Below, in pieces: positions 1 through 64,000 of a stretch of DNA of 64,000 nucleotides. The stretch lies in the IMG/VR virus record IMGVR_UViG_3300044856_000241, positions 139,625 through 203,624 of that record; one strand, 5' to 3'. How positions within the stretch are numbered: position 1 is the first letter of the stretch; every line of letters starts with the position of its first letter. The notes beneath the pieces are model-generated. The model did not search any database. It was not told the DNA's origin and saw only the letters and a program-made list of their open reading frames with translations. This stretch comes from a virus (Duplodnaviria; Caudoviricetes). The position numbers were made by a program, and so were the translations under genes.

Positions 1-103
1 TATGTAGGTGCAGCCATACCTTTACGTTCCGTCAAAGGTACATTTTCCTTTTCAATCTCGATTGCCTGCGTCAGACTACGCATTGTGTCATTGAAAAATT
101 CAC

Positions 104-427
104 TCATTTGCCTAACGCCCACCTCACAAATTCCTGATATCTTATATCATCTTTCGCTTTAAATTCGCTAATCAGATGAAGTTCATTACAACATAAATCC
201 CATAACCAGTCTTCAACTTCTGTGTTTCCGTCAGAATCATTGTACCAATCATCAATTAACAATTCAATCAACCGCTGGATGACTTCTGTAACAACTCCCT
301 TTACCTTTGAATATTCGTAATCTGACCAGTAATCAAACGCATTACATGCAATTTCTTTCTGTGAAAAGTTCCCTTTCCAGTTTTCGTTTCCATACACAGC
401 AATGTCATAGAAATCCGCATACTCCAT
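104..427 (-). CDS. hypothetical acidic early protein
   Basis: ORF track; start trimmed to MEYADF, which follows a GAGGTG RBS. Confidence 0.7.
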   Translation of the reverse strand: MEYADFYDIAVYGNENWKGNFSQKEIACNAFDYWSDYEYSKVKGVVTEVIQRLIELLIDDWYNDSDGNTEVEDWLWDLCCNELHLISEFKAKDDIRYQEFVRWALGK

Positions 428-431
428 TTGC

Positions 432-554
432 CTACACCTCACTTCCATTTTCTAATAAGTATTCCCAGTATTCAGTTTCGCTTGGGAATAACATGTACTT
501 TCCCTTTACATATCCCATGTACCCGTTTGGTACATCAAATCCCTTTTTAATCAT
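432..554 (-). CDS. 40-aa small protein MIKKGFDVPNGYMGYVKGKYMLFPSETEYWEYLL (not in ORF track)
   Basis: GGAGGTG RBS; fills the gap between neighbouring genes; translated by hand. Confidence 0.7.
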   Translation of the reverse strand: MIKKGFDVPNGYMGYVKGKYMLFPSETEYWEYLLENGSEV

Positions 555-816
555 CCAGTAACACCTCCCTTGACACCAGACCAACTCCACCAGCTAATAG
601 GAAGAATACTCCGACTGTTGCTAAGTGACACAGGAAGAACACCAGACCAACTGCAATGATTGCCATTGCAATTCTACGCTGTTTCCGTAACTTTGCCTGA
701 CGTTTTGCTTTCCGTTTTGGCACATTCGGATTGATCACATGCAGTTTTCTTTCTGGTGAAATCACTTCAATCTGTTTTGCGTTGTTACCGTTTACTGTTG
801 CATTTGCGTTTTCCAT
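547..816 (-). CDS. small membrane protein (basic region plus two hydrophobic helices)
   Basis: ORF track; GAGGA RBS. Confidence 0.7.
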   Translation of the reverse strand: MENANATVNGNNAKQIEVISPERKLHVINPNVPKRKAKRQAKLRKQRRIAMAIIAVGLVFFLCHLATVGVFFLLAGGVGLVSREVLLDD

Positions 817-852
817 TGCTTTATCCTCTCTTTCTTTTACATTTGCCTATAT

Positions 853-1164
853 TTATCTATTCTCTTCGATTGTGTACACATTTCCATCTTTTGTGATGAT
901 CTCATTTCCGTTTGCGGATTCGATTTCATCAAAACTCACATACTGTTTGCGTTCTGCCGGATAGATACTTTCGCTTTTATAAGCATAGATTTCCGTTCCG
1001 TCAGACAAAAACATTGCTAGTTCCGAACCATCTGTGTTCCAATCTGTGATTGTCAGATTGGATTTGCAGTAATTGTCTGCCCAGTTTGCGTTGTTTCTGC
1101 CAATTAAAAAAGCACCCATTACGAGTGCTACTGTTACGATGCCGTATAAGATTTTCTTTTTCAT
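853..1164 (-). CDS. secreted or membrane-anchored hypothetical protein
   Basis: MKKKILYGIVTVALV signal-like N-terminus after GAAAGGGA. Confidence 0.7.
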   Translation of the reverse strand: MKKKILYGIVTVALVMGAFLIGRNNANWADNYCKSNLTITDWNTDGSELAMFLSDGTEIYAYKSESIYPAERKQYVSFDEIESANGNEIITKDGNVYTIEENR

Positions 1165-1178
1165 TTTGTGTTCCCTTT

Positions 1179-1373
1179 CTAACATGCTATAAACTCTAAA
1201 CTACAAAGACATTCATTTGTCTTTCGCATTTCTAATGCCTTTTCCAGTGCATAACGGTAACATTCATTCCCAGTATTGAAAAAGTTATCACCGTCAAATT
1301 CTATTTTACGTTTTACGGACTTGATGGAACTATTGCAGTCCATATTTTCATATCTCGCTTCAAATAGCCACAT
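1179..1373 (-). CDS. hypothetical protein
   Basis: ORF track; GGAGGG RBS. Confidence 0.65.
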   Translation of the reverse strand: MWLFEARYENMDCNSSIKSVKRKIEFDGDNFFNTGNECYRYALEKALEMRKTNECLCSLEFIAC

Positions 1374-1438
1374 TACTTTGCGTTTCCCTCCTGTTATATT
1401 TACCTTTCTATGTCGTTTCTAGTTTATTTGCCTAAAAT

Positions 1439-1657
1439 TTAGGCAAAAGTTAAAGTTCCTTCCAACTGGTTTCCGTTCCATAGTGAAACAATCTCCGGTC
1501 GATTCCGTAATAACCAAATGATACAACGCAGTCCACCTGTTGCGATTGGTCTGCCTTCAGATGTAAAAATCGCAGTGCGATCATTGTGATCTGGGCGCAT
1601 TGTGTATGTCTGGTTTGCGTTGTTGCGGGTTGTGAATGTGAAGTATTCTCTTTTCAT
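1439..1657 (-). CDS. hypothetical protein
   Basis: ORF track; GAAAGGA RBS. Confidence 0.6.
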   Translation of the reverse strand: MKREYFTFTTRNNANQTYTMRPDHNDRTAIFTSEGRPIATGGLRCIIWLLRNRPEIVSLWNGNQLEGTLTFA

Positions 1658-1893
1658 GACGCATTTTTCCTTTCTGTTTGATTTGCGTTTAATACAGTGA
1701 ATTTATCATTTTGAGATATTTCGCGATCTCTTTTCTGCATTTATCAACTTCTTCCAGATCTAATAATGATATTGTTTGCATTAGGTATAATCTCCCTTCT
1801 TTTTATAGAATATTCTCTGCGTTATTGCGAAAACTATTCTGTTTTTGGGTATAAAAATAGCACCTACTGTTTGTAGATGCTATGGTTTACATT

Positions 1894-2103
1894 TTATTCT
1901 GCCAGTTCAAAAGTTCCTTCTTGATCTGCGTTTGCAATCCAGCGGTCAAAGTCCACCTGAGTTACCTTTTGTCCGGACGCTGTATGTCCGCCAACTGTAA
2001 CGCTACCCCAATCACCTGTATTTCTAGCGATTGTGTACATAGTTGCGTTTTTGAATAAGTAGATGAAGTTGTCATCTGCATAGTATTTGCCTGTGATTTT
2101 CAT
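1894..2103 (-). CDS. hypothetical protein
   Basis: ORF track; AAGGAG RBS; terminator hairpins at about 1853-1882 and 2146-2180. Confidence 0.65.
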   Translation of the reverse strand: MKITGKYYADDNFIYLFKNATMYTIARNTGDWGSVTVGGHTASGQKVTQVDFDRWIANADQEGTFELAE

Positions 2104-2184
2104 AGTTTCTCTTCTCCTTTTTCTGTTTTTTTCTTTGTGAAATTTAAAAATAGCACCCTACTTTGCGTTGGGTGCTATTTATGG

Positions 2185-2448
2185 TTACATGTTATTTAGT
2201 TTTTTTTGTAATGCATCAATTTGCGCTTGAATTTTTGCACGTTCTTCTTCCTTTTCATCTACCCACTCCATTATATCTCCAGGCTGAACGTTTAAATATT
2301 CGCACACTTTATCCAAAGTGTCAGTTGACACATTTTTATTTTGTGAAAATTTTTGTGGTGTATTTACTGAAATACCAGCTTCGCACAAATCCTTCCAATT
2401 CATATTGCGCTCTTTTAGAAGGTTCGCGAGTTTATAATATACAATCAT
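2185..2448 (-). CDS. Xre/Cro-C1-type HTH regulator (probable repressor)
   Basis: KLANLLKERNMNWKDL...STDTLDKVCEYLNVQPGDIME is an HTH_26-like pattern; GGAGG RBS. Confidence 0.9.
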   Translation of the reverse strand: MIVYYKLANLLKERNMNWKDLCEAGISVNTPQKFSQNKNVSTDTLDKVCEYLNVQPGDIMEWVDEKEEERAKIQAQIDALQKKLNNM

Positions 2449-2475
2449 CCAGTTATCGCCTCCTCTTTTTTTATA

Positions 2476-2504
2476 AATCTATCACATTAATTTGTGATTG
2501 TCAA
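2476..2504 (-). promoter_or_regulatory. sigma-A promoter with palindromic operator in the spacer
   Basis: TTGACA-17-TAGATT; ATCACA-TTAATT-TGTGAT at 2481-2498. Confidence 0.8.
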
Positions 2505-2554
2505 TTAGTACATACTACAAAAGGGCGGATTAATCCGCCCCTAAATACTGTGTA

Positions 2555-2716
2555 CTAATCCTGTAATGATGCATTAATCCGTGTGATGTTATCCTGAAAT
2601 TTTTTCTTAAGCTTTTCATGCTCGCCATTCTCAAGAAGTTCCAGATAGTCCTCATACATCATTAACTCTTTTCTAAGATCATCCTTGAACTGGATATCAG
2701 TTGGCATATGTTCCAT
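2555..2716 (-). CDS. 53-aa protein MEHMPTDIQFKDDLRKELMMYEDYLELL (not in ORF track)
   Basis: AAGGCGGTG RBS; hairpin at 2521-2541 downstream. Confidence 0.65.
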   Translation of the reverse strand: MEHMPTDIQFKDDLRKELMMYEDYLELLENGEHEKLKKKFQDNITRINASLQD

Positions 2717-2774
2717 CCTTCCCACCGCCTTTTTTATTTAATTATAGCGGATTTATTGCGTGTTTACAAGTTAC

Positions 2775-3365
2775 TTATTTAATATACATATCACAGAAAA
2801 CAGCCATGAACAATTTATTAAATGCCTGTTTGCTGATTGATGTATGCATAACACCATCGTTTACAATCTTTTTACTGGTAGCGTATCTTGCACCAAACAT
2901 GTCAGACATATTCTCTGCAAGTTTGCTAATCTGACCCTGTGTGCAATCTTCAATACCAAGATTTTCTAAGAACAGTTTAATAGCTGTGAGAAAATCTCCG
3001 CGTTTATGCTCGTCAATCTTTTTAACGTATGCGGTGTGCATAGTTTCTGGCACAAACGCATAAGTATCTTTCATGCTTTTATTGAATGGCTCAACAATAG
3101 CCTTGTGCTGTGCTTCACATTTACGGATGGCATTGTCAATTTCTGTGCGTGGGAATTTCTGTGCTACTTCATCGACAGACATACCCTGTTTAATGTCGTT
3201 GTCTCGGTTCGCAAGGATAGACTCTAACTGAGCCTTTAGTGGTTTTAATTCTGCTTTAAATCGCAAATCCTCTTTTGCGATTTCAAGTGCGGACTCTTTG
3301 AAAATCCGTAACTGCTCTTTTGCTGTTTCGCTAATTTTTGTGAAATTAATCTGATTTCTTGCCAT
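2775..3365 (-). CDS. hypothetical helical protein, first gene of the leftward operon
   Basis: 196-aa ORF; AGGAG RBS. Confidence 0.8.
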   Translation of the reverse strand: MARNQINFTKISETAKEQLRIFKESALEIAKEDLRFKAELKPLKAQLESILANRDNDIKQGMSVDEVAQKFPRTEIDNAIRKCEAQHKAIVEPFNKSMKDTYAFVPETMHTAYVKKIDEHKRGDFLTAIKLFLENLGIEDCTQGQISKLAENMSDMFGARYATSKKIVNDGVMHTSISKQAFNKLFMAVFCDMYIK

Positions 3366-3814
3366 AATATGCTCCTGTTCTCTGCATCTTTTAAATTTTG
3401 CGGGAATTTATGCAGTCCGCTTTTATTTTTTATTTTTTTGTTATTAGTGTTATACACACTATAAAGGACTAGAAATCGTTTTTAGATAGACTTCTAGCCC
3501 TCAAACTATGTATAACTTTTAGATCTGAATAAACTACACCTGTAATTTCACCTCCTTGTTGGGTATTTATCCAGTTTTTAAGTCTGTGAAGGATTCCCAC
3601 CTTTGCACTAGCCTGTCGCACTCTGTCACCTATCATGTCAATCATTGTTTGCAGTAGTTTCTTTGCAGACTTTCTGCGTATAACTGACCCTGAATTGCTT
3701 ACTACTATTACCATAGTTCGCATTGAGCTTTGACCGTAGACCCATTGTTTCCAATGTCCGACGTCACCGCCGTACTCTTTCGAGATTTATAGTTTTCTGA
3801 CAAAACTATCAAAA

Positions 3815-3833
3815 TATTCAGTTGTCAATGTGC
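3815..3833 (-). promoter_or_regulatory. boxA-like antitermination element
   Basis: GCACATTGACAACTGAATA resembles Firmicutes rrn boxA. Confidence 0.5.
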
Positions 3834-3898
3834 TAACTGCAAATGCGTGGGTGCAATACCCGACATCCTAATAAAAGTGTTATGCAGTTCAAAAAATG

Positions 3899-4000
3899 TG
3901 GACTTTTTCACTGAATTGTGATAGAATAAAGACTGGAAGGTACTTTATTCTATAAAGTCCTCGTTGTGTGGGTGTTGGTAGCACCTGCACAACTTTTTTT
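3899..4000 (+). ncRNA. short antisense RNA unit (promoter, about 65-nt RNA, terminator)
   Basis: TGGACT-17-TAGAAT at 3899-3927; hairpin 3963-3993 followed by T7. Confidence 0.55.
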
Positions 4001-4009
4001 GTTGTGATA

Positions 4010-4038
4010 ACTATATCACACTATCTTGTGGTTGTCAA
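4010..4038 (-). promoter_or_regulatory. leftward early promoter P1
   Basis: TTGACA-17-TATAGT with extended -10 TG. Confidence 0.8.
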
Positions 4039-4138
4039 CACTTTTTTGTGATTGTTTTGAACTTCCAGACCTAACAAAGAGGCTCGTTTTACAGGTTATT
4101 CAAATCACTATTTTGTTGTCGTCCTTTTGACGTGTTTT

Positions 4139-4167
4139 ATATTATCACACTATTATTGTATTGTCAA
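4139..4167 (-). promoter_or_regulatory. leftward early promoter P2
   Basis: TTGACA-17-TAATAT; spacer similar to P1. Confidence 0.7.
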
Positions 4168-4312
4168 CATAAAATTGTTATTTTTTACGATATTCTTTTG
4201 TGCTATCCTATATATAACAAAAATACCACTTCCAGAAAGTATTTTCTAACTATAATTCAGTCTACTAAACAATAGTTGTATTTCACTAACAGTTTTCCGG
4301 CTCTGAATAAAT

Positions 4313-4364
4313 CGAACACATGTTTGTATCTTGTATTGTACTACTATTAGCGAACGTATGTTCG
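4313..4364. promoter_or_regulatory. two LexA (Cheo/SOS) boxes
   Basis: CGAACACATGTTTG at 4313-4326 and CGAACGTATGTTCG at 4351-4364 match GAAC-N4-GTTY. Confidence 0.75.
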
Positions 4365-4837
4365 GTAGGGGCACTTAAAACTAAAAATATCATTTTATTT
4401 TTTCAAAAACGCTAAAGCTGATTCACCTACACACACACTCCAATTTAAAACCACCCACAAAAATACCCTCTCACCTCTCCATCCCCTCAATCCCAGTCCA
4501 CACCTACCTTTCACCCAAATTACACTCTTCTAACCACTTATCGTACCCTTTATCGTAAATCTCCAGTAAATTCCTACTTTCCACTCCTCTCACGCCCAAA
4601 AAATTTCCACCCTCTCACACTAATTTCCAGTAACCAAAATACCACTTCTTCCTTATATAATAAGGCTTTTTCACGATTCCACATTTTTGATCAAAAATCA
4701 TAAAAATTTATCCCAATATCCTCACTCTCTCATCTCCAAATTCCAAATCATAAAACTCATCACTCCAGCAAGAGAATATATAAGGTAGAAAATAATAAAA
4801 CATCAACTACAAAACAATCACAAAGGAGAACAAAAAC

Positions 4838-5026
4838 ATGGCAAAATTATCAATTATACCACAGCAATTTTCATTCAACACACCGACTATTACAGATGCA
4901 AAAGGAGACACCATCCGACCAGGATTAGACGTAACAATACGTGTAGATGTTTATAAAGCAGATAAAGAGCAATTAAAAAAGGACTTAGCAGCTATTTTTG
5001 CTGAAGTCCTTGAATACTTTGATTAA
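4838..5026 (+). CDS. hypothetical protein
   Basis: AAGGAG RBS. Confidence 0.6.
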   Translation: MAKLSIIPQQFSFNTPTITDAKGDTIRPGLDVTIRVDVYKADKEQLKKDLAAIFAEVLEYFD

Positions 5027-5528
5027 TTTTATTTAATATTTTAACTGGATCTATTCCGTTGTTTTCTGTTTCTATTTGTCCTTCTATAAACTTATAATTT
5101 ATATGACAAATTTTTTTAATAACTTTACCCATTGCCCTGTATGTTATAGCAACATCAAATTTTTCTAATGGTACACTTTCCATAGATAATTTACAAAATA
5201 CATTGGTATATGATTGTCCTGGTGCAATAGATAAATCAGAATAATAATCAAATGGATTATTTATAATGTCATCTTTTGGAATTGGTGGATTAATTTGTAT
5301 CTCCATAATAGTAGCTGATGTGTTCCCAAAATTTTGAATTTTAATTCTTGGAACAGGATCACCATAAAATTTAAAAGGAAATACTTCTATTTGAGCCATA
5401 TTACTTTCTTTTATTATTTTCGAATTCTGCCGTAACGAAACAACCGAAATAATGATTGAAATAATACCTGTTGTTAATGCTACAATAATTCCAATAATTT
5501 GAATTATATCCGATGTACTAAGTTTCAT
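4992..5528 (-). CDS. membrane-anchored moron protein
   Basis: N-terminal TM helix; GGAGG RBS; very AT-rich; opposite orientation to neighbours. Confidence 0.75.
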   Translation of the reverse strand: MKLSTSDIIQIIGIIVALTTGIISIIISVVSLRQNSKIIKESNMAQIEVFPFKFYGDPVPRIKIQNFGNTSATIMEIQINPPIPKDDIINNPFDYYSDLSIAPGQSYTNVFCKLSMESVPLEKFDVAITYRAMGKVIKKICHINYKFIEGQIETENNGIDPVKILNKINQSIQGLQQK

Positions 5529-6048
5529 AACTACCTCCAAGTATTTTTATAATTATTTTAACACATTATTTACCATTTTTTGTACTTAATTTATCATAGA
5601 AATAAAATAATCAAATCAAATAAACCACCTCATAAAAGACATCCATAATCACATGGGTGTCTTTTTTATTCTATATTCTTACCTTCCACACCATCTCCAA
5701 AATCAATCATTTACAAAAAACACCATTCCAGAGAGTAAATCAAGTTCATAATCTCTTACCCTACCAACTTATCCTCTGATCAATAAAAATTGAAATTTGC
5801 TCTCTCAACTCATTTAAACTCTCCAAACAGCACTTTTAAAATTATCTCCACTCCGTATCCTGAAACAAAACTTTCTTATCCGGTGCTACCGGATAAATAA
5901 ATAACCTATTACAACCAACAGGTAGATAGATTGGGGGCTACTTTTAAACTTCACACAAATCCATGGAGAATACTAATGTAGGAACCAGTATATACGACAA
6001 AATATTTTTACGGCAATAAATTACTCTTGCTGCCAGAAGGAGGAAATC

Positions 6049-6279
6049 ATGAACAAACCAGAACATGCACACTGGGAACCTGTACATTTAACTAGATCTA
6101 TGTCGCCTAGAACAAAACGTGAATTTAACAACACCCGCCTCGATGAATTGAATGAGTTAAATAAAATCCCTGACCAATTAGCAAAGAAAGCTATAGATAG
6201 AATGGATTGGCATATATATTGTTACCTATGTGCTAATTTGTTCAACCAAAGATTATATTACAAAGGAGACAATGAATAA
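6049..6279 (+). CDS. hypothetical protein
   Basis: AGGAGG RBS. Confidence 0.65.
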   Translation: MNKPEHAHWEPVHLTRSMSPRTKREFNNTRLDELNELNKIPDQLAKKAIDRMDWHIYCYLCANLFNQRLYYKGDNE

Positions 6280-6737
6280 TGTTATTCAGAAAGAAAAACA
6301 AAAACACTAACTTACAAAATATACCAACACAGAATAATGTATTCATTTTTATCTACAAAGGAATCGGAGAAGATCTAATGGAGACTGACACGATCGTAGC
6401 AAAATATGAACATGAGGCTATTGAGCAATTTAAAACCAAACATCCGAATAATGAATTATTTGCATACAAATATGATTTTGTTGATCCGGATACCGGTAAT
6501 ATATATACATTCAGAAAAAATTGGGAATATGCAGAATATTTGTATCGAATATACGGATCAAAAACTATTAAATCCATCAAGCAAACTGTAGATAAGAAGC
6601 AACATGAATCAGACTCAGATATCAATCTTAAACCACTCTATTATAAAGAGAATGGTGATTACCACAAGACAGGATTATATGTTGACCCGTCTAAATTACA
6701 TGAACTGTTTTCTAATCTTACAAAAGAGACAGACTGA
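6279..6737 (+). CDS. hypothetical protein
   Basis: translationally coupled to the upstream ORF (TAATG). Confidence 0.65.
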   Translation: MLFRKKNKNTNLQNIPTQNNVFIFIYKGIGEDLMETDTIVAKYEHEAIEQFKTKHPNNELFAYKYDFVDPDTGNIYTFRKNWEYAEYLYRIYGSKTIKSIKQTVDKKQHESDSDINLKPLYYKENGDYHKTGLYVDPSKLHELFSNLTKETD

Positions 6738-7020
6738 GCCAAAATCTAAATATGTTATCTAGGGATTTATTTTAAGAAAATGATACCAAATCCTCTTTAG
6801 AATGAATTAGATGGTAACTTATTCACCTAAGAATAAAAAATCCATTATTGGTCTGTGGATGTAATTTTAATGAAGTATATATGAGGAGAGATTTTTAACG
6901 TATGTAATAAAAACATTTTTTAGAACTGTTTTATTCTGAGAGAATAATTATAATATGATACACGCTACTTTGAGATGAATCAAAATTGAGATGAATAAAT
7001 AAAACAAAAAAAAAGAAAAG

Positions 7021-7160
7021 TAACACTCTGAAAGGAGTGTTATTAAACTCATTGTAATTGAATTATCATAGTAATTGAATTATCTATAAAAAGTGACAGA
7101 TTTTTGTCACTTTTTTCCGTCACACTCTAGGATAGCGTGACAAAAACTTGTCACTTTTTA
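7021..7160. repeat. cluster of direct and inverted repeats, candidate origin or parS-like region
   Basis: GTAATTGAATTATC x2 (7054, 7071); GTGACA-N6-TGTCAC x2 (7093-7110, 7137-7154). Confidence 0.6.
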
Positions 7161-7239
7161 CATAATGGTGTTTTTATCTCCTTATATTATCTGGTCAAAA
7201 TCTATCTGTACCTAAAGAGAATATAAAAAATGGAAGGAA

Positions 7240-8193
7240 GTGATAAAAATTCAAATCTGGCTAAATGAGGAAATTTACAAATCATCATCTATTACAATGT
7301 ACGGACTTGCTGCGTATTGTGCTATAAAATCATTGTTGTTTACTGAGGAACATAAAGAAATATGCATCACCACAGAATTACTCTCCTATCAGCTCTCAAA
7401 AAGTCTCCATACTAAGCGCAGGTTTCTGGAGAATATTGAAACGGGATATGGCGAATTGATTGATCAACTTTTTATAAAAGAAATAGATGTGAAGTCAAAA
7501 TACCGCGTGATTGACTGCTCTAAGTTATTTATCAACGGTGATAATGATTATTTTACAATTGTTACTTATGAAGAAATTCTAAAAATATTTCATATTAAAT
7601 CCGTCAATAGCTTTGTTTTATTAAGATACTTTGTGTTCCTGATAGGAACAATCTCTTCTTCTATCGATGTTTGGTTAGATGCATTTCAGCATAAATGTCG
7701 TGTGGTTGGGAATCTTACAATTCCATACTTATCTCAAATATCTGGTATTTCAGAGAAATCCATTAATGAGTACAACAAAATATTGGAGAACGCTGGACTT
7801 ATTTATATCAACCGTCCAAACGACATTATTATTAATGAATCATCCGGCGAGATTAAGAGAATGACTAATATATATGGTCGCCCAGCGGACAAATTATATA
7901 TTGATGCTTTCGCTGCTAATCAGAAAAAATACGAAAAATCTTACAGGTACGTGGAGAACAATCTTAATAAGGCTAATTCGAAACGCCGGTTGGCACAAAT
8001 ATATATTCAGCTTCAGCGAGGTAATGATCAGAAATATACAATTGCAGAAATTAAAAGTGTATTTGCGTATGTACTCGCGGAGAATAAAAAATATGAAGCA
8101 CTATATGAAAAAAATCATGACGATCGGTGTCTGGATAAGATCCGTGATACTGATGTATTTAAAAAATATGATTTTTATGAGGAGAATATATAA
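7240..8193 (+). CDS. winged-HTH protein, putative replication initiator
   Basis: LTIPYLSQISGISEKSINEYNKILENAGLI wHTH pattern; repeat cluster upstream. Confidence 0.55.
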   Translation: MIKIQIWLNEEIYKSSSITMYGLAAYCAIKSLLFTEEHKEICITTELLSYQLSKSLHTKRRFLENIETGYGELIDQLFIKEIDVKSKYRVIDCSKLFINGDNDYFTIVTYEEILKIFHIKSVNSFVLLRYFVFLIGTISSSIDVWLDAFQHKCRVVGNLTIPYLSQISGISEKSINEYNKILENAGLIYINRPNDIIINESSGEIKRMTNIYGRPADKLYIDAFAANQKKYEKSYRYVENNLNKANSKRRLAQIYIQLQRGNDQKYTIAEIKSVFAYVLAENKKYEALYEKNHDDRCLDKIRDTDVFKKYDFYEENI

Positions 8194-8262
8194 ATATATC
8201 ACTTCACATACTCTTACAAAATTATGTAACTTAAAAAATTTTTAATTTAGGAAAGGACAGAA

Positions 8263-9306
8263 ATGCAACAGATTAATATTAATGAACTAAAACCTCATCC
8301 GCGTAATAATGAATTTTTTGATGATATGATGGGTGATGCTTGGGATGCGTTTAAGGAGTCTATTGAAACATCTGGAATTATTGAGCCAATTGTAGTAACT
8401 AAAGATATGATTATTGTCTCTGGGCATCAAAGAGTCCGTGCTGCAAAAGAACTTGGGTTAGTTTCTGTAATGATAGATATTAGGAAGTATGACAGCGAAG
8501 ATAATATATTAAAAGATCTTATAGAAACAAATATTCGACAAAGAGGTATTGGAAATCCAAATCCCATAAAACTTGGTAGATGTATTAAGGAATTAGAACG
8601 TATATATGGAATACATCAAGGAAATGGTTCAAATCAGTATGAGCAAAATCCGAAAGTTTCGGATAAAGCAACTGTTAATCAATCAGATATTGCTAAAATG
8701 GTTGGTATTTCAGTTGATACACTTAATAATTATAAAAAACTTACAGAACTTATCCCAGAGTTAGAAGATCTTGTAGAAACAGGTATGGTAGCACCAACTA
8801 CCGCAGCAGCCATTGTAAAATATATGTCCCCTGAAGAACAGGAAGAATTCATTACCTCTATGGATACAACGAAGAGAATTACTAAGAAGGAAGTACAGAA
8901 ATATATTGATGAAATTAATTATCTCAAAGCTAACCCTATTGTAGAAAAAGTTGTTGAAAAACCAGACGACTACGACAAAACCAAAAAAGATTTGCAGAAT
9001 TATAAAAAAGAATATTCTAATCTTGAAGCACAGTACAAAAACAAAGTATCAGAACTTCAAGATTTGCGAAAGCAAGTGGAGAATATGAAAGAAACGGAAT
9101 CAACTGAGCAATATAATAAAAAATTAAAAGATTCTACTATCTTTTTCTGTTCAAAAGTAGCTTCTTTTATTGAACAAGTCGGTGGTTATGTTTGGTTGGC
9201 GGATCATCTGAATGAATTACCAGATTATGAAAAAAAGTCCTATGTTAGTGCAGTTAATGCTGTATATGCATGGGCAGAAACTTTATTAAATAATATTAAT
9301 AATTAA
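8263..9306 (+). CDS. ParB N-terminal domain protein with HTH and coiled coil
   Basis: LKPHPRN...GIIEPIVV...IVSGHQRVRAA; QSDIAKMVGIS HTH. Confidence 0.9.
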   Translation: MQQININELKPHPRNNEFFDDMMGDAWDAFKESIETSGIIEPIVVTKDMIIVSGHQRVRAAKELGLVSVMIDIRKYDSEDNILKDLIETNIRQRGIGNPNPIKLGRCIKELERIYGIHQGNGSNQYEQNPKVSDKATVNQSDIAKMVGISVDTLNNYKKLTELIPELEDLVETGMVAPTTAAAIVKYMSPEEQEEFITSMDTTKRITKKEVQKYIDEINYLKANPIVEKVVEKPDDYDKTKKDLQNYKKEYSNLEAQYKNKVSELQDLRKQVENMKETESTEQYNKKLKDSTIFFCSKVASFIEQVGGYVWLADHLNELPDYEKKSYVSAVNAVYAWAETLLNNINN

Positions 9307-9327
9307 AATTACGGAGGAAGTATTTTT

Positions 9328-9825
9328 ATGAACGATTTAACAGGAACAATGAATGAAAATTTTGATATGCAGCAGTTAATGAATATCACAGGACAGATTG
9401 GTATGAATGTAAACAATATTAGCAAACAGGTTGGTATTGTAACAACTGCTGTTGCCAATATTCGCACAGATGTAAATCAGCTTACTGATCGCATGGATCA
9501 GCTTGAATTAAAAGAAGAAGTTACAACCGAACAGGCGGCGACAATTAATAGAACTATTCATAGAAGAGTATATGAAATTCTTGGTGATAATAAAGATGAT
9601 TTGGCAAAATATACGAAAATTTTTAGTCAACGTCTTTACACAGACGCAAGAAGAAACGCTGGACTTGGTAATACATATCACGCAACTAAGAAAGAAAACT
9701 TCCAAAGAGTGCTCGATTATGCAGAATCTTGGACTCCTTCTGGTGGAATTTTAAAATTAAAAGAAAGAGCCGATAGAATGGCTGAAGCTAGAAGAAAAGC
9801 AAAGGAACAAGGATACGACAAATAA
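9328..9825 (+). CDS. ORF6C-like phage regulatory protein
   Basis: coiled coil followed by YHATKKENFQRVLDYAESW. Confidence 0.55.
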   Translation: MNDLTGTMNENFDMQQLMNITGQIGMNVNNISKQVGIVTTAVANIRTDVNQLTDRMDQLELKEEVTTEQAATINRTIHRRVYEILGDNKDDLAKYTKIFSQRLYTDARRNAGLGNTYHATKKENFQRVLDYAESWTPSGGILKLKERADRMAEARRKAKEQGYDK

Positions 9826-10002
9826 TTTTATTTACATAATGCTTATGACACATATTTTGTGTCATAAGCAAATAATCTAATTTTCAATTCTATTAAATCT
9901 ATATAAACCCACTTTTTCATTGTAACTCATAACAACAGCACCTATATAAAGGAGTGAACGCTATGACAGAAAAATTATTAAACATCAAAGGAGAACTAAC
10001 TA

Positions 10003-10212
10003 TTGGAGACAAAAAACAAAACAGTAAAAATTGTATCAAGAAACCATAAATATGCAAATACATGGGGAGGAAGTATCTGGGAAGGTGATTTTTGCACATC
10101 TTCACCGCAAGAATGTACTGTAGATAAAATCATAAATGCTTGGAACTTTGATAAACAATGTAAGAAAAATTTGAAAAAACGAGCAATGACATATGGTTAT
10201 GATCTCAAATAG
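10003..10212 (+). CDS. hypothetical protein
   Basis: AAGGAG RBS, TTG start. Confidence 0.55.
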   Translation: METKNKTVKIVSRNHKYANTWGGSIWEGDFCTSSPQECTVDKIINAWNFDKQCKKNLKKRAMTYGYDLK

Positions 10213-10255
10213 ACAGAGAATGTATAAATATAAAGTATTTTAGGAGAACAAAATT

Positions 10256-10615
10256 ATGAAATATGTAGTAAAAGGCACCACAATGGAGATCAAACTGCCA
10301 CGAAGCATTGGATACAAAGGATATTCAGTTGAATGTACATACAAACCGGCAGATGAAGAAGATAAATATTGGTTATCCATGTGGCTAAAACGTTCTGATA
10401 TTGATGATAAATTCAAAATCGACAGTCAAGAAATTGATACTCAACTTATCTCCGGGACAAAAGAAAACATCAGAAACAACATTTGCTCTATTGTTGAGTA
10501 TGCTTGTAGATCAGGATTTTTTGCAGAATATATTCAGAGATTCAAATATACATATGAGTGCTTTGCAAAAGGCAATGAGATTCTGGAAAGTGAGCGTCTT
10601 GATGACAAAGACTGA
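10256..10615 (+). CDS. hypothetical protein
   Basis: AGGAG RBS. Confidence 0.7.
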   Translation: MKYVVKGTTMEIKLPRSIGYKGYSVECTYKPADEEDKYWLSMWLKRSDIDDKFKIDSQEIDTQLISGTKENIRNNICSIVEYACRSGFFAEYIQRFKYTYECFAKGNEILESERLDDKD

Positions 10616-11033
10616 TCAGAAATTCTTTCAGAAAGCCCGCCAGATAGCAAGTATATCAGATTTTAAAAAAATTCATGTTGGCTGTGTAGCCGTATACCAA
10701 GGAAATATTATTGGAATTGGATGTAATACAAACAAAACACATCCAATGCAGAAATATTACAATCGTTACCGTGTAGTTGATGATTCATATGAATACAACG
10801 ACACTCTTCTACCAAAACTTCATGCTGAGATGAATTGTCTCAACAGTATCCGTCATTTCGACATTAAATTCTCAAAAGTAAAATTATATATCTTCCGCTC
10901 CAGAACTACAAAGGCTCATGGTATGGCACGTCCGTGTCCATCATGTATGGCTGCTATCAAGGATATGGGTATCAGAAATGTGTATTACACCACGGATGAT
11001 GGCTTCGCGTATGAAAGTGTAGGTGTTTCATAA
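10602..11033 (+). CDS. zinc-dependent cytidine/dCMP deaminase family protein
   Basis: HAE and PCPSC motifs; start trimmed to MTKTDQ. Confidence 0.85.
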   Translation: MTKTDQKFFQKARQIASISDFKKIHVGCVAVYQGNIIGIGCNTNKTHPMQKYYNRYRVVDDSYEYNDTLLPKLHAEMNCLNSIRHFDIKFSKVKLYIFRSRTTKAHGMARPCPSCMAAIKDMGIRNVYYTTDDGFAYESVGVS

Positions 11034-11257
11034 TGTGTGAATACTGTTTGATGATCGGTGGAAAACATGATTGCCGGTGTCCAAACGCTCCAGATATAGT
11101 GTCAGATAAAACCTGTGGTTCTTGCGGTCTGGAGATAATGCCGTGGGAAGAATATGTCGAGAATGATGATGGAGAATATATACATATAGAATGTGTTGAC
11201 GGAATTTATGATCTATTGGATTGGTTGGGATATGAAGTTAAGACTGATACGGATTAA
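11033..11257 (+). CDS. small Cys-rich zinc-finger protein
   Basis: CxxC, HxxxC, CxxC, HxxC. Confidence 0.7.
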   Translation: MCEYCLMIGGKHDCRCPNAPDIVSDKTCGSCGLEIMPWEEYVENDDGEYIHIECVDGIYDLLDWLGYEVKTDTD

Positions 11258-11281
11258 TAAGAATTAAATACGGAGGCAATT

Positions 11282-11677
11282 ATGAATATTGTGAAATTCA
11301 AATGGAATTTTGAAAACTTGACACTGGATGATTTTGGATTAGACCCGGAATTAAATATGCTATCCGCTCCTACTTGTGATTGTGGGTGTGGTGAGAAAGC
11401 AAAAGTTTGCCTGGAAAACAGAGAGGATATTTTTGAATTCTGCTGTGGAATGTTATGTGAAATGGACTGTGGATGGTGTGCTATTTTTGCTATCGATCAG
11501 GATAATAAAATGATTGGCGTTATCAAGGACGGTGAAGAATTCAAAAGTATTGGAACAAAGGAACCGATTGATGATGATTATGACATGATTGGTGATTTGT
11601 TTTACGGGATGGAGTTACATATGTATGGATTGATTGTCAGTGCCGGTGACGGTCTGTATAAGATTGTGGAGGAATAA
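11282..11677 (+). CDS. acidic Cys-rich hypothetical protein
   Basis: GGAGG RBS; CDCGCG. Confidence 0.7.
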   Translation: MNIVKFKWNFENLTLDDFGLDPELNMLSAPTCDCGCGEKAKVCLENREDIFEFCCGMLCEMDCGWCAIFAIDQDNKMIGVIKDGEEFKSIGTKEPIDDDYDMIGDLFYGMELHMYGLIVSAGDGLYKIVEE

Positions 11678-11752
11678 AGCTCGTATTAAAATTCGTAATT
11701 CTCCACGGAGAATACGTATATATAGATAAAATTTATTTTAGGAGGACACTAT

Positions 11753-13198
11753 ATGGCAAATTATGAACCAGAGTTAATGTACGCATTGGATTCTAAAAGT
11801 GAATATGCCGATTGGAAGAATGTTTACAATGTTAGTGGCAGTGACGTACTATATTGTCCTATTTGCTTAGGAAGAGTGAAACTTTGGAATGGACAAGACC
11901 CAGAAAGAACTTATAAGAAGCAAAAATGTTTTCATCATATTGATGGAATGTGTTCACAAGAAAGTCGAATCCACTTTGCTTACAAAACATGGTTACTTAA
12001 AGCTGGGAGTAAAATCAAAGTTGGTGAAAAGACATATGAGGTAGTAAATGCAGAAATTGAGAAAACTTTGCATACTTCATATGGAGACTATAGACCAGAC
12101 ATTATTATTGATACTTCAGACAATAAAAAATTTTTTGTAGAAATCGCTCACACAAATAAGAAAACTGAAGACTATGTTTTGAAATGGGACAAACTTGGTT
12201 GTACTGTACTCGAATTAGATGTCAATGAACAACTACTTACAGCAAAAATCGACGGAGTGCCAGAATTTAAAGTAATCTACTCTTCTATTACTGGAGAATG
12301 TTATATTAAGCAGTACATTCATTCTGAATATGATGACATGATTACAGAAAGAAAAGTGTTCTGGAAACGTAATGAGTTAATGAATTATAAATTGCAATGG
12401 GAAAAGCTTGATCAGTTTTGGAGGAAGCTTCAAATTTTTTACTCTGGTAAATCGGACATTAACCCTGTTGTTGATGCTTTTAAAGAAATGGAACCGTCTG
12501 ATCAGCGTTTTGTTTGTAATAAAATGCGTGGAAAACATTCTATTGTAAAATATGAACTCGAAAATAATTATACAGACGTAAAAGATATTGAAAAAAGCCA
12601 TTTGCAGCATATCAGTAGAATAATTCGGAAACTCAACAAAGAATTTGGTTATAGTAGTTGCAATCCACTGGATGATACTTATATATTCAGAAAAAATCGA
12701 CATGTAATATTTAAAGATTCTGTTGATTGGGAAAAGCGTTCACATATGTATGTTGATGATGATGTGACAGAAAAAGATATATATGAACATTTTCATCCAA
12801 TTATGGAGAAGTATTATCAGGAACACACCGTTCCTTTAAGAGAACGACTAAAAAATGAAGAACTAGAACGTAATAAAATTAAATGTTATATAAATTCTCA
12901 AATTGTTCCCCAATTAGAGAAGGTTAAAAATAGTATAAATAACTGTCCAAACAATATGTGGAAGATGTCTTATTTTGTAGACGAATACTATTTAGATTGC
13001 GAAATTGAATTATACTTATTAGACGAATGGTATAAACGTTTATATATTTCAAAAGAAGAAATGTGTGAAGAAACTTATGACATTCGGAAAGTAGTAACTA
13101 ATGAAATGAATAGAATGATCGAATTAGGTAAAAGAGGCTCTGACCCAGATTATCCTAGAATCTACTATACAGATATCAGAATTATGGAGGACAGATAA
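11753..13198 (+). CDS. CoiA-like PD-(D/E)xK nuclease with N-terminal zinc finger
   Basis: YCPIC...FHH...C, ESRIH, YRPDI...FVEI. Confidence 0.75.
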   Translation: MANYEPELMYALDSKSEYADWKNVYNVSGSDVLYCPICLGRVKLWNGQDPERTYKKQKCFHHIDGMCSQESRIHFAYKTWLLKAGSKIKVGEKTYEVVNAEIEKTLHTSYGDYRPDIIIDTSDNKKFFVEIAHTNKKTEDYVLKWDKLGCTVLELDVNEQLLTAKIDGVPEFKVIYSSITGECYIKQYIHSEYDDMITERKVFWKRNELMNYKLQWEKLDQFWRKLQIFYSGKSDINPVVDAFKEMEPSDQRFVCNKMRGKHSIVKYELENNYTDVKDIEKSHLQHISRIIRKLNKEFGYSSCNPLDDTYIFRKNRHVIFKDSVDWEKRSHMYVDDDVTEKDIYEHFHPIMEKYYQEHTVPLRERLKNEELERNKIKCYINSQIVPQLEKVKNSINNCPNNMWKMSYFVDEYYLDCEIELYLLDEWYKRLYISKEEMCEETYDIRKVVTNEMNRMIELGKRGSDPDYPRIYYTDIRIMEDR

Positions 13199-13199
13199 T

Positions 13200-16070
13200 A
13201 TGATTAAAAATACAGGTGTATACATTCCAAGTATTGATGCGAAGGACATTTATTTGTCCTCACATTATCAAAATAAAAATGCGGAAGGTTATAGTTTAAA
13301 ATTAAAAGATGGGAAATATAATCTTCGGAAATTTATAAACACATTTGATTTTAGTCTGGATATAATTGAAATAAGAGAGATATATTTTAAGAAATTCAGA
13401 AAACACGATTTTCAGTTTAGAGTGAAACGACATGACTATTGTGCGAATATCATCAATGTTACTTTTAAATATTCTGTAAAAGAATGGAACCAGATGAATA
13501 AAAATACTTTCGTAAAGTTTGGCTATGATTATAGAGAGTTGGTATTTGATGATGGAATTGCTAAGAATCAAGATGGAGAAATTGTTGGTATTAAAATTAA
13601 TGAAAAAATTGACATTCCTCTTGCTACTCTCCCGTCTCCTTTCGTAAAAAAAGAAGTTCAGATTTTTGATAAAAAAGATAAAAGTTTATTAAAAGAGGTT
13701 CAGATCCAGTATGATAAAAAAGGAGAACCTAAGACACTAAAAACAAATGCAGAACTTCGTAAGGAATTATATAAAACTGGATTTGTGTGTGACGGCTTTA
13801 AATTCTGTCGTATGAAAAGATCGGCAGGATCTGCAAGGGTTGGAAAATGTTTATTCGTTAGAGAAGAATTAGCAGAACCAATGCTTTCTTTTAGTTCGGG
13901 TGGAATAAAATATGAATATGGAGACCCTATTGATTTAGCCGGTTATGAAAGTTATATTTCTCTTACCTCTAGTAGCATTATTGGATTATTACCAATTAAA
14001 CCAGAGAATATATTGTTAATTGATGATTATGACAGTATTTTTAACGAAGACGTTGTTGAAACACATGATGAAAATAAATGGTTAGTAACAACAGAGAAAA
14101 ATTGTACAATTTCAAATACGATTTGGGATGGTCAGTCATTAATGGACGTATCATTGTTTGGCGAGTACTCTGAATATGGTATGGTTTTACTTCGGAACCT
14201 TATGTTTAAATCATGTTGTTTTAATTGTAATATCCAGCAATGGTTCAAAGATAATGGAATTACAGATATATCTCAGCTAAATGGTAAGACACGCGCAACA
14301 AAAATTGAAGATGTGAAGCTTATCACCACGTCGAACAGTATTAAATATCTAAAATTCAGTAATTTTAATGAATGGCTTGATTATTTGTATCCGAATTTCG
14401 GCGTTGTAAAACATGACAAGAAAACTCATTTCTTCGGCGGTCGTTTGGTGCAAACTCATTACCAGTTGCTTAACACTTTGCAAATGACTCAAGATGAAGT
14501 TGCGGAATTTTTGCAGGAATCATTAAAATTTGCTCAAATGCTTAGAGATAAACCAGAAGTGGTTCGTCATTACATTAAATATCCAGACGTTGATGAAATG
14601 GACCCGCTGAGTAGACCGATGAATAGTAAAAGTGATGTTGTTTACAATTTATTGTGTATCAATGATGATTTTGTTAAAACTAAGTATTATCAGGAATTTT
14701 TACATGATCTTTTAGCTTCCTACTATAAAAATTTAAAGAACGGACATGTCTATGTGAATGGCAATTATTCTACTCTCTTAGGAAACCCGATTGAGATGTT
14801 ACAGCAGTCTATTGGAAAATTTAATGGAGAAAGCCAGATTGGAATTGGTAATATTCATAGTACACGCTTTAGATATAATCAGACACTTCTAGGAAGTCGT
14901 TCTCCTCATGTTACAATTGGTAATATTTGGCTTCCATATAATACCGAAAATGAAATGATTGATCGTTATGTTAATGCAACAAACGAGATTGTTTGTATCA
15001 ATTCAATTGGCGAAAATGTTTTACAAAGACTTTCTGGTGCAGATTTCGATAGCGATACTGTAATGCTTACAGATAACAAATATCTTATCACTGCGGCGCA
15101 GAAAAACTATCATGTATTCAAAACACCAACTGCTTGTGTTGGTTCATATAAAGTGGAAAGATATTATACACCAGAACAACAGGCAGATCTTGATATTGTT
15201 ACATCTGTAAATAAAATTGGAGAAATTGTAAATTTATCACAAGAGTTAAACTCTTTGCTTTGGGATAGTATATATCACGGTGCGACCTATGATGATATTA
15301 AAGATTTATATTATGATATTTGTCAGTTAGATGTAATGTCTGGGATAGAAATTGATAAAGCAAAAAAAGAATTTGACATCGATAATAAAAAAGAATTGGA
15401 CAAACTTCGTAAAAAGTATGATGAATTTGTAAGGGAATATGAAACAGATGAAGATGGAAATACAATTAGAGGAAAAAAGAAAATGCCGCATTTCTTCTCT
15501 CATATCTCCAAGCAGAAAGGTTATTACAATCCTGATAAAAAACATTATTGCAAATATCATACAACAATGGATTACTTGCAGACTGTTGTTAATGGATTTC
15601 GAATTAAAAATCCATATAAAAAAGATTGGCAGCCGTTTGTATCAATTTTAGACAGTACATTTTTCAGAACATCTAGTGTTAATCAGAAGCAGATCAATAA
15701 AATTTATAGTATTTTGAAAAGATATATTAATGATAGAAAAAATATTTATGCTTCTGAAACTGATACAAAAGAAGAACGAGCGATACGAGTATTAAAATTA
15801 AAAGAAGATTTAATATCTGATATTGAATCTGAAACAATAGGCTTTTCTACATTGTATCGTTTATTATCATCTCTTGAAGACAAAGAAAATACAAAAATCA
15901 AAAATCTTCTTATGGAAATCTTATCCCTTTGTGGAAATGAAAGTTTCAACAAAGCAATTCTTCAATCCAAAAAATCAATTAAACAAATTGAAGAGGACGG
16001 AAAAGACATTGAGATGTTCGGAATCGGATATAAAATTGCAGAAAAACAAAGAAATTCGGCGTTGAAGTAG
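13200..16070 (+). CDS. yonO: YonO-like single-subunit (two-barrel, RdRP-related) DNA-dependent RNA polymerase
   Basis: RSAGSARVGKCLF, DGQSL, RSPH, catalytic RLSGADFDSD, EIDKAKK; SPbeta-like synteny with HU-, YonK- and YonJ-like genes. Confidence 0.9.
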   Translation: MIKNTGVYIPSIDAKDIYLSSHYQNKNAEGYSLKLKDGKYNLRKFINTFDFSLDIIEIREIYFKKFRKHDFQFRVKRHDYCANIINVTFKYSVKEWNQMNKNTFVKFGYDYRELVFDDGIAKNQDGEIVGIKINEKIDIPLATLPSPFVKKEVQIFDKKDKSLLKEVQIQYDKKGEPKTLKTNAELRKELYKTGFVCDGFKFCRMKRSAGSARVGKCLFVREELAEPMLSFSSGGIKYEYGDPIDLAGYESYISLTSSSIIGLLPIKPENILLIDDYDSIFNEDVVETHDENKWLVTTEKNCTISNTIWDGQSLMDVSLFGEYSEYGMVLLRNLMFKSCCFNCNIQQWFKDNGITDISQLNGKTRATKIEDVKLITTSNSIKYLKFSNFNEWLDYLYPNFGVVKHDKKTHFFGGRLVQTHYQLLNTLQMTQDEVAEFLQESLKFAQMLRDKPEVVRHYIKYPDVDEMDPLSRPMNSKSDVVYNLLCINDDFVKTKYYQEFLHDLLASYYKNLKNGHVYVNGNYSTLLGNPIEMLQQSIGKFNGESQIGIGNIHSTRFRYNQTLLGSRSPHVTIGNIWLPYNTENEMIDRYVNATNEIVCINSIGENVLQRLSGADFDSDTVMLTDNKYLITAAQKNYHVFKTPTACVGSYKVERYYTPEQQADLDIVTSVNKIGEIVNLSQELNSLLWDSIYHGATYDDIKDLYYDICQLDVMSGIEIDKAKKEFDIDNKKELDKLRKKYDEFVREYETDEDGNTIRGKKKMPHFFSHISKQKGYYNPDKKHYCKYHTTMDYLQTVVNGFRIKNPYKKDWQPFVSILDSTFFRTSSVNQKQINKIYSILKRYINDRKNIYASETDTKEERAIRVLKLKEDLISDIESETIGFSTLYRLLSSLEDKENTKIKNLLMEILSLCGNESFNKAILQSKKSIKQIEEDGKDIEMFGIGYKIAEKQRNSALK

Positions 16071-16191
16071 CTCTTAGATTACGGGTTTCGTGACCAAATT
16101 TATTTTACATAGGAGAGGGTGGTTTTCATCTATTATTTTACTGACTACTACCCTACTCTTATTGTGAATTTCGGAGAAGGAGTGATTTACA

Positions 16192-16512
16192 ATACACGAT
16201 AAAACATATTATAACCAACAATTTGTTATAAATCAAATTCAAAATGATACTGGCTGCTCCGCAAGAGATGTGAATAAAATATTGTCATCTCTTCGAAATG
16301 TGGTAAAGGATAAACTTAGTGATGGGGAAAATGTTGAACTAAAATTATTTCCTGGACTAAAGGTAACTTCAAAGTATATACCATCTGAGCAGTCAAATCT
16401 TAATCTTTGTAATAACGGTACTATTACTTCTGACTATCTATTATATCTTAATGGCGAATTCAGCCACAGGTTCAAAGAAGAAATAAAACAATTACATAAA
16501 CAGAAAGTATAA
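16192..16512 (+). CDS. HU/IHF-like DNA-binding protein (probable ATA start)
   Basis: GGAGTGA RBS; IQNDTGCSARDVNKILSSL...VELKLFPGLKV HU-like pattern. Confidence 0.6.
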   Translation: MHDKTYYNQQFVINQIQNDTGCSARDVNKILSSLRNVVKDKLSDGENVELKLFPGLKVTSKYIPSEQSNLNLCNNGTITSDYLLYLNGEFSHRFKEEIKQLHKQKV

Positions 16513-16645
16513 TCTAATTTTGGATTTTTTCTATCATACCTCCATATGATTTTCATATGATACTCTCCTCTTCTTTTGTCAGTGACTGCACTGCAGTTCT
16601 TGTGGTGTGGTTACTGATATCAGTGTAGAGAGAATAAAATATTAC

Positions 16646-16721
16646 AGCGGAATGACGAGCAATTTGGAAGCTCACCTGTCTCATAATCAGGAGTATGTGG
16701 GATCGTGCCCCACTTCCGCTA
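16646..16721 (+). tRNA. atypical tRNA with CAT anticodon (Met or Ile2)
   Basis: AGCGGAA/TTCCGCT acceptor stem, CTCATAA loop, T-loop ATCGTGC. Confidence 0.7.
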
Positions 16722-16778
16722 TTTTCCTGTATTTACAGGCGGCTGATTTCGGGTCGTTAAATAAGCGTAGTGATACGT

Positions 16779-17060
16779 GTGAGTTACCACAAACTATATA
16801 AGTTTGCGGTTTCTGTTAAATAGCTCACCAGACTAAGTTGTTAGAAATGGCAACTACGATATTTAGGTCATGATACCCTCGGTTGACGCAACAGACCGTC
16901 GCTCTATCATACATATTTAAGTTAGGTCAGAGTAAGAACAGCCTTGTGATATGTATGCGAAAAGCTTTTATATCATTGTCGAGTTGAAGTCGGAACAGCT
17001 GTGTGGTAACAGTACAGCAAAGTACGCATCACCTGCCATTTGGTAGAGTATTTATAAGGA
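16779..17060 (+). ncRNA. omegaRNA (HEARO-like) scaffold
   Basis: GTGAGTTACC...AGCTCACCAGACTAAG...CTACG...CATTGTCGAG directly upstream of the PLMP ORF. Confidence 0.8.
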
Positions 17061-18341
17061 GGAACTTATTTATGGTTTATGTGATTTCACAAGATAGTAA
17101 ACCATTAATGCCCTGCAGTAATCCAATTGCAAGATTATTACTTAATCAAGGCAAAGCAAAAGTTAAGAGACGTGAGCCATTCACAATTAAATTGATTTAT
17201 GAAACAACAGATTACACTCAAGACTTAACTCTTGGTGTAGATACTGGAAGCGGAACTATTGGTACTGCTGTAAGTAAAGACAATGGAGATATCGTCTATA
17301 TGTCAGAAATTGCTGTAAGAAACGACATTACTGACAAAATGACACGAAGAGCAAAGTATCGCAGGAATAGACGAAATCGTAAAACTCGTTACAGGAAAGT
17401 AAGATGGCTTAATCGTGCTAATTCTATACGAACCGATAGGTTTAGTCCTACAATGCAGAGCAAACTTCACAGCCATGTAAAGGAGATAGAATACATTAAG
17501 TCTATTCTTCCGATCACAACAATGGCGTTTGAAGCAGGACAGTTTGACACGCACTTAATGAAAAATCCAATCTTGCTAACCCAAAAGTGAGACTATGGGG
17601 ATACCAAAAAGGTGCTAATTATGGATTTGAAAATACTAAAGCAATGGTACTTAACAGAGATAATTACACCTGTCAGTGTTGTAAGGGTAAACACAAAGAC
17701 AGTAAGCTGGAAGTGCATCACATAGTATTTCGTAGTCAATGTGGCTCTGATGAAGCGAGCAATCTTATTACTCTGTGTCATACCTGTCACAAAGACTTGC
17801 ATAGTGGAAAGATTAATTTTAAATTGAAAGGCAAATTGAAAGGCAATCTTAAATATGCTACACAAATGAACTCTATCCGTAAACAGCTTTTCAAATTATA
17901 TCCAGATGCTATTGAAACTTTCGGATATGTAACAAAAGTAAACCGTTTGCATTTAGGCGTAGCCAAAGAACATTATTATGATGCCTGTGTGATTGCAACA
18001 CAAGGCAGTATATTTACCGTAAAATCTAATCTTTACAAAAAGAAATGTGTTTCTGATGGTGATTTTCAAAAGACTAAAGGTATTCGTTCTGAACAACCTA
18101 TTGTTACAAATAAAATTTGTGGCTTTAGAAAATTTGATAAGGTTCGATATTTTGGGAATGATTACTTTATCAAAGGAAGAATGTCTACTGGATACACAAT
18201 TCTTATGGATATTGACGGTAACAAAGTTGACTTTTCGGAGATGCCTAAGGGTTACAAAACACCAAAAATGATAAATTTAAAAAGAGTGAAAGCTCGTTCC
18301 TCATGGATGGTCACGACGATAACAACTGTCCAAAATATAGT
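16779..18341 (+). mobile_element. non-autonomous IS200/IS605-family IscB (OMEGA) element
   Basis: omegaRNA plus iscB; followed by ATGAA; no tnpA. Confidence 0.85.
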
Positions 18342-18345
18342 ATGA
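17072..18345 (+). pseudogene. iscB: IscB RNA-guided nuclease with a 1-nt deletion frameshift near 17570
   Basis: PLMP, GVDTG, RRxRR helix, HNH (HHIVFRS...NLITLCHTCH) and HYYDA, split over two frames. Confidence 0.9.
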
Positions 18346-18459
18346 AAATACATGCTGTACTTGTGGAAAATATAGAAAGAAAATTTTAAAATTAAATAAA
18401 CAAGCTTATAGTATTAATATTTTGAAAAGTCTCATGCTCTGGCATGGGATTTTTTATTT

Positions 18460-18534
18460 TGGCTAATAGCTCAGTCCGGTTAGAGCACATGTTTGTTAAA
18501 CATGGGGTCGTAGGTTCGAAGCCTACTTAGCCAG
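18460..18534 (+). tRNA. tRNA-Asn(GTT)
   Basis: cloverleaf; CATGT-TTGTTAA-ACATG; GGTTCGAAG. Confidence 0.9.
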
Positions 18535-18580
18535 TTACTCTCCCGCCGTGCGGGAAATTTTAATGAAATGGATGTGAATT

Positions 18581-18760
18581 ATTATTTTATCTATCAATAG
18601 AAAAGAACGCGATGAGTTACTTAAAATGGGGGTTAGATTAGGTTCTGGCGGAATCAGTTGTACTCATAGTAGACATTCCGGAATTTCATATTTTCTTTGC
18701 GAATCCGAGTGGAATGTTTGTAAATTGGAGAAAATTCGTGATCGCGTGAAAATTAAATAA
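18581..18760 (+). CDS. about 59-aa basic protein with ATT start (not in ORF track)
   Basis: open frame IILSINRKERDELLKMGV...KIK; GGATGTGA upstream. Confidence 0.5.
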   Translation: MILSINRKERDELLKMGVRLGSGGISCTHSRHSGISYFLCESEWNVCKLEKIRDRVKIK

Positions 18761-18789
18761 AAAATACATAATGAAAGGTGGTTTCACCC

Positions 18790-20232
18790 ATCAGTAAGAA
18801 GAAAAAAGAAATATCTCTTGAAGTAATCGGCGGTAACGCCGAAGGAGTAACAGGGTCTTGTACAAAAATAGAATTCTTTGGCAGAACAATCCTATTTGAA
18901 CTAGGTATGGTTCAGGACAATACTACGGTATTAGAAAATTATAAAGCAAATTGTGCCATTATGAATAAAGTAAAAGCTAGGTCAATAGAAATGGTTGTTG
19001 TAGGACACAATCATTGTGATCACATTGCTTTAATCCCAATGCTATTTGCTCGCGGAAATACTGATGTAAGAATTATTGTTCCGAAAAACAGTACGTCTAT
19101 CATTAGAGAAATGTGGCTGGATTGTTGCTATATTAATACAAGAGATATTGAGGCTTTAAATAGAAAAGGTGATAAATCTTATACTCCACTTTATACAGAA
19201 TATGAAGTTGAACAGGCTTTATCACATATAGAAGAAATACCAGTTGGCGAAGTAGTTACATTGGATGAAAATGTAGCAATCAGATATACACCAGCAGGTC
19301 ATATTTTATGTTCTTGTCAGACGGAATTATATATCAATGGTGGTTCTCACACTAAAAAAATCTTATTTACGTCTGATCTTGGCAATCGAATGATTGAAGA
19401 TAGAAAATTCTTTGTAGAACCGTTTGAACCAGTAGCAAATGCTCAGATTGTACTTGGCGAATGCACTTACGGCAGACGAAAAGGTTCTATGTCAAAAAAG
19501 GATATCCAGTTAGATAAAGATAAAATGAAAACTGTAATTGAGCAGTATTGTGTTGATAATAAGCATCGTGTACTAATCCCGACGTTTTCTCTCGATCGCA
19601 CCCCTTTTATTATATGGGAATTATATAAATTATTTGGAAAAGATGAGAATTTTAAAGTACCGGTGTTGGTTGACAGTCCTTTAGCAAACAGACTGCTGGA
19701 TTGTTACTCTTCTATTCTTGAAGGAGAAGCGAAAGAACAATTCGATGAGATGATGTCTTGGAGTAATCTGAGGAGAATTGTTAGCCCAGAAGAAAGTAAG
19801 GCTGCAGTTGCGGATAAAAGTGCAAAGGTTATTTTGAGTTCATCCGGGATGATTTCTGCGGGGAGATCGGTGAAGTGGTCGCAAAACATTTTGCCGAACG
19901 AAAATGATTGTATTCTCTTTATCGGATATGCTGGTGTTGATACTTTGGCATGGAAAATAAAAAACTGCCAGGATCAGAAGACAATTAATATCTGTGGGAA
20001 GCCATATGCGAATAAATGTGCAATTGTTGATTTACATTCATATTCTTCTCATATGCAGCGACAGGATTTATTGAATTACTATAAATCTATCAACACAGAA
20101 AAAATTTATCTAATTCATGGTGACAAACAGGCACGTTTGGAATTTAAGGAGGATCTTGAAAATGAACTTGAGAAAAGCTTATCTTCTGCTCGTGTTGTGA
20201 TTGTCAACAAAGGAACAAAAATTAAATTATAA
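18790..20232 (+). CDS. MBL-fold beta-CASP nuclease (RNA processing family)
   Basis: HNHCDH, AGH, SDLG, ECTYG, SSH, IHGD; probable ATC start after GAAAGGTGGT. Confidence 0.9.
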   Translation: MSKKKKEISLEVIGGNAEGVTGSCTKIEFFGRTILFELGMVQDNTTVLENYKANCAIMNKVKARSIEMVVVGHNHCDHIALIPMLFARGNTDVRIIVPKNSTSIIREMWLDCCYINTRDIEALNRKGDKSYTPLYTEYEVEQALSHIEEIPVGEVVTLDENVAIRYTPAGHILCSCQTELYINGGSHTKKILFTSDLGNRMIEDRKFFVEPFEPVANAQIVLGECTYGRRKGSMSKKDIQLDKDKMKTVIEQYCVDNKHRVLIPTFSLDRTPFIIWELYKLFGKDENFKVPVLVDSPLANRLLDCYSSILEGEAKEQFDEMMSWSNLRRIVSPEESKAAVADKSAKVILSSSGMISAGRSVKWSQNILPNENDCILFIGYAGVDTLAWKIKNCQDQKTINICGKPYANKCAIVDLHSYSSHMQRQDLLNYYKSINTEKIYLIHGDKQARLEFKEDLENELEKSLSSARVVIVNKGTKIKL

Positions 20233-20274
20233 TCCCAAATGGGAAATTTATAGAATTATGGAGGCTTTTAGCCT

Positions 20275-20925
20275 ATGGAGAAAAAGGAAAATAGTGCAGA
20301 TACATTTATTTTTGCAACAGAAGTTGAACCAATTCAAGATTTAGCAGATTTAAAACTGCCGGATCCGACATTATTGGATTATTACTTACGTAGACAAGAT
20401 AGATGTATCTTATGGAATGATGATATTGAAGATGATTTTGTGGAAATTTATCAGGACATTCTTCGATGGAATAAAGAAGATATTGGGAAAAATGTTTCTG
20501 AAATGAAACCAATCCGTGTTTATATTAATTCAGACGGTGGTAGTGTTTCTGCTGTATTTGCAATTATTGATTTACTTCTGATTAGTAAAACACCGGTAAT
20601 TACAATTGGTCTTGGTAAATGTTATTCAAGCGGTGGCTTATTGCTTATGGCTGGACAGAAAAGGCTGATGTTACCAAATTGCACTGTGCTCATTCATGAT
20701 GGTCAGAGCGGATCATATGGCGCAATCGGTAAGATGTTAGATAATTTTGAGTTTACAAAGGAACTCGAAGTAAAAATCAAGAAATATATTTTATCTCGTA
20801 CAAATATTTCTGAAGAAGAATATGATAAAAATTACCGTCGTGATTGGTGGATTTTTGCTGATGATGCGGTAGATAAATATCATATTGCGGATAAAATTGT
20901 GACTGATATTACAGAAATCATCTAA
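20275..20925 (+). CDS. ClpP-family protease
   Basis: YINSDGG, CYSSG (Ser), LIHDG (His), RDWW (Asp). Confidence 0.9.
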   Translation: MEKKENSADTFIFATEVEPIQDLADLKLPDPTLLDYYLRRQDRCILWNDDIEDDFVEIYQDILRWNKEDIGKNVSEMKPIRVYINSDGGSVSAVFAIIDLLLISKTPVITIGLGKCYSSGGLLLMAGQKRLMLPNCTVLIHDGQSGSYGAIGKMLDNFEFTKELEVKIKKYILSRTNISEEEYDKNYRRDWWIFADDAVDKYHIADKIVTDITEII

Positions 20926-21006
20926 TTACATAACGAACTATTAAGGAGAGTGTACTGCTCTCTTATTTTATTGAAAAATATTATGATTTAAAAGGAGAAA
21001 AAGGAA

Positions 21007-21228
21007 ATGGCAGCTTTTACACATAAAAGAACTGTTACTGAAACAATGAAAATTACAGGAATTATCGATACAGACCGTATGGTGATTGATGTTGATGGTG
21101 AAGAGAAAAAATTAGCTACTCTTCTGAGCGTCTTCAATGGTGGTGGAATTGAGTTAAATGTAAAAATTAAGGATGAGGAAGAACTTCCTGAGCCGACAGC
21201 AGATGAAGAAGAGTCTGATGATATGTAA
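21007..21228 (+). CDS. YonK-like small acidic protein
   Basis: LLSVFNG...VKIKDEEEL and synteny. Confidence 0.55.
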   Translation: MAAFTHKRTVTETMKITGIIDTDRMVIDVDGEEKKLATLLSVFNGGGIELNVKIKDEEELPEPTADEEESDDM

Positions 21229-21242
21229 GGCGGTGGGTTATC

Positions 21243-22220
21243 ATAGTTGATTTACATAGATTAGAAAATGAAACTGATTTTGAATGGAAGCTTCGCTGTT
21301 GTCTTGCAAAAAAGAGAAAAGAAACTGATATGGACTGGATTGAAATCAGAGATATGCTTGGGTTATCAATCACTCCAGATCAGTTACGAAAACAGGCGGT
21401 TGGATATGAAGAATATGATAATTACATTAATGGATATGGCGGTGTAGCCACAACTATTCTATCAATCTCCGACCTACATGTTCCATTCCAATTATCTTAT
21501 GAATTATTATCTAAATATCGAAATGTAGATATTCTTCAGATCAATGGCGATGTCGTTGATTGTCAAGCCCTCTCGCGTTTTCCGAAACAATATAGAATTT
21601 CACCTATGGATGAAATGATTCAGGGACGACAATATCTTATTGATTTAATCAAGTACATTAATCCTAAAAAAGTTATTTGTAACTATGGAAATCACGATGT
21701 CCGCTTTTCTAATTATTTTGCCAAAAATATTGATACCGACATTTTACAGTTACAACCAAACACTTCTCTTGAATTAATTTTTGATGATGGATTCAGAAAT
21801 TATGACAAATTGAATAAAACAAAAACATGGTACGAACCTCTTACAAATGTATTTGATGATACAGGAATTGATATCCAGTTTGTAGATGATTGGAAAGTAA
21901 AAATCGGCAAAACATGGTTTGTTCATCCGCTGTCATATCGATCAAATATTCTTGCAACAGCTGATAAAGCAAAAGATTTTCTACAGGACACTGATCCAGA
22001 ATCTTTTGATTGTGTTGTTATGGCACATACACATTCAGTTGGTGATGCTGAAAAGGGGTATATTAGATTAATCGAACAGGGTGCATTCTGTGATGTTGCA
22101 AAAATGAGATATTCTGATGGAAAATTACAAAAACCACAGAAAATGGGCTTTGCAATTATTTGTCAGGATAAAGATGGAAAATTAATCAAAGATAAAACGA
22201 AAGTGAATGTATTAGGATAA
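21243..22220 (+). CDS. calcineurin-like metallophosphoesterase (YonJ-like position), probable ATA start
   Basis: SDLH, NGDVVD, GNHD, AHTH motifs. Confidence 0.85.
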   Translation: MVDLHRLENETDFEWKLRCCLAKKRKETDMDWIEIRDMLGLSITPDQLRKQAVGYEEYDNYINGYGGVATTILSISDLHVPFQLSYELLSKYRNVDILQINGDVVDCQALSRFPKQYRISPMDEMIQGRQYLIDLIKYINPKKVICNYGNHDVRFSNYFAKNIDTDILQLQPNTSLELIFDDGFRNYDKLNKTKTWYEPLTNVFDDTGIDIQFVDDWKVKIGKTWFVHPLSYRSNILATADKAKDFLQDTDPESFDCVVMAHTHSVGDAEKGYIRLIEQGAFCDVAKMRYSDGKLQKPQKMGFAIICQDKDGKLIKDKTKVNVLG

Positions 22221-22223
22221 AAC

Positions 22224-22379
22224 ATGGAAGAAAATTATACGGAAATTCCAATGATTTCTTATGAAGATATGATTAAACATATTTCAGAGAAACATAACAT
22301 CCCAGAAGATACTGTTCAGACAGTATTAGATGCTGAAGCAGAATATCTGATGGAGCTTGGAATTATTGAAACTGAATAA
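22224..22379 (+). CDS. 51-aa acidic protein with HU-like N-terminal helices (not in ORF track)
   Basis: MEENYTEIPMISYEDMIKHISEKHNIPEDTVQTVLDAE. Confidence 0.55.
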   Translation: MEENYTEIPMISYEDMIKHISEKHNIPEDTVQTVLDAEAEYLMELGIIETE

Positions 22380-22463
22380 ATGAAGAAACGTCACCAGTTA
22401 TCAAGATATGCAAATCAAATTTTATGAGAGTTTGACCTACGGCTCAAGATGGCAGATTATAGA

Positions 22464-22574
22464 TTATTTGCTGGGTAATCTACGCCAGTGCGCTCTGACA
22501 AATTCCCATCGGTTAAGACGAAAACGCCAGTACACATGGACGAATACAATATAAGGAAAAATTTTCGCAAACAT
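22464..22574 (-). CDS. 36-aa Arg/Trp-rich peptide MFAKIFPYIVFVHVYWRFRLNRWEFVRAHWRRLPSK
   Basis: GGCAGGTGG RBS; promoter TTGTAT-17-TATAAT at 22654-22682; flanking 12-bp inverted repeat. Confidence 0.65.
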   Translation of the reverse strand: MFAKIFPYIVFVHVYWRFRLNRWEFVRAHWRRLPSK

Positions 22575-22882
22575 GTATCCACCTGCCTTTCCTAAATTTT
22601 TACAAACTTTGGAAAAACTGGTGACGTGAAGTGTAGAGAAATCTACGAGATAGATTATATCAAATTATAAAACTAAATACAAAAAAATAAAGTGTGCGGT
22701 CAGACACCCAACCAGACTCTCATAATTCGTGATCCTGGTCGCACACTTTATCTATATATTGGGCAATATCGCCCTATTTATACATGAGGGATTTGGCGGC
22801 AGATACCCTCTTTTTTGATGTGAATGGAGTTAATAACTCGAACAAAAAGAAAAATTATTTGAGAAAAAGGAGTACAAAAATT

Positions 22883-23161
22883 ATGAATAAACAGGAAATG
22901 ATCACAGAAATCAGCACAAAGGTTGGCGGTACAAAGAAAGATGCAGGAATTTACCTGGACGCAGTTGTAGAGACAATTACAGAGGCTCTGGCTAAACATG
23001 AAAAAATTGCACTGGTAGGTTTCGGTACATTTGAAGCGCGTCATCGTGATGCAAGAATTGCTCGTAATCCGCAGGATGGCACAGAGATTCAGGTTCCAGA
23101 GATGTATGTTCCTTGCTTTAAGGCAGGCAAAGCATTAAAAGATGCTGTTAAAAATGCGTAA
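22883..23161 (+). CDS. hup: HU histone-like DNA-binding protein
   Basis: MNKQEMI...LVGFGTF...ARNPQ...FKAGKALKDAV. Confidence 0.95.
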   Translation: MNKQEMITEISTKVGGTKKDAGIYLDAVVETITEALAKHEKIALVGFGTFEARHRDARIARNPQDGTEIQVPEMYVPCFKAGKALKDAVKNA

Positions 23162-23176
23162 TTAGGCGGTGTTTCT

Positions 23177-23776
23177 GTGAAAAATTCTAAAAATAAATAC
23201 GAAGATTTAACAATCATTGACTTAAATGAACGTACTGATATTGAAAATTTATTCTTTGATGAACTGGAATGTGCTGATCACACAGTAGGTATTGTAAGTG
23301 ACAGATTTCTTATCGAGTATTTGCTTGACGAAGTAATTCAGTTAGATTACACAAGTATCAATTATATTGACTTAGCACCAGACAGAATTGAGGATGAATT
23401 TATTATGTATGTAACTGCCGAAGGTTATATTACTGTTGCTCCTCTTGATGATGTTGGTTATTTATACCGACAGGAAGTTGTATTTATTGATATGGATAGT
23501 GTTGTTCAGCAGGATGTAATTGATTTATGTGTAAATGAAGATAAGGATGTTCGTTTGTTTGGACTTGCTGACGAACCGGTTGCTTGCCATTGTTGCGAAT
23601 GTGAATGTAATGATGGACGTAAGAAATTCCATATTAGCAAAGATTCTGATGGAAAATGTCATGGATTCTACGGAAGTTCATCTGGAGAAGATTTTGCTGA
23701 GAGTTATTCATACTATTCCAGCCAGGAACTGACAGATAATGATATTGTTAGGATTCTTCGTGCATTTTGGATGTAA
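23177..23776 (+). CDS. acidic hypothetical protein
   Basis: ORF track; AGGCGGTG RBS. Confidence 0.75.
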   Translation: MKNSKNKYEDLTIIDLNERTDIENLFFDELECADHTVGIVSDRFLIEYLLDEVIQLDYTSINYIDLAPDRIEDEFIMYVTAEGYITVAPLDDVGYLYRQEVVFIDMDSVVQQDVIDLCVNEDKDVRLFGLADEPVACHCCECECNDGRKKFHISKDSDGKCHGFYGSSSGEDFAESYSYYSSQELTDNDIVRILRAFWM

Positions 23777-23849
23777 AAAAATAAGATAAGGAATTTTGTG
23801 AGACTCGTAGGTAATACGGGTCTCTTTTTATTATAAGGATAAAATTTAT

Positions 23850-24649
23850 TTGATCGATTATAGAGAAAATAATAAATGGACTGTATACATCCATATTTCT
23901 CCATCTAACAAATATTATGTTGGGATTACATCACAAAAAAGAGTAAATGGTAGATGGAAAAATGGAAAAGGTTATAAGAAAAATCCACATTTTACAAGAG
24001 CTATTGAAAAATATGGATGGGACAATTTCCAACATGAAATTTTTGCTGAACATCTTACTAAAGATGAAGCATGTAATATGGAAATTACTTTAATCAAGGT
24101 ATTAAAAGCAAATGATTATCATTATGGATACAATATTTGTTCTGGGGGAGAAGGAACCACTGGGTTATATGGCGAAAAGAATCATAATTATGGTAAACAT
24201 TGGACTGATGAACAAAAGAAACGAATGAGTAATATGAAAAAGGTCAAACATGTAAATTTATCCGAAGAAGGACGAAAACATAAGGCACAATTAATGAATG
24301 ACAGATGGGCTGACCCTGAATACAGAGAGAAAATGACAGGGGAAAATGCACCTGCTTATGGTAAGACTGGTGAAAAACATCCTTTGTATGGTAAAAGAGG
24401 GCACAATGTGCTGGTTCAAAAAAGGTTATTTGCTTAAATACAAAAGAAGTTTTTGTTTCTGCAAAAGCTGCATGTGAAAACAAACATTGCAATCATTCTA
24501 AATTGTGTATGTGTTGTAGAGGTGAGAGAAAATCTTGTGGTAAAGACGAAAATGGGAATACTTTACACTGGATGTTTTATACAGACTATTTAAAGAAAAA
24601 TAACTTAACTGATAGTGAGGCTCGTAGGAGTCTCTTTTTTGTTGAATAA
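23850..24649 (+). pseudogene. GIY-YIG homing endonuclease with NUMOD repeats, frameshifted at about 24400
   Basis: VYIH...YYVGIT; shifted frame continues KKVICLNTKEVF...CCRGERKSCGK...LHWMFY to TAA at 24649. Confidence 0.8.
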
Positions 24650-24664
24650 GGAAGTGATTATAAA

Positions 24665-25708
24665 TTGATCGTAAATGTACATGCTGGACATAATCCAGCC
24701 GGACGAATTGCTTGTGGAGCAGTCGGATTATTGGATGAGTCCAAAGAAAATCGTTTAGTAAAGAACGAGCTTATTAAATATTTAAAACAGGGTGGAGTTA
24801 CAGTATACGACTGTACTGAAGATAACGGTACTTCTCAGGGTGATGTGCTGAAGAAAATTGTTGCGAAATGTAACGCCCATGCTGTAGATTGGGATTTCTC
24901 ACTCCATCTGAACTCAGGGCGCAATGATTTTAATGGAGATGGTAAACAGGCTGGAACAGAAATTCATATTAGCGCAGACAATAAAGGAAAACGTGCTGTT
25001 GCACAGAGAATTTTGGATCGTATGAAAGCAATTGGCTTTAATACTTCTCGTGGTATTAAAATTCGTAATGATTTATATGTACTAAATCATACTAATGCTC
25101 CTGCAATTCTGATTGAAATCTGTTTTGTCGATGATCGTGATGACTATAACCAGTATACGAAAGTCGGATATAAAGCAGTTGCTAAAGCTATCGCGGAGGG
25201 CATTATGAATCGTACAATCAATGACGGAACAACAACTAGTACCGTTCAAAAAGATGGTCTTGTCAATCAGCCAGCAGCTGATGGCAACTGGTATTATTAT
25301 AAAAATGGACAGGTAGCGACCGGATTTACAGGTGTTGTACAGAATGTTAATGGCTGGTTCTATGTAAGAAACGGTAAAGTTGATTTTAATGCTAATACCG
25401 TAGCCCAGAATGAGAACGGCTGGTGGAAAATCACGAATGGAGCCGTGGATTTTGACTATACAGGAATTGCTCAAAACGAAAACGGATGGTGGCGCATTGA
25501 AAAAGGAAAAGTCAACTTCAATTTTAATGGGCTTGCTCAAAATGAGAATGGTTGGTTTTATTTAAAGGGCGGAGCTGTTGACTTTACATATACAGGACTT
25601 GCAGCAAACGACCAGGGAATCTGGTATGTTAAAGATGGTAAAGTACAATTTACAAACGGAACATTTAATATTCCATGTAAATTTACCAATGGAAAGTTGA
25701 CTGTTTAG
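24665..25708 (+). CDS. N-acetylmuramoyl-L-alanine amidase (Amidase_3) with cell-wall-binding repeats; endolysin
   Basis: HAGH, SLHLN, ILIEICFVD; AQNENGWW..NGxVDF repeats. Confidence 0.92.
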   Translation: MIVNVHAGHNPAGRIACGAVGLLDESKENRLVKNELIKYLKQGGVTVYDCTEDNGTSQGDVLKKIVAKCNAHAVDWDFSLHLNSGRNDFNGDGKQAGTEIHISADNKGKRAVAQRILDRMKAIGFNTSRGIKIRNDLYVLNHTNAPAILIEICFVDDRDDYNQYTKVGYKAVAKAIAEGIMNRTINDGTTTSTVQKDGLVNQPAADGNWYYYKNGQVATGFTGVVQNVNGWFYVRNGKVDFNANTVAQNENGWWKITNGAVDFDYTGIAQNENGWWRIEKGKVNFNFNGLAQNENGWFYLKGGAVDFTYTGLAANDQGIWYVKDGKVQFTNGTFNIPCKFTNGKLTV

Positions 25709-25863
25709 GCTGATTAATAAATTAAATAATTCAGAGCGTATGGAGTAATCCATGCGCTCTTTTTAGTGGTGTGGTTTTTAGAGATGGTTCGACTCCTCTC
25801 TCACTGTTATAAGAAATCATATATTTGCCAACTTCCGGTGTCACAGCCAGTTGTGGGATTTTG

Positions 25864-25963
25864 GAATGGGAATATCAGAAGTCATGAGCTGATATAGCAG
25901 AGCATCCTTACCCGCTCTCTCCCATTCTTTTTATTAGATATGGGTAAGGACGAAAGGGTAAGG
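25864..25963 (+). ncRNA. three-way-junction leader RNA A with SD-sequestering pseudoknot
   Basis: stems GAATGGGA/TCCCATTC, ATATCAG/CTGATAT, AGAGC/GCTCT; loop TCCTTACCC complements GGGTAAGGA. Confidence 0.6.
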
Positions 25964-25973
25964 TGAATTATTT

Positions 25974-27638
25974 ATGGGATTAATATTACCACAAAAAGTA
26001 AATGTAAAATTAAATAGTAGCGCGATAAGCTATTATGAAAAATTAGGTTATACAATACCGCGTAGCAAAGATAAAGAAGGAAGACTTCGTGTTCCACAAA
26101 ATACATTATTAGAAGTTGATGTTAATGATCTTTCAAAAGGATCTAATCAACGTGTAAATGTAGAGTGTGATTGTTGTAAAAAAGAAAAAAGAATTACATA
26201 TAACAAATATAATTTAAATATAGAAAGAAATAATGGGTTATATATTTGTTCGTCAGATACAATACACAGAGATTTTAAAAATAATATATCTGTAGATAGT
26301 ATTTTAGATAAAATAAAAGAATTTTATGAGCGTAACGGTAGATTTCCTAAAACTGACGAATATACAATAGAAAATGGTTTTAATTTTTCTTATTCAATTG
26401 TACGTGATCGATTAAGAAAAGAAAACACAACTCTCAACGATGAATTAGCTAAAATAGATTGTTTTGCTATATCAAACGCAAATGTGAAATATTATGATAT
26501 TTATTTTAATAAATTAAAAAATGTTATTTATGAAAATCCAGAGATAGGTAATAATCTTTATTTGCTTTCACGAGAAGATAATTGTAGTAAATTCGGATTA
26601 CCGGATATTCGTTGGTTTATAAATAATTGCCCTGATGATACAGTAATCAACATTGACACATTTAAAAAATGGGCTGGATTATCTACAAAACACATGTCAA
26701 AAGAACAATGTAAAAAAATCATATTAGAAATGTCTAAAAATTTAAATAGACCTCTTATGTATGACGATTTTAGAGGACACAATTATGGTCAAGTTACAAT
26801 ACAGATGATTCGTGATAATTGGGGTTCTTTGAATAAAATGAAAGAAGACATTGGACTAGAAAAAAATATTGAGTCGATGATGGATAGACAATTATCAAAA
26901 GAATCATTTGATAAAATGGTTAATGATATATGCGATTTTGTTAAGAATGATAATCGTAATTTTATAACAACACGAGAAATTAATGCTCACAAAGAATGGG
27001 TAAATACAGAAACGTTGAGAAAAACTTCAAAAAAATACTATAATTGTACACTTAGAGAAATAATGAAAAAGCATGGAATTTCTTTTGGGAAACAAGGGTG
27101 TGGAATAAATTATATTTTCGATGATGGAGAACAAATTACAAGTCAATTTGAATATATGTTCTCAAATTTTTTAAAAGAATGTGGATTAAAATATAATTGT
27201 GATTATTTTAGAGACGTAAAATATTCAACTTTTATTAATGATTACCACGATAATATGAATTGCGATTATGTTATTCACCATAAAGGAATCATAATTTATA
27301 TTGAGATTGCCGGAATACTTTCCGAATATAAAAAATGGTATTATCAGAATAGGAAGATAACAAAAAGCAAACACAAAGAAAAATACCGTCAAAAATTATC
27401 TATAAAAGAATCTATGCTAAAATCTAATAATTTAATATACTTCATTTTATTTCCATGTGATTTAACAAGAGAAAATTTTGAGTCTATATTAAATAACCCG
27501 TCTATTGAATTAAGAAAACAAATTGAACAATTTAATCAAAATAATATTGACTGGGTTAAAATCAGGAACACTACGGGAGAATTAGATTATTCGAAACCAT
27601 ATTTAAAAAATACATATAAAAAGAAGCGAATTAGTTAA
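25974..27638 (+). CDS. putative free-standing homing endonuclease (zinc ribbon, repeats, C-terminal PD-(D/E)xK)
   Basis: VECDCC, FYERNGRFP, CDYVI...YIEIAG; very AT-rich. Confidence 0.65.
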   Translation: MGLILPQKVNVKLNSSAISYYEKLGYTIPRSKDKEGRLRVPQNTLLEVDVNDLSKGSNQRVNVECDCCKKEKRITYNKYNLNIERNNGLYICSSDTIHRDFKNNISVDSILDKIKEFYERNGRFPKTDEYTIENGFNFSYSIVRDRLRKENTTLNDELAKIDCFAISNANVKYYDIYFNKLKNVIYENPEIGNNLYLLSREDNCSKFGLPDIRWFINNCPDDTVINIDTFKKWAGLSTKHMSKEQCKKIILEMSKNLNRPLMYDDFRGHNYGQVTIQMIRDNWGSLNKMKEDIGLEKNIESMMDRQLSKESFDKMVNDICDFVKNDNRNFITTREINAHKEWVNTETLRKTSKKYYNCTLREIMKKHGISFGKQGCGINYIFDDGEQITSQFEYMFSNFLKECGLKYNCDYFRDVKYSTFINDYHDNMNCDYVIHHKGIIIYIEIAGILSEYKKWYYQNRKITKSKHKEKYRQKLSIKESMLKSNNLIYFILFPCDLTRENFESILNNPSIELRKQIEQFNQNNIDWVKIRNTTGELDYSKPYLKNTYKKKRIS

Positions 27639-27676
27639 TATCAATATTTCGCTTTTTTGTTAAGAGAAAAAAGGAA

Positions 27677-28708
27677 GTGAGATTATTGAACGGTAAGATT
27701 GCAGACAGATCAAACGAAATCACAGAAGAAGAATGGTTACAAGTTAATGAATTTAACAGAAGGATGGTTGACGATTACCTCAGTAATCAGACACATCTTT
27801 CACCTCAGAGTTTAACTGCATACAAGAGCGCATTAAGGATATTCTTTGTATGGGTTAAAGATAATTTAAATAATAAAAATTGTATCGAAATTCGAAAGAA
27901 AGAATTTTTACGCTATATGAATTGGCTTGCTAATAGGGGTTTTTCTGAATCTGGAATTAAATTCAAAAAATCATCTGTTAGCGCATTTAACAAGTTTATT
28001 GAGAATTTTTATGACGAAGACTATCCTCTTTTTAGAAATTACGTCACAGCAGAAATGCAAGTACCCAAAACTGGAAAAGTATTTGCAAAAGAACCGCTAA
28101 CTCCAGATGAATTAAAGCATTTATGTAATGTATTAGAAGAACGTGGAGAATGGCAAAAATTAGCTTATGTGAAATTTACATATTCAACCGGTTGTAGACG
28201 CGCGGAAAGTATGCAATTACTTAAAGAAGTTGTCAATTACGAGCCAAAACGAAAAATAGTTATAATTGTAGATGAAAATGGTAAAGAACAAGAAGCAGAA
28301 TCTGTATCATATAAAACACATGAAATTCGCTGTAAGGGAAGAAGCTCTGTTGGTAAGGTGCGTAAACTTCAGTTTGGACAAGATGTTATGGATGCATTAA
28401 AGAAATGGCTTGAAGTACGAGGTGAAGATGATTGCCCATATATGTTTGTTGTAAAACAGAAAGATGGGGAAACACACCAAGTAAGTAAAAGTGTTTTTAA
28501 TGATTGGTGTATCGGAGAATTTTCCGAAATTGTGGGAAGGAGAACTACACCACATAACTTCCGGCGGAGTCGTGCAACGAATCTAGTTTGTTATGATCAT
28601 CGTGCTTTAGAAACGGCTCAAAAATTACTTGGGCATGAATCAAGCGAAACCACACAAATGTATGTAATTCGTGAAGATTCAGAAGATGCTGATGAGGCTT
28701 TTATCTAA
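27677..28708 (+). CDS. tyrosine recombinase/integrase
   Basis: TGCRRAE, HNFRR, LLGH, TTQMY; true start may be TTG at 27686. Confidence 0.92.
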   Translation: MRLLNGKIADRSNEITEEEWLQVNEFNRRMVDDYLSNQTHLSPQSLTAYKSALRIFFVWVKDNLNNKNCIEIRKKEFLRYMNWLANRGFSESGIKFKKSSVSAFNKFIENFYDEDYPLFRNYVTAEMQVPKTGKVFAKEPLTPDELKHLCNVLEERGEWQKLAYVKFTYSTGCRRAESMQLLKEVVNYEPKRKIVIIVDENGKEQEAESVSYKTHEIRCKGRSSVGKVRKLQFGQDVMDALKKWLEVRGEDDCPYMFVVKQKDGETHQVSKSVFNDWCIGEFSEIVGRRTTPHNFRRSRATNLVCYDHRALETAQKLLGHESSETTQMYVIREDSEDADEAFI

Positions 28709-28822
28709 TCCCATAATTTTACTTATAATCAAAACTCCATACCCAAGTTTGTAAGGACGGCGTTGCGACGGCGTTCTAGTTTTGAGGGTGAATAAGAAGA
28801 GGCATTACTTCTCTTCTATTAC

Positions 28823-28910
28823 TGGTAGGTATGCAAATGGCTGAAGCAAGCGGACTGTAACTCCGTGACCCGCGTGGTAAACATTGTGAGTTCAAATCTC
28901 ACCCTCCCAA
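28823..28910 (+). tRNA. tRNA-Tyr(GTA)
   Basis: GCGGA-CTGTAAC-TCCGT, long variable arm, GTTCAAATC. Confidence 0.85.
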
Positions 28911-28997
28911 TAAAAAAAGAAGCATCTCTGCTTCTCTTCTATCTATAACAAATCTTATGTAAGAAATTATAATCCCACCAAGCTCAACAGAAAAGTG

Positions 28998-29078
28998 TTA
29001 GTTCATAAAAGTATGTACAACTTCCAGCACTAATGTTAGTGCTTTTAGCCCTAAGATGATAACTGTTAACTTCATCAT
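28998..29078 (-). CDS. 26-aa hydrophobic peptide MMKLTVIILGLKALTLVLEVVHTFMN, type I toxin-like
   Basis: AGGAGGTG RBS; promoter TTGACA-17-TATTAT at 29235-29263; terminator at about 28912-28934. Confidence 0.65.
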   Translation of the reverse strand: MMKLTVIILGLKALTLVLEVVHTFMN

Positions 29079-29375
29079 CTCAGACCACCTCCTCTCGTTG
29101 AACGAAAAGTGATGTGTACGAGCCGGCACTTGCCATAAACGGCGACCGTAATTAATCTCTGTATGTTGCTCGTCTTACCATGGGTGCTGTAACACCCTGA
29201 ATCCTTTTGGGATTCTCGACCTCACTAAAAGAAAATAATACTATTTATATAGGTATTTGTCAATAGATAGTTTTTGGTGTGCTGCCACCATAATGCAGAA
29301 CTATATAACGGTGTCCCACTACCATAAAGGTGGATTATGTTTAGCCAGGATTTATACAGTTCTGGCTCTTTTTAT

Positions 29376-29457
29376 GCTGCATGTCCGGGTGGTGAGGAAG
29401 TGGTCTTGAAAACCATTGGCTGTTAAAGGCTTGCAAGTTCAAATCTTGTGTGCAGCG
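29376..29457 (+). tRNA. tRNA-Ser(TGA)
   Basis: GCTGCAT/GTGCAGC, CTTGAAA loop, long variable arm. Confidence 0.85.
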
Positions 29458-29465
29458 TTTTTCAT

Positions 29466-29548
29466 GCGGGAAGCCTGATGTCAAAAAGTAGATGTGCTCG
29501 GATGCATACAATGAGTACTACTCTGTGGGTTCATCACCTACTCCCGCC
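29466..29548 (+). ncRNA. tRNA-like RNA lacking normal D and anticodon arms
   Basis: GCGGGA/TCCCGC stem, T-arm GTGGG-TTCATCA-CCTAC, extended central stem. Confidence 0.5.
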
Positions 29549-29552
29549 CTAC

Positions 29553-29625
29553 GGCTCCGTGGTCTAGCGGTTACGACACATCCCTTTCAAGGATGTAATG
29601 CTGAGTTCGATTCTCGCCGGAGTCA
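29553..29625 (+). tRNA. tRNA-Glu(TTC)
   Basis: CATCC-CTTTCAA-GGATG; GTTCGATTC. Confidence 0.9.
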
Positions 29626-29671
29626 TTATATAAAATACGAAAATAAAACAACGAAAGGGGTGGAATAAAAA

Positions 29672-30415
29672 TTGGCATTATCGTTCAAAGATTCTATGAG
29701 AATGCAAAATGTGGAAAATATCTCTGCTGTTACTCTTGATAATGATGCAGCATTATATTCTTTACCAGAAGTATATACAGAAGACGAATTCCAAAAGAGT
29801 GATAAATATAAATGGTACGATGATTATAGTGATAACGACATCTGCACAATTGATTCACAGAAAAATATTCACATCAATTCAAATCAGATCAATATAACAC
29901 AAGAATCTAATTCTCAGTACATCCCATTTCAAATGCCTAGATATTACGACGGGATGGATTTAATGAAAATGGTTATTACAATCCATTATTGTACATCTCA
30001 AGGGTATGAAAATTATAAAGATCCTATTAATGTCTCATATAGTAGCGATACGATTAAATTTGGATGGCTTATTGATAAAAATGCTACGGCACACGAAGGT
30101 ATCTTACAGTTTGAAGTACATGCTACAGGTGTAAATTCGCACGAAGATGAATATCTATGGATCACAAAAATAAATAATCAATTAACAATTCTTAAATCTT
30201 TACATGGAAATGGTGTTACAGAGCCAGACCAATCATGGACTAACTCTTTTTTTGAACAAATTAACGAAAAGGTAGGTGAAGCGCAAAAATATGCAAAACA
30301 GGCAGAAACTGCTGCCACTACTGCGGCTGAAAAAGCAGCAAAAAAATTAAAAGACGAAATCGGTAATTCAACAATTATAAATATAGATTTAATTTCAGGT
30401 GGAAATTCTAAATAA
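29672..30415 (+). CDS. BppU-like fibre/baseplate anchoring protein
   Basis: ESNSQYIPFQMPRYYDGMDL...FGWLI...G.LQFEV pattern. Confidence 0.6.
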   Translation: MALSFKDSMRMQNVENISAVTLDNDAALYSLPEVYTEDEFQKSDKYKWYDDYSDNDICTIDSQKNIHINSNQINITQESNSQYIPFQMPRYYDGMDLMKMVITIHYCTSQGYENYKDPINVSYSSDTIKFGWLIDKNATAHEGILQFEVHATGVNSHEDEYLWITKINNQLTILKSLHGNGVTEPDQSWTNSFFEQINEKVGEAQKYAKQAETAATTAAEKAAKKLKDEIGNSTIINIDLISGGNSK

Positions 30416-30449
30416 ACAATAACTAAAGAAAGGAGGAAGAAACGGATCA

Positions 30450-31130
30450 ATGTATACTATTTTGATTAAATCAAATAATGAAATGATTGTAAGTACGCCA
30501 GAACAGAGAATTATGCAAAGAAGTAAACTTGTTGATACACTTCATTTTCTCACTGCGCCTACATATAACGGATTAGATATGTCTACTTGCACTTTATTAT
30601 TAGAATACAAACTTCCGGTAAGTCAAGAACCACACTCCGAAATTCTCACCCTTTCTAATGATTTATATAAAGAAAATCTCGAATACAAACTGCCATTAGA
30701 TACCTCTATAACAAAAGAGGCTGGAAGAGTCGAGATGCAAGTTACTTTTCTGAAAAATGAAATGAATTCAGATGGAAGTGTTTCTCAATATACAAGAAAA
30801 ATAAGTCCTTGTTTTGTAAATATTATTTCTGTTGCTGCATGGAGTAATATGGTGCCTGATGCTGAGTTAGCTGCTATTGATCAACGAATTCTTAAATTAG
30901 ATGCTATCGCAAATCAATTAAGTGAAATGCAAGATGTAACATTCGAAACAAAAGCAGACGACATTTCGTATGAAAACAATACAATTCAACTACTTGCAAA
31001 CGGCAAAAAGATTGGCACAAGCCATGTTCTTGATCAGCAAGAAGAAATGGATATTATTGAATTTGGGGATAATGGGGACGAAAATCCTGATAGTCCAAAT
31101 GATGATGACCATACATTAGTGGAATTCTAA
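30450..31130 (+). CDS. BppU-like structural protein
   Basis: YNGLDMS...ITKEAGRVEMQVTF; ends TLVEF. Confidence 0.55.
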   Translation: MYTILIKSNNEMIVSTPEQRIMQRSKLVDTLHFLTAPTYNGLDMSTCTLLLEYKLPVSQEPHSEILTLSNDLYKENLEYKLPLDTSITKEAGRVEMQVTFLKNEMNSDGSVSQYTRKISPCFVNIISVAAWSNMVPDAELAAIDQRILKLDAIANQLSEMQDVTFETKADDISYENNTIQLLANGKKIGTSHVLDQQEEMDIIEFGDNGDENPDSPNDDDHTLVEF

Positions 31131-31152
31131 ATTACGGAAAGGGCGAAAATAT

Positions 31153-33099
31153 ATGGCAAAGAAAAAGTATAAACTTGGTTGGGGAGAGGAAAATAAAATT
31201 ACTTCTGCTATCCAAAATGGTTTATTGGATGGCGGGGATCTTGTTATTACAAAAGACACTAAACGGATTGCATTTATTGATCCGAACGAAAATCTTGTTC
31301 ATTTTTTAAAAAACAGATTGATAACTTTTGATAATCTGGAAGATGCAAAATCTTATGCTAATACAAACAAAGATGCTTATGCCGGTGAATTAATATCTGT
31401 ATTAATTGGAGATAAACAAAAAACTTATCGGCTACAAAATGCTGAAACAGGATATTCTATTGAAGATATTGATTCTGCTATAGATAATTTAAAACAATAT
31501 GTACAGGTTGTTGACGTTTTCCCTGAAATCGGACAAGAAGAAGGAATTATTTATATATCTAATACAATTGGAAAAATATGGACAGGAACAGAATGGCGCA
31601 CAATATTTGAAGATATTACTCCAATTAAAGAAGAATTAGATAAAAAGGCTCCATTAAATAATCCTGAATTTTCTGGGATTATTAAAGTAGACGGTGAAGA
31701 GGTTGCTCTTAAATCATACGTAGAACAATTAGTTACAAACTTACCGTCTCAGATTCCCGGTACGGTAGATTCAAAAAATCAATTACCTGAATCAAATTAT
31801 AAAGCTGGTCAAACATGGCGTGTTGTTGAAGATGGTATATATGCAGGACAAACATGTGAGATTGGTGATTTAATTATTTGTGTAAATGATTGCGCAGGTA
31901 ATTATTCTGATGATGACTTTATTATTGTCCAGGCAAATATTTCTGGAGCAGTCACCGGAACAGACTCTTCTGCTGATGGAGAAATTGTTATTTTTTCTGG
32001 TGTATCCGGCAAGGCGATTAGAAACTCTGGTATTAATATTGATGTTGTTGAAGATTTAATATCAAAATCACATGAACATGCTAATAAAGAAATTCTGGAT
32101 ACGTACACAAAAACAGAAGAACAACTGTTGCAGGAAGCTGAAGATACAGTATATGCAGTATACGAAGATATTAGAAACAGATTAGTTCATACAGAGCCGT
32201 ATGTAGAAGGTAATTATTTATATGCAAATGGACATGGATTGATTATTGAAGCAGTAGACGAAAATACAAACAAAGCTATTTATTATCTAAGTGGACAAAA
32301 GAAAGAACTTACTTTTAAGACAGATGGTGTAATTATTGGTGGTGCAAAAGATGATAACTGTCACTCATCTTCTATCATTATGAATAGTGGTAACGTCGGA
32401 ATTATTCATGGCGGTTCGTTTGGTAATGGAGATGTTGCAGAGTCAAACATTGTAATTAATGGTGGAACAATCGAATGCATTTATGGTGGTGGACATCCAG
32501 AATTAAATATCCAGAAATATGCTAATCACACAGGATATGCGAAAATCATTGTAAATAATGTTTCTGGTACATGTCAAATTTTTGGTGGCGGATATAGTTA
32601 TGCTACAACTGGCTCTGCTGAAATTATTGTTAATAAAGGTAATTTTTCATATGTCACAGCTGGAGGTTCAAATGGATATACAGCAAATGGCTCGATTGAA
32701 ATTAATGACGGAATTATTCAGTGTGTGCAGTCTGTTAATCGTGGATCGATAGGTCATGCTGTAATAAAAATCAATGGTGGAACTTGTGCTGGATTATATG
32801 CAGGTGTAGAGCCTGGTGGTGAAGCAACTGGTTCTTTTGGACATACAGAACTATATCTTCTTGGTGGAGAAATTCAGAAATTAGCAAAAGGACTGAATAA
32901 TAATGTTGAAGATTATGACACAACAGAATGTGTGTCTGGTGAATATCGAGCATCTGTAGTAAGCCAGTCAGAAGCAGATGCAATCGGTTTAAAACTTACG
33001 TCTGAAATCACTCGTACTGATATTGATTATGCAAAAGACCAGGCAATTGCAGAAGCAAAAACATATATAAACTCCTCTCTCACTTTAGTTGAATTTTAA
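31153..33099 (+). CDS. fibre/adhesin protein with Gly-rich beta-helix-like C-terminus
   Basis: IxGG repeats; KAPLNNPEFSG; ends TLVEF. Confidence 0.65.
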   Translation: MAKKKYKLGWGEENKITSAIQNGLLDGGDLVITKDTKRIAFIDPNENLVHFLKNRLITFDNLEDAKSYANTNKDAYAGELISVLIGDKQKTYRLQNAETGYSIEDIDSAIDNLKQYVQVVDVFPEIGQEEGIIYISNTIGKIWTGTEWRTIFEDITPIKEELDKKAPLNNPEFSGIIKVDGEEVALKSYVEQLVTNLPSQIPGTVDSKNQLPESNYKAGQTWRVVEDGIYAGQTCEIGDLIICVNDCAGNYSDDDFIIVQANISGAVTGTDSSADGEIVIFSGVSGKAIRNSGINIDVVEDLISKSHEHANKEILDTYTKTEEQLLQEAEDTVYAVYEDIRNRLVHTEPYVEGNYLYANGHGLIIEAVDENTNKAIYYLSGQKKELTFKTDGVIIGGAKDDNCHSSSIIMNSGNVGIIHGGSFGNGDVAESNIVINGGTIECIYGGGHPELNIQKYANHTGYAKIIVNNVSGTCQIFGGGYSYATTGSAEIIVNKGNFSYVTAGGSNGYTANGSIEINDGIIQCVQSVNRGSIGHAVIKINGGTCAGLYAGVEPGGEATGSFGHTELYLLGGEIQKLAKGLNNNVEDYDTTECVSGEYRASVVSQSEADAIGLKLTSEITRTDIDYAKDQAIAEAKTYINSSLTLVEF

Positions 33100-33112
33100 C
33101 GGGGTGGACATA

Positions 33113-33565
33113 ATGGAAAACAAAATTATTTCAGTGATTGGTACAGTGTCTAGTAGACTTCCTGACTTACCAATCAAAGATGGACAAATTGTATTTGTTA
33201 AAGATAAAAAGAAAGTTGCTCTTGACCTTGACGGGAAAAGAACTTTTTACAATGAAATTGTCACATTTGATAATGACAATGAACGATTAGATTTATTGGC
33301 ACCCATTAATGGGTGTTTTTATTTTGTCGTAAAAACTGCTGTGCTTTGGACTTATCAAAATAAATGGATTCAGGTTACTACTTCACCGGAAGAAGTTGTA
33401 TTTTTTGGTACAGAAATCCCTGAGTTGGGCAAAGCAAATATTCTATATGTAAATAAAAATAAAAAAAATATATCTGTTTGGGACAATGATACGAATTCCT
33501 ATGTTGTTGTAGGTGAAGCTGTTGATTTGGTCACAAATGATGATATAGATAAATTTTTTAAGTAA
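33113..33565 (+). CDS. fibre-associated protein
   Basis: context; ends TNDDIDKFFK. Confidence 0.6.
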   Translation: MENKIISVIGTVSSRLPDLPIKDGQIVFVKDKKKVALDLDGKRTFYNEIVTFDNDNERLDLLAPINGCFYFVVKTAVLWTYQNKWIQVTTSPEEVVFFGTEIPELGKANILYVNKNKKNISVWDNDTNSYVVVGEAVDLVTNDDIDKFFK

Positions 33566-33577
33566 AGGAGAAAAATA

Positions 33578-34675
33578 ATGGCTGAAACAATTAAAAAATA
33601 TGTTGATCAGGCGGCACTTGAACATCTTATTGAGAAATTAGGGGTGCGTGAGGATACAAAAGATGCTGAAATTCTTAAACAGGGCAAGGCATATTCTGAT
33701 TCTCTCGCAACAAACTACGATCCGGCTGGGACTGCTGAGACAAAAGTAAATGATCTCGCTAATGGTCAGGTAAAAACAAATACAGATGCCATCACAAAAT
33801 TAAATGGTGGTACAGATGTTGAAGGTTCTGTAGATAAGAAAGTTGCTGATATGGCAACAACTATCCGCGGAGAAATTACAGCAAATAAGTATGATGACTC
33901 TGCTTTAAAAGCTCGTGTAAGTGCTAACGAGACAGCTATCGGTGTTCTTAATGGAGAAGGCGTTGGTTCTGTTAAGAAAACTGTTGCAGATGCTGTTGCA
34001 GCAATTGTTAATGAAGCACCAGAAGCATATGACACATTAAAAGAGATTAGTGATTGGATTTCCGGACATGAAACAGATGCTGCTGGAATGAACAGTTCTA
34101 TCAAAGCTAATAAAGCTTCTATTGATGCATTAACCACATTAGTTGGTAAACTGCCAGAGGGAGAAGACAGTAAAACTATTGTTGATTACATTGACAAAAA
34201 AGTTGGTTCTGTAGACTTCTCTGAGGCAATTGCCACAGCTAAAAAAGAAGCAACTGAAGCAGCTGCTTTAGATGCTACAACAAAAGCAAACAAGGCTTTG
34301 AGCGATGCAAAGACATATGCTGATGGTCTTGCAAAAAATTATGCTACAGCAGCACAGGGAGCAAAAGCTGATTCTGCTGTACAGAAAGCTGACGTAGAAA
34401 GCGGCAAAACAAACGGTACTATCAAAGTACAGGATAAAGAAGTTGCCGTAAAAGGTCTTGGTTCTGCAGCATTTACTGCTACTACTGAATACGAAAAGGC
34501 TGGAGCTGTTGCTGCTCTTGAAGCAGGACAGGTTGCAACAAATAAAACTAATATTGCTGCAAACACAACAGAAATTACAAATGCAAAAGCAAGAATTCAG
34601 GCACTCGAAGATATCAAATTTGTTGCTATGACAAATGAAGAAATCGATGCTTGTTTTGCACCTAAAGCTGAGTAA
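33578..34675 (+). CDS. Ala-rich coiled-coil fibre protein
   Basis: APEAYDTLKEISDWI motif; ends TNEEIDACF. Confidence 0.7.
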   Translation: MAETIKKYVDQAALEHLIEKLGVREDTKDAEILKQGKAYSDSLATNYDPAGTAETKVNDLANGQVKTNTDAITKLNGGTDVEGSVDKKVADMATTIRGEITANKYDDSALKARVSANETAIGVLNGEGVGSVKKTVADAVAAIVNEAPEAYDTLKEISDWISGHETDAAGMNSSIKANKASIDALTTLVGKLPEGEDSKTIVDYIDKKVGSVDFSEAIATAKKEATEAAALDATTKANKALSDAKTYADGLAKNYATAAQGAKADSAVQKADVESGKTNGTIKVQDKEVAVKGLGSAAFTATTEYEKAGAVAALEAGQVATNKTNIAANTTEITNAKARIQALEDIKFVAMTNEEIDACFAPKAE

Positions 34676-34734
34676 TATATATTTATGTATTAGCGGTGTA
34701 AAACCACCGTTAATACATTTTGGAGGGCAATTTA

Positions 34735-35052
34735 GTGGAAAGAAAATATCTTGATTTAGAAGGTCTTGAAAGGCTTGTTGAAAATAGCAAAGATTTATTT
34801 TCAAATAAAAAACATACACATATTACCTCCGATATATCTGGTTTAAATGATATTTTAGATTCATTGATAGAAAGACAGTCATATGCAGGTATCATTAATT
34901 TTCCGAATGTCGGGAAGCCTGGAAATATATATATAGACACTCTAGCAAATAAATCATATCGATGGGATGATACTGATCTTAAATATTATTGTATTGGTAG
35001 TAATTATAATGATATTAATTTAATTATATGTGGAGACTCTACAGACTTGTAG
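34735..35052 (+). CDS. small fibre connector protein
   Basis: KYLDLEGL, HTHITSDISGL, FPNVGKPGNIYID. Confidence 0.6.
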   Translation: MERKYLDLEGLERLVENSKDLFSNKKHTHITSDISGLNDILDSLIERQSYAGIINFPNVGKPGNIYIDTLANKSYRWDDTDLKYYCIGSNYNDINLIICGDSTDL

Positions 35053-35075
35053 AGTCTTTTTTAATTGGAGGAATT

Positions 35076-36581
35076 ATGGCAAATAATACTTTAAATACAC
35101 GTATCATTCTTTGTAATGATACAAGTACAAACTGGGGTTCATCAACTAAAGTTCTGTTAAAAGGAGAACTTGGTATTGAGTTAGCAAATGATGCTGCCCC
35201 AAAATTTAAAATTGGTGATGGTGTCAATGTTTATAAAGATTTAGATTATGTAACAATGACACCGGCAGAAATTAGCACTGCAATTAATACAGCAGTAACA
35301 AATGCAAAACATACGCATAGTAATAAGGACATCCTTGATGCTATTACGGCTTCATTCACAAAAGAATTAAAAGCAAATTATGACAAAGCTTATACACATT
35401 CACAGTCTGCTCACGCGCCAAGTAATGCTCAGGCAAACGTAATTGAGAGTGTAAAAGTAAATGGTTCAGCTCTCACACCATCTAGTAAAGCTGTAAATAT
35501 TACTGTACCAACAAAAGTAAGTGATCTTACAAATGATAAAGGATATATTTCTTCTTATACTAATACAACATATTCTTTAGGTGCTACTGCAAGTGCTACT
35601 AATGGTAATGTAAAAGTAAATCTTACAGGAAGTGACAGCAGCGAAAAATCTGTAACAATCAAAGGTAGCGGTGCAACAACGGTTACAACAGGTTCAGATG
35701 GCGTGATTACTGTTGCATCAACGAATACTGTGTATTCTCACCCAAGTTCCGGAGTAACCGCTGGTACATATAAGTCTGTTACTGTAAATGCACAAGGACA
35801 TGTAACTTCTGGCAGTAATCCTACAACACTTTCAGGATATGGAATCAGTGATGCTTATACAAAAACTCAGACAGATACAGCAATAACAACTGCAATCGGT
35901 AAAGCAGGGCATTTAAAACGTGAAATTGTGTCGGCATTACCAAGTGTAAATTCTGCTGATACAAATACGATATATATGGTTCCGAAAGCATCTGGAGCAA
36001 CAGGATCTTCTGATACTAACGGATATGATGAATATATGCTGGTAGTAAGTGGAGATATAAAAAAATTTGAAAAAATAGGTGATTCTGCGGTAGACCTTAC
36101 AAATTATGCAACAAAATCATATGCAAATTCTGCTGCTAGTACAGCTGTATCTAACGCTGCTAAGAATTATGCAACTTCGGCTCAGGGAGCTAAAGCAGAT
36201 ACTGCTGTTCAGTCTGTAAAAATTGGAACAACAGAATATAAATCTGGAACAACGGTTACACTTCCAGCTTACCCTACTACCCTGCCAGCTTCTGATGTAT
36301 ATGCTTGGGCAAAGGCAAGTAGCAAACCAACTTATACTAAAAGTGAAGTTGGTTTAGGTAACGTAGATAATACAGCAGACGCTAACAAGTCTGTTAAATA
36401 TGCAACAAGTGCAGGATCTGCAACTTCTGCTACTACTGCAAGTAAATTAGGAACAAATGCAGGATCTTCTACACATCCTGTTTATTTCTCAAATGGTGTT
36501 CCTGTTGCATGTAATGTCTCCACCGACTATTTTACACAGGGTTCTAATACTCTCGTACTTGATGGTGGCGGAGCAGCTTAA
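35076..36581 (+). CDS. tail fibre protein with Mtd/hyaluronidase-type N-terminal domain
   Basis: DTSTNW...LLKGELGIE...FKIGDG; GLGNVDNTAD repeat. Confidence 0.8.
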   Translation: MANNTLNTRIILCNDTSTNWGSSTKVLLKGELGIELANDAAPKFKIGDGVNVYKDLDYVTMTPAEISTAINTAVTNAKHTHSNKDILDAITASFTKELKANYDKAYTHSQSAHAPSNAQANVIESVKVNGSALTPSSKAVNITVPTKVSDLTNDKGYISSYTNTTYSLGATASATNGNVKVNLTGSDSSEKSVTIKGSGATTVTTGSDGVITVASTNTVYSHPSSGVTAGTYKSVTVNAQGHVTSGSNPTTLSGYGISDAYTKTQTDTAITTAIGKAGHLKREIVSALPSVNSADTNTIYMVPKASGATGSSDTNGYDEYMLVVSGDIKKFEKIGDSAVDLTNYATKSYANSAASTAVSNAAKNYATSAQGAKADTAVQSVKIGTTEYKSGTTVTLPAYPTTLPASDVYAWAKASSKPTYTKSEVGLGNVDNTADANKSVKYATSAGSATSATTASKLGTNAGSSTHPVYFSNGVPVACNVSTDYFTQGSNTLVLDGGGAA

Positions 36582-36682
36582 CGAACTTTATTTATATAAT
36601 GAGAATATTTCTGCGTATTCATTTGTTGAGCGATTATGTGATGAATACGCAGAACTCATTTTAATAAAGGAGGAATTTTTGA

Positions 36683-39553
36683 ATGGCTGATAAAACTATT
36701 AATGTTAGACACGTTCAAAAACATGATACAGAAAATAACTGGACTTCGAAAAATCCTGTATTATTAGCTGGCGAAATGGCTTTTACTACAGATGGAACGA
36801 ATGCTGGAAAATATAAATTAGGTGATGGTACTTCCAAATGGTCTGCTCTTTCTTATGCAAAAGCAAAATTGGAGAAATCTGATGTAACTGGGGCATTAGG
36901 ATACACACCGCCTACAACAAATACTACATATTCGACTGGAACATCGTCTACATCTGGATTAACAAAATTATATACAAGTACAGGTAGCGCAACAGACGGA
37001 ACTATGACACAAGCTGCGATTAACACTGCTCTCTCTGGTAAAGCACCTAGTGGTCATACACACACAAAATCTCAGATTACTGATTTTCCGACTTCTTTAC
37101 CTGCCAATGGTGGAAATGCATCTACTGCTAACAAGTTAACAACAGCTAGAAGTATTTCACTTGGAAGTGGTGCTTCTGGCTCTGTAAATTTTGATGGATC
37201 TGACAATGTTACACTTCCAGTAACTTCTATGAAAGAAGCATATTTAACATGGGGTGGTAAAAACTTTGACGGATCCTATGGTTGTATTGATGCCGCTATG
37301 ATTCCAGATTTAGGTGCTAATAGATTAGCCTTTGGTAGTGGTGACGGCATTACAATTGAATATTCCAGAGATAGTGGGGCTACTTGGACAAGTTGTAATC
37401 TTTCATCAACAAATCGTGGTTTAATGTTATCTACCGGATATTCGGTATCAATAGGTATGGCAGATAGTACAAATAAAGCAACCGCCGCTTATATGTTAAG
37501 AGTGACGCTTGATACAGATAAAATTCCTGTATATACAGTATTAAACAAATTTGCTATATATGTATCTACAAATGGATCTGGTGGATGTTATTGTTCCATT
37601 GACGCTTCACTAGAGTCAACACCTACAACATGGGTTAATTTTGCTAGTAAAGTAAACATTTCTGGTTGGTCTGGTTGGAATATTATTAATACAAATAATA
37701 TAACAACTTATGGAAATTCAAAAGCTACTCAGTATGGATTAATTCGGTTTACATTTGGGTGTACAAGTGGCAGTACAACTTATAGCGGATTACAAATTAA
37801 TCGTATTATGGGATTTGGTGGCGTTGGTTGGTCAACTCCGTCTAATATGGCTAATAATGGTCATCTTTATTCATATGATGGTGTAGGAAATGTAACTTTT
37901 CCGGCAAAGGTAACTGCAAACGCATTTATTGGTCAGTTATCTGGTAATGCAAATACTGCTACCGCTCTTACTTCTTCCGCAGGTTCTGCAACTCAACCTG
38001 TATATTTTACGGGAGGTAAACCTACCGCTTGCACATATACATTAGGCAAAAGTGTACCTTCTAATGCGGTATTCACAGATACAGATACATGGAGACCATT
38101 AGGTACTACAGCTGATACCGCTTGTGCTGGTAATGATTCGAGACTATCAGACGCAAGACCTGCAAGTGACGTATCTGCATGGGCTAAAGCAAGTAGTAAA
38201 CCAAGTTATAGTAAATCCGAAATCGGTTTGGGTAATGTTGATAACACTGCTGATAGTGCCAAATCTGTTAAATACGCTACATCAGCTGGTTCTGCAAGTA
38301 GTGCAACAACTGCAACAAAGTTATCAACAAGTGCTGGTTCTTCTACACAGCCGATATACTTCTCCAATGGAACACCTACTGCTTGTAGTTATACTCTTGG
38401 AAAATCAGTGCCAAGTAATGCCGTATTTACAGATACAACATACACAGTCGCAACAACTTCAAAAGACGGTTTGATGAGTTCTGCTGATAAAACAACTTTA
38501 AATTCTGTTGTTTCAAGAATGAAACGGAATGTATTTGTAATCACAGATTCTTACGGTGTATACAAAAGTAATTCTGATCCATCTGGCGATCCAATGGTAT
38601 TCCCAAGTTATTTTACAAAAGTGTTTAATTTTATGGGATTTGTTGCTCATCATGGTGGAAATTTTAATGCTGGTGCAAGTAATTCTGCTGATTTTGCAGC
38701 AATTTATAAAAATGAAGCAAAACCAAAAATTACTGCGGAATTAACTGACTTGATTATTGTTGGCGGATTTAATGATCGTGAAGCTGAACCAAGTGCAATT
38801 CACGCAGGAATTAAACGTCTCTATGATGCAGTAATTAAAGATTATCCAAATTGTAAAATTTCAATTGGTCACTTTGGATGGTCTAGTACACCAGATTCTA
38901 AAGTTCGTGATAGTATGCTTACGCACTCACTTGTTGCATACAGAGCTTGTACGACCGACGGATGTGCATATATGCCAAATAGTGAGTATACCATGCACAA
39001 TTATTCGTTATTCACAACAGATAACGTGCATCCAAACACAAATGGAAAAGCTGAAATTGTAAAACAAATTTTTGAATATCTGTGTACAGGGACATGTGAT
39101 GTACATTATCCTTACAGATTAATCACAATACCGGCAACCGGAAATATAACAACAACGTATCAAGTTGGATTTAAATTGGATAATAATATTGTTACAATGT
39201 TTTTACCAAATACATCATTAGCATTTAAGAATTATCCACCAATGGGTGCAAATGCATTATCTCAATTTATGTGTATTGCAAGTATTGGAAGTAGAGATAC
39301 TTGTGGATATGCGATGGGTATGTGTGATGATAAATATCATGTACAAAAAAGTCTTCCAATAAAAGGTTATTTTACTTGTTCTGATGGCACATTTAGACCT
39401 CTTGATTCTTGTGATTTTTATTTACAAGGCGGATTTATCATGTGTAGAGCTAACATTTTGGCAAGCCCAACTTCTGCATATTTACCAGACTTTTATGCAA
39501 CAGGTTTCCAGATAAGAGGATGTGTAATTCAACTTACATGTGACCAATGTTAA
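36683..39553 (+). CDS. tail fibre/receptor-binding protein with Mtd-type N-terminus and SGNH hydrolase domain
   Basis: LLAGEMAF...YKLGDG; ITDSYG, GGFNDR, DNVHPN. Confidence 0.8.
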   Translation: MADKTINVRHVQKHDTENNWTSKNPVLLAGEMAFTTDGTNAGKYKLGDGTSKWSALSYAKAKLEKSDVTGALGYTPPTTNTTYSTGTSSTSGLTKLYTSTGSATDGTMTQAAINTALSGKAPSGHTHTKSQITDFPTSLPANGGNASTANKLTTARSISLGSGASGSVNFDGSDNVTLPVTSMKEAYLTWGGKNFDGSYGCIDAAMIPDLGANRLAFGSGDGITIEYSRDSGATWTSCNLSSTNRGLMLSTGYSVSIGMADSTNKATAAYMLRVTLDTDKIPVYTVLNKFAIYVSTNGSGGCYCSIDASLESTPTTWVNFASKVNISGWSGWNIINTNNITTYGNSKATQYGLIRFTFGCTSGSTTYSGLQINRIMGFGGVGWSTPSNMANNGHLYSYDGVGNVTFPAKVTANAFIGQLSGNANTATALTSSAGSATQPVYFTGGKPTACTYTLGKSVPSNAVFTDTDTWRPLGTTADTACAGNDSRLSDARPASDVSAWAKASSKPSYSKSEIGLGNVDNTADSAKSVKYATSAGSASSATTATKLSTSAGSSTQPIYFSNGTPTACSYTLGKSVPSNAVFTDTTYTVATTSKDGLMSSADKTTLNSVVSRMKRNVFVITDSYGVYKSNSDPSGDPMVFPSYFTKVFNFMGFVAHHGGNFNAGASNSADFAAIYKNEAKPKITAELTDLIIVGGFNDREAEPSAIHAGIKRLYDAVIKDYPNCKISIGHFGWSSTPDSKVRDSMLTHSLVAYRACTTDGCAYMPNSEYTMHNYSLFTTDNVHPNTNGKAEIVKQIFEYLCTGTCDVHYPYRLITIPATGNITTTYQVGFKLDNNIVTMFLPNTSLAFKNYPPMGANALSQFMCIASIGSRDTCGYAMGMCDDKYHVQKSLPIKGYFTCSDGTFRPLDSCDFYLQGGFIMCRANILASPTSAYLPDFYATGFQIRGCVIQLTCDQC

Positions 39554-39595
39554 AAATAAAATTTGCGATATTGTATTATTGACTTGGAGGACTTT

Positions 39596-40720
39596 ATGGG
39601 AAATATATTTTCAAAAACATTGTTTAAGCGGTTTGTAGATAATCACTATGGAAGAAAAAATATCTCTCATATTGGCTCTACTGCTACTGAAGCAATTTAT
39701 AATTTATATAAAAATACACATAAATGTTATGTGGTTATTTCAGACTCTTATGGTGGATATAACTTATCCACCGATTATTTAAAAAATAATTTAACAGCTA
39801 AATTACCAGACGTTGATTTTAAATCTATTTCTTGTGTAGCTGGAGCATGTTTTAATTCTGGAGACGCAACTTTTGATAAATTACTTGCAGCAATGGATTT
39901 AAACGGTGTAACAGATATCATTCTTGTAGGCGGCTTTAATGACCGCGAATCGTCACAGGAAAATATAATGCAAGGAATTAAAAGGGTTCGTGATTTGATC
40001 GATGAGAATATTCGAATTCACATTGGACATCATGCCTGGTCTTCTCTTCTTGAATCTAGTGTTCGTGACCTATTGATTGTAAATAGTATACCGGCTTATA
40101 GAAAATGTAGTACATATAATAATTGTTTTTATATGAAGAATTATGAATATGTGATGCATGATTATTCTTTGTTTCAGGAAGACAACGTACACCCGAACGA
40201 AAATGGAGCACAACAAATTTGTAGACAGATTGCAAGATATATCGAAACAGGTACTTGTGATGTACACTATCAATATAAGGTGCTGAGTTTTCAGTCTGGG
40301 TATAACACTGCCACTGCTTATGAAGTGGCATATGTATTAGATAACGACTTAGTTACAATTTATTTACCAACAATTCCTATCAATTTTACAAATCCTATTA
40401 CATGTGGTGTGAATAATGATGATACTCAACTATTACAGGTGGGATATCCGACCGGAGATAATAGAGGTTATATGATGGGAATGTATGATGGGCGACAAAA
40501 TGTACAGCATGTATTATGTTTGAACGGATATTTTAAAACAGATGCAAATGGCACCCCGCTATATGTTGGTATGGAAGGATGCAAATTTGTTTTACAGGGT
40601 GGATTTATACATATGTATAACAATACAATCGCTGCAGACGGTACAAATTTCCAAGTATTTAATGCTGTTGCTATGGAAATCCGTGGCGGAACATTTACTA
40701 TTCCAACATTAGCTTGTTAA
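39596..40720 (+). CDS. SGNH/GDSL hydrolase, paralogue of the preceding C-terminal domain
   Basis: ISDSYG, GGFNDR, DNVHPN. Confidence 0.8.
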   Translation: MGNIFSKTLFKRFVDNHYGRKNISHIGSTATEAIYNLYKNTHKCYVVISDSYGGYNLSTDYLKNNLTAKLPDVDFKSISCVAGACFNSGDATFDKLLAAMDLNGVTDIILVGGFNDRESSQENIMQGIKRVRDLIDENIRIHIGHHAWSSLLESSVRDLLIVNSIPAYRKCSTYNNCFYMKNYEYVMHDYSLFQEDNVHPNENGAQQICRQIARYIETGTCDVHYQYKVLSFQSGYNTATAYEVAYVLDNDLVTIYLPTIPINFTNPITCGVNNDDTQLLQVGYPTGDNRGYMMGMYDGRQNVQHVLCLNGYFKTDANGTPLYVGMEGCKFVLQGGFIHMYNNTIAADGTNFQVFNAVAMEIRGGTFTIPTLAC

Positions 40721-40758
40721 AAATGCATAGGGATATTGTAAAATATCTCTATGTTTAT

Positions 40759-40831
40759 GCCGATGTAGCTCAGTTGGTAGAGCAGCTGATTTGTAATCAG
40801 CAGGTTATCGGTTCGAGTCCGATCATCGGCT
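40759..40831 (+). tRNA. tRNA-Thr(TGT)
   Basis: canonical cloverleaf GCCGATG...CTGAT-TTGTAAT-CAG...GGTTCGAGTCC. Confidence 0.95.
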
Positions 40832-40912
40832 TTAATGAAATATTTGTTTCAACAGGCGTGTAGTCCACTGTGGCTACACGCTATTATTATGTGGATAAAA
40901 AGGAGAATGCTT

Positions 40913-41077
40913 ATGTTTGGTATCAATTTACTTAAAGATGACAATATAAATGTTAACTCTGTTGATTTTAAAGAAAAAATTGCGGATACTCTGAAAAATT
41001 ACGTAATTGATCATTGGGACACTGTTGTATCTTTTGAAGATGGCGATAATGAAATATTGGTAAAAGTTGATTTATAG
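40913..41077 (+). CDS. small hypothetical protein
   Basis: AAGGAG RBS. Confidence 0.5.
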   Translation: MFGINLLKDDNINVNSVDFKEKIADTLKNYVIDHWDTVVSFEDGDNEILVKVDL

Positions 41078-41078
41078 A

Positions 41079-41297
41079 TTATTTATCAACTTCAAATCGA
41101 TTCACAAAATCGCAATTCTTACAATGGATTTCAAAAAGATATCTGTTTTCAGAATCAGCTAATCTATTTGGATGATATATATTTGTATTGATTATTTCTA
41201 CGGAAAGTCTTGGAGAATATATATTTTGTGGAACTATATACTCCCATTCTAAAGTTTTATTACATTTCTTACAATTAATTTTACCAGTTAGTTTCAT
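41079..41297 (-). CDS. zinc-ribbon moron protein
   Basis: CKKC...CKNC; own promoter TTGATA-17-TATATT at 41323-41351. Confidence 0.65.
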   Translation of the reverse strand: MKLTGKINCKKCNKTLEWEYIVPQNIYSPRLSVEIINTNIYHPNRLADSENRYLFEIHCKNCDFVNRFEVDK

Positions 41298-41566
41298 AAA
41301 TTATTACCTCGCGTTTTTATTAAATATAGCATGTATGGAGGTGTTTATCAAGTTATGCCTGGAATGAAAGGAATTTATAGAATTAATCCTGCGTTGCTCG
41401 GCGGATTGTGTGGCGGATGTACTGCTGTTTTGATCCATTTGATATATGTATTAATTAAGTAAATTCGTTTAACTGTATACAAATATTATCCATATGGAGA
41501 ATACAAACATAACAACCATAGCGGTTAGGCGTTGATTTCTTGTCGGCGGGAAGTGGTTGATTTTTT

Positions 41567-41657
41567 GAGTAGAAGCAAACTCGGAGTAGCTACCAGTTTG
41601 TATGTGGTTATCTAACCTCACCACTCTTCTACTCTCTTTCTATTTAGTATGAGGTTA
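41567..41657 (+). ncRNA. three-way-junction RNA B, same architecture as RNA A
   Basis: GAGTAGAAG/CTTCTACTC, CAAACT/AGTTTG, GTGG/CCAC; TAACCTCA complements TGAGGTTA. Confidence 0.55.
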
Positions 41658-41747
41658 TGGAAATTATATAGAATATTTAGAAAGCACTCTTACTGCTCTT
41701 GCAGAGAGTGCTTAATTTATTGGAGAAAAAGGAAGAAGGTGATTACG

Positions 41748-42800
41748 ATGGCTACATTAAAACAAGCCAAGACGGATGAAGAAGTTCAGAAATTAACTGT
41801 GACAAATGTAAAAAAAGCTTATCATGATTTAGCCATTGATTATAATCATTTGCTTAATCTTAATTATGTATATTGTCCACATTGCGGGAAATGGAAAACG
41901 GCAAAAGCATTTTATTCATCCAACACTACTAAAAGCGGGATTGAACATTTTGCCTGTAAAGAATGTATTCTTGATATGTGTACAGATAAATTAAAAGATG
42001 GAAGTCGCGCAGACAATCGTGAAAAAACTATTGATACTTTTCGGCGTTTAGATTGGGTGTTCCCAGAATCTGTATACAATGATCAGTTAGATTTGTTAGC
42101 TGAAGGAACTGGTGAAAAAGTTCGCGGTACTGCTGCCCAACAGCTTATTGTTATGATTAAATCCCTCCCAAATTGGAAAGGACAAAAATTTAAAGACTCT
42201 GTATTTTGTGATGAAGGAGATAGCATATCACAAGAAGATACAAAAATCGTACAAAAAACTTTGAAAGCTGCTCGTAAACGATTCGGTAATGATTATACTC
42301 AGGAAGAACTTATGTTTCTTGAAAATGAATACCAAGATTGGATATCTAGGTATGATTGTTCGCAAAAAGCACAAGAAGAAACATTTCAAAATTTATCAAT
42401 TTTAAAATTAATGAAGAGAAATGCAATTAAAAAAGGACAGTCAACGAAAGATTTGGATTATTCATATCAACAATGGTTAGATACAGGTAATTTAAAACCA
42501 AAACAAAATACAATGGATACGTTTTCTGATGCTCAAACAATGGGCACACTTATTCAAAAATATGAAGAAACAAGACCTCTACCGGATATAGACCCAGAAC
42601 TTTCAGATGTTGACAAAATAGGATTATATATAGATGCATTTTATCGTGGACATGCATCAAAAATGCTTGGATTGAAAAATAGATTCTCTCATATTTATGA
42701 GAAAGTTATGTCTAAGTATACCGTAAAACAACCATCTTATGATGAAGAATCTGATAGTGAAATTCTTTTTGATAAGATTTTTGGTAGTAAAGAGGAATAA
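41748..42800 (+). CDS. zinc-finger protein upstream of TerL (putative terminase small subunit, YonG-like position)
   Basis: CPHC...CKEC; synteny. Confidence 0.6.
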   Translation: MATLKQAKTDEEVQKLTVTNVKKAYHDLAIDYNHLLNLNYVYCPHCGKWKTAKAFYSSNTTKSGIEHFACKECILDMCTDKLKDGSRADNREKTIDTFRRLDWVFPESVYNDQLDLLAEGTGEKVRGTAAQQLIVMIKSLPNWKGQKFKDSVFCDEGDSISQEDTKIVQKTLKAARKRFGNDYTQEELMFLENEYQDWISRYDCSQKAQEETFQNLSILKLMKRNAIKKGQSTKDLDYSYQQWLDTGNLKPKQNTMDTFSDAQTMGTLIQKYEETRPLPDIDPELSDVDKIGLYIDAFYRGHASKMLGLKNRFSHIYEKVMSKYTVKQPSYDEESDSEILFDKIFGSKEE

Positions 42801-42802
42801 CT

Positions 42803-44587
42803 ATGGCTACTAAACAATCTAAATCATTAAAAAAATCTCTTCAAGAAGTATATCAGGAAAAATCTGAACGAGTTATGGAAGGCGTTGCATATTGGGCATC
42901 TTTTTATAGAAAAAATCCACAGAGATTCGTAAAAGAATATTTAAATATAAATCTTAAATTATTTCAAAAAATATTGATTTATATGATGATGGTAAGTACA
43001 AATTTTATGTACATTGCAAGCCGCGGCTCTGGTAAGACATGGTTAACTTCTCTCTATTGTGTAGTTCGATGTATTTTATATCCTGGTACGAAAATATGTG
43101 TAGCATCAGGTTTTAAAACACAAAGTTTGGAAGTAATACAAAAAATCAATGATGATTTTATGAAAAATTATGGATGGGGGTCTGCCAATTTACGAGCAGA
43201 AATAGATGATATTTCTACGTCTATAAATAATGCTCATGTAGATTTTAGAAATGGAAGTTGGATAAAGATAGTTAGCTCTAACGACAGTGCTCGCCATAAC
43301 CGTGCCACACTAATAGTCGTGGATGAATTTCGGATGGTTGATTTAAATACAATCAACACAGTATTAAGAAAATTCTTAACAGCTCCACGTTCACCTGGGT
43401 ATTTAAATAATCCAGAATATGCGCACCTTACAGAAAGAAATATTGAAATGTATATGTCTTCGGCATGGTTTAAATCACATTGGAGTTTTGCAAAATTGCA
43501 AGCTTATTATGCAAATATGCTTGATGATACAAAACGCTATTTTTGCGTAGGACTGCCTTATCAATGCGCGATACGAGAAGGTTTGTTATCTCGTGAGCAG
43601 GTTGAGGATGAAATGAGTGAGGCGGATTTTGATCCGACCGCATTTAAAATGGAAATGGGCGCAGAATGGTTTGGAGATACTGATGGAGCATTTTTTAGAT
43701 ACGATGATATCTCACCACGTAGAAAAATCAAAAATTGTTTCTTTCCATTATCTGTTTATAAAAATCATGGAATAAAGATACCGGAACTAGCACCTAATGA
43801 AAGACGTATATTGTCTGTCGATGTCGCATTGCTTGCAAGTAGACGACACGATAATGATGCAGCTGCTATTTTAATTAATTCGGCAATTCCAACAGACAGA
43901 AATGAATATATGAGTAATTATGTTTATTTAGAAACCCACGAAGGATTGACAACTGATGAACTTGGGATTTTAGTTATGAGATTATTTTATGAATTTAACT
44001 GTACTGACCTTGTATTAGATACCAACGGTCAAGGTATTGGTGTTTATGATTTTATTATTAAACCACAATATGATTCAGAATACAACGTTACTCGTGAACC
44101 AATGACATGTATCAATGATGATAATATGGCTAGTCGTTGTAAAATAAAAAATGCGAATAAAGTTATATGGTCTATAAAAGCTACAGCTGATTTTAATACT
44201 AAAGCGGCGTTAGCTTTACGTGCAGGTTTTCAAAATGGATCAATTAATCTACTTGAATCTGAGTTTGAAGCTGAAGAAGATGTAAAAAAGATACGTGGCT
44301 ACACGAAATTTTCTCAAGATGAGAAAATGTTATTAAAAGTACCTTACTTACAAACTACATTAATGGTCAATGAATTAATAAATCTTGAACATGAAGTGAA
44401 AGGAACCAATATCAAAATCACTGAGAAATCAGGAATGCGAAAAGATAGATATTCTGCATTAATGATGAACAATAAAATTTGCCAGGATTTATCTTTAAAA
44501 TTGAAACCTAAAAATCAATCTTCCCAAGAAGACATCAAAAAATACTTCCGTGCAAGAGCACCGAAGAAATCTACTAGATACTCATAG
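42803..44587 (+). CDS. terminase large subunit
   Basis: ASRGSGKT Walker A, VVDEF Walker B, SVDVA and KDRYSA nuclease motifs. Confidence 0.92.
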   Translation: MATKQSKSLKKSLQEVYQEKSERVMEGVAYWASFYRKNPQRFVKEYLNINLKLFQKILIYMMMVSTNFMYIASRGSGKTWLTSLYCVVRCILYPGTKICVASGFKTQSLEVIQKINDDFMKNYGWGSANLRAEIDDISTSINNAHVDFRNGSWIKIVSSNDSARHNRATLIVVDEFRMVDLNTINTVLRKFLTAPRSPGYLNNPEYAHLTERNIEMYMSSAWFKSHWSFAKLQAYYANMLDDTKRYFCVGLPYQCAIREGLLSREQVEDEMSEADFDPTAFKMEMGAEWFGDTDGAFFRYDDISPRRKIKNCFFPLSVYKNHGIKIPELAPNERRILSVDVALLASRRHDNDAAAILINSAIPTDRNEYMSNYVYLETHEGLTTDELGILVMRLFYEFNCTDLVLDTNGQGIGVYDFIIKPQYDSEYNVTREPMTCINDDNMASRCKIKNANKVIWSIKATADFNTKAALALRAGFQNGSINLLESEFEAEEDVKKIRGYTKFSQDEKMLLKVPYLQTTLMVNELINLEHEVKGTNIKITEKSGMRKDRYSALMMNNKICQDLSLKLKPKNQSSQEDIKKYFRARAPKKSTRYS

Positions 44588-44602
44588 AAAGGAGAAACGA
44601 TT

Positions 44603-46288
44603 TTGGATGAACAAAAAATAGAAAACTCCTCTTCTACTGTTTCTCCACCACCTAAGAGGAAACGTGGAAGACCGCCAAAAAATAAAACGACACAGCCATC
44701 TACTTCAGTTACGGAGAAAAAATCTTATGAAGTAGAAAGTCGTCCGACTGAATTATTGGTAAAAGAAAAACCAAAAGAAAATATTAAATATTCTTCACGT
44801 ACTAGGATGTTAGATTTCGAATCTGTAAAAAATCTTTTCTTACAAAATGTATCGAAAACAACTTCTCGTTCATTTACTCAGTATACAAAATCATTAGTAA
44901 AACAATATCTACAAAATCCACAAACAAATAAAGATAGATTAAGAGGTTTATCACAATATTTATTTAGAGCAAGCACATTATACAGAAAGATTATTCTCTA
45001 CTATGCATGTATGCCATTATACAACTACTATGTTACAGAAAAAATAGATTTAACAAAGACATATAACGCAAATAAATCTGCAAAGAATTATGCAAATATA
45101 ATTCAAAAGCTGCAACAGATTAATTTTAAGCATGAATTTTCTCAAATGATTGCACTTGCTATTTTAAATGGTGCGTATTTTGGATTTGTATATGACACAG
45201 GAGATGGAGTATTTTTCCATACTCTTGATCCTCAATATTGCAAGATCAAAGGAAAAGATATAGTTGGAAACTGGATTATTTCATTTGACATGACTTATTT
45301 TTCACAAGGTTCTAATTCTGAATTTGTTGAAGGTATTGATGGAGATACATCCGGATGTTGGGATGATGTGTTTGTGCAAGCATGGAATGAATACCAGGCA
45401 GATAAACAGAATAAACGTTATGCCATTCTGCCTACAGAGAAAACTATATGTTTATTAGCAAGTTTAGATGATGAATTTGATTTGTGTCTTCCATTCTTCA
45501 TGGGAATCTTCTTATTATTAATGGACTGCGAAGATTATGCAGATATCATGGCGGATAAAACTGCTTTGGAAAATTATAAATTACTTGTAAGTAAAATTCC
45601 TCTTATAGATGAAAACAACGTAGATGATTTTAAATTGTCTCTTGAAGTGACAGAATTTTTCCAGAATATGATTGAAGATATTTTACCAGCGAATGTTGGT
45701 GCGGTTCGATCTCCTATGGATTTAGAAGTCGTTGATTTTGAAAAATCAAATACTACTTCTGATACAGACATGCTTACTAAATCAATCGAAAATGTTTTTA
45801 ATAACTGTGGTGCGTCACAGCTTGTTGTTGCAGGAGGATCAAGTACAAACTCAATTGGATTAAAACAGGCAATTGCAAATGATTCTTCTCTTACATTTAT
45901 TTGGATTGCACGTTTGGAACATAATTTTAATTACTGGTTATCTCAGAATGGATATGATGGATATACTTTTAAAATTCATGAACAGACTTGGTATAACAGA
46001 GAAGATTATATTAATCAGTTTAAAGATTCTTCTACATTAGGTAATAATCCAATGTTATATCTTACTGCTCTTGGACAGACACCATATGAAGTTGAATGTG
46101 GTTTAAGAATGAGTATGCAAAGTGGCATTAGAGATTTATTAGTGCCATTGAAAACAACATATACAGATTCTGCTAATAATGGGTCTGATACCGGTGGTGC
46201 CCCACTGAAGGATGATGGGGAATTATCTCCAGAAGGTGAGGTTACAAGAGAAACTGGTAAAAATGAAGGAACCAAGGCGAATGGTTAA
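44603..46288 (+). CDS. portal protein
   Basis: position after TerL, size 561 aa. Confidence 0.8.
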   Translation: MDEQKIENSSSTVSPPPKRKRGRPPKNKTTQPSTSVTEKKSYEVESRPTELLVKEKPKENIKYSSRTRMLDFESVKNLFLQNVSKTTSRSFTQYTKSLVKQYLQNPQTNKDRLRGLSQYLFRASTLYRKIILYYACMPLYNYYVTEKIDLTKTYNANKSAKNYANIIQKLQQINFKHEFSQMIALAILNGAYFGFVYDTGDGVFFHTLDPQYCKIKGKDIVGNWIISFDMTYFSQGSNSEFVEGIDGDTSGCWDDVFVQAWNEYQADKQNKRYAILPTEKTICLLASLDDEFDLCLPFFMGIFLLLMDCEDYADIMADKTALENYKLLVSKIPLIDENNVDDFKLSLEVTEFFQNMIEDILPANVGAVRSPMDLEVVDFEKSNTTSDTDMLTKSIENVFNNCGASQLVVAGGSSTNSIGLKQAIANDSSLTFIWIARLEHNFNYWLSQNGYDGYTFKIHEQTWYNREDYINQFKDSSTLGNNPMLYLTALGQTPYEVECGLRMSMQSGIRDLLVPLKTTYTDSANNGSDTGGAPLKDDGELSPEGEVTRETGKNEGTKANG

Positions 46289-46299
46289 GGAGAAAAAGG

Positions 46300-46473
46300 A
46301 TGACATACAATTTTATTCGTACTACTGATGAGGACACAAAAAATACATTGGTACGAGAAGGTTTTAAATTAATATCTCAGGATGGTCGAACATTTACTTT
46401 CTTAAATGACAAACCACTCTCCTTTGAAGATAAAAATAAAAAAATTCAATATAGTAACATTTTAACTTTTTAG
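46300..46473 (+). CDS. 57-aa hypothetical protein (not in ORF track)
   Basis: MTYNFIRTTDEDTKNTLVREGFKLISQ; AAGGAG RBS. Confidence 0.6.
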   Translation: MTYNFIRTTDEDTKNTLVREGFKLISQDGRTFTFLNDKPLSFEDKNKKIQYSNILTF

Positions 46474-46539
46474 TCGTCTTCTTTTCAGACGGCTTTTGTT
46501 ATGCCAAAAATTTACGAAAGGAGGGAAAGACTAAAATAT

Positions 46540-48255
46540 ATGAATAAAAAATACTTTACAATTGAAGATCTAATTCAGTTCTGTGAAAACAAAAAAATGT
46601 ATAATTTTTCTTCTACAGAGTCTGAGTCTGGAAAACCGATAGTTGTTCAGTCAATTCAGGACTTCTCTTCTGCTGATATCGAAGAAACCGAAGATAACAA
46701 GCTTTTTGCAAAAGTACGTGTTTGTCATACATTACTTAATCGAAATGGCAGTTATACATCAGAAGAATCTATGAAAGAAGCTATGCCGAGTTTAAAATAT
46801 GCACCACTACTTGCAAATATTCATCAGTTAGATGATGGATCATGGGATTTTCATTCTCATGATTATCATATGGAAGAAGATGAAAATGGTAATGAATATG
46901 TAGTATATGACGAAAAACAGGTCGGTACATTCACAGCAGACGATCCATATTTAGAATACGACGAAGATATGGATAAAACTTATGTAGTAGCTCGTGTTGC
47001 TATCCCAGAAAATTATACAAAATGTGCTGATATTCTTCGTGAGAAAAAAGGCACAAAGGTAAGTTGTGAGCTTATCGTATATGAGTGCTCATATAACGCA
47101 AAGGAGAAATACTTACAATTAGATAAATTTGAATTTGCAGGTTGCACTTGTCTTGGGTGCGAAAAAGATGGAACGCCCATAGGTGAAGGAATGTTGGGAA
47201 GCAAACTTACTCTTGAAGATTTTAGCGAAGAGAATAACAGTTTGATTAAGTTTAATCAAAAAATGATTGAATTACAGGAAAGATTGGATAAACTCGAATC
47301 TTCTTGTTTCAATAATACAGACGACTCTAAGAAAGGAGGAGATGCAGGAAATATGAACAAATTTGAAGAATTACTTAAAAAATATAATAAAACTACCGAA
47401 GATGTAACATTTGAATACGCTGAGTTATCAGATGAAGAATTAGAGGTAAAATTCGAAGAAGAATTCGGAGATGAAGTAACTACGTCTGATGATTCAGAAG
47501 ATAATTCAGAAGATGAAAATGGTGATGATGATGTCACCGTTGTTGAAGATGAAAATGGTGATGATGGCGGAGAAGATTCTGAAGATCCGGATGACGGAGA
47601 AGGTGAATCTCAAGCTTTTGAAAATATGACACGTACTTTTGAAATCTCACATGATGACATCCGTTATGCACTTTATAATCTTCTCGGAGAATTTGAAGAA
47701 ATTGACAATGAATGGTATTACATTACTTCTGTATTCGATACATATTTTGTGTATGAAAGCTGGGATAGTGGAAAAATCTATGGTCAGAAATACTCAAAGG
47801 ATAATGATAATGTAGCATTTGACGGTGAGCGTTATTCTTTACATAAAGAATATTTAACAGATTCTGAACTTGCAGAGATTAATTCTATGAGATCTGAATA
47901 TTCCGCATTAAAAGAATTTAAAGAGAATATTGAAAAAAATGAATTACATTCTAAGAGAGAAGAAATTATCAATTCTGAAAAATATTCTGTTCTAGCAGAA
48001 AAAGATGAAGAAGGTAATTTTGTAAATAACGATTTTGCAAAATTAGTTTCTGAAATGGACAACTACTCTCTTGCTGATTTAGAAACAAAAGTTAAAGTAA
48101 TGCATTCTGATTATGTTATTTCTCATACTGCTGCTTTTGCTGTAAAAGAAGAAAAACAGAAAAAGAAAGTATTATTTATGGCAAATTCAAATTCAGAAAA
48201 AGAATCTAAAAAGAAAGCACCTTATGGTGGTATCTTCGAAAAATATAACAAATAA
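46540..48255 (+). CDS. prohead protease/scaffold fusion (YonD-like)
   Basis: CHTLLNRNGS, VSCEL; acidic linker; helical C-terminus. Confidence 0.75.
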   Translation: MNKKYFTIEDLIQFCENKKMYNFSSTESESGKPIVVQSIQDFSSADIEETEDNKLFAKVRVCHTLLNRNGSYTSEESMKEAMPSLKYAPLLANIHQLDDGSWDFHSHDYHMEEDENGNEYVVYDEKQVGTFTADDPYLEYDEDMDKTYVVARVAIPENYTKCADILREKKGTKVSCELIVYECSYNAKEKYLQLDKFEFAGCTCLGCEKDGTPIGEGMLGSKLTLEDFSEENNSLIKFNQKMIELQERLDKLESSCFNNTDDSKKGGDAGNMNKFEELLKKYNKTTEDVTFEYAELSDEELEVKFEEEFGDEVTTSDDSEDNSEDENGDDDVTVVEDENGDDGGEDSEDPDDGEGESQAFENMTRTFEISHDDIRYALYNLLGEFEEIDNEWYYITSVFDTYFVYESWDSGKIYGQKYSKDNDNVAFDGERYSLHKEYLTDSELAEINSMRSEYSALKEFKENIEKNELHSKREEIINSEKYSVLAEKDEEGNFVNNDFAKLVSEMDNYSLADLETKVKVMHSDYVISHTAAFAVKEEKQKKKVLFMANSNSEKESKKKAPYGGIFEKYNK

Positions 48256-48320
48256 CATAATTCGTTAAAGTGATCAGCTTAGGCTGGTCTTTTTTATTGC
48301 AAAAATAAGGAGGACAAATA

Positions 48321-48833
48321 ATGATTAATGCATTTTTAAAAGACATTGATAAACACATCGTTGCTGAGTCTACAAATCTCACCGCAACAAATTACGGAAG
48401 ACATATCTTTAGTGTTAAAGCTTCCGAAGATATTGATAACGGTAAGTTAGTTGATATCGACAAAATGAAATATGAGAAAAATGAGTACTACACAATGGTT
48501 GAACCAACAGCTACATCTCGTGTAGGTCTTATTTTATCTGTAGCAATTGGTGCAGATGAGTCTCCAAAGAAAGCTACATATGAGTACAACTTCTATAACG
48601 GAAAAGATGAAATCATGAGAGTATATGAACTCGCAGCTGGAGACAGATTCTCTATCTCTGCTAATGGTTTTACTGGTACACCGGCTGTTGGAAAACTTGT
48701 AGAGGCTGATGGATACGACATCAAAGTTATTGACGGAGATACATCTACTGCTACTTTCTATGGTGAGATCATCGAAGAGGTTAAACGTACTGGCGGTAAC
48801 TTCTTCAAAATTATGGTTCGTAAAAACGGTTAA
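48321..48833 (+). CDS. putative head decoration protein
   Basis: located between scaffold and capsid genes. Confidence 0.55.
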   Translation: MINAFLKDIDKHIVAESTNLTATNYGRHIFSVKASEDIDNGKLVDIDKMKYEKNEYYTMVEPTATSRVGLILSVAIGADESPKKATYEYNFYNGKDEIMRVYELAAGDRFSISANGFTGTPAVGKLVEADGYDIKVIDGDTSTATFYGEIIEEVKRTGGNFFKIMVRKNG

Positions 48834-48856
48834 TTTTGATAAGGAGGATATTTAAC

Positions 48857-49963
48857 ATGAAAAACAATTTCTTAAATTTCAGTGCAAATGTTAAAACTGC
48901 ATTTGAAAATGATGAGACAAAATATATGGGCTTTTCTCAGCTCTTAAAAGATTATGCAAAAGGAGAGCTTGAGTCTGGTGTTTCTAAAGCTGATGCAGAC
49001 AAAGAAATCAGAGATACATTTAAACTGATTATGGGGCTTGATGAAAAAGCTTCTGCAAAAGAAATCCGCAAAGCTATCAGACGTAACAAAAATGAAATTT
49101 TTGAAGTAATTGAGGAAACTGTTGAAGATTTATTAACATCAGGATGGCAGGAAAATGAATTCTTTAACGATTTTGTTGAAGTTAAAAACCTTGCTATGGA
49201 TGATGCTAATGAGTTTGAGTCCGAGGACAAAACAGTATTAACTGTTGGTAAAATCTCCGGAAACCATTGGGATCTTGACAGACAGAGACTTGGTATTGGT
49301 GAAACATTCCGTGTACCTACTTTCTGGGTTGGTCTTGGTGTATACGAAGAGTTTGAAAAAGTTATGACTGGTCGTGCAGACTGGACAAAGCTGGTAAATA
49401 AAATTTATGAAGCAATGGATGACTATGTAAACGAGCTTGTTTACAAAGCAGTTATCTCTGCCGGATCTCAGGTTCTTCCTGGTTCTGAGCAGTTCTATAA
49501 AACAGCAGCTCTGGACAAAGCAGCTAAATCTACTTTTGTTACAATGGTTGAGGATGTACAGGCAGCTAACCGTGGTGCAGAAGTTGTTATTATGGGAACA
49601 AAAGCAGCTCTGTCTAAATTATATGATTTATCTGATGTTTCTTGGATTGCTGAGGAAGACAAGAGAGATCGTAGAAATCTTGGTCGTCTTGGTATCTGGG
49701 AAGGAACTCGTCTTATTGAGATTCCACAGGTGTTTGCAAAGAACGATACAACAAAAAAAATGGTTAACTCAAATGTTCTGTTAATCATGCCAGTTGCAGA
49801 TAATAAATTTGTAAAACTTGTATATGAAGGCGATTCTCAGATTAAAGAGGTTACAGACTCTACTGAAAAGAACGATATGACATATGAATTCAAGTATCTG
49901 ACAAAACTTGGTGTTGCTACAATTATTGGTAGATATTTTGGTACATGGAACATCGTAGCCTAA
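48857..49963 (+). CDS. major capsid protein
   Basis: position, size, highly expressed codon style, terminator at 49998-50024. Confidence 0.85.
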   Translation: MKNNFLNFSANVKTAFENDETKYMGFSQLLKDYAKGELESGVSKADADKEIRDTFKLIMGLDEKASAKEIRKAIRRNKNEIFEVIEETVEDLLTSGWQENEFFNDFVEVKNLAMDDANEFESEDKTVLTVGKISGNHWDLDRQRLGIGETFRVPTFWVGLGVYEEFEKVMTGRADWTKLVNKIYEAMDDYVNELVYKAVISAGSQVLPGSEQFYKTAALDKAAKSTFVTMVEDVQAANRGAEVVIMGTKAALSKLYDLSDVSWIAEEDKRDRRNLGRLGIWEGTRLIEIPQVFAKNDTTKKMVNSNVLLIMPVADNKFVKLVYEGDSQIKEVTDSTEKNDMTYEFKYLTKLGVATIIGRYFGTWNIVA

Positions 49964-50051
49964 TTTTATATAGTAACTAAAAACTATTTATTATTGTGGA
50001 GAGTGGTTATCCCACTCTCCTTTTATATAAGGAAGGAAAAGGATTTTATTT

Positions 50052-50588
50052 ATGCCAACAGCAAAAAAAATTGGAGAAGAAGAAGCAACTACAGTAAAAG
50101 TTGAAGAAAAGAAAAAAGCAAGAGTATTTAAACAGACAGATCCTATTTTATGTAGATCTGTAACTCCTGGATGGCTTGGTGTTTCTGGAAAATCAGGAAT
50201 GTATTATGTTTTTTCTAATTATGGAGATGAAGCAGAAATTGAATATGGTGATTTATTTGCTTTAAAAAACATGCATTCAAGATATTTATATGACCCATTA
50301 TTCATCATTGAAGATGAAGAACTGCTTGAGAATTCACGTTGGAAAGACTTATCTGAATTTTATACAGATAAAGTTTTTGGAATGGACGATATTAATCTTG
50401 TATTAAATAAGCCAAATACATCATTTAAATCTACTTTATTATCTCTTCCAAAAGGACTATTAAAAGCAGTTACTGTCGAAGTAGCAAAACGTATTGAGGA
50501 AGGTAGTTTTGATTCATTAAAGAAAATTAAAATTCTTGACGAAGTTTGTGGAACAGATTTCGGAAAAATGATCAATACTGCTGAATAG
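50052..50588 (+). CDS. hypothetical head-region protein
   Basis: ORF track. Confidence 0.7.
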   Translation: MPTAKKIGEEEATTVKVEEKKKARVFKQTDPILCRSVTPGWLGVSGKSGMYYVFSNYGDEAEIEYGDLFALKNMHSRYLYDPLFIIEDEELLENSRWKDLSEFYTDKVFGMDDINLVLNKPNTSFKSTLLSLPKGLLKAVTVEVAKRIEEGSFDSLKKIKILDEVCGTDFGKMINTAE

Positions 50589-50604
50589 TTAAAGGAGGTT
50601 ATAT

Positions 50605-51063
50605 ATGCCTTCTATAGAATATGAAGCAATTTATAAACGTGCTTTGGTGCGCATTGATGATATCGGATTAGCAAATTTCACCCAAGAAGATTTTTATGAT
50701 TATTTACGTGAATGGTTACATACAGCATCGTCAGAACCACTTTTCAGGAAAAAATTCTCATCATTTTCTTTAGATGATGAATTAATGCAATTGAATTTTA
50801 CATTGTCATATAGCGTTGATGATGATTATGATAAAAATTTTGTAACATCGTTGCTTGCTGAAGGTGTAATTATTAATTACATGCCATCAAAAATTGATTC
50901 TGATAAAAATTTAGCAGTTATGATTGGTAGCGACAAAGAGAAGAAACTAATTGGCAACTATTCTAAAAATATGGAAAGGCTCAACGACTTAAAACGTGAA
51001 TGGGAACGTAATATGACGAGACATTCATATTATTTCACCGAGTATGGTGGTTTAAATGGATAA
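50605..51063 (+). CDS. putative head-tail adaptor
   Basis: position; helical. Confidence 0.5.
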   Translation: MPSIEYEAIYKRALVRIDDIGLANFTQEDFYDYLREWLHTASSEPLFRKKFSSFSLDDELMQLNFTLSYSVDDDYDKNFVTSLLAEGVIINYMPSKIDSDKNLAVMIGSDKEKKLIGNYSKNMERLNDLKREWERNMTRHSYYFTEYGGLNG

Positions 51064-51403
51064 TATGCTCCAACACAAATACGGTGAATTTAAAAATTCT
51101 CAAGTTGAGTACTACAAGCAAAAATTCAGGAAAAAGATTTTCTGGCTAATCCTTTATACAGACAAGCGTACAAATCAAAATTATCAAAACATTGATGTAG
51201 AAGAATTCCACAAGAATTTAATTTTTGAAATTTCCAGTTGTAATGAATTACTTCTGTACCCTCAAAATTTTGTGGAAATTATTAATCGATTAGAGCAAGC
51301 ATTAAAAGTATTAGAATCAGATAAGTTTGATTTTAAGAAATATAAAAAATTAGTTTTTGATGCGGGAGCTTTAATCAAAACGGTGGAAGTAGGTGATAGA
51401 TAA
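51056..51403 (+). CDS. hypothetical protein
   Basis: coupled ORF. Confidence 0.65.
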   Translation: MDNMLQHKYGEFKNSQVEYYKQKFRKKIFWLILYTDKRTNQNYQNIDVEEFHKNLIFEISSCNELLLYPQNFVEIINRLEQALKVLESDKFDFKKYKKLVFDAGALIKTVEVGDR

Positions 51404-53010
51404 TGTCAACCTATAATCAATATAGACGGAAGTTTAATATTACTTCTGATAATCAATCTATCGTTACGCCTACTACTCTTGGTCAGAAATTAAAAGCAGA
51501 ATCTGATCAAATGATGGAACGAACTTTGGATGCCGATTTACAATCTAAAGTTTGTTACATTTATGATTATTACCATGATGACCAGCCTGATAAAAAAGAT
51601 CATATGACTTATGAATACACGACTAAAACACGTATTGATGCGAAGTTTTTTATGAAAACTCATCAGTCACTAGATAAGGATCAGACTGAGTATTACTTAC
51701 AATTCAAACCATCTCAGAAATTGGAATTCGTTCCTGGAGATGAGTTGTATTATTTTGAAACTGATTACCGAAGAAAATTTTGGAGTGAATTTCCGATAGG
51801 TATGTATTGCGATATTGCTAACGAAAAAGGAGTCTATGAGAAATGGATCGTTGTTGGTAAGGAAATTTCTAATCAGTTTACAAAATATTTTGTATTGCCG
51901 GTTGATTACCGTTTACAGTGGATTGAACGTTCCGGAAGGGCAAAAATAAAACGTCAAATGTGGGGAACCACAAGGAGCCAAAGTTCGTATAATGTGTGCG
52001 CTTCATATCGGAAACGGTATGTCGAAAGTTTTCTAATTGCTGGAAACTCTCAGTATGTTATCGGTACAGTAAAGTGTGACAATCTGATAACTGGAGACAA
52101 TCAGCAGCGAAGCTTCTTATTTAATAAGAAGAACGTTCAACGATCATGCGCCCAAGTGGGCTAATGGAAACCACCTAAGTCTTTTAAAAGATATGGTGTT
52201 GATATGCTCTGACCTTCATGGCGACATGGAGAAAATAAAATTATTACAATTTTATCTTTATTGAATTAACGACTCAATAAAGTAACAATCAAAAAAAATG
52301 ACACTATTGGTACGTATACAGATCGCTATATCACCAAACAAGATAATCAGCAAAAATTCAAACTTCCATTGAATCCGATTACCGAAAAACTTTGGTACAA
52401 CGATGATGTTAATAAAACTATGCGTATCATTTTAAGTGCTCCTACTGTACATCCACTTACGTGGTCATGTACAAAAATTGAAAACCTGAAACCAATCGGT
52501 ATTCAGGATTTGACGTTATATCAGAACCAATTCAATCCAAACAGAGATTACATCGAAAAAGATTCTTCCGGAAGAATTATTGGTATGTGGGCTGATTATT
52601 ACGATTATGACTCATCTACAGAACCAAAAACAGACCAAGATCCAGAAATTCCTGATACTGAAAAGCCTTTGCAGAAACCAGAGATTTTAACAGAGATTGA
52701 AGCCACATCTTCTGTTGTTAATGTTGGCGGAAGCTATAAGAATCTCACAGTTAAAATTTATGATGGTCAGAAGTCTGATATTACAGATATTACTGAGAAC
52801 TGTAAAGATGCTACATTTGTATGGTCATGCTCTATTAGTGATGAAAATTGGACTGACAAAGTAACATGGTATAAAACTGGTTATAACCAGATGAAACTTA
52901 AATTCCCTAATGACAGAACACAACTCGGCAAGCATTTATTTGTGAAGTGTGAAATCACATTAGGAGAAGAAACAATTGAAGCTACTACCATCTTTGGGTT
53001 AAAAATCTAG
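51403..53010 (+). CDS. putative head-completion protein, spliced join(51403..51988,52301..53010), 431 aa
   Basis: splicing restores the frame as RSQSSY-TIGTYTDRY. Confidence 0.75.
51989..52300 (+). mobile_element. group I intron, 312 nt, no homing endonuclease
   Basis: P AATTGCTGGAAA, Q AATCAGCAG, R GTTCAACGATCAT, S GATATGCTCT; U.G pair at the 5' site; terminal G at 52300. Confidence 0.88.
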
Positions 53011-53021
53011 GAGGTACGTAG

Positions 53022-53654
53022 ATGGAAATTAAAAATAAAAATGAATTATTGGATAAATTATCTTCGTACTCTCAAAATCCTGATGACGAGAATATTAGAT
53101 ATAAAGAATTGATTAAAAAGAAATTACTGAACTGCCCTGAACTTCTATATGCTCTGCATGAGCCAGATTTGGAGAAAGAATTATTCAACAAAGATGGAAC
53201 ATTGAATGTAGATGAAAATGGCGATCTTGCAGGAGAAGTCAGTAGATTTTTTGGAACAAATCAAAATATTAGACCGTATCTTTTTATTCCGGAAACACAG
53301 ACAGATGTTAAAAACATGGTGTGTTATCAAGTAAGTTTTGATAGTGTCGGAAGATATAATAATTTCCAAAAATATACATTGGTGACTTTTACAATATTTT
53401 GTCAAGAACAGGATATTGTTGATGAGCTTACTGGTATTCCACGACATGACCTTATTGCTTGTATCTTAAGAGATAAATTTAATTGGTCAAATATTTTTGG
53501 TATGCAGTCTAAACTTATTTCATCAAAAGAATCAATTGCAGATAATCATTATTTGGTTCGAACAATTGTATTTGAGATGATTGATCTAAATGGTACTGTT
53601 ACTACAGCTTATGGTGGGAAACCTGATTATACAAACTATCATTTAAGGCGGTGA
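53022..53654 (+). CDS. putative tail terminator/completion protein
   Basis: position before the tail tube gene. Confidence 0.5.
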   Translation: MEIKNKNELLDKLSSYSQNPDDENIRYKELIKKKLLNCPELLYALHEPDLEKELFNKDGTLNVDENGDLAGEVSRFFGTNQNIRPYLFIPETQTDVKNMVCYQVSFDSVGRYNNFQKYTLVTFTIFCQEQDIVDELTGIPRHDLIACILRDKFNWSNIFGMQSKLISSKESIADNHYLVRTIVFEMIDLNGTVTTAYGGKPDYTNYHLRR

Positions 53655-53655
53655 T

Positions 53656-54504
53656 GTGATGGCTGAAGTTACATCCGGAATGCTTGATGCGCTCCAATCC
53701 GCCGTAATTGAAGATGAGGCTAAAAAAGCCCAAGAAAAGAAAAAATATAAATTTGATAAATTGAAAATGTTTTTTGGAGAGGATTTTACAATTAATGGAA
53801 TCCGTATAGTGCAACCAACTATCGGGGATATTCTCGAACTTGGTGAGAAGAATTTTTACAATGCACTTTCTCCATTTACAAACAATTCTACTTCTATTCG
53901 TTTAATGCTTTGGACTGCCGGTATTGACTGGTGTAAAGTTGGAGATCTTGAAGTTTTTAATATCTTAATGACAATTCTAAAACAATCAGGAGATGATTAT
54001 AAGTCCACATTAAAATTAATATTCCCAGATATAGATGTTACACAATTTCAAATTGCACCATTAGAAAATACAAAAACGGGTGAATTTAAATATTGCTTGT
54101 ATCATCCATTTTTAAACATGATTCTTTCAGAAGAACAGTTTTCTGAAATATCTGGATATATTCGTGAGATGTTAAATGTTCATCCGAAAGTTGAAAAGGC
54201 AAAAGGTAAAATTGCTAAAAAGTGGATGATTGATGAGGACAGACAAAATTTACTTGCGAAACAGGCAAAAGACGAAGATTCTGATCTTCTACCGCTAGTA
54301 TCCTCATTAATTAATCATCCGGGCTTCAAATATAACTTAAAACAACTTAAAGAAGTAGGGATTGTACAATTCTACGATTCAATTCAAAGATTACAGATAT
54401 ATGAAGGCACACGAGCATTGCTGCAAGGTTCTTATTCTGGATTCTGTGATTTAAGCAAAGTAGATAAAAACAAATTCAATTTTATGAGAAGTTTAGATAC
54501 TTAG
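53656..54504 (+). CDS. conserved-type phage structural-region protein
   Basis: ORF track. Confidence 0.6.
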   Translation: MMAEVTSGMLDALQSAVIEDEAKKAQEKKKYKFDKLKMFFGEDFTINGIRIVQPTIGDILELGEKNFYNALSPFTNNSTSIRLMLWTAGIDWCKVGDLEVFNILMTILKQSGDDYKSTLKLIFPDIDVTQFQIAPLENTKTGEFKYCLYHPFLNMILSEEQFSEISGYIREMLNVHPKVEKAKGKIAKKWMIDEDRQNLLAKQAKDEDSDLLPLVSSLINHPGFKYNLKQLKEVGIVQFYDSIQRLQIYEGTRALLQGSYSGFCDLSKVDKNKFNFMRSLDT

Positions 54505-54562
54505 AACAGTAAATTGACTGTTCTTTTTTAATTTAAAAAACAATTTTAAGGAGGAATATATT

Positions 54563-55354
54563 ATGGCTTTCAAATTAGGAGACGTAATTATTGATCGTGC
54601 ACAGTTTGGTTATGGACAGACAAAAGCTGGTGTACCACTTTATGCATTAACACAGCTTAAAGAATTTTCTATTGAACTCACAGCTGATTCTACAGATATT
54701 ACTGATGCAAGAGGTAATCTTGTATACAGAAAATATACTGGTAAGAAAGGTGAAGTTACAGCTCAGAATGCATTCATGAACCTCGCTGTTATTTCTGCTA
54801 TCGCTGCTACAGATGCTGAAATTGCAACAGATGAGAATACAATTGTTATGCCTATTCTTACAACTGTAAAAGCTGGTGAAACACTTAATATTGAGGGATA
54901 TGTTAAAGATAGTGTTGTAGTATCCGGTATTTACAATGGTGCTCTTGGTACCCAGTACACATTAGCAGCAGCTGGTGCAGCAACAAAAACAGAGTTTGCT
55001 ATTTCTGATAATACTCTTACACCGCCTACTGCAGATGGTGAAACAGAATATTTTGTTAAATATATGAAGAATGTAAAATCTGGTGCAAAAATAACTATTA
55101 ACGGAAAAGATTATCCAAAAGCTCATGAATTATTCGTAAAAGCTCTTGCAGTGGATCCATGTGACAAAGGAAACTTCCGTGCTGCAGTTATCCATATTTC
55201 TGATTTTATGCCATCTCCAGAAGTAACACTTGCACTTACTGGTGGTGATTCTCAGACTATGGATTACAAAGGATCTATCTTAACAGATACATGTTCTACA
55301 AATCAGGTAATGGTTGAAGTATACTTCATTGACGAAGTAGAGGAAGATGCCTAA
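54563..55354 (+). CDS. major tail tube protein
   Basis: strong RBS, codon style, position. Confidence 0.7.
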   Translation: MAFKLGDVIIDRAQFGYGQTKAGVPLYALTQLKEFSIELTADSTDITDARGNLVYRKYTGKKGEVTAQNAFMNLAVISAIAATDAEIATDENTIVMPILTTVKAGETLNIEGYVKDSVVVSGIYNGALGTQYTLAAAGAATKTEFAISDNTLTPPTADGETEYFVKYMKNVKSGAKITINGKDYPKAHELFVKALAVDPCDKGNFRAAVIHISDFMPSPEVTLALTGGDSQTMDYKGSILTDTCSTNQVMVEVYFIDEVEEDA

Positions 55355-55415
55355 TCATAATTAATAAGTGGTGGGGCTTAATGCTCCACCATATGTTTTA
55401 GACGGAGGTGTTTTC

Positions 55416-55793
55416 TTGAAAGAAAATAAAATTTGTGCAGTTTGTCATAGTAAATATTTATACTGTCCAGTCTGCAAAAAAGATGAAGATAAACCAACAT
55501 GGATGTTTGTTTTTTGTTCAGAAAATTGTCATGATATTTACGAAACAACTTCTGCTTATGGAAGAAAAGAAATGACGACCAAAGAAGCAAAAGATAAATT
55601 AGATAGGTTGGATTTATCAAAACTAGATAATTTTGGAGAGAGCTATAAAAATATTATCTCTGAAATTAATGAAGCAACAAAAGTTGTAAAAGAGAAAAAA
55701 GTAGCAAAAGCTACTAATATTAATAAAAAGGAAGGTATTTTGGAAGATGTTCCCACTGTAAAAGAAGAAGGTGGAAATCTTGACATTGAATAG
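55416..55793 (+). CDS. Cys-rich metal-binding protein
   Basis: CAVC, CPVC, CSENC. Confidence 0.7.
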   Translation: MKENKICAVCHSKYLYCPVCKKDEDKPTWMFVFCSENCHDIYETTSAYGRKEMTTKEAKDKLDRLDLSKLDNFGESYKNIISEINEATKVVKEKKVAKATNINKKEGILEDVPTVKEEGGNLDIE

Positions 55794-55886
55794 TATTTTT
55801 TATAGATAGGGGTATGACATTACTATTCAATGTTATACCCCTATTTTTTACGTTTTCCAAATTGCCTGAGAAAAAGGAATAAAAGG

Positions 55887-56108
55887 ATGATAATTAAAAC
55901 AAATTTAACTCCGAAAAATTATTCGGAGAAAGATGTTATTCGCATTTTTAATAGAGATCAACAAACGTTTTATGTCGATTCAAATGTGTATCCGATTGAT
56001 CTATATACAAGTTATAATCCAAAGAATGATAAGAAAATTATTGTAATGATTTTCGAAAAAGAAGATACACAAGAAGTTTATAAGAAATGGCGTAATTATG
56101 AAACATGA
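55887..56108 (+). CDS. hypothetical protein
   Basis: AAGGA RBS. Confidence 0.6.
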   Translation: MIIKTNLTPKNYSEKDVIRIFNRDQQTFYVDSNVYPIDLYTSYNPKNDKKIIVMIFEKEDTQEVYKKWRNYET

Positions 56109-57222
56109 AAATCTATACTTAGATAATGCAGCTACTACTCCACTATCGGCACAGGTAAGACAATCTGTTATTTCTATGTTGGATAATTTTCATAATCCAT
56201 CATCTGTATATCAGTCAGGTAGAGATGTAAAAAAAATCATTGAAAGTTCCAGAGACAATGTAGCCAAATTTATTAATACAGATTCAGATGATATCTATTT
56301 TACATCCGGAGGTTCTGCATCAAATACTTTGGCAATTAGAGGATATTTACATCTGACAAGACCAGAGACATGCGTTTTCTACTCTCCTATCGTACATAAA
56401 TCAATTATCAAATGTATTGATGACTTGTCAAATAGAAGTTTTAAAATTCCTATCAATGAAAATGGTTCATTCGATTTAAATAAACTGGGTAATATATTGC
56501 CATTCTATAAACATTCATTGGTTGTTGTTGATTATGCGAACTCAGAAATTGGAACAATTCAGGATATCAAGACTCTATCTGACATAACCCACGAATGTAA
56601 ATCTATACTGTATGTTGATTGTACAGGTTCTATCCCAACAATTCAATTAAATGTAAAAGAATTAAATATTGATATGGCTGGATTCTCAGCGCATAAATTA
56701 GGAGCACTAAAAGGATGTGGAGTTTTATACAAATCTCCAAACATTGAATTAGAACCGTTAATTTATGGTAGCCAGGAATCTGGCTTGTTTGGTGGAACTG
56801 AAAATGTACTAGGTATTGTTGCTCTTGGAACGGCAGTTGAGAATTATGGCTATTCATCTCTCACTTCTTATTCAAGAGATTATGTACTGAATTATATGGA
56901 AGAAAATATATCAAATTTTTATCTTGTTGGATCTAAAGATAACCGGTTGATTAATAATCTATATTTATGCATTAAAGGTGTTAACGGGAATCAATTAATG
57001 GCAATGCTAGACATGGATGGCATTCAGATATCCACTGGTTCTGCTTGTAATAATTATTCTCCAGAACCGTCCACTGTATTAACAGAAATTGGAATTGACC
57101 AGGCTGACTTACAAAGCTGTATTAGAATTACTTTCTCATGTCATGAAACGCAAGATCAGTTAAAGTATTTATGTCAAAGATTAAAACAAAATATAGATTT
57201 TCTACGAAATGTGAATGAATAA
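56098..57222 (+). CDS. cysteine desulfurase (IscS/NifS family)
   Basis: YLDNAATT, FTSGG, NSEIG, SAHK (PLP Lys), STGSAC (catalytic Cys). Confidence 0.92.
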   Translation: MKHENLYLDNAATTPLSAQVRQSVISMLDNFHNPSSVYQSGRDVKKIIESSRDNVAKFINTDSDDIYFTSGGSASNTLAIRGYLHLTRPETCVFYSPIVHKSIIKCIDDLSNRSFKIPINENGSFDLNKLGNILPFYKHSLVVVDYANSEIGTIQDIKTLSDITHECKSILYVDCTGSIPTIQLNVKELNIDMAGFSAHKLGALKGCGVLYKSPNIELEPLIYGSQESGLFGGTENVLGIVALGTAVENYGYSSLTSYSRDYVLNYMEENISNFYLVGSKDNRLINNLYLCIKGVNGNQLMAMLDMDGIQISTGSACNNYSPEPSTVLTEIGIDQADLQSCIRITFSCHETQDQLKYLCQRLKQNIDFLRNVNE

Positions 57223-57227
57223 AAGGA

Positions 57228-57743
57228 TTGGTAAAAATGATTAAAAAAAATAAAACTGCTGTTCAGGATACTAATCAGATAAAAATTCAGAACAAGCAGA
57301 AGAAAAAAATAAAAAAACCACGTACATCAAAAATTATCATGTGGCTGTTTATTGCATTATTCATCTATGTAATTTATCAAGGAGTCCAGTTTAATTTCTC
57401 CGGGACGAGTTATACAGATACTGCAATTTTCTGTGCATGTATAACTGCTGTTGGAGGTATTGTTGGAGCAATTGTAACTAAATATTACAATAATTCTAAC
57501 GCTGAAAATATCCCACGGATTCAGATGAATCTGTATAAAGAATCAATGAAAATTAGACTTGATTATAATGAAAAGATGATGAAATTAAAGAAGCAATATT
57601 CCATGACAGACAGTGACGTATATGATATTGAGAACCAGTCTAATATGGATGAGGTTTCGGATAATATTCTAAATACCGCAATTTCTGAATTGGATAATAA
57701 AGCAGCTCAATCACATGAAGATGTCAACGTGAATAGTTATTAA
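57228..57743 (+). CDS. two-TM membrane protein
   Basis: two hydrophobic helices. Confidence 0.65.
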   Translation: MVKMIKKNKTAVQDTNQIKIQNKQKKKIKKPRTSKIIMWLFIALFIYVIYQGVQFNFSGTSYTDTAIFCACITAVGGIVGAIVTKYYNNSNAENIPRIQMNLYKESMKIRLDYNEKMMKLKKQYSMTDSDVYDIENQSNMDEVSDNILNTAISELDNKAAQSHEDVNVNSY

Positions 57744-57754
57744 GGGGGTTCACT

Positions 57755-58063
57755 ATGACTGTTGAATTATTTATCTTATTATTAATGATTGCTTCAATTG
57801 CTACTCCAGTTGGTATTGAATGCGTGAAGAAATTTTTAGATGCTATCGGAGCTACATATAAAAGTGTACCGCTTGCAATTATCGTTGCGATTGCAGTAGG
57901 TTTTGCTGAAATGTTTGTATATTATAGTACAAATGGTATGGCAATTACAGTCTATACAATTATATATGCTGCATGTCTTGGTTTTGCGAATGCGGTAGGT
58001 GCAACCACTTCTTACGATCTTGTTAAAAAATTTATCAATGCATTATTTGGCAAAGATAAGTAG
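57755..58063 (+). CDS. holin-like protein
   Basis: 102 aa, three TM helices, basic C-terminus. Confidence 0.6.
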   Translation: MTVELFILLLMIASIATPVGIECVKKFLDAIGATYKSVPLAIIVAIAVGFAEMFVYYSTNGMAITVYTIIYAACLGFANAVGATTSYDLVKKFINALFGKDK

Positions 58064-58083
58064 GAAGGTTGGGTACTGCATGA

Positions 58084-58566
58084 ATGTCAAATATACAAGC
58101 TCTTACAGATATTAATTATGTTACCGTTTTTCTTGGTGTTATTATAATACTTTTTGCAATAAAAGAAATTATTGAGTTAATTACTTATTTCAAAAAGAAG
58201 TTTCGAATTACTACGGGTATAGAAGAAGACAAAGCTGAAGAAGAAAAACGTATCAAAACTTTAGAAGCCCATGATAGATGGCAATATAATGAAATACAAA
58301 AAATTGAAGATATTTTGAAAGATATCCAAAAAAATTTTGTTGATGACAGAATTAACACACTCAGATGGCGTATTTTAGATTTTAGTTCTGGACTTTCAGG
58401 TGGGAGAAAATATAACAAAGAAGCGTTCGAACAGGTAATTAAAATGGATGAAAAATATGAAGCAATTTTAACTAAGTACAAAAAAACAAATGATGTCATT
58501 AATGAGAGTATGAAATTTATTAAAGACAAATATCAAGAAAAACTACGTAATGGAGAGTTTGATTAA
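58084..58566 (+). CDS. single-TM coiled-coil protein (holin-associated type)
   Basis: N-terminal TM; LRWRILDFS. Confidence 0.6.
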   Translation: MSNIQALTDINYVTVFLGVIIILFAIKEIIELITYFKKKFRITTGIEEDKAEEEKRIKTLEAHDRWQYNEIQKIEDILKDIQKNFVDDRINTLRWRILDFSSGLSGGRKYNKEAFEQVIKMDEKYEAILTKYKKTNDVINESMKFIKDKYQEKLRNGEFD

Positions 58567-58749
58567 TACTCATAAGATATTATTATACATCTTTTTCATA
58601 TAGTCATCAACGTGTTTTTCTATACAAATAGTTAAATATAATAAATTCTTGGTACGTACACGGACATGTATTATTGGTAAAATATTCTTATAATAAATGT
58701 CAGTAACATACAAATACTACTGTTATCTCAATATAGGAGTATTTGTTAT

Positions 58750-58953
58750 ATGAAAGTTGTAAATCAGCTAGGATATATTAGAAGCACAGTCAGGGAGTAT
58801 TCGCAGGAACAATTGGCTCGGATCAGCGGCGTTAGTCGTCATACAATCAGTGAGATTGAACTGGATAAGCGAGTACCGGAATTGAGGACTGCTTTATTAC
58901 TTGCTCGTGCACTAAGATGTCCTGTTGAAGACATATTTTTCTTAAAGGAGTAA
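58750..58953 (+). CDS. Xre-family HTH regulator
   Basis: SQEQLARISGVSRHTISEIE...VEDIF. Confidence 0.9.
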   Translation: MKVVNQLGYIRSTVREYSQEQLARISGVSRHTISEIELDKRVPELRTALLLARALRCPVEDIFFLKE

Positions 58954-58958
58954 AAGGA

Positions 58959-59129
58959 ATGAAGATGTATTTTAATTTGATTTGTGAAGAAATCGGAATG
59001 ACAGGCGGAAAGGTTATTCATTATGATCATAATTATGGGAATATGGATGACGTACATAAAGCTGTCTGTGAGAATATTGAAAAATACCCTAATGGGAAAT
59101 GGGAATTATATCCTATGATTTGTGAATAA
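58959..59129 (+). CDS. 56-aa hypothetical protein (not in ORF track)
   Basis: MKMYFNLICEEIG...WELYPMICE; AAGGAG RBS. Confidence 0.55.
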   Translation: MKMYFNLICEEIGMTGGKVIHYDHNYGNMDDVHKAVCENIEKYPNGKWELYPMICE

Positions 59130-59156
59130 CTGAATAATTGTTTTTGAAAAGTAAAA

Positions 59157-59272
59157 AATGTACTCACCTCTCCCACGAATAGACGTGTCTTTTTATGAGA
59201 GTGTTGACCAAAATCCAGAAATCACCAAGAACTTTCTTTTGAATTTACAGATATAAGAGCGGTGAGTACATT
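59157..59272 (-). ncRNA. candidate small RNA closed by a 12-bp stem
   Basis: AATGTACTCACC/GGTGAGTACATT; TATAAT just upstream; U-run downstream. Confidence 0.5.
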
Positions 59273-59399
59273 CGAAAATTATATTATTTAAAAGAGTCTT
59301 TACCAGATATTATCTAGTTATCTGGTAAGGGCTTTTTTTGATTGCAGAAAACATGCGACTAGAGTGTTTTCTGCGCCCTATTATATAAGGAAGGAACTG

Positions 59400-59852
59400 A
59401 TTAAAATAGTTAAATTAATTTTAGATATGGATGTTGTAAATAGCTACAATGAACACTATTTCAAACAACATCCGAAAGCAAAAAAGAAACCAATAGAACA
59501 TCCTTACCACCCATCTTTAAATGTTTATTGTATTAAACCACGTATTCAGATGAATGCAATGAAACAACAATGGAAAGATTTCATAATTTTTTGGATCAAA
59601 GAATTGGGATACGAGAACAAAAAATTAGATGATGTAAAAATTGTATATGATATATACCATCCTACTAAGAGAAGAACAGATCCGGATAATTTCACTCCGA
59701 AATTTATCCATGATGGATTTGTTGAAGCTGGGTTTTTAGTGGATGATGACAGAAATCACTTACATAGTCTTACAATTAGATGTCATGTGGATAAAGAAAA
59801 TCCACGGACAGAAATTAGTATATACATGGGCGATGAGCATGTACAGTTATGA
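59400..59852 (+). CDS. rusA: RusA-family Holliday junction resolvase (probable ATT/ATA start)
   Basis: PSLN, RRTDPDNF..K...DG...DD. Confidence 0.8.
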   Translation: MKIVKLILDMDVVNSYNEHYFKQHPKAKKKPIEHPYHPSLNVYCIKPRIQMNAMKQQWKDFIIFWIKELGYENKKLDDVKIVYDIYHPTKRRTDPDNFTPKFIHDGFVEAGFLVDDDRNHLHSLTIRCHVDKENPRTEISIYMGDEHVQL

Positions 59853-60042
59853 AATTGATCAAATACTGAAAGGGAATAAATATTATATACCGTCTACCAC
59901 ATATGAAACTGTTCTTTCATCGCCACAAATAGACCACGTAAAATATAGTCCATATGGCGATGTCTATGAAATTTGGACGAGTGATGGATGGTATTGGAAA
60001 TTTAAGATATATTTGGAGGAAACGGATTATGTTACAATTTAA
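59839..60042 (+). CDS. hypothetical protein
   Basis: coupled ORF. Confidence 0.55.
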   Translation: MYSYEIDQILKGNKYYIPSTTYETVLSSPQIDHVKYSPYGDVYEIWTSDGWYWKFKIYLEETDYVTI

Positions 60043-60694
60043 AAAGAAAGAGAAAGCAAATGAAGTAGGAAAAATGAGTATTCTGGATTTTTGCAAAGGA
60101 TACAGAAATCAGCCAACCAATGAGGCAAAAGCAGAATATATTAAAAAGAATCTAGTGGTTAACCCATATCTATCAATTCTTGAGAAAGACGTACTCGCTG
60201 GTAGAATTGCAAATGCCACAATGTTCAAGTATGAGGGCGAAGGCGAAGATCGTAAACGTACTGATATTGTACAAATTAACTCTGTTGCACAGCGAGTATT
60301 ATTCGTCCGGATGATTATTGAAGGATACACAAATCTCCAGAGTACGACGCAGGGATTCTTTGAAGAATATGATGCTTTAAAACAGTCAGGATTATATGAT
60401 GTTCTGCTCGTTGATTATGAAGATGCACCATCTGTTATTCCTGGCAGAGAGATTGCTGAGTGTAGTGAACTTGTCGAATTGAAGATTTCTGATATCTTTA
60501 GAAACTATGACTCTCCCACTTCTTTTATCTCCAATCAGGTTGAGAGATTTGGAAAACTTGCAAATCTTACAATTGAGCCAATACTGAATGCACTTCAGAG
60601 TAAGATTGGTGATATTCCAAGAGAGGATCTGGATAATGTAATTCAGATGGCTAAGGAAGCTAAGAATGGAGACTACAAAGAGGTATGTAAATAA
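60029..60694 (+). CDS. hypothetical protein (possible tail assembly chaperone)
   Basis: GGAGG RBS; located upstream of the tape measure gene. Confidence 0.6.
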   Translation: MLQFKKKEKANEVGKMSILDFCKGYRNQPTNEAKAEYIKKNLVVNPYLSILEKDVLAGRIANATMFKYEGEGEDRKRTDIVQINSVAQRVLFVRMIIEGYTNLQSTTQGFFEEYDALKQSGLYDVLLVDYEDAPSVIPGREIAECSELVELKISDIFRNYDSPTSFISNQVERFGKLANLTIEPILNALQSKIGDIPREDLDNVIQMAKEAKNGDYKEVCK

Positions 60695-60894
60695 TGAGCG
60701 ATTATAGTGATATTTTTAGATTAGATGATCGTTGCCCAGAAGTCTGGAAAGGGACTGATAAAAATATGCGCGAAAAAGCAAGAGATGAAATTATCAAAAT
60801 TATTCACAAATATAATCTATCTCTTGCTCAATCTGCATTTCTTTTTAAAAAAATTATTACTGAATTAGGCGACACACCAATTAATGAATTATAA
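60694..60894 (+). CDS. hypothetical protein
   Basis: coupled TAATG. Confidence 0.55.
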   Translation: MSDYSDIFRLDDRCPEVWKGTDKNMREKARDEIIKIIHKYNLSLAQSAFLFKKIITELGDTPINEL

Positions 60895-61053
60895 TGATTT
60901 TTTCTTTAAAATTTCAAAATATTCATTATAAAGATCGATATATTTGTTGACAATTGTTTCTGGTTCTTCATTATAATTTTTAATAAACTCAGTTTGTCTA
61001 ATATGTTCGTCGGTTAAGGTATATGCAATCTTTTTAGCAAGTTCTATATTCAT
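60889..61053 (-). CDS. 54-aa moron protein (not in ORF track)
   Basis: AGGAGGAG RBS; TTGCAT-17-TATAAT at 61078-61106. Confidence 0.6.
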   Translation of the reverse strand: MNIELAKKIAYTLTDEHIRQTEFIKNYNEEPETIVNKYIDLYNEYFEILKKKSL

Positions 61054-61326
61054 ACAATCTCCTCCTCTCTGAAGATGATTATAATACAGAATGATATTTT
61101 ATGCAAACTAATAAATTAGCTCCTGTTTTATCCATGCGCTCCTAGTCAGGGCGCAAATATTTATATACATAAAATATCCTCAGTAAACCAGCTGTGGTGT
61201 TTTATTCTAGGCTCCGTATCTGTCACAGGATATGGGGCTATTTCTATATATGGAGAGTGGTGTGTGCTACTCTTCTATTTTTTATTTTATATTTTGAACG
61301 AATTTTTATTTTTGGAGGTGAAGTGT

Positions 61327-61785
61327 ATGGGGAATCAGAGTTTAGAAAAAATGATTTTACAAAAGTATCAAAAAGTTGCAGATCATATCGCAGAAAAAAT
61401 AGCTCCTGAAGTCAATCAGTTATTTAAAGAATCTGTCGAAAAATCTTTGACCAATTACTATAATTCATACGATCCGGATTGGTACAAACGTACTAACAAT
61501 TTTATGAGTGTTGGAGAAAGTTCAACAACCACAGGAAAAGGAAATGTCATTGAGATGTATGTAGATCATTCTCCAATGCATGATTATCCTGGATTCAATG
61601 GAAAGAAACCACTTCCGTCAGAAGACGCTTTCGACATGTTTTTTGATTATGGAAATCATGGACACGGATATTGGTTAAAGGCTATTTCTACACCACCACA
61701 ACAGTTGGTTCAAAAAGATATTGATTCTGGATTTGATGGGAAAATACAAAAAATACTTAGAGATACTTTTAAAAATATTAAATAA
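61327..61785 (+). CDS. hypothetical tail-region protein
   Basis: GGAGGTG RBS; YYNSYDPDWYKRT. Confidence 0.7.
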   Translation: MGNQSLEKMILQKYQKVADHIAEKIAPEVNQLFKESVEKSLTNYYNSYDPDWYKRTNNFMSVGESSTTTGKGNVIEMYVDHSPMHDYPGFNGKKPLPSEDAFDMFFDYGNHGHGYWLKAISTPPQQLVQKDIDSGFDGKIQKILRDTFKNIK

Positions 61786-61804
61786 TGAAAGGTTAGGTGA
61801 TTAA

Positions 61805-64000
61805 ATGCCTCAAGGAATGGACAGTTGGAAAATTACGATTGAAGCGGATATATCTGCTTTAAAAGAGCAAATTAAAAAAGCCCAATCTGAATTAGATCTT
61901 ATTACGAATGGTGATCATACTGTCAAATTAGATATAGACACAAAAAGTTTAGATTCCGCAGTGAAGAATCTGGACAAGATGTTAAAAAGTCTTGGAAAAG
62001 GTACAGGCGATTTCAAACAGTTTGAAAATCTGTCAAGACAATTTAATGAGATGAGAAGTAACATTGAAAATGTCAAGAAATCTCTCGGCACTTTGAATGC
62101 CGACAAAGGAATGAAAAATATTCTTACAGCAATCAACAGTATCGACTCATCTCTCACCACTCTGGTAGCGAATCTTAAAGGTGTAACCAGTATTAATACT
62201 GGTAGTGCTGAAAAGGAAATAAAAGATTTAGCATCTGCAGGTGATAAAGCTGCCGATAGTATGGAACGTGCTGCACAGGCGAGAAAGAAGTTGGCTGAAA
62301 CGGATCTTTCATCCGGTGGAAGTAAATCCGCTCCTGCTACAGATAACAAATCTAAATCAAATGCAGAATACTTAAAAAATGTTCAAACTGCCTTAACAGA
62401 AACCCAAAAACGTTTAAGCGAATTAAAAGGGAAAGATTTAACTGATTTAGAAAAACCATTTTCTGATATTAGTTCTAAAGTTACAGAGCTAAATGAAAAG
62501 TTACAAAATGGTGAAATCACTTTGAAACAATATCAGTCTGCTGTAAATTCAGCATTCTCTGGATATGATAAAGAATTAAGCAATGTAACTTCTAATATTG
62601 AAAAAATGGTTACAAAGTCTTCCAATTTTGTTGGAAAGATTGATACTAAAAAAAACAATGTATTTCCAAGTGAAAAGTATAAAGCTCTAGTCAAAGAATC
62701 AAATGATCTTCTGGATAAAATGAAAAATATTCAGACTGAGATTAAAAATCAGAATGGTATTGCTTCTCAGGAACAGTTAAATCAGCTTGGACAATATAAT
62801 AAAAGAATTGAAGAGATTTACAATACAACAAAGAAAATGACTACTTCTGAGAAGGGTTCTACTGAAGGTAAGGCTATCAAAGAGATTAAGAAAATTTATG
62901 AAGCTCTTGATAAAAACACCAGAATGTCTTCAGAGGCAAAAGCTCAGTTACATAGCTATATTAACGAACTTAAAACTAATCCAGCAGCAAATGTAGAAGA
63001 AATTGCAGCTGCTTGGAAGAAAGTTATAGTTGCTGAAAAAGAAGCTGGACGTGGAGGTAAGTCACTCTTATCTGCTGTTGGAGAAAAAGCATTTTATGGA
63101 TTAGCGGGACAGATTGCAGGTATGGTTAGTCTGTTTGATGTAATTAATGTTGGGAAACAGGCAGTAAATCAAGTAATTGAGCTTGATACCGCATTAGTCG
63201 ACTTGCAGAAAACTACTACTATGTCTTCTTCTCAATTAAATCAGTTCTATTATGATGCCAATGATATAGCAAAGCAGATGGGTGTAACGACTCAAGAAAT
63301 TATTGAACAGGCAAGTGCATGGTCAAGACTTGGGTATTCTAGTGCCGAAGCTGCTACACAGATGGCTCAGTTAAGTTCTCAGTTTGCTTCTATTTCTCCT
63401 GGCATGGAAACTGATGATGCTCAAGAGGGTCTTGTGTCTATCATGAAGGCATGGGACATTGGTGTTGATGATGTTAAGTCCAAAATTATGGACAAAATTA
63501 ATATTCTCGGCAACACAATGGCGGAGAGTAACCAGGATATCGTTGAAGGTATGGAAAGATCCGCCGCTGCATTAGCAGCTGTTGGAACTTCTACGGAAGA
63601 TGCATTTGCAATGTTTAGTGGTATCAATGAGGTTCTGCAAAATGCAGAAAAAAGTGGTACAGCCCTTCGATCAATTTCCTTGCGTCTGCGATCTTTCGAC
63701 GAATCTACAGAAGAATATTCGGATGATTTGAAGAATATCACTGGTGAACTCGTAGATCTAACTAAAACAGCTCAACATACTCAAGGTGTATCTATTTTTA
63801 AAGATGGATCTACTACTGAGTTTAAGAGCTTAGTAGAATATTTTGGACAAATTCATGATATCTGGGATGAAATGAGCCAGAAGCAACAAAATGATTTCCT
63901 TATCAAAGCATTTGGACGTACACAGGCACAAGCTGGATCTGCATTGATTCAGAACTATGCTGGAGTCACAAAAGCTCTTGATGAAATGTCAAATAGTGCA
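61805..64000 (+). CDS. tail tape measure protein (5' partial, runs off the window)
   Basis: starts MPQGMDSW; downstream ELDTALVDLQKTT...EQASAWSRLGYS TP901-type core. Confidence 0.88.
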   Translation, partial: MPQGMDSWKITIEADISALKEQIKKAQSELDLITNGDHTVKLDIDTKSLDSAVKNLDKMLKSLGKGTGDFKQFENLSRQFNEMRSNIENVKKSLGTLNADKGMKNILTAINSIDSSLTTLVANLKGVTSINTGSAEKEIKDLASAGDKAADSMERAAQARKKLAETDLSSGGSKSAPATDNKSKSNAEYLKNVQTALTETQKRLSELKGKDLTDLEKPFSDISSKVTELNEKLQNGEITLKQYQSAVNSAFSGYDKELSNVTSNIEKMVTKSSNFVGKIDTKKNNVFPSEKYKALVKESNDLLDKMKNIQTEIKNQNGIASQEQLNQLGQYNKRIEEIYNTTKKMTTSEKGSTEGKAIKEIKKIYEALDKNTRMSSEAKAQLHSYINELKTNPAANVEEIAAAWKKVIVAEKEAGRGGKSLLSAVGEKAFYGLAGQIAGMVSLFDVINVGKQAVNQVIELDTALVDLQKTTTMSSSQLNQFYYDANDIAKQMGVTTQEIIEQASAWSRLGYSSAEAATQMAQLSSQFASISPGMETDDAQEGLVSIMKAWDIGVDDVKSKIMDKINILGNTMAESNQDIVEGMERSAAALAAVGTSTEDAFAMFSGINEVLQNAEKSGTALRSISLRLRSFDESTEEYSDDLKNITGELVDLTKTAQHTQGVSIFKDGSTTEFKSLVEYFGQIHDIWDEMSQKQQNDFLIKAFGRTQAQAGSALIQNYAGVTKALDEMSNSA

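Follow-up and report, generated by a model that had tools for sequence, protein, structure and literature searches.

The receptor-binding appendage of a 203.6-kb siphophage-like gut phage, whose host probably belongs to the Clostridia/Lachnospiraceae, appears to be built from about eight separate proteins, with short tags at the end of one protein probably docking on the start of the next as the means by which the pieces join and are swapped. This reading, which draws on sequence comparison and structure prediction, is given a probability of roughly three in four as a whole. The window, a 64,000-nt stretch of the phage genome, carries nine tandem genes, g1-g9, on the + strand, each preceded by a Shine-Dalgarno site, with g1-g8 of the module spanning positions 29672-39553 and g9 a possible further member (Table 1). 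No paper describing such tag/acceptor connectors was found in a literature search; multi-protein fibres and docking peptides as such are known kinds.

Table 1. Genes, tags and acceptors of the module (positions in the 64,000-nt window)
Feature	Position	Strand	Description
g1	29672..30415	+	Predicted baseplate anchor of BppU type, with a beta-sandwich followed by a long helix and a flexible tail (AF2 and Foldseek)
g1 class-C-type tag, ..LISGG+3	30383-30412	+	Last 10 residues
g2	30450..31130	+	Second predicted BppU-like anchor (AF2 and Foldseek)
g2 class-A tags, ..IIEF; ..TLVEF	31053-31064; 31113-31127	+	In disordered acidic tail
g3	31153..33099	+	648-aa fibre segment, body of Gly-rich repeats
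g3 A3-type acceptor	31153-31317	+	N-terminal, about residues 1-55
g3 tag, ..SLTLVEF	33082-33096	+	C-terminal
g4	33113..33565	+	150-aa adaptor
g4 A4-type acceptor	33113-33262	+	About residues 1-50
g4 class-B tag, TNDDID..F+1 residue	33515-33559	+	Residues 135-149
g5	33578..34675	+	365-aa Ala-rich rod
g5 class-B acceptor	33587-33649	+	Residues 4-24
g5 class-B tag, TNEEID..F+5 residues	34631-34657	+	Residues 352-360
g6	34735..35052	+	105-aa adaptor, class B to class C
g6 B acceptor	34735-34794	+	N-terminus
g6 class-C tag, LIICGD+4	35020-35049	+	
g7	35076..36581	+	501-aa fibre; PHROG tail-fibre matches
g7 Mtd_N-type cap	35076-35255	+	
g7 class-C tag, LVLDGG+3	36552-36578	+	
g8	36683..39553	+	956-aa distal fibre
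g8 Mtd_N cap	36683-36862	+	
g8 putative SGNH-like esterase head and C-terminal domain	about 38537-39520	+	Motifs read in alignment
g9	39596..40720	+	374 aa; paralogous to the putative g8 esterase head but stand-alone

The first-pass annotation had assigned C-terminal tags and N-terminal domains to g1-g8 in three classes, A, B and C; these assignments were borne out, and all six junctions are class-matched. The class A tags of g2 and g3 both end in ..TLVEF, and a short N-terminal hairpin motif, DG..(L/I)V..KD.K..A, is common to g3 and g4. In profile comparison, however, the 16-column hairpin alone aligns between the g3 and g4 acceptors (P = 0.007), and the tags preceding g3-type and g4-type acceptors differ at positions -5 to -8. 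By profile, class A comprises two acceptor families that are not demonstrably homologous and have distinguishable tags, so that at least four tag/acceptor pairs are present here. Both g5 and g6 start with KY(V/L)D...LE.L, and the g5-type and g6-type B acceptors form one family (hhalign 99%), as do the C acceptors (hhalign 100%). Across the whole 203.6-kb genome (377 ORFs), acceptor-profile matches at E <= 0.001 are confined to module genes, the A3 profile matching g3 alone (E 1.3e-23) and the B profile g5 and g6 alone, and the sole further match is one opposite-strand ORF at E = 0.008; the tag patterns match seven module genes and four ORFs elsewhere. The acceptors are strictly N-terminal (none of 180 domain matches begins past residue 30) and the tags occupy the very C-terminal end, those of g1 and g2 in tails left disordered by AF2 monomer models. 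More than 400 homologues of g4, each of about 150 aa, have an invariant C-terminal Phe.

The matching of classes extends beyond this phage. Among 20 non-redundant related loci, a contingency table of adjacencies between a tagged gene and an acceptor gene gave 53 cognate and no cross-class cases, against a mean of 6.2 cognate cases (maximum 16) after within-locus gene shuffling and of 17.2 (maximum 30) when the module genes alone were shuffled; the random tag/acceptor adjacency that the first-pass annotation had named as fatal to its scheme is thus not what these loci contain. A g4-type acceptor is preceded by an A tag of ..[VT]EF type in 20/20 cases, a B acceptor by a B tag in 26/28 and an Mtd_N cap by a C tag in 10/10, while predecessors of A3 acceptors end in ..[VI]EF in 14/22. 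The eight exceptional A3 acceptors (the others being two of the 28 B acceptors) come after a giant-protein block; a g2-like gene lies upstream of the giant gene in the three loci with upstream sequence (L023, L029 and L114), where by the pattern used only that of L029 bears an A tag. B tags with no recognised downstream acceptor are found in L021, in L024 and on an 82-aa adaptor of L007. Much of the cognate adjacency is inherited synteny, the independent events being a handful of rearrangements plus the fusions described below, and it is genomic adjacency that points to the classes being orthogonal.

Tag and next gene change together. The g4 homologue of L030 has a C tag in place of the B tag, with an Mtd_N fibre directly next and g5 and g6 absent; the chain of L029 contains three B junctions; and L012 and L014 encode a separate 328-aa A3 protein after the g2-like gene, together with a pre-g4 protein devoid of the A3 domain. 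An exhaustive profile search also recovered at least seven cluster representatives in which an upstream-type protein is fused to g4, in none of which is an ..EF tag present at the joint, and one g4-g5-type fusion from which the B tag and the first acceptor residues are both missing. Such fusions favour contiguous pieces at both the A and the B joints, and the check on co-occurrence and fusion suggested earlier came out in favour of the scheme, with the classes co-occurring and fused forms dropping the tag.

In all four segment families the ends are more conserved than the middles, median identity among g7-like proteins being 69% over the first 40 residues, 34% in the middle and 58% over the last 25 residues. 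If only the ends must be kept, middles and whole segments can be exchanged between phages. Conserved ends are also predicted if they are mere recombination boundaries combined with shared ancestry, neighbouring ends then being co-inherited and not touching, and the fibre genes are indeed mosaic: between g7 and its L007 homologue only the first 98 and the last 61 residues of g7 are shared, and the whole cassette is 70-80% identical to that of L007/L010 where the portals show 25-39%. This explanation is nevertheless improbable. Same-class tags within the window share too little DNA for recombination (12/15, 20/27 and 8/18 nucleotides, with synonymous differences), their residue pattern is fixed to the very terminus including the Phe, a given acceptor follows its own tag even where the upstream families are unrelated, the tag is deleted in fused forms, pair C is found in phages of four bacterial phyla, and the modelled interface described next sits on exactly the tag and acceptor residues.

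Contact between successive products was modelled at one of the six junctions by complex prediction with three copies of g4 and three of g5(1-75). This trimeric tag-plus-acceptor model of a cognate pair, proposed as a check in the first-pass annotation, passed with a score of 0.72 (runs 0.71, 0.72 and 0.73) against 0.15 for the best of three controls. The interface brings g4 residues 135-149 (plus 117-118) together with g5 residues 4-24, which is the tag on the acceptor; run-to-run agreement of the contacts is at least 92%, with a pLDDT of 89-90 for the partners. In calibration the mark was reached by 58/80 solved complexes and 2/110 mismatched pairs, counts that are only a rough guide for g4/g5; custom alignments and trimers set this run apart from the calibration. 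The g4 profile has no PDB relative by sequence, making a pass through memorisation of a solved structure unlikely. The model therefore supports a touch of C-terminal end to N-terminal end at g4-g5, and the A and C junctions are presumed to make comparable contact.

Alternatively, the tags could be signals read by some other factor (a fibre chaperone, an assembly factor or a protease), or could fold back on their own protein. Many fibres need chaperones acting at C-terminal ends (PMC9608196), and the tags are disordered in monomer models; however, no small chaperone-like gene follows each segment, no cross-class case breaks the correspondence between the class of a tag and that of the N-domain encoded next, and tag loss in fusions fits a joint and not a signal. 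Self-capping is unlikely, given that in middle segments such as g4 and g6 the class at one end is not that at the other. Taken together, a role of this kind is very improbable.

The first-pass annotation placed g1 and g2 in the fibre module; their tags stand, but a fibre-segment role does not, as both are predicted to fold like BppU/FibL anchors. The AF2 model of g1 has a sandwich at residues 58-174 (pLDDT >90), a helix at 187-230 and a tail of pLDDT <50, and that of g2 a sandwich at 1-126, a helix at 137-164 and a tail at 195-226 (pLDDT <50). Foldseek matched g1 to TP901-1 BppU (4v96/3uh8), NF5 (9m8o) and 80alpha (6v8i) with E 8e-6 to 7e-4, and g2 to 6v8i, 4v96, 9m8o and 3uh8 with E 1e-5 to 2e-4; the top matches of both are nearly all BppU/FibL-type chains (E 8e-6 to 1e-3), with TM-scores on the target of up to 0.62 and sandwich pLDDT of 83-96. 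The N-terminal Ig-like beta-sandwich of BppU and the long helix after it, which in BppU and FibL forms a trimeric coiled coil, are both present in the two models, and the folded C-terminal domain by which BppU holds the RBP trimer is absent from them, disordered tagged tails (pLDDT <50) standing in its place. The models thus support g1 and g2 as baseplate anchors of BppU/FibL type in a tag-bearing variant. Close relatives of g1 keep the class-C tag, and one relative has a B tag instead; the ..IIEF of g2 is an extra tag 21 residues upstream of ..TLVEF, two tandem ..EF tags being usual among g2 homologues.

At the distal end, the N-termini of g7 and g8 resemble each other (BLAST E 2e-9), and a profile from 10 Mtd_N caps matches HylP structures (E 6.8e-8). 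The Pfam Mtd_N score of g8, 25.4 bits (E 1.3e-5), is just under the gathering score of 26.3, and judged from sequence the g7 and g8 N-termini are in practice homologous to Mtd_N, though under that cut-off. The two proteins are 82% identical between g7 residues 404-479 and g8 493-568. A C-terminal tag is absent from g8, which would therefore be the terminal piece; its repeat at residues 71-184 matches the PHROG 'distal subunit'. Set against the blocks expected of an SGNH/GDSL esterase (a GDS-like Ser nucleophile, GxND and DxxH), the alignment of g8 with g9 pairs the putative esterase motifs DSYG, GGFND and DNVHPN, the family matches of the g8 head and g9 being weak (GSCFA E 0.01, AxeA1 E 0.001). 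g9 is 39% identical to g8 619-946 (E 4e-66) and has neither tag nor acceptor, no acceptor profile matching it.

It is proposed that g1 and g2 sit on the baseplate, where their flexible tails would present the short peptide tags, and that the fibre is made of separately translated segments, presumably trimers, each with an N-terminal cap that captures the C-terminal tag of the preceding piece. In pair A, which has two subtypes, a hydrophobic pair plus Glu-Phe at the very C-terminus would dock on a hairpin-type N-domain; in pair B, the N-terminal K-Y-[VL]-D..L helix region would receive a tail of the form ..[DE][DE]I..[LF]F, acidic and amphipathic; and in pair C, an Mtd_N cap would receive a hydrophobic strand that runs into [DN/C]GG and ends with 1-4 small residues. 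Default assembly would follow gene order, g2 > g3 > g4 > g5 > g6 > g7 > g8, out to the putative esterase tip, with g4 and g6 serving as short class-switching adaptors, while g1 would give an Mtd_N fibre another site at which to attach directly.

Adjacency, co-variation, fusions and the g4-g5 model argue for most of what the first-pass annotation had concluded, namely separate polypeptides, several non-interchangeable tag classes and module exchange, but a single linear long fibre is not established, since g1 has a C tag without an adjacent acceptor and C tags are in surplus. The ..LISGG of g1, taken earlier as a possible branch point, is a class-C tag, and branching there is possible. A different topology, which overlaps with the docking reading and concerns topology only, would have same-class tags interchangeable, with g1, g6 and g7 competing for two Mtd_N caps and the g2 tags perhaps holding two partners, to give branched or mixed short and long fibres in place of one daisy chain. 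C tags and C acceptors stand at 3:2 here and in L003 and at 2:1 in L113, the tandem ..EF tags of g2 homologues would suit two partners, the 82-aa adaptor of L007-L011 (Mtd_N plus B tag) could re-recruit B-acceptor proteins, and 80alpha has two BppU-like fibre rings, FibL and FibU (PMC7048315). On the other hand, a linear chain fits gene order at every junction, and the tags before g7-type caps (..IN[CG]G..) differ from those before g8-type caps (..L[IV][LF][DN]GG..), a difference that could encode sub-specificity and a fixed order and that is confounded with shared ancestry. The branched or mixed arrangement is held tentatively, the odds being somewhat against it.

Modular polyketide synthases carry docking domains, short C- and N-terminal elements on consecutive subunits, in compatibility classes that set assembly order, with gene order usually following. 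The likeness is one of analogy only, with no homology and with (presumed) structural trimers here as opposed to enzyme dimers. Among phages, the TP901-1/Tuc2009 tripod, in which BppU holds BppL and BppA (PDB 4v96, 3uh8; PMC4742702), has the same Ig-like sandwich and long helix as are predicted for g1 and g2, which like BppU would attach receptor-binding trimers to the baseplate of a siphophage via the N-terminus of the partner. BppU holds BppL with a folded C-terminal domain, whereas here a disordered tail with 5-10-residue tags would take that role, and unlike in TP901-1 the attached piece would be extended by up to five more tagged segments. Phage 80alpha likewise has two paralogous BppU-like anchors, FibL and FibU, each leading into a coiled-coil or collagen-like fibre (PDB 6v8i; PMC7048315), but there anchor and fibre are one polypeptide, while here the fibre is split off and segmented. 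The T4 long tail fibre, gp34-gp35-gp36-gp37 (PMC3004832), also joins separately encoded proteins end to end with genes in assembly order; its joints, unlike those here, are unique to each pair, gp35 is a monomer and no reusable tag classes are described there, and apart from the g8 repeat match noted above no sequence similarity to it was found. The principle proposed here, a short conserved peptide of one receptor-binding protein docked to a dedicated domain on a second and so open to plug-and-play exchange, is also that of the RBP1 branching domain and RBP2 docking peptide of Klebsiella phages KP32/K11/KP34 (PMC13352976, PMC6872550) and the branched tailspikes of CBA120 and RaK2 (PMC10253068). 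Peptides of the KP32 kind sit at the N-terminus of the incoming protein and dock on an internal T4gp10-like domain, whereas the tags here occupy the C-terminus of the proximal protein, with the distal N-terminal cap as the proposed socket and several classes in series; these C-terminal tags, with no Pfam or PHROG match to gp10-like domains in the module at sequence level, argue against a KP32-type anchor-branch system. The g7 and g8 N-termini are probably of the same domain type as the Mtd_N/HylP cap (Pfam PF18454; PDB 6x3m, 2c3f), although the solved structures that a sequence search retrieved are those of isolated hyaluronidases.

The pairing of a ..DGG tail with an Mtd_N cap recurs in phages of all four phyla mentioned above: in crAss001 (Gp24>Gp25), whose distal fibres are unresolved in the published atlas (PMC10172136), in Pseudomonas phage Epa19 (a protein with 'central tail hub' among its record notes, followed by the fibre), in Arthrobacter phage Cole (gp29>gp30) and in Streptococcus phage Javan291 (an annotated endopeptidase and the next gene). 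It is present at 33/39 non-redundant IMG/VR Mtd_N genes compared with 28/195 other ORFs of the same loci, and the literature searched describes no partner for the Mtd_N cap, a role proposed here for the ..DGG tail. Whether short C-terminal tags and N-terminal caps, with at least four classes here, constitute a general docking grammar that can be read from sequence and recurs in otherwise unrelated phages infecting Firmicutes, Bacteroidota, Proteobacteria and Actinobacteria is evenly poised; were this the case, genomes could be read directly for the order in which receptor-binding appendages are put together, for their branching and for the units that are exchanged. Distant relatives of g4 may carry a further tag class, ..W[EG]x[ILF].

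The source of the sequence is a single phage contig of 203.6 kb, of which the window forms the final 64 kb, and its portal protein shares 25-30% identity with its counterparts in large siphophages of Firmicutes (Lactococcus AM1/AM2/AM9, PMBT69, Brevibacillus Sundance, and Bacillus Nate). In uncultured phages, fibres are mostly encoded by runs of unannotated genes, and here Pfam and NCBIfam were nearly empty for g1 to g6, PDB sequence searches with g3 and g4 gave nothing, and no cultured phage matched the module by megablast. The module comprises two BppU-like baseplate anchors (g1 and g2) and the fibre segments g3 to g8, among which g4 and g6 are short adaptors and g8 is a distal fibre with a putative esterase head, with g9 as the next gene. 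Joining of neighboring products by read-through or frameshifting was ruled out, as every gene has a Shine-Dalgarno sequence and a start codon of its own, and the frames of g3 and g4 differ.

Features of the fibre module, its surroundings and other elements of the window
Feature	Position	Strand	Remarks
HEARO RNA (RF02033)	16779-16994	+	88.6 bits, cut-off 83
195-aa ORF	17003-17590		directly after HEARO RNA
Integrase-like gene and three tRNAs (Tyr, Ser, Glu)	27677-29625		upstream flank; integrase phrog_1, E 1e-34
Nine consecutive genes (g1-g9)	29672-40720	+	GGAGG-type ribosome site before each
P-[EN]-x-G..G.[IL]Y...W motif	~31525, 33410, 34900		g3 residues ~125-150, g4 ~100-130, g6 ~55-85
Hairpin (12 bp) and T-run	35032-35059	+	overlaps g6 stop codon, right before g7
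Shared stretch, g7 residues 404-479	36285-36512		76 residues
Shared stretch, g8 residues 493-568	38159-38386		76 residues
tRNA-Thr	40759-40831		downstream flank; terminase genes also downstream of module
ORF	51403-52164		end overlapped by Group I intron
Group I intron (RF00028)	51979-52231	+	67.8 bits, full-length match, structural gene region

Each short C-terminal tag and N-terminal motif listed in the first-pass annotation was found at its gene. Of the three tag/acceptor classes it proposed, two stood and one had to be divided when profiles built from every N-terminus were iterated across all proteins of 30 related loci. The g7 and g8 Mtd_N caps (class C, following ..GG tags) converged on one family, as did the N-termini of g5 and g6 (class B, following [DE][DE]I..F tags), which had 43 members in common and an hhalign probability of 99%. 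Class A, defined by ..EF tags, consists of two pairs; the g3-type (A3) and g4-type acceptors had zero members in common, hhalign aligning only a 16-column hairpin (P = 0.007), and they are preceded by tags of the form [DG]..[YF][ET][VL][VI]EF and S-A-L-[TA]-[VI]-[VT]-E-F, respectively. Among the 377 ORFs of the whole genome, acceptor profiles matched module genes only at E <= 0.001, the sole further match being an opposite-strand ORF (E = 0.008); tag patterns occurred in seven module genes and four ORFs outside the module. More than 400 g4 homologues of ∼150 residues, one of them from a Lachnospiraceae MAG, retain an invariant C-terminal Phe and the tail pattern [ST]..[DE][IV]..[LF]F. Many distant g4 relatives of ∼140 aa (P0203-P0293) end in ..W[EG]x[ILF] in place of the B tag, which may represent a further tag class.

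Three metagenomic contexts and 27 IMG/VR loci, the latter obtained with an alignment query since scans with a single g4 or g6 protein found none, were condensed to 20 non-redundant loci. Within these, the gene preceding a g4-type acceptor carried an ..EF-type tag in all 20 cases; genes with B tags preceded 26 of the 28 B acceptors, and genes with ..GG tags preceded all 10 Mtd_N caps. For g3-type acceptors the figure was 14 of 22, the remaining eight being the first fibre gene past a giant-protein block. In some relatives g2-like and g1-like genes precede a gene for a giant protein of 1800-2460 aa and the fibre genes follow it, so that part of the non-adjacent A3 acceptors is explained by the giant gene sitting between anchors and fibre genes. 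The co-occurrence of tags and acceptors, proposed at first pass as a check, is non-random, all 53 pairs being cognate and none crossing classes; shuffling of gene order gave a mean of 6.2 cognate pairs (maximum 16), or 17.2 (maximum 30) when confined to module genes. It could be argued that same-class tags are recombination repeats, which is unlikely given that those in the window have only 8-20 nucleotides in common and show synonymous differences.

Because much of this adjacency is inherited synteny, rearranged loci bear most of the evidential weight. In L030, a g4 homologue carries a C tag, g5 and g6 are missing, and an Mtd_N fibre lies directly next, while L029 has three B joints in succession. 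In five loci (L012, L014, L017, L024, and L026) the A3 domain is absent from the protein preceding g4 and is found as a separate, tagless 328-aa protein after the g2-like gene. One g1 relative has a terminal B tag instead of the C tag. In L007 (14482-14730) and the near-identical L008-L011, an Mtd_N cap, 67% identical to that of g8, and a B tag make up the whole of an 82-aa protein; it would turn a C joint back to a B joint, no B acceptor lies downstream of it, and it could be a loop or branch maker. Acceptors were always N-terminal, none of 180 domain hits beginning past residue 30, and the ends are more conserved than the middles in all four segment families. A tblastn search of cultured phages with a B-acceptor adaptor detected one unannotated record only.

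Fused forms, also named at first pass as a check, provide a further line of evidence. A word-indexed search for longer g4 relatives found none, and an exhaustive profile search of 1.84 billion representatives detected 715 g4 relatives, part of them fused. In at least seven representatives an upstream-type protein (an A3-domain protein, a 443-aa family member or a beta-helix type) is joined to g4; the joint lacks an ..EF tag in every one of these, whereas the C-terminal B tag is always kept. In one protein the g4 body passes without a break into a rod of g5 type, the B tag and the first acceptor residues both being absent, and in many proteins the first ∼100 residues of g4 form the head of long untagged fibres. 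Such tag loss is what a non-covalent joint predicts, since a tag is needed only at chain breaks. Were the tags instead a signal for a third party, neither their loss in fusions nor the prediction of the next gene's class by tag class would be accounted for. The tag/acceptor arrangement is a real and conserved feature that very probably serves for docking. Just before the tag, g3, g4, and g6 share a motif that, by eye, may resemble the fibritin foldon hairpin; L030 and the g4 relative P0180 look like recombinants via this element.

A predicted complex of three copies of g4 with three of g5 residues 1-75, using a 17-row alignment for each, supports contact between the g4 tag and the g5 acceptor. 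The model scored 0.72 (runs 0.71, 0.72, and 0.73), the best of three controls reaching 0.15; the calibration counts for this mark (58/80 solved complexes, 2/110 mismatched pairs) apply only roughly here. Contact agreement between runs was at least 92% and partner pLDDT 89-90, and the confident interface joins g4 residues 135-149 (the tag) and 117-118 to g5 residues 4-24. A score owed to memorised structures is unlikely, as a sequence search with the g4 profile detected no relative in the PDB.

In the AlphaFold2 models of g2 and g1 (mean pLDDT 71.8 and 69.8), a confidently predicted beta-sandwich is followed by a long helix and then by a disordered tail that bears the tags. For both, the best PDB fold matches, at E values between 1e-5 and 1e-3, were TP901-1 BppU (4v96, 3uh8) and baseplate chains of 80alpha (6v8i) and NF5 (9m8o). 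Assignment of g2 as a 'head protein' (PHROG E 0.0012; P22 coat E 0.12) was dropped because its fold matched BppU; a PDB sequence search gave capsid matches at chance level only. The tail of 80alpha is ringed by two BppU-like proteins, FibL and FibU, which extend into fibres (PMC7048315), whereas the equivalent anchors here end after the helix and separate segments take over.

The six consecutive junctions were originally read as one long fibre. The matched junctions hold, but the single chain does not follow, as g1 has a C tag without an adjacent partner and C tags exceed caps, three facing two here and in L003 and two facing one in L113; branching, or an additional short fibre, appears as likely as one chain. 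The g9 product is a tagless, capless paralogue of the putative g8 esterase head. A stretch shared by g7 and g8 is 82% identical, far above the remainder of both proteins, which suggests recent intragenomic exchange. The hairpin before g7, together with weaker ones after g5 and after g7, may attenuate transcription, thereby setting segment stoichiometry.

The class C pairing extends beyond this clade, a ..DGG tail preceding an Mtd_N cap in crAss001 (Gp24 and Gp25), Pseudomonas phage Epa19 (a protein with 'central tail hub' among its record notes and a fibre), Arthrobacter phage Cole (the 65-aa gp29 and the esterase gp30), and Streptococcus phage Javan291 (an annotated endopeptidase and the next gene). 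In IMG/VR it was found for 33 of 39 non-redundant Mtd_N genes versus 28 of 195 other ORFs of the same loci. Solved Mtd_N-cap structures found by sequence are isolated hyaluronidases, distal fibres are unresolved in the crAss001 atlas (PMC10172136), and no description of the cap's docking site was found in the solved structures and papers searched; the ..DGG tail is proposed as the partner of this widespread cap.

Multi-protein fibres are known from T4 (PMC3004832), receptor-binding proteins held by BppU from TP901-1 and Tuc2009 (PMC4742702), and docking peptides on branching domains from KP32 (PMC13352976, PMC6872550) and CBA120 and RaK2 (PMC10253068). The literature searched held no account of the motif strings, of fibre genes docking in a chain, or of serial, class-coded C-terminal tags docking on N-terminal caps. 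A rule for which protein plugs into which would convert gene lists into assembly maps, mark sites of natural module exchange, and explain a single cassette in otherwise unrelated phages, as here. The fibre cassette is 70-80% identical to those of L007 and L010, but the portals of the same loci are only 25-39% identical and their giant tail protein is not present in this genome, a comparison from which the cassette is concluded to have moved between unrelated phages. The integrase-to-g1 arrangement in L113 is identical to that seen here.

Elsewhere in the window, a HEARO RNA, a family associated with HNH/IscB-type genes, is directly followed by an ORF, and a Group I intron lies in the structural gene region.
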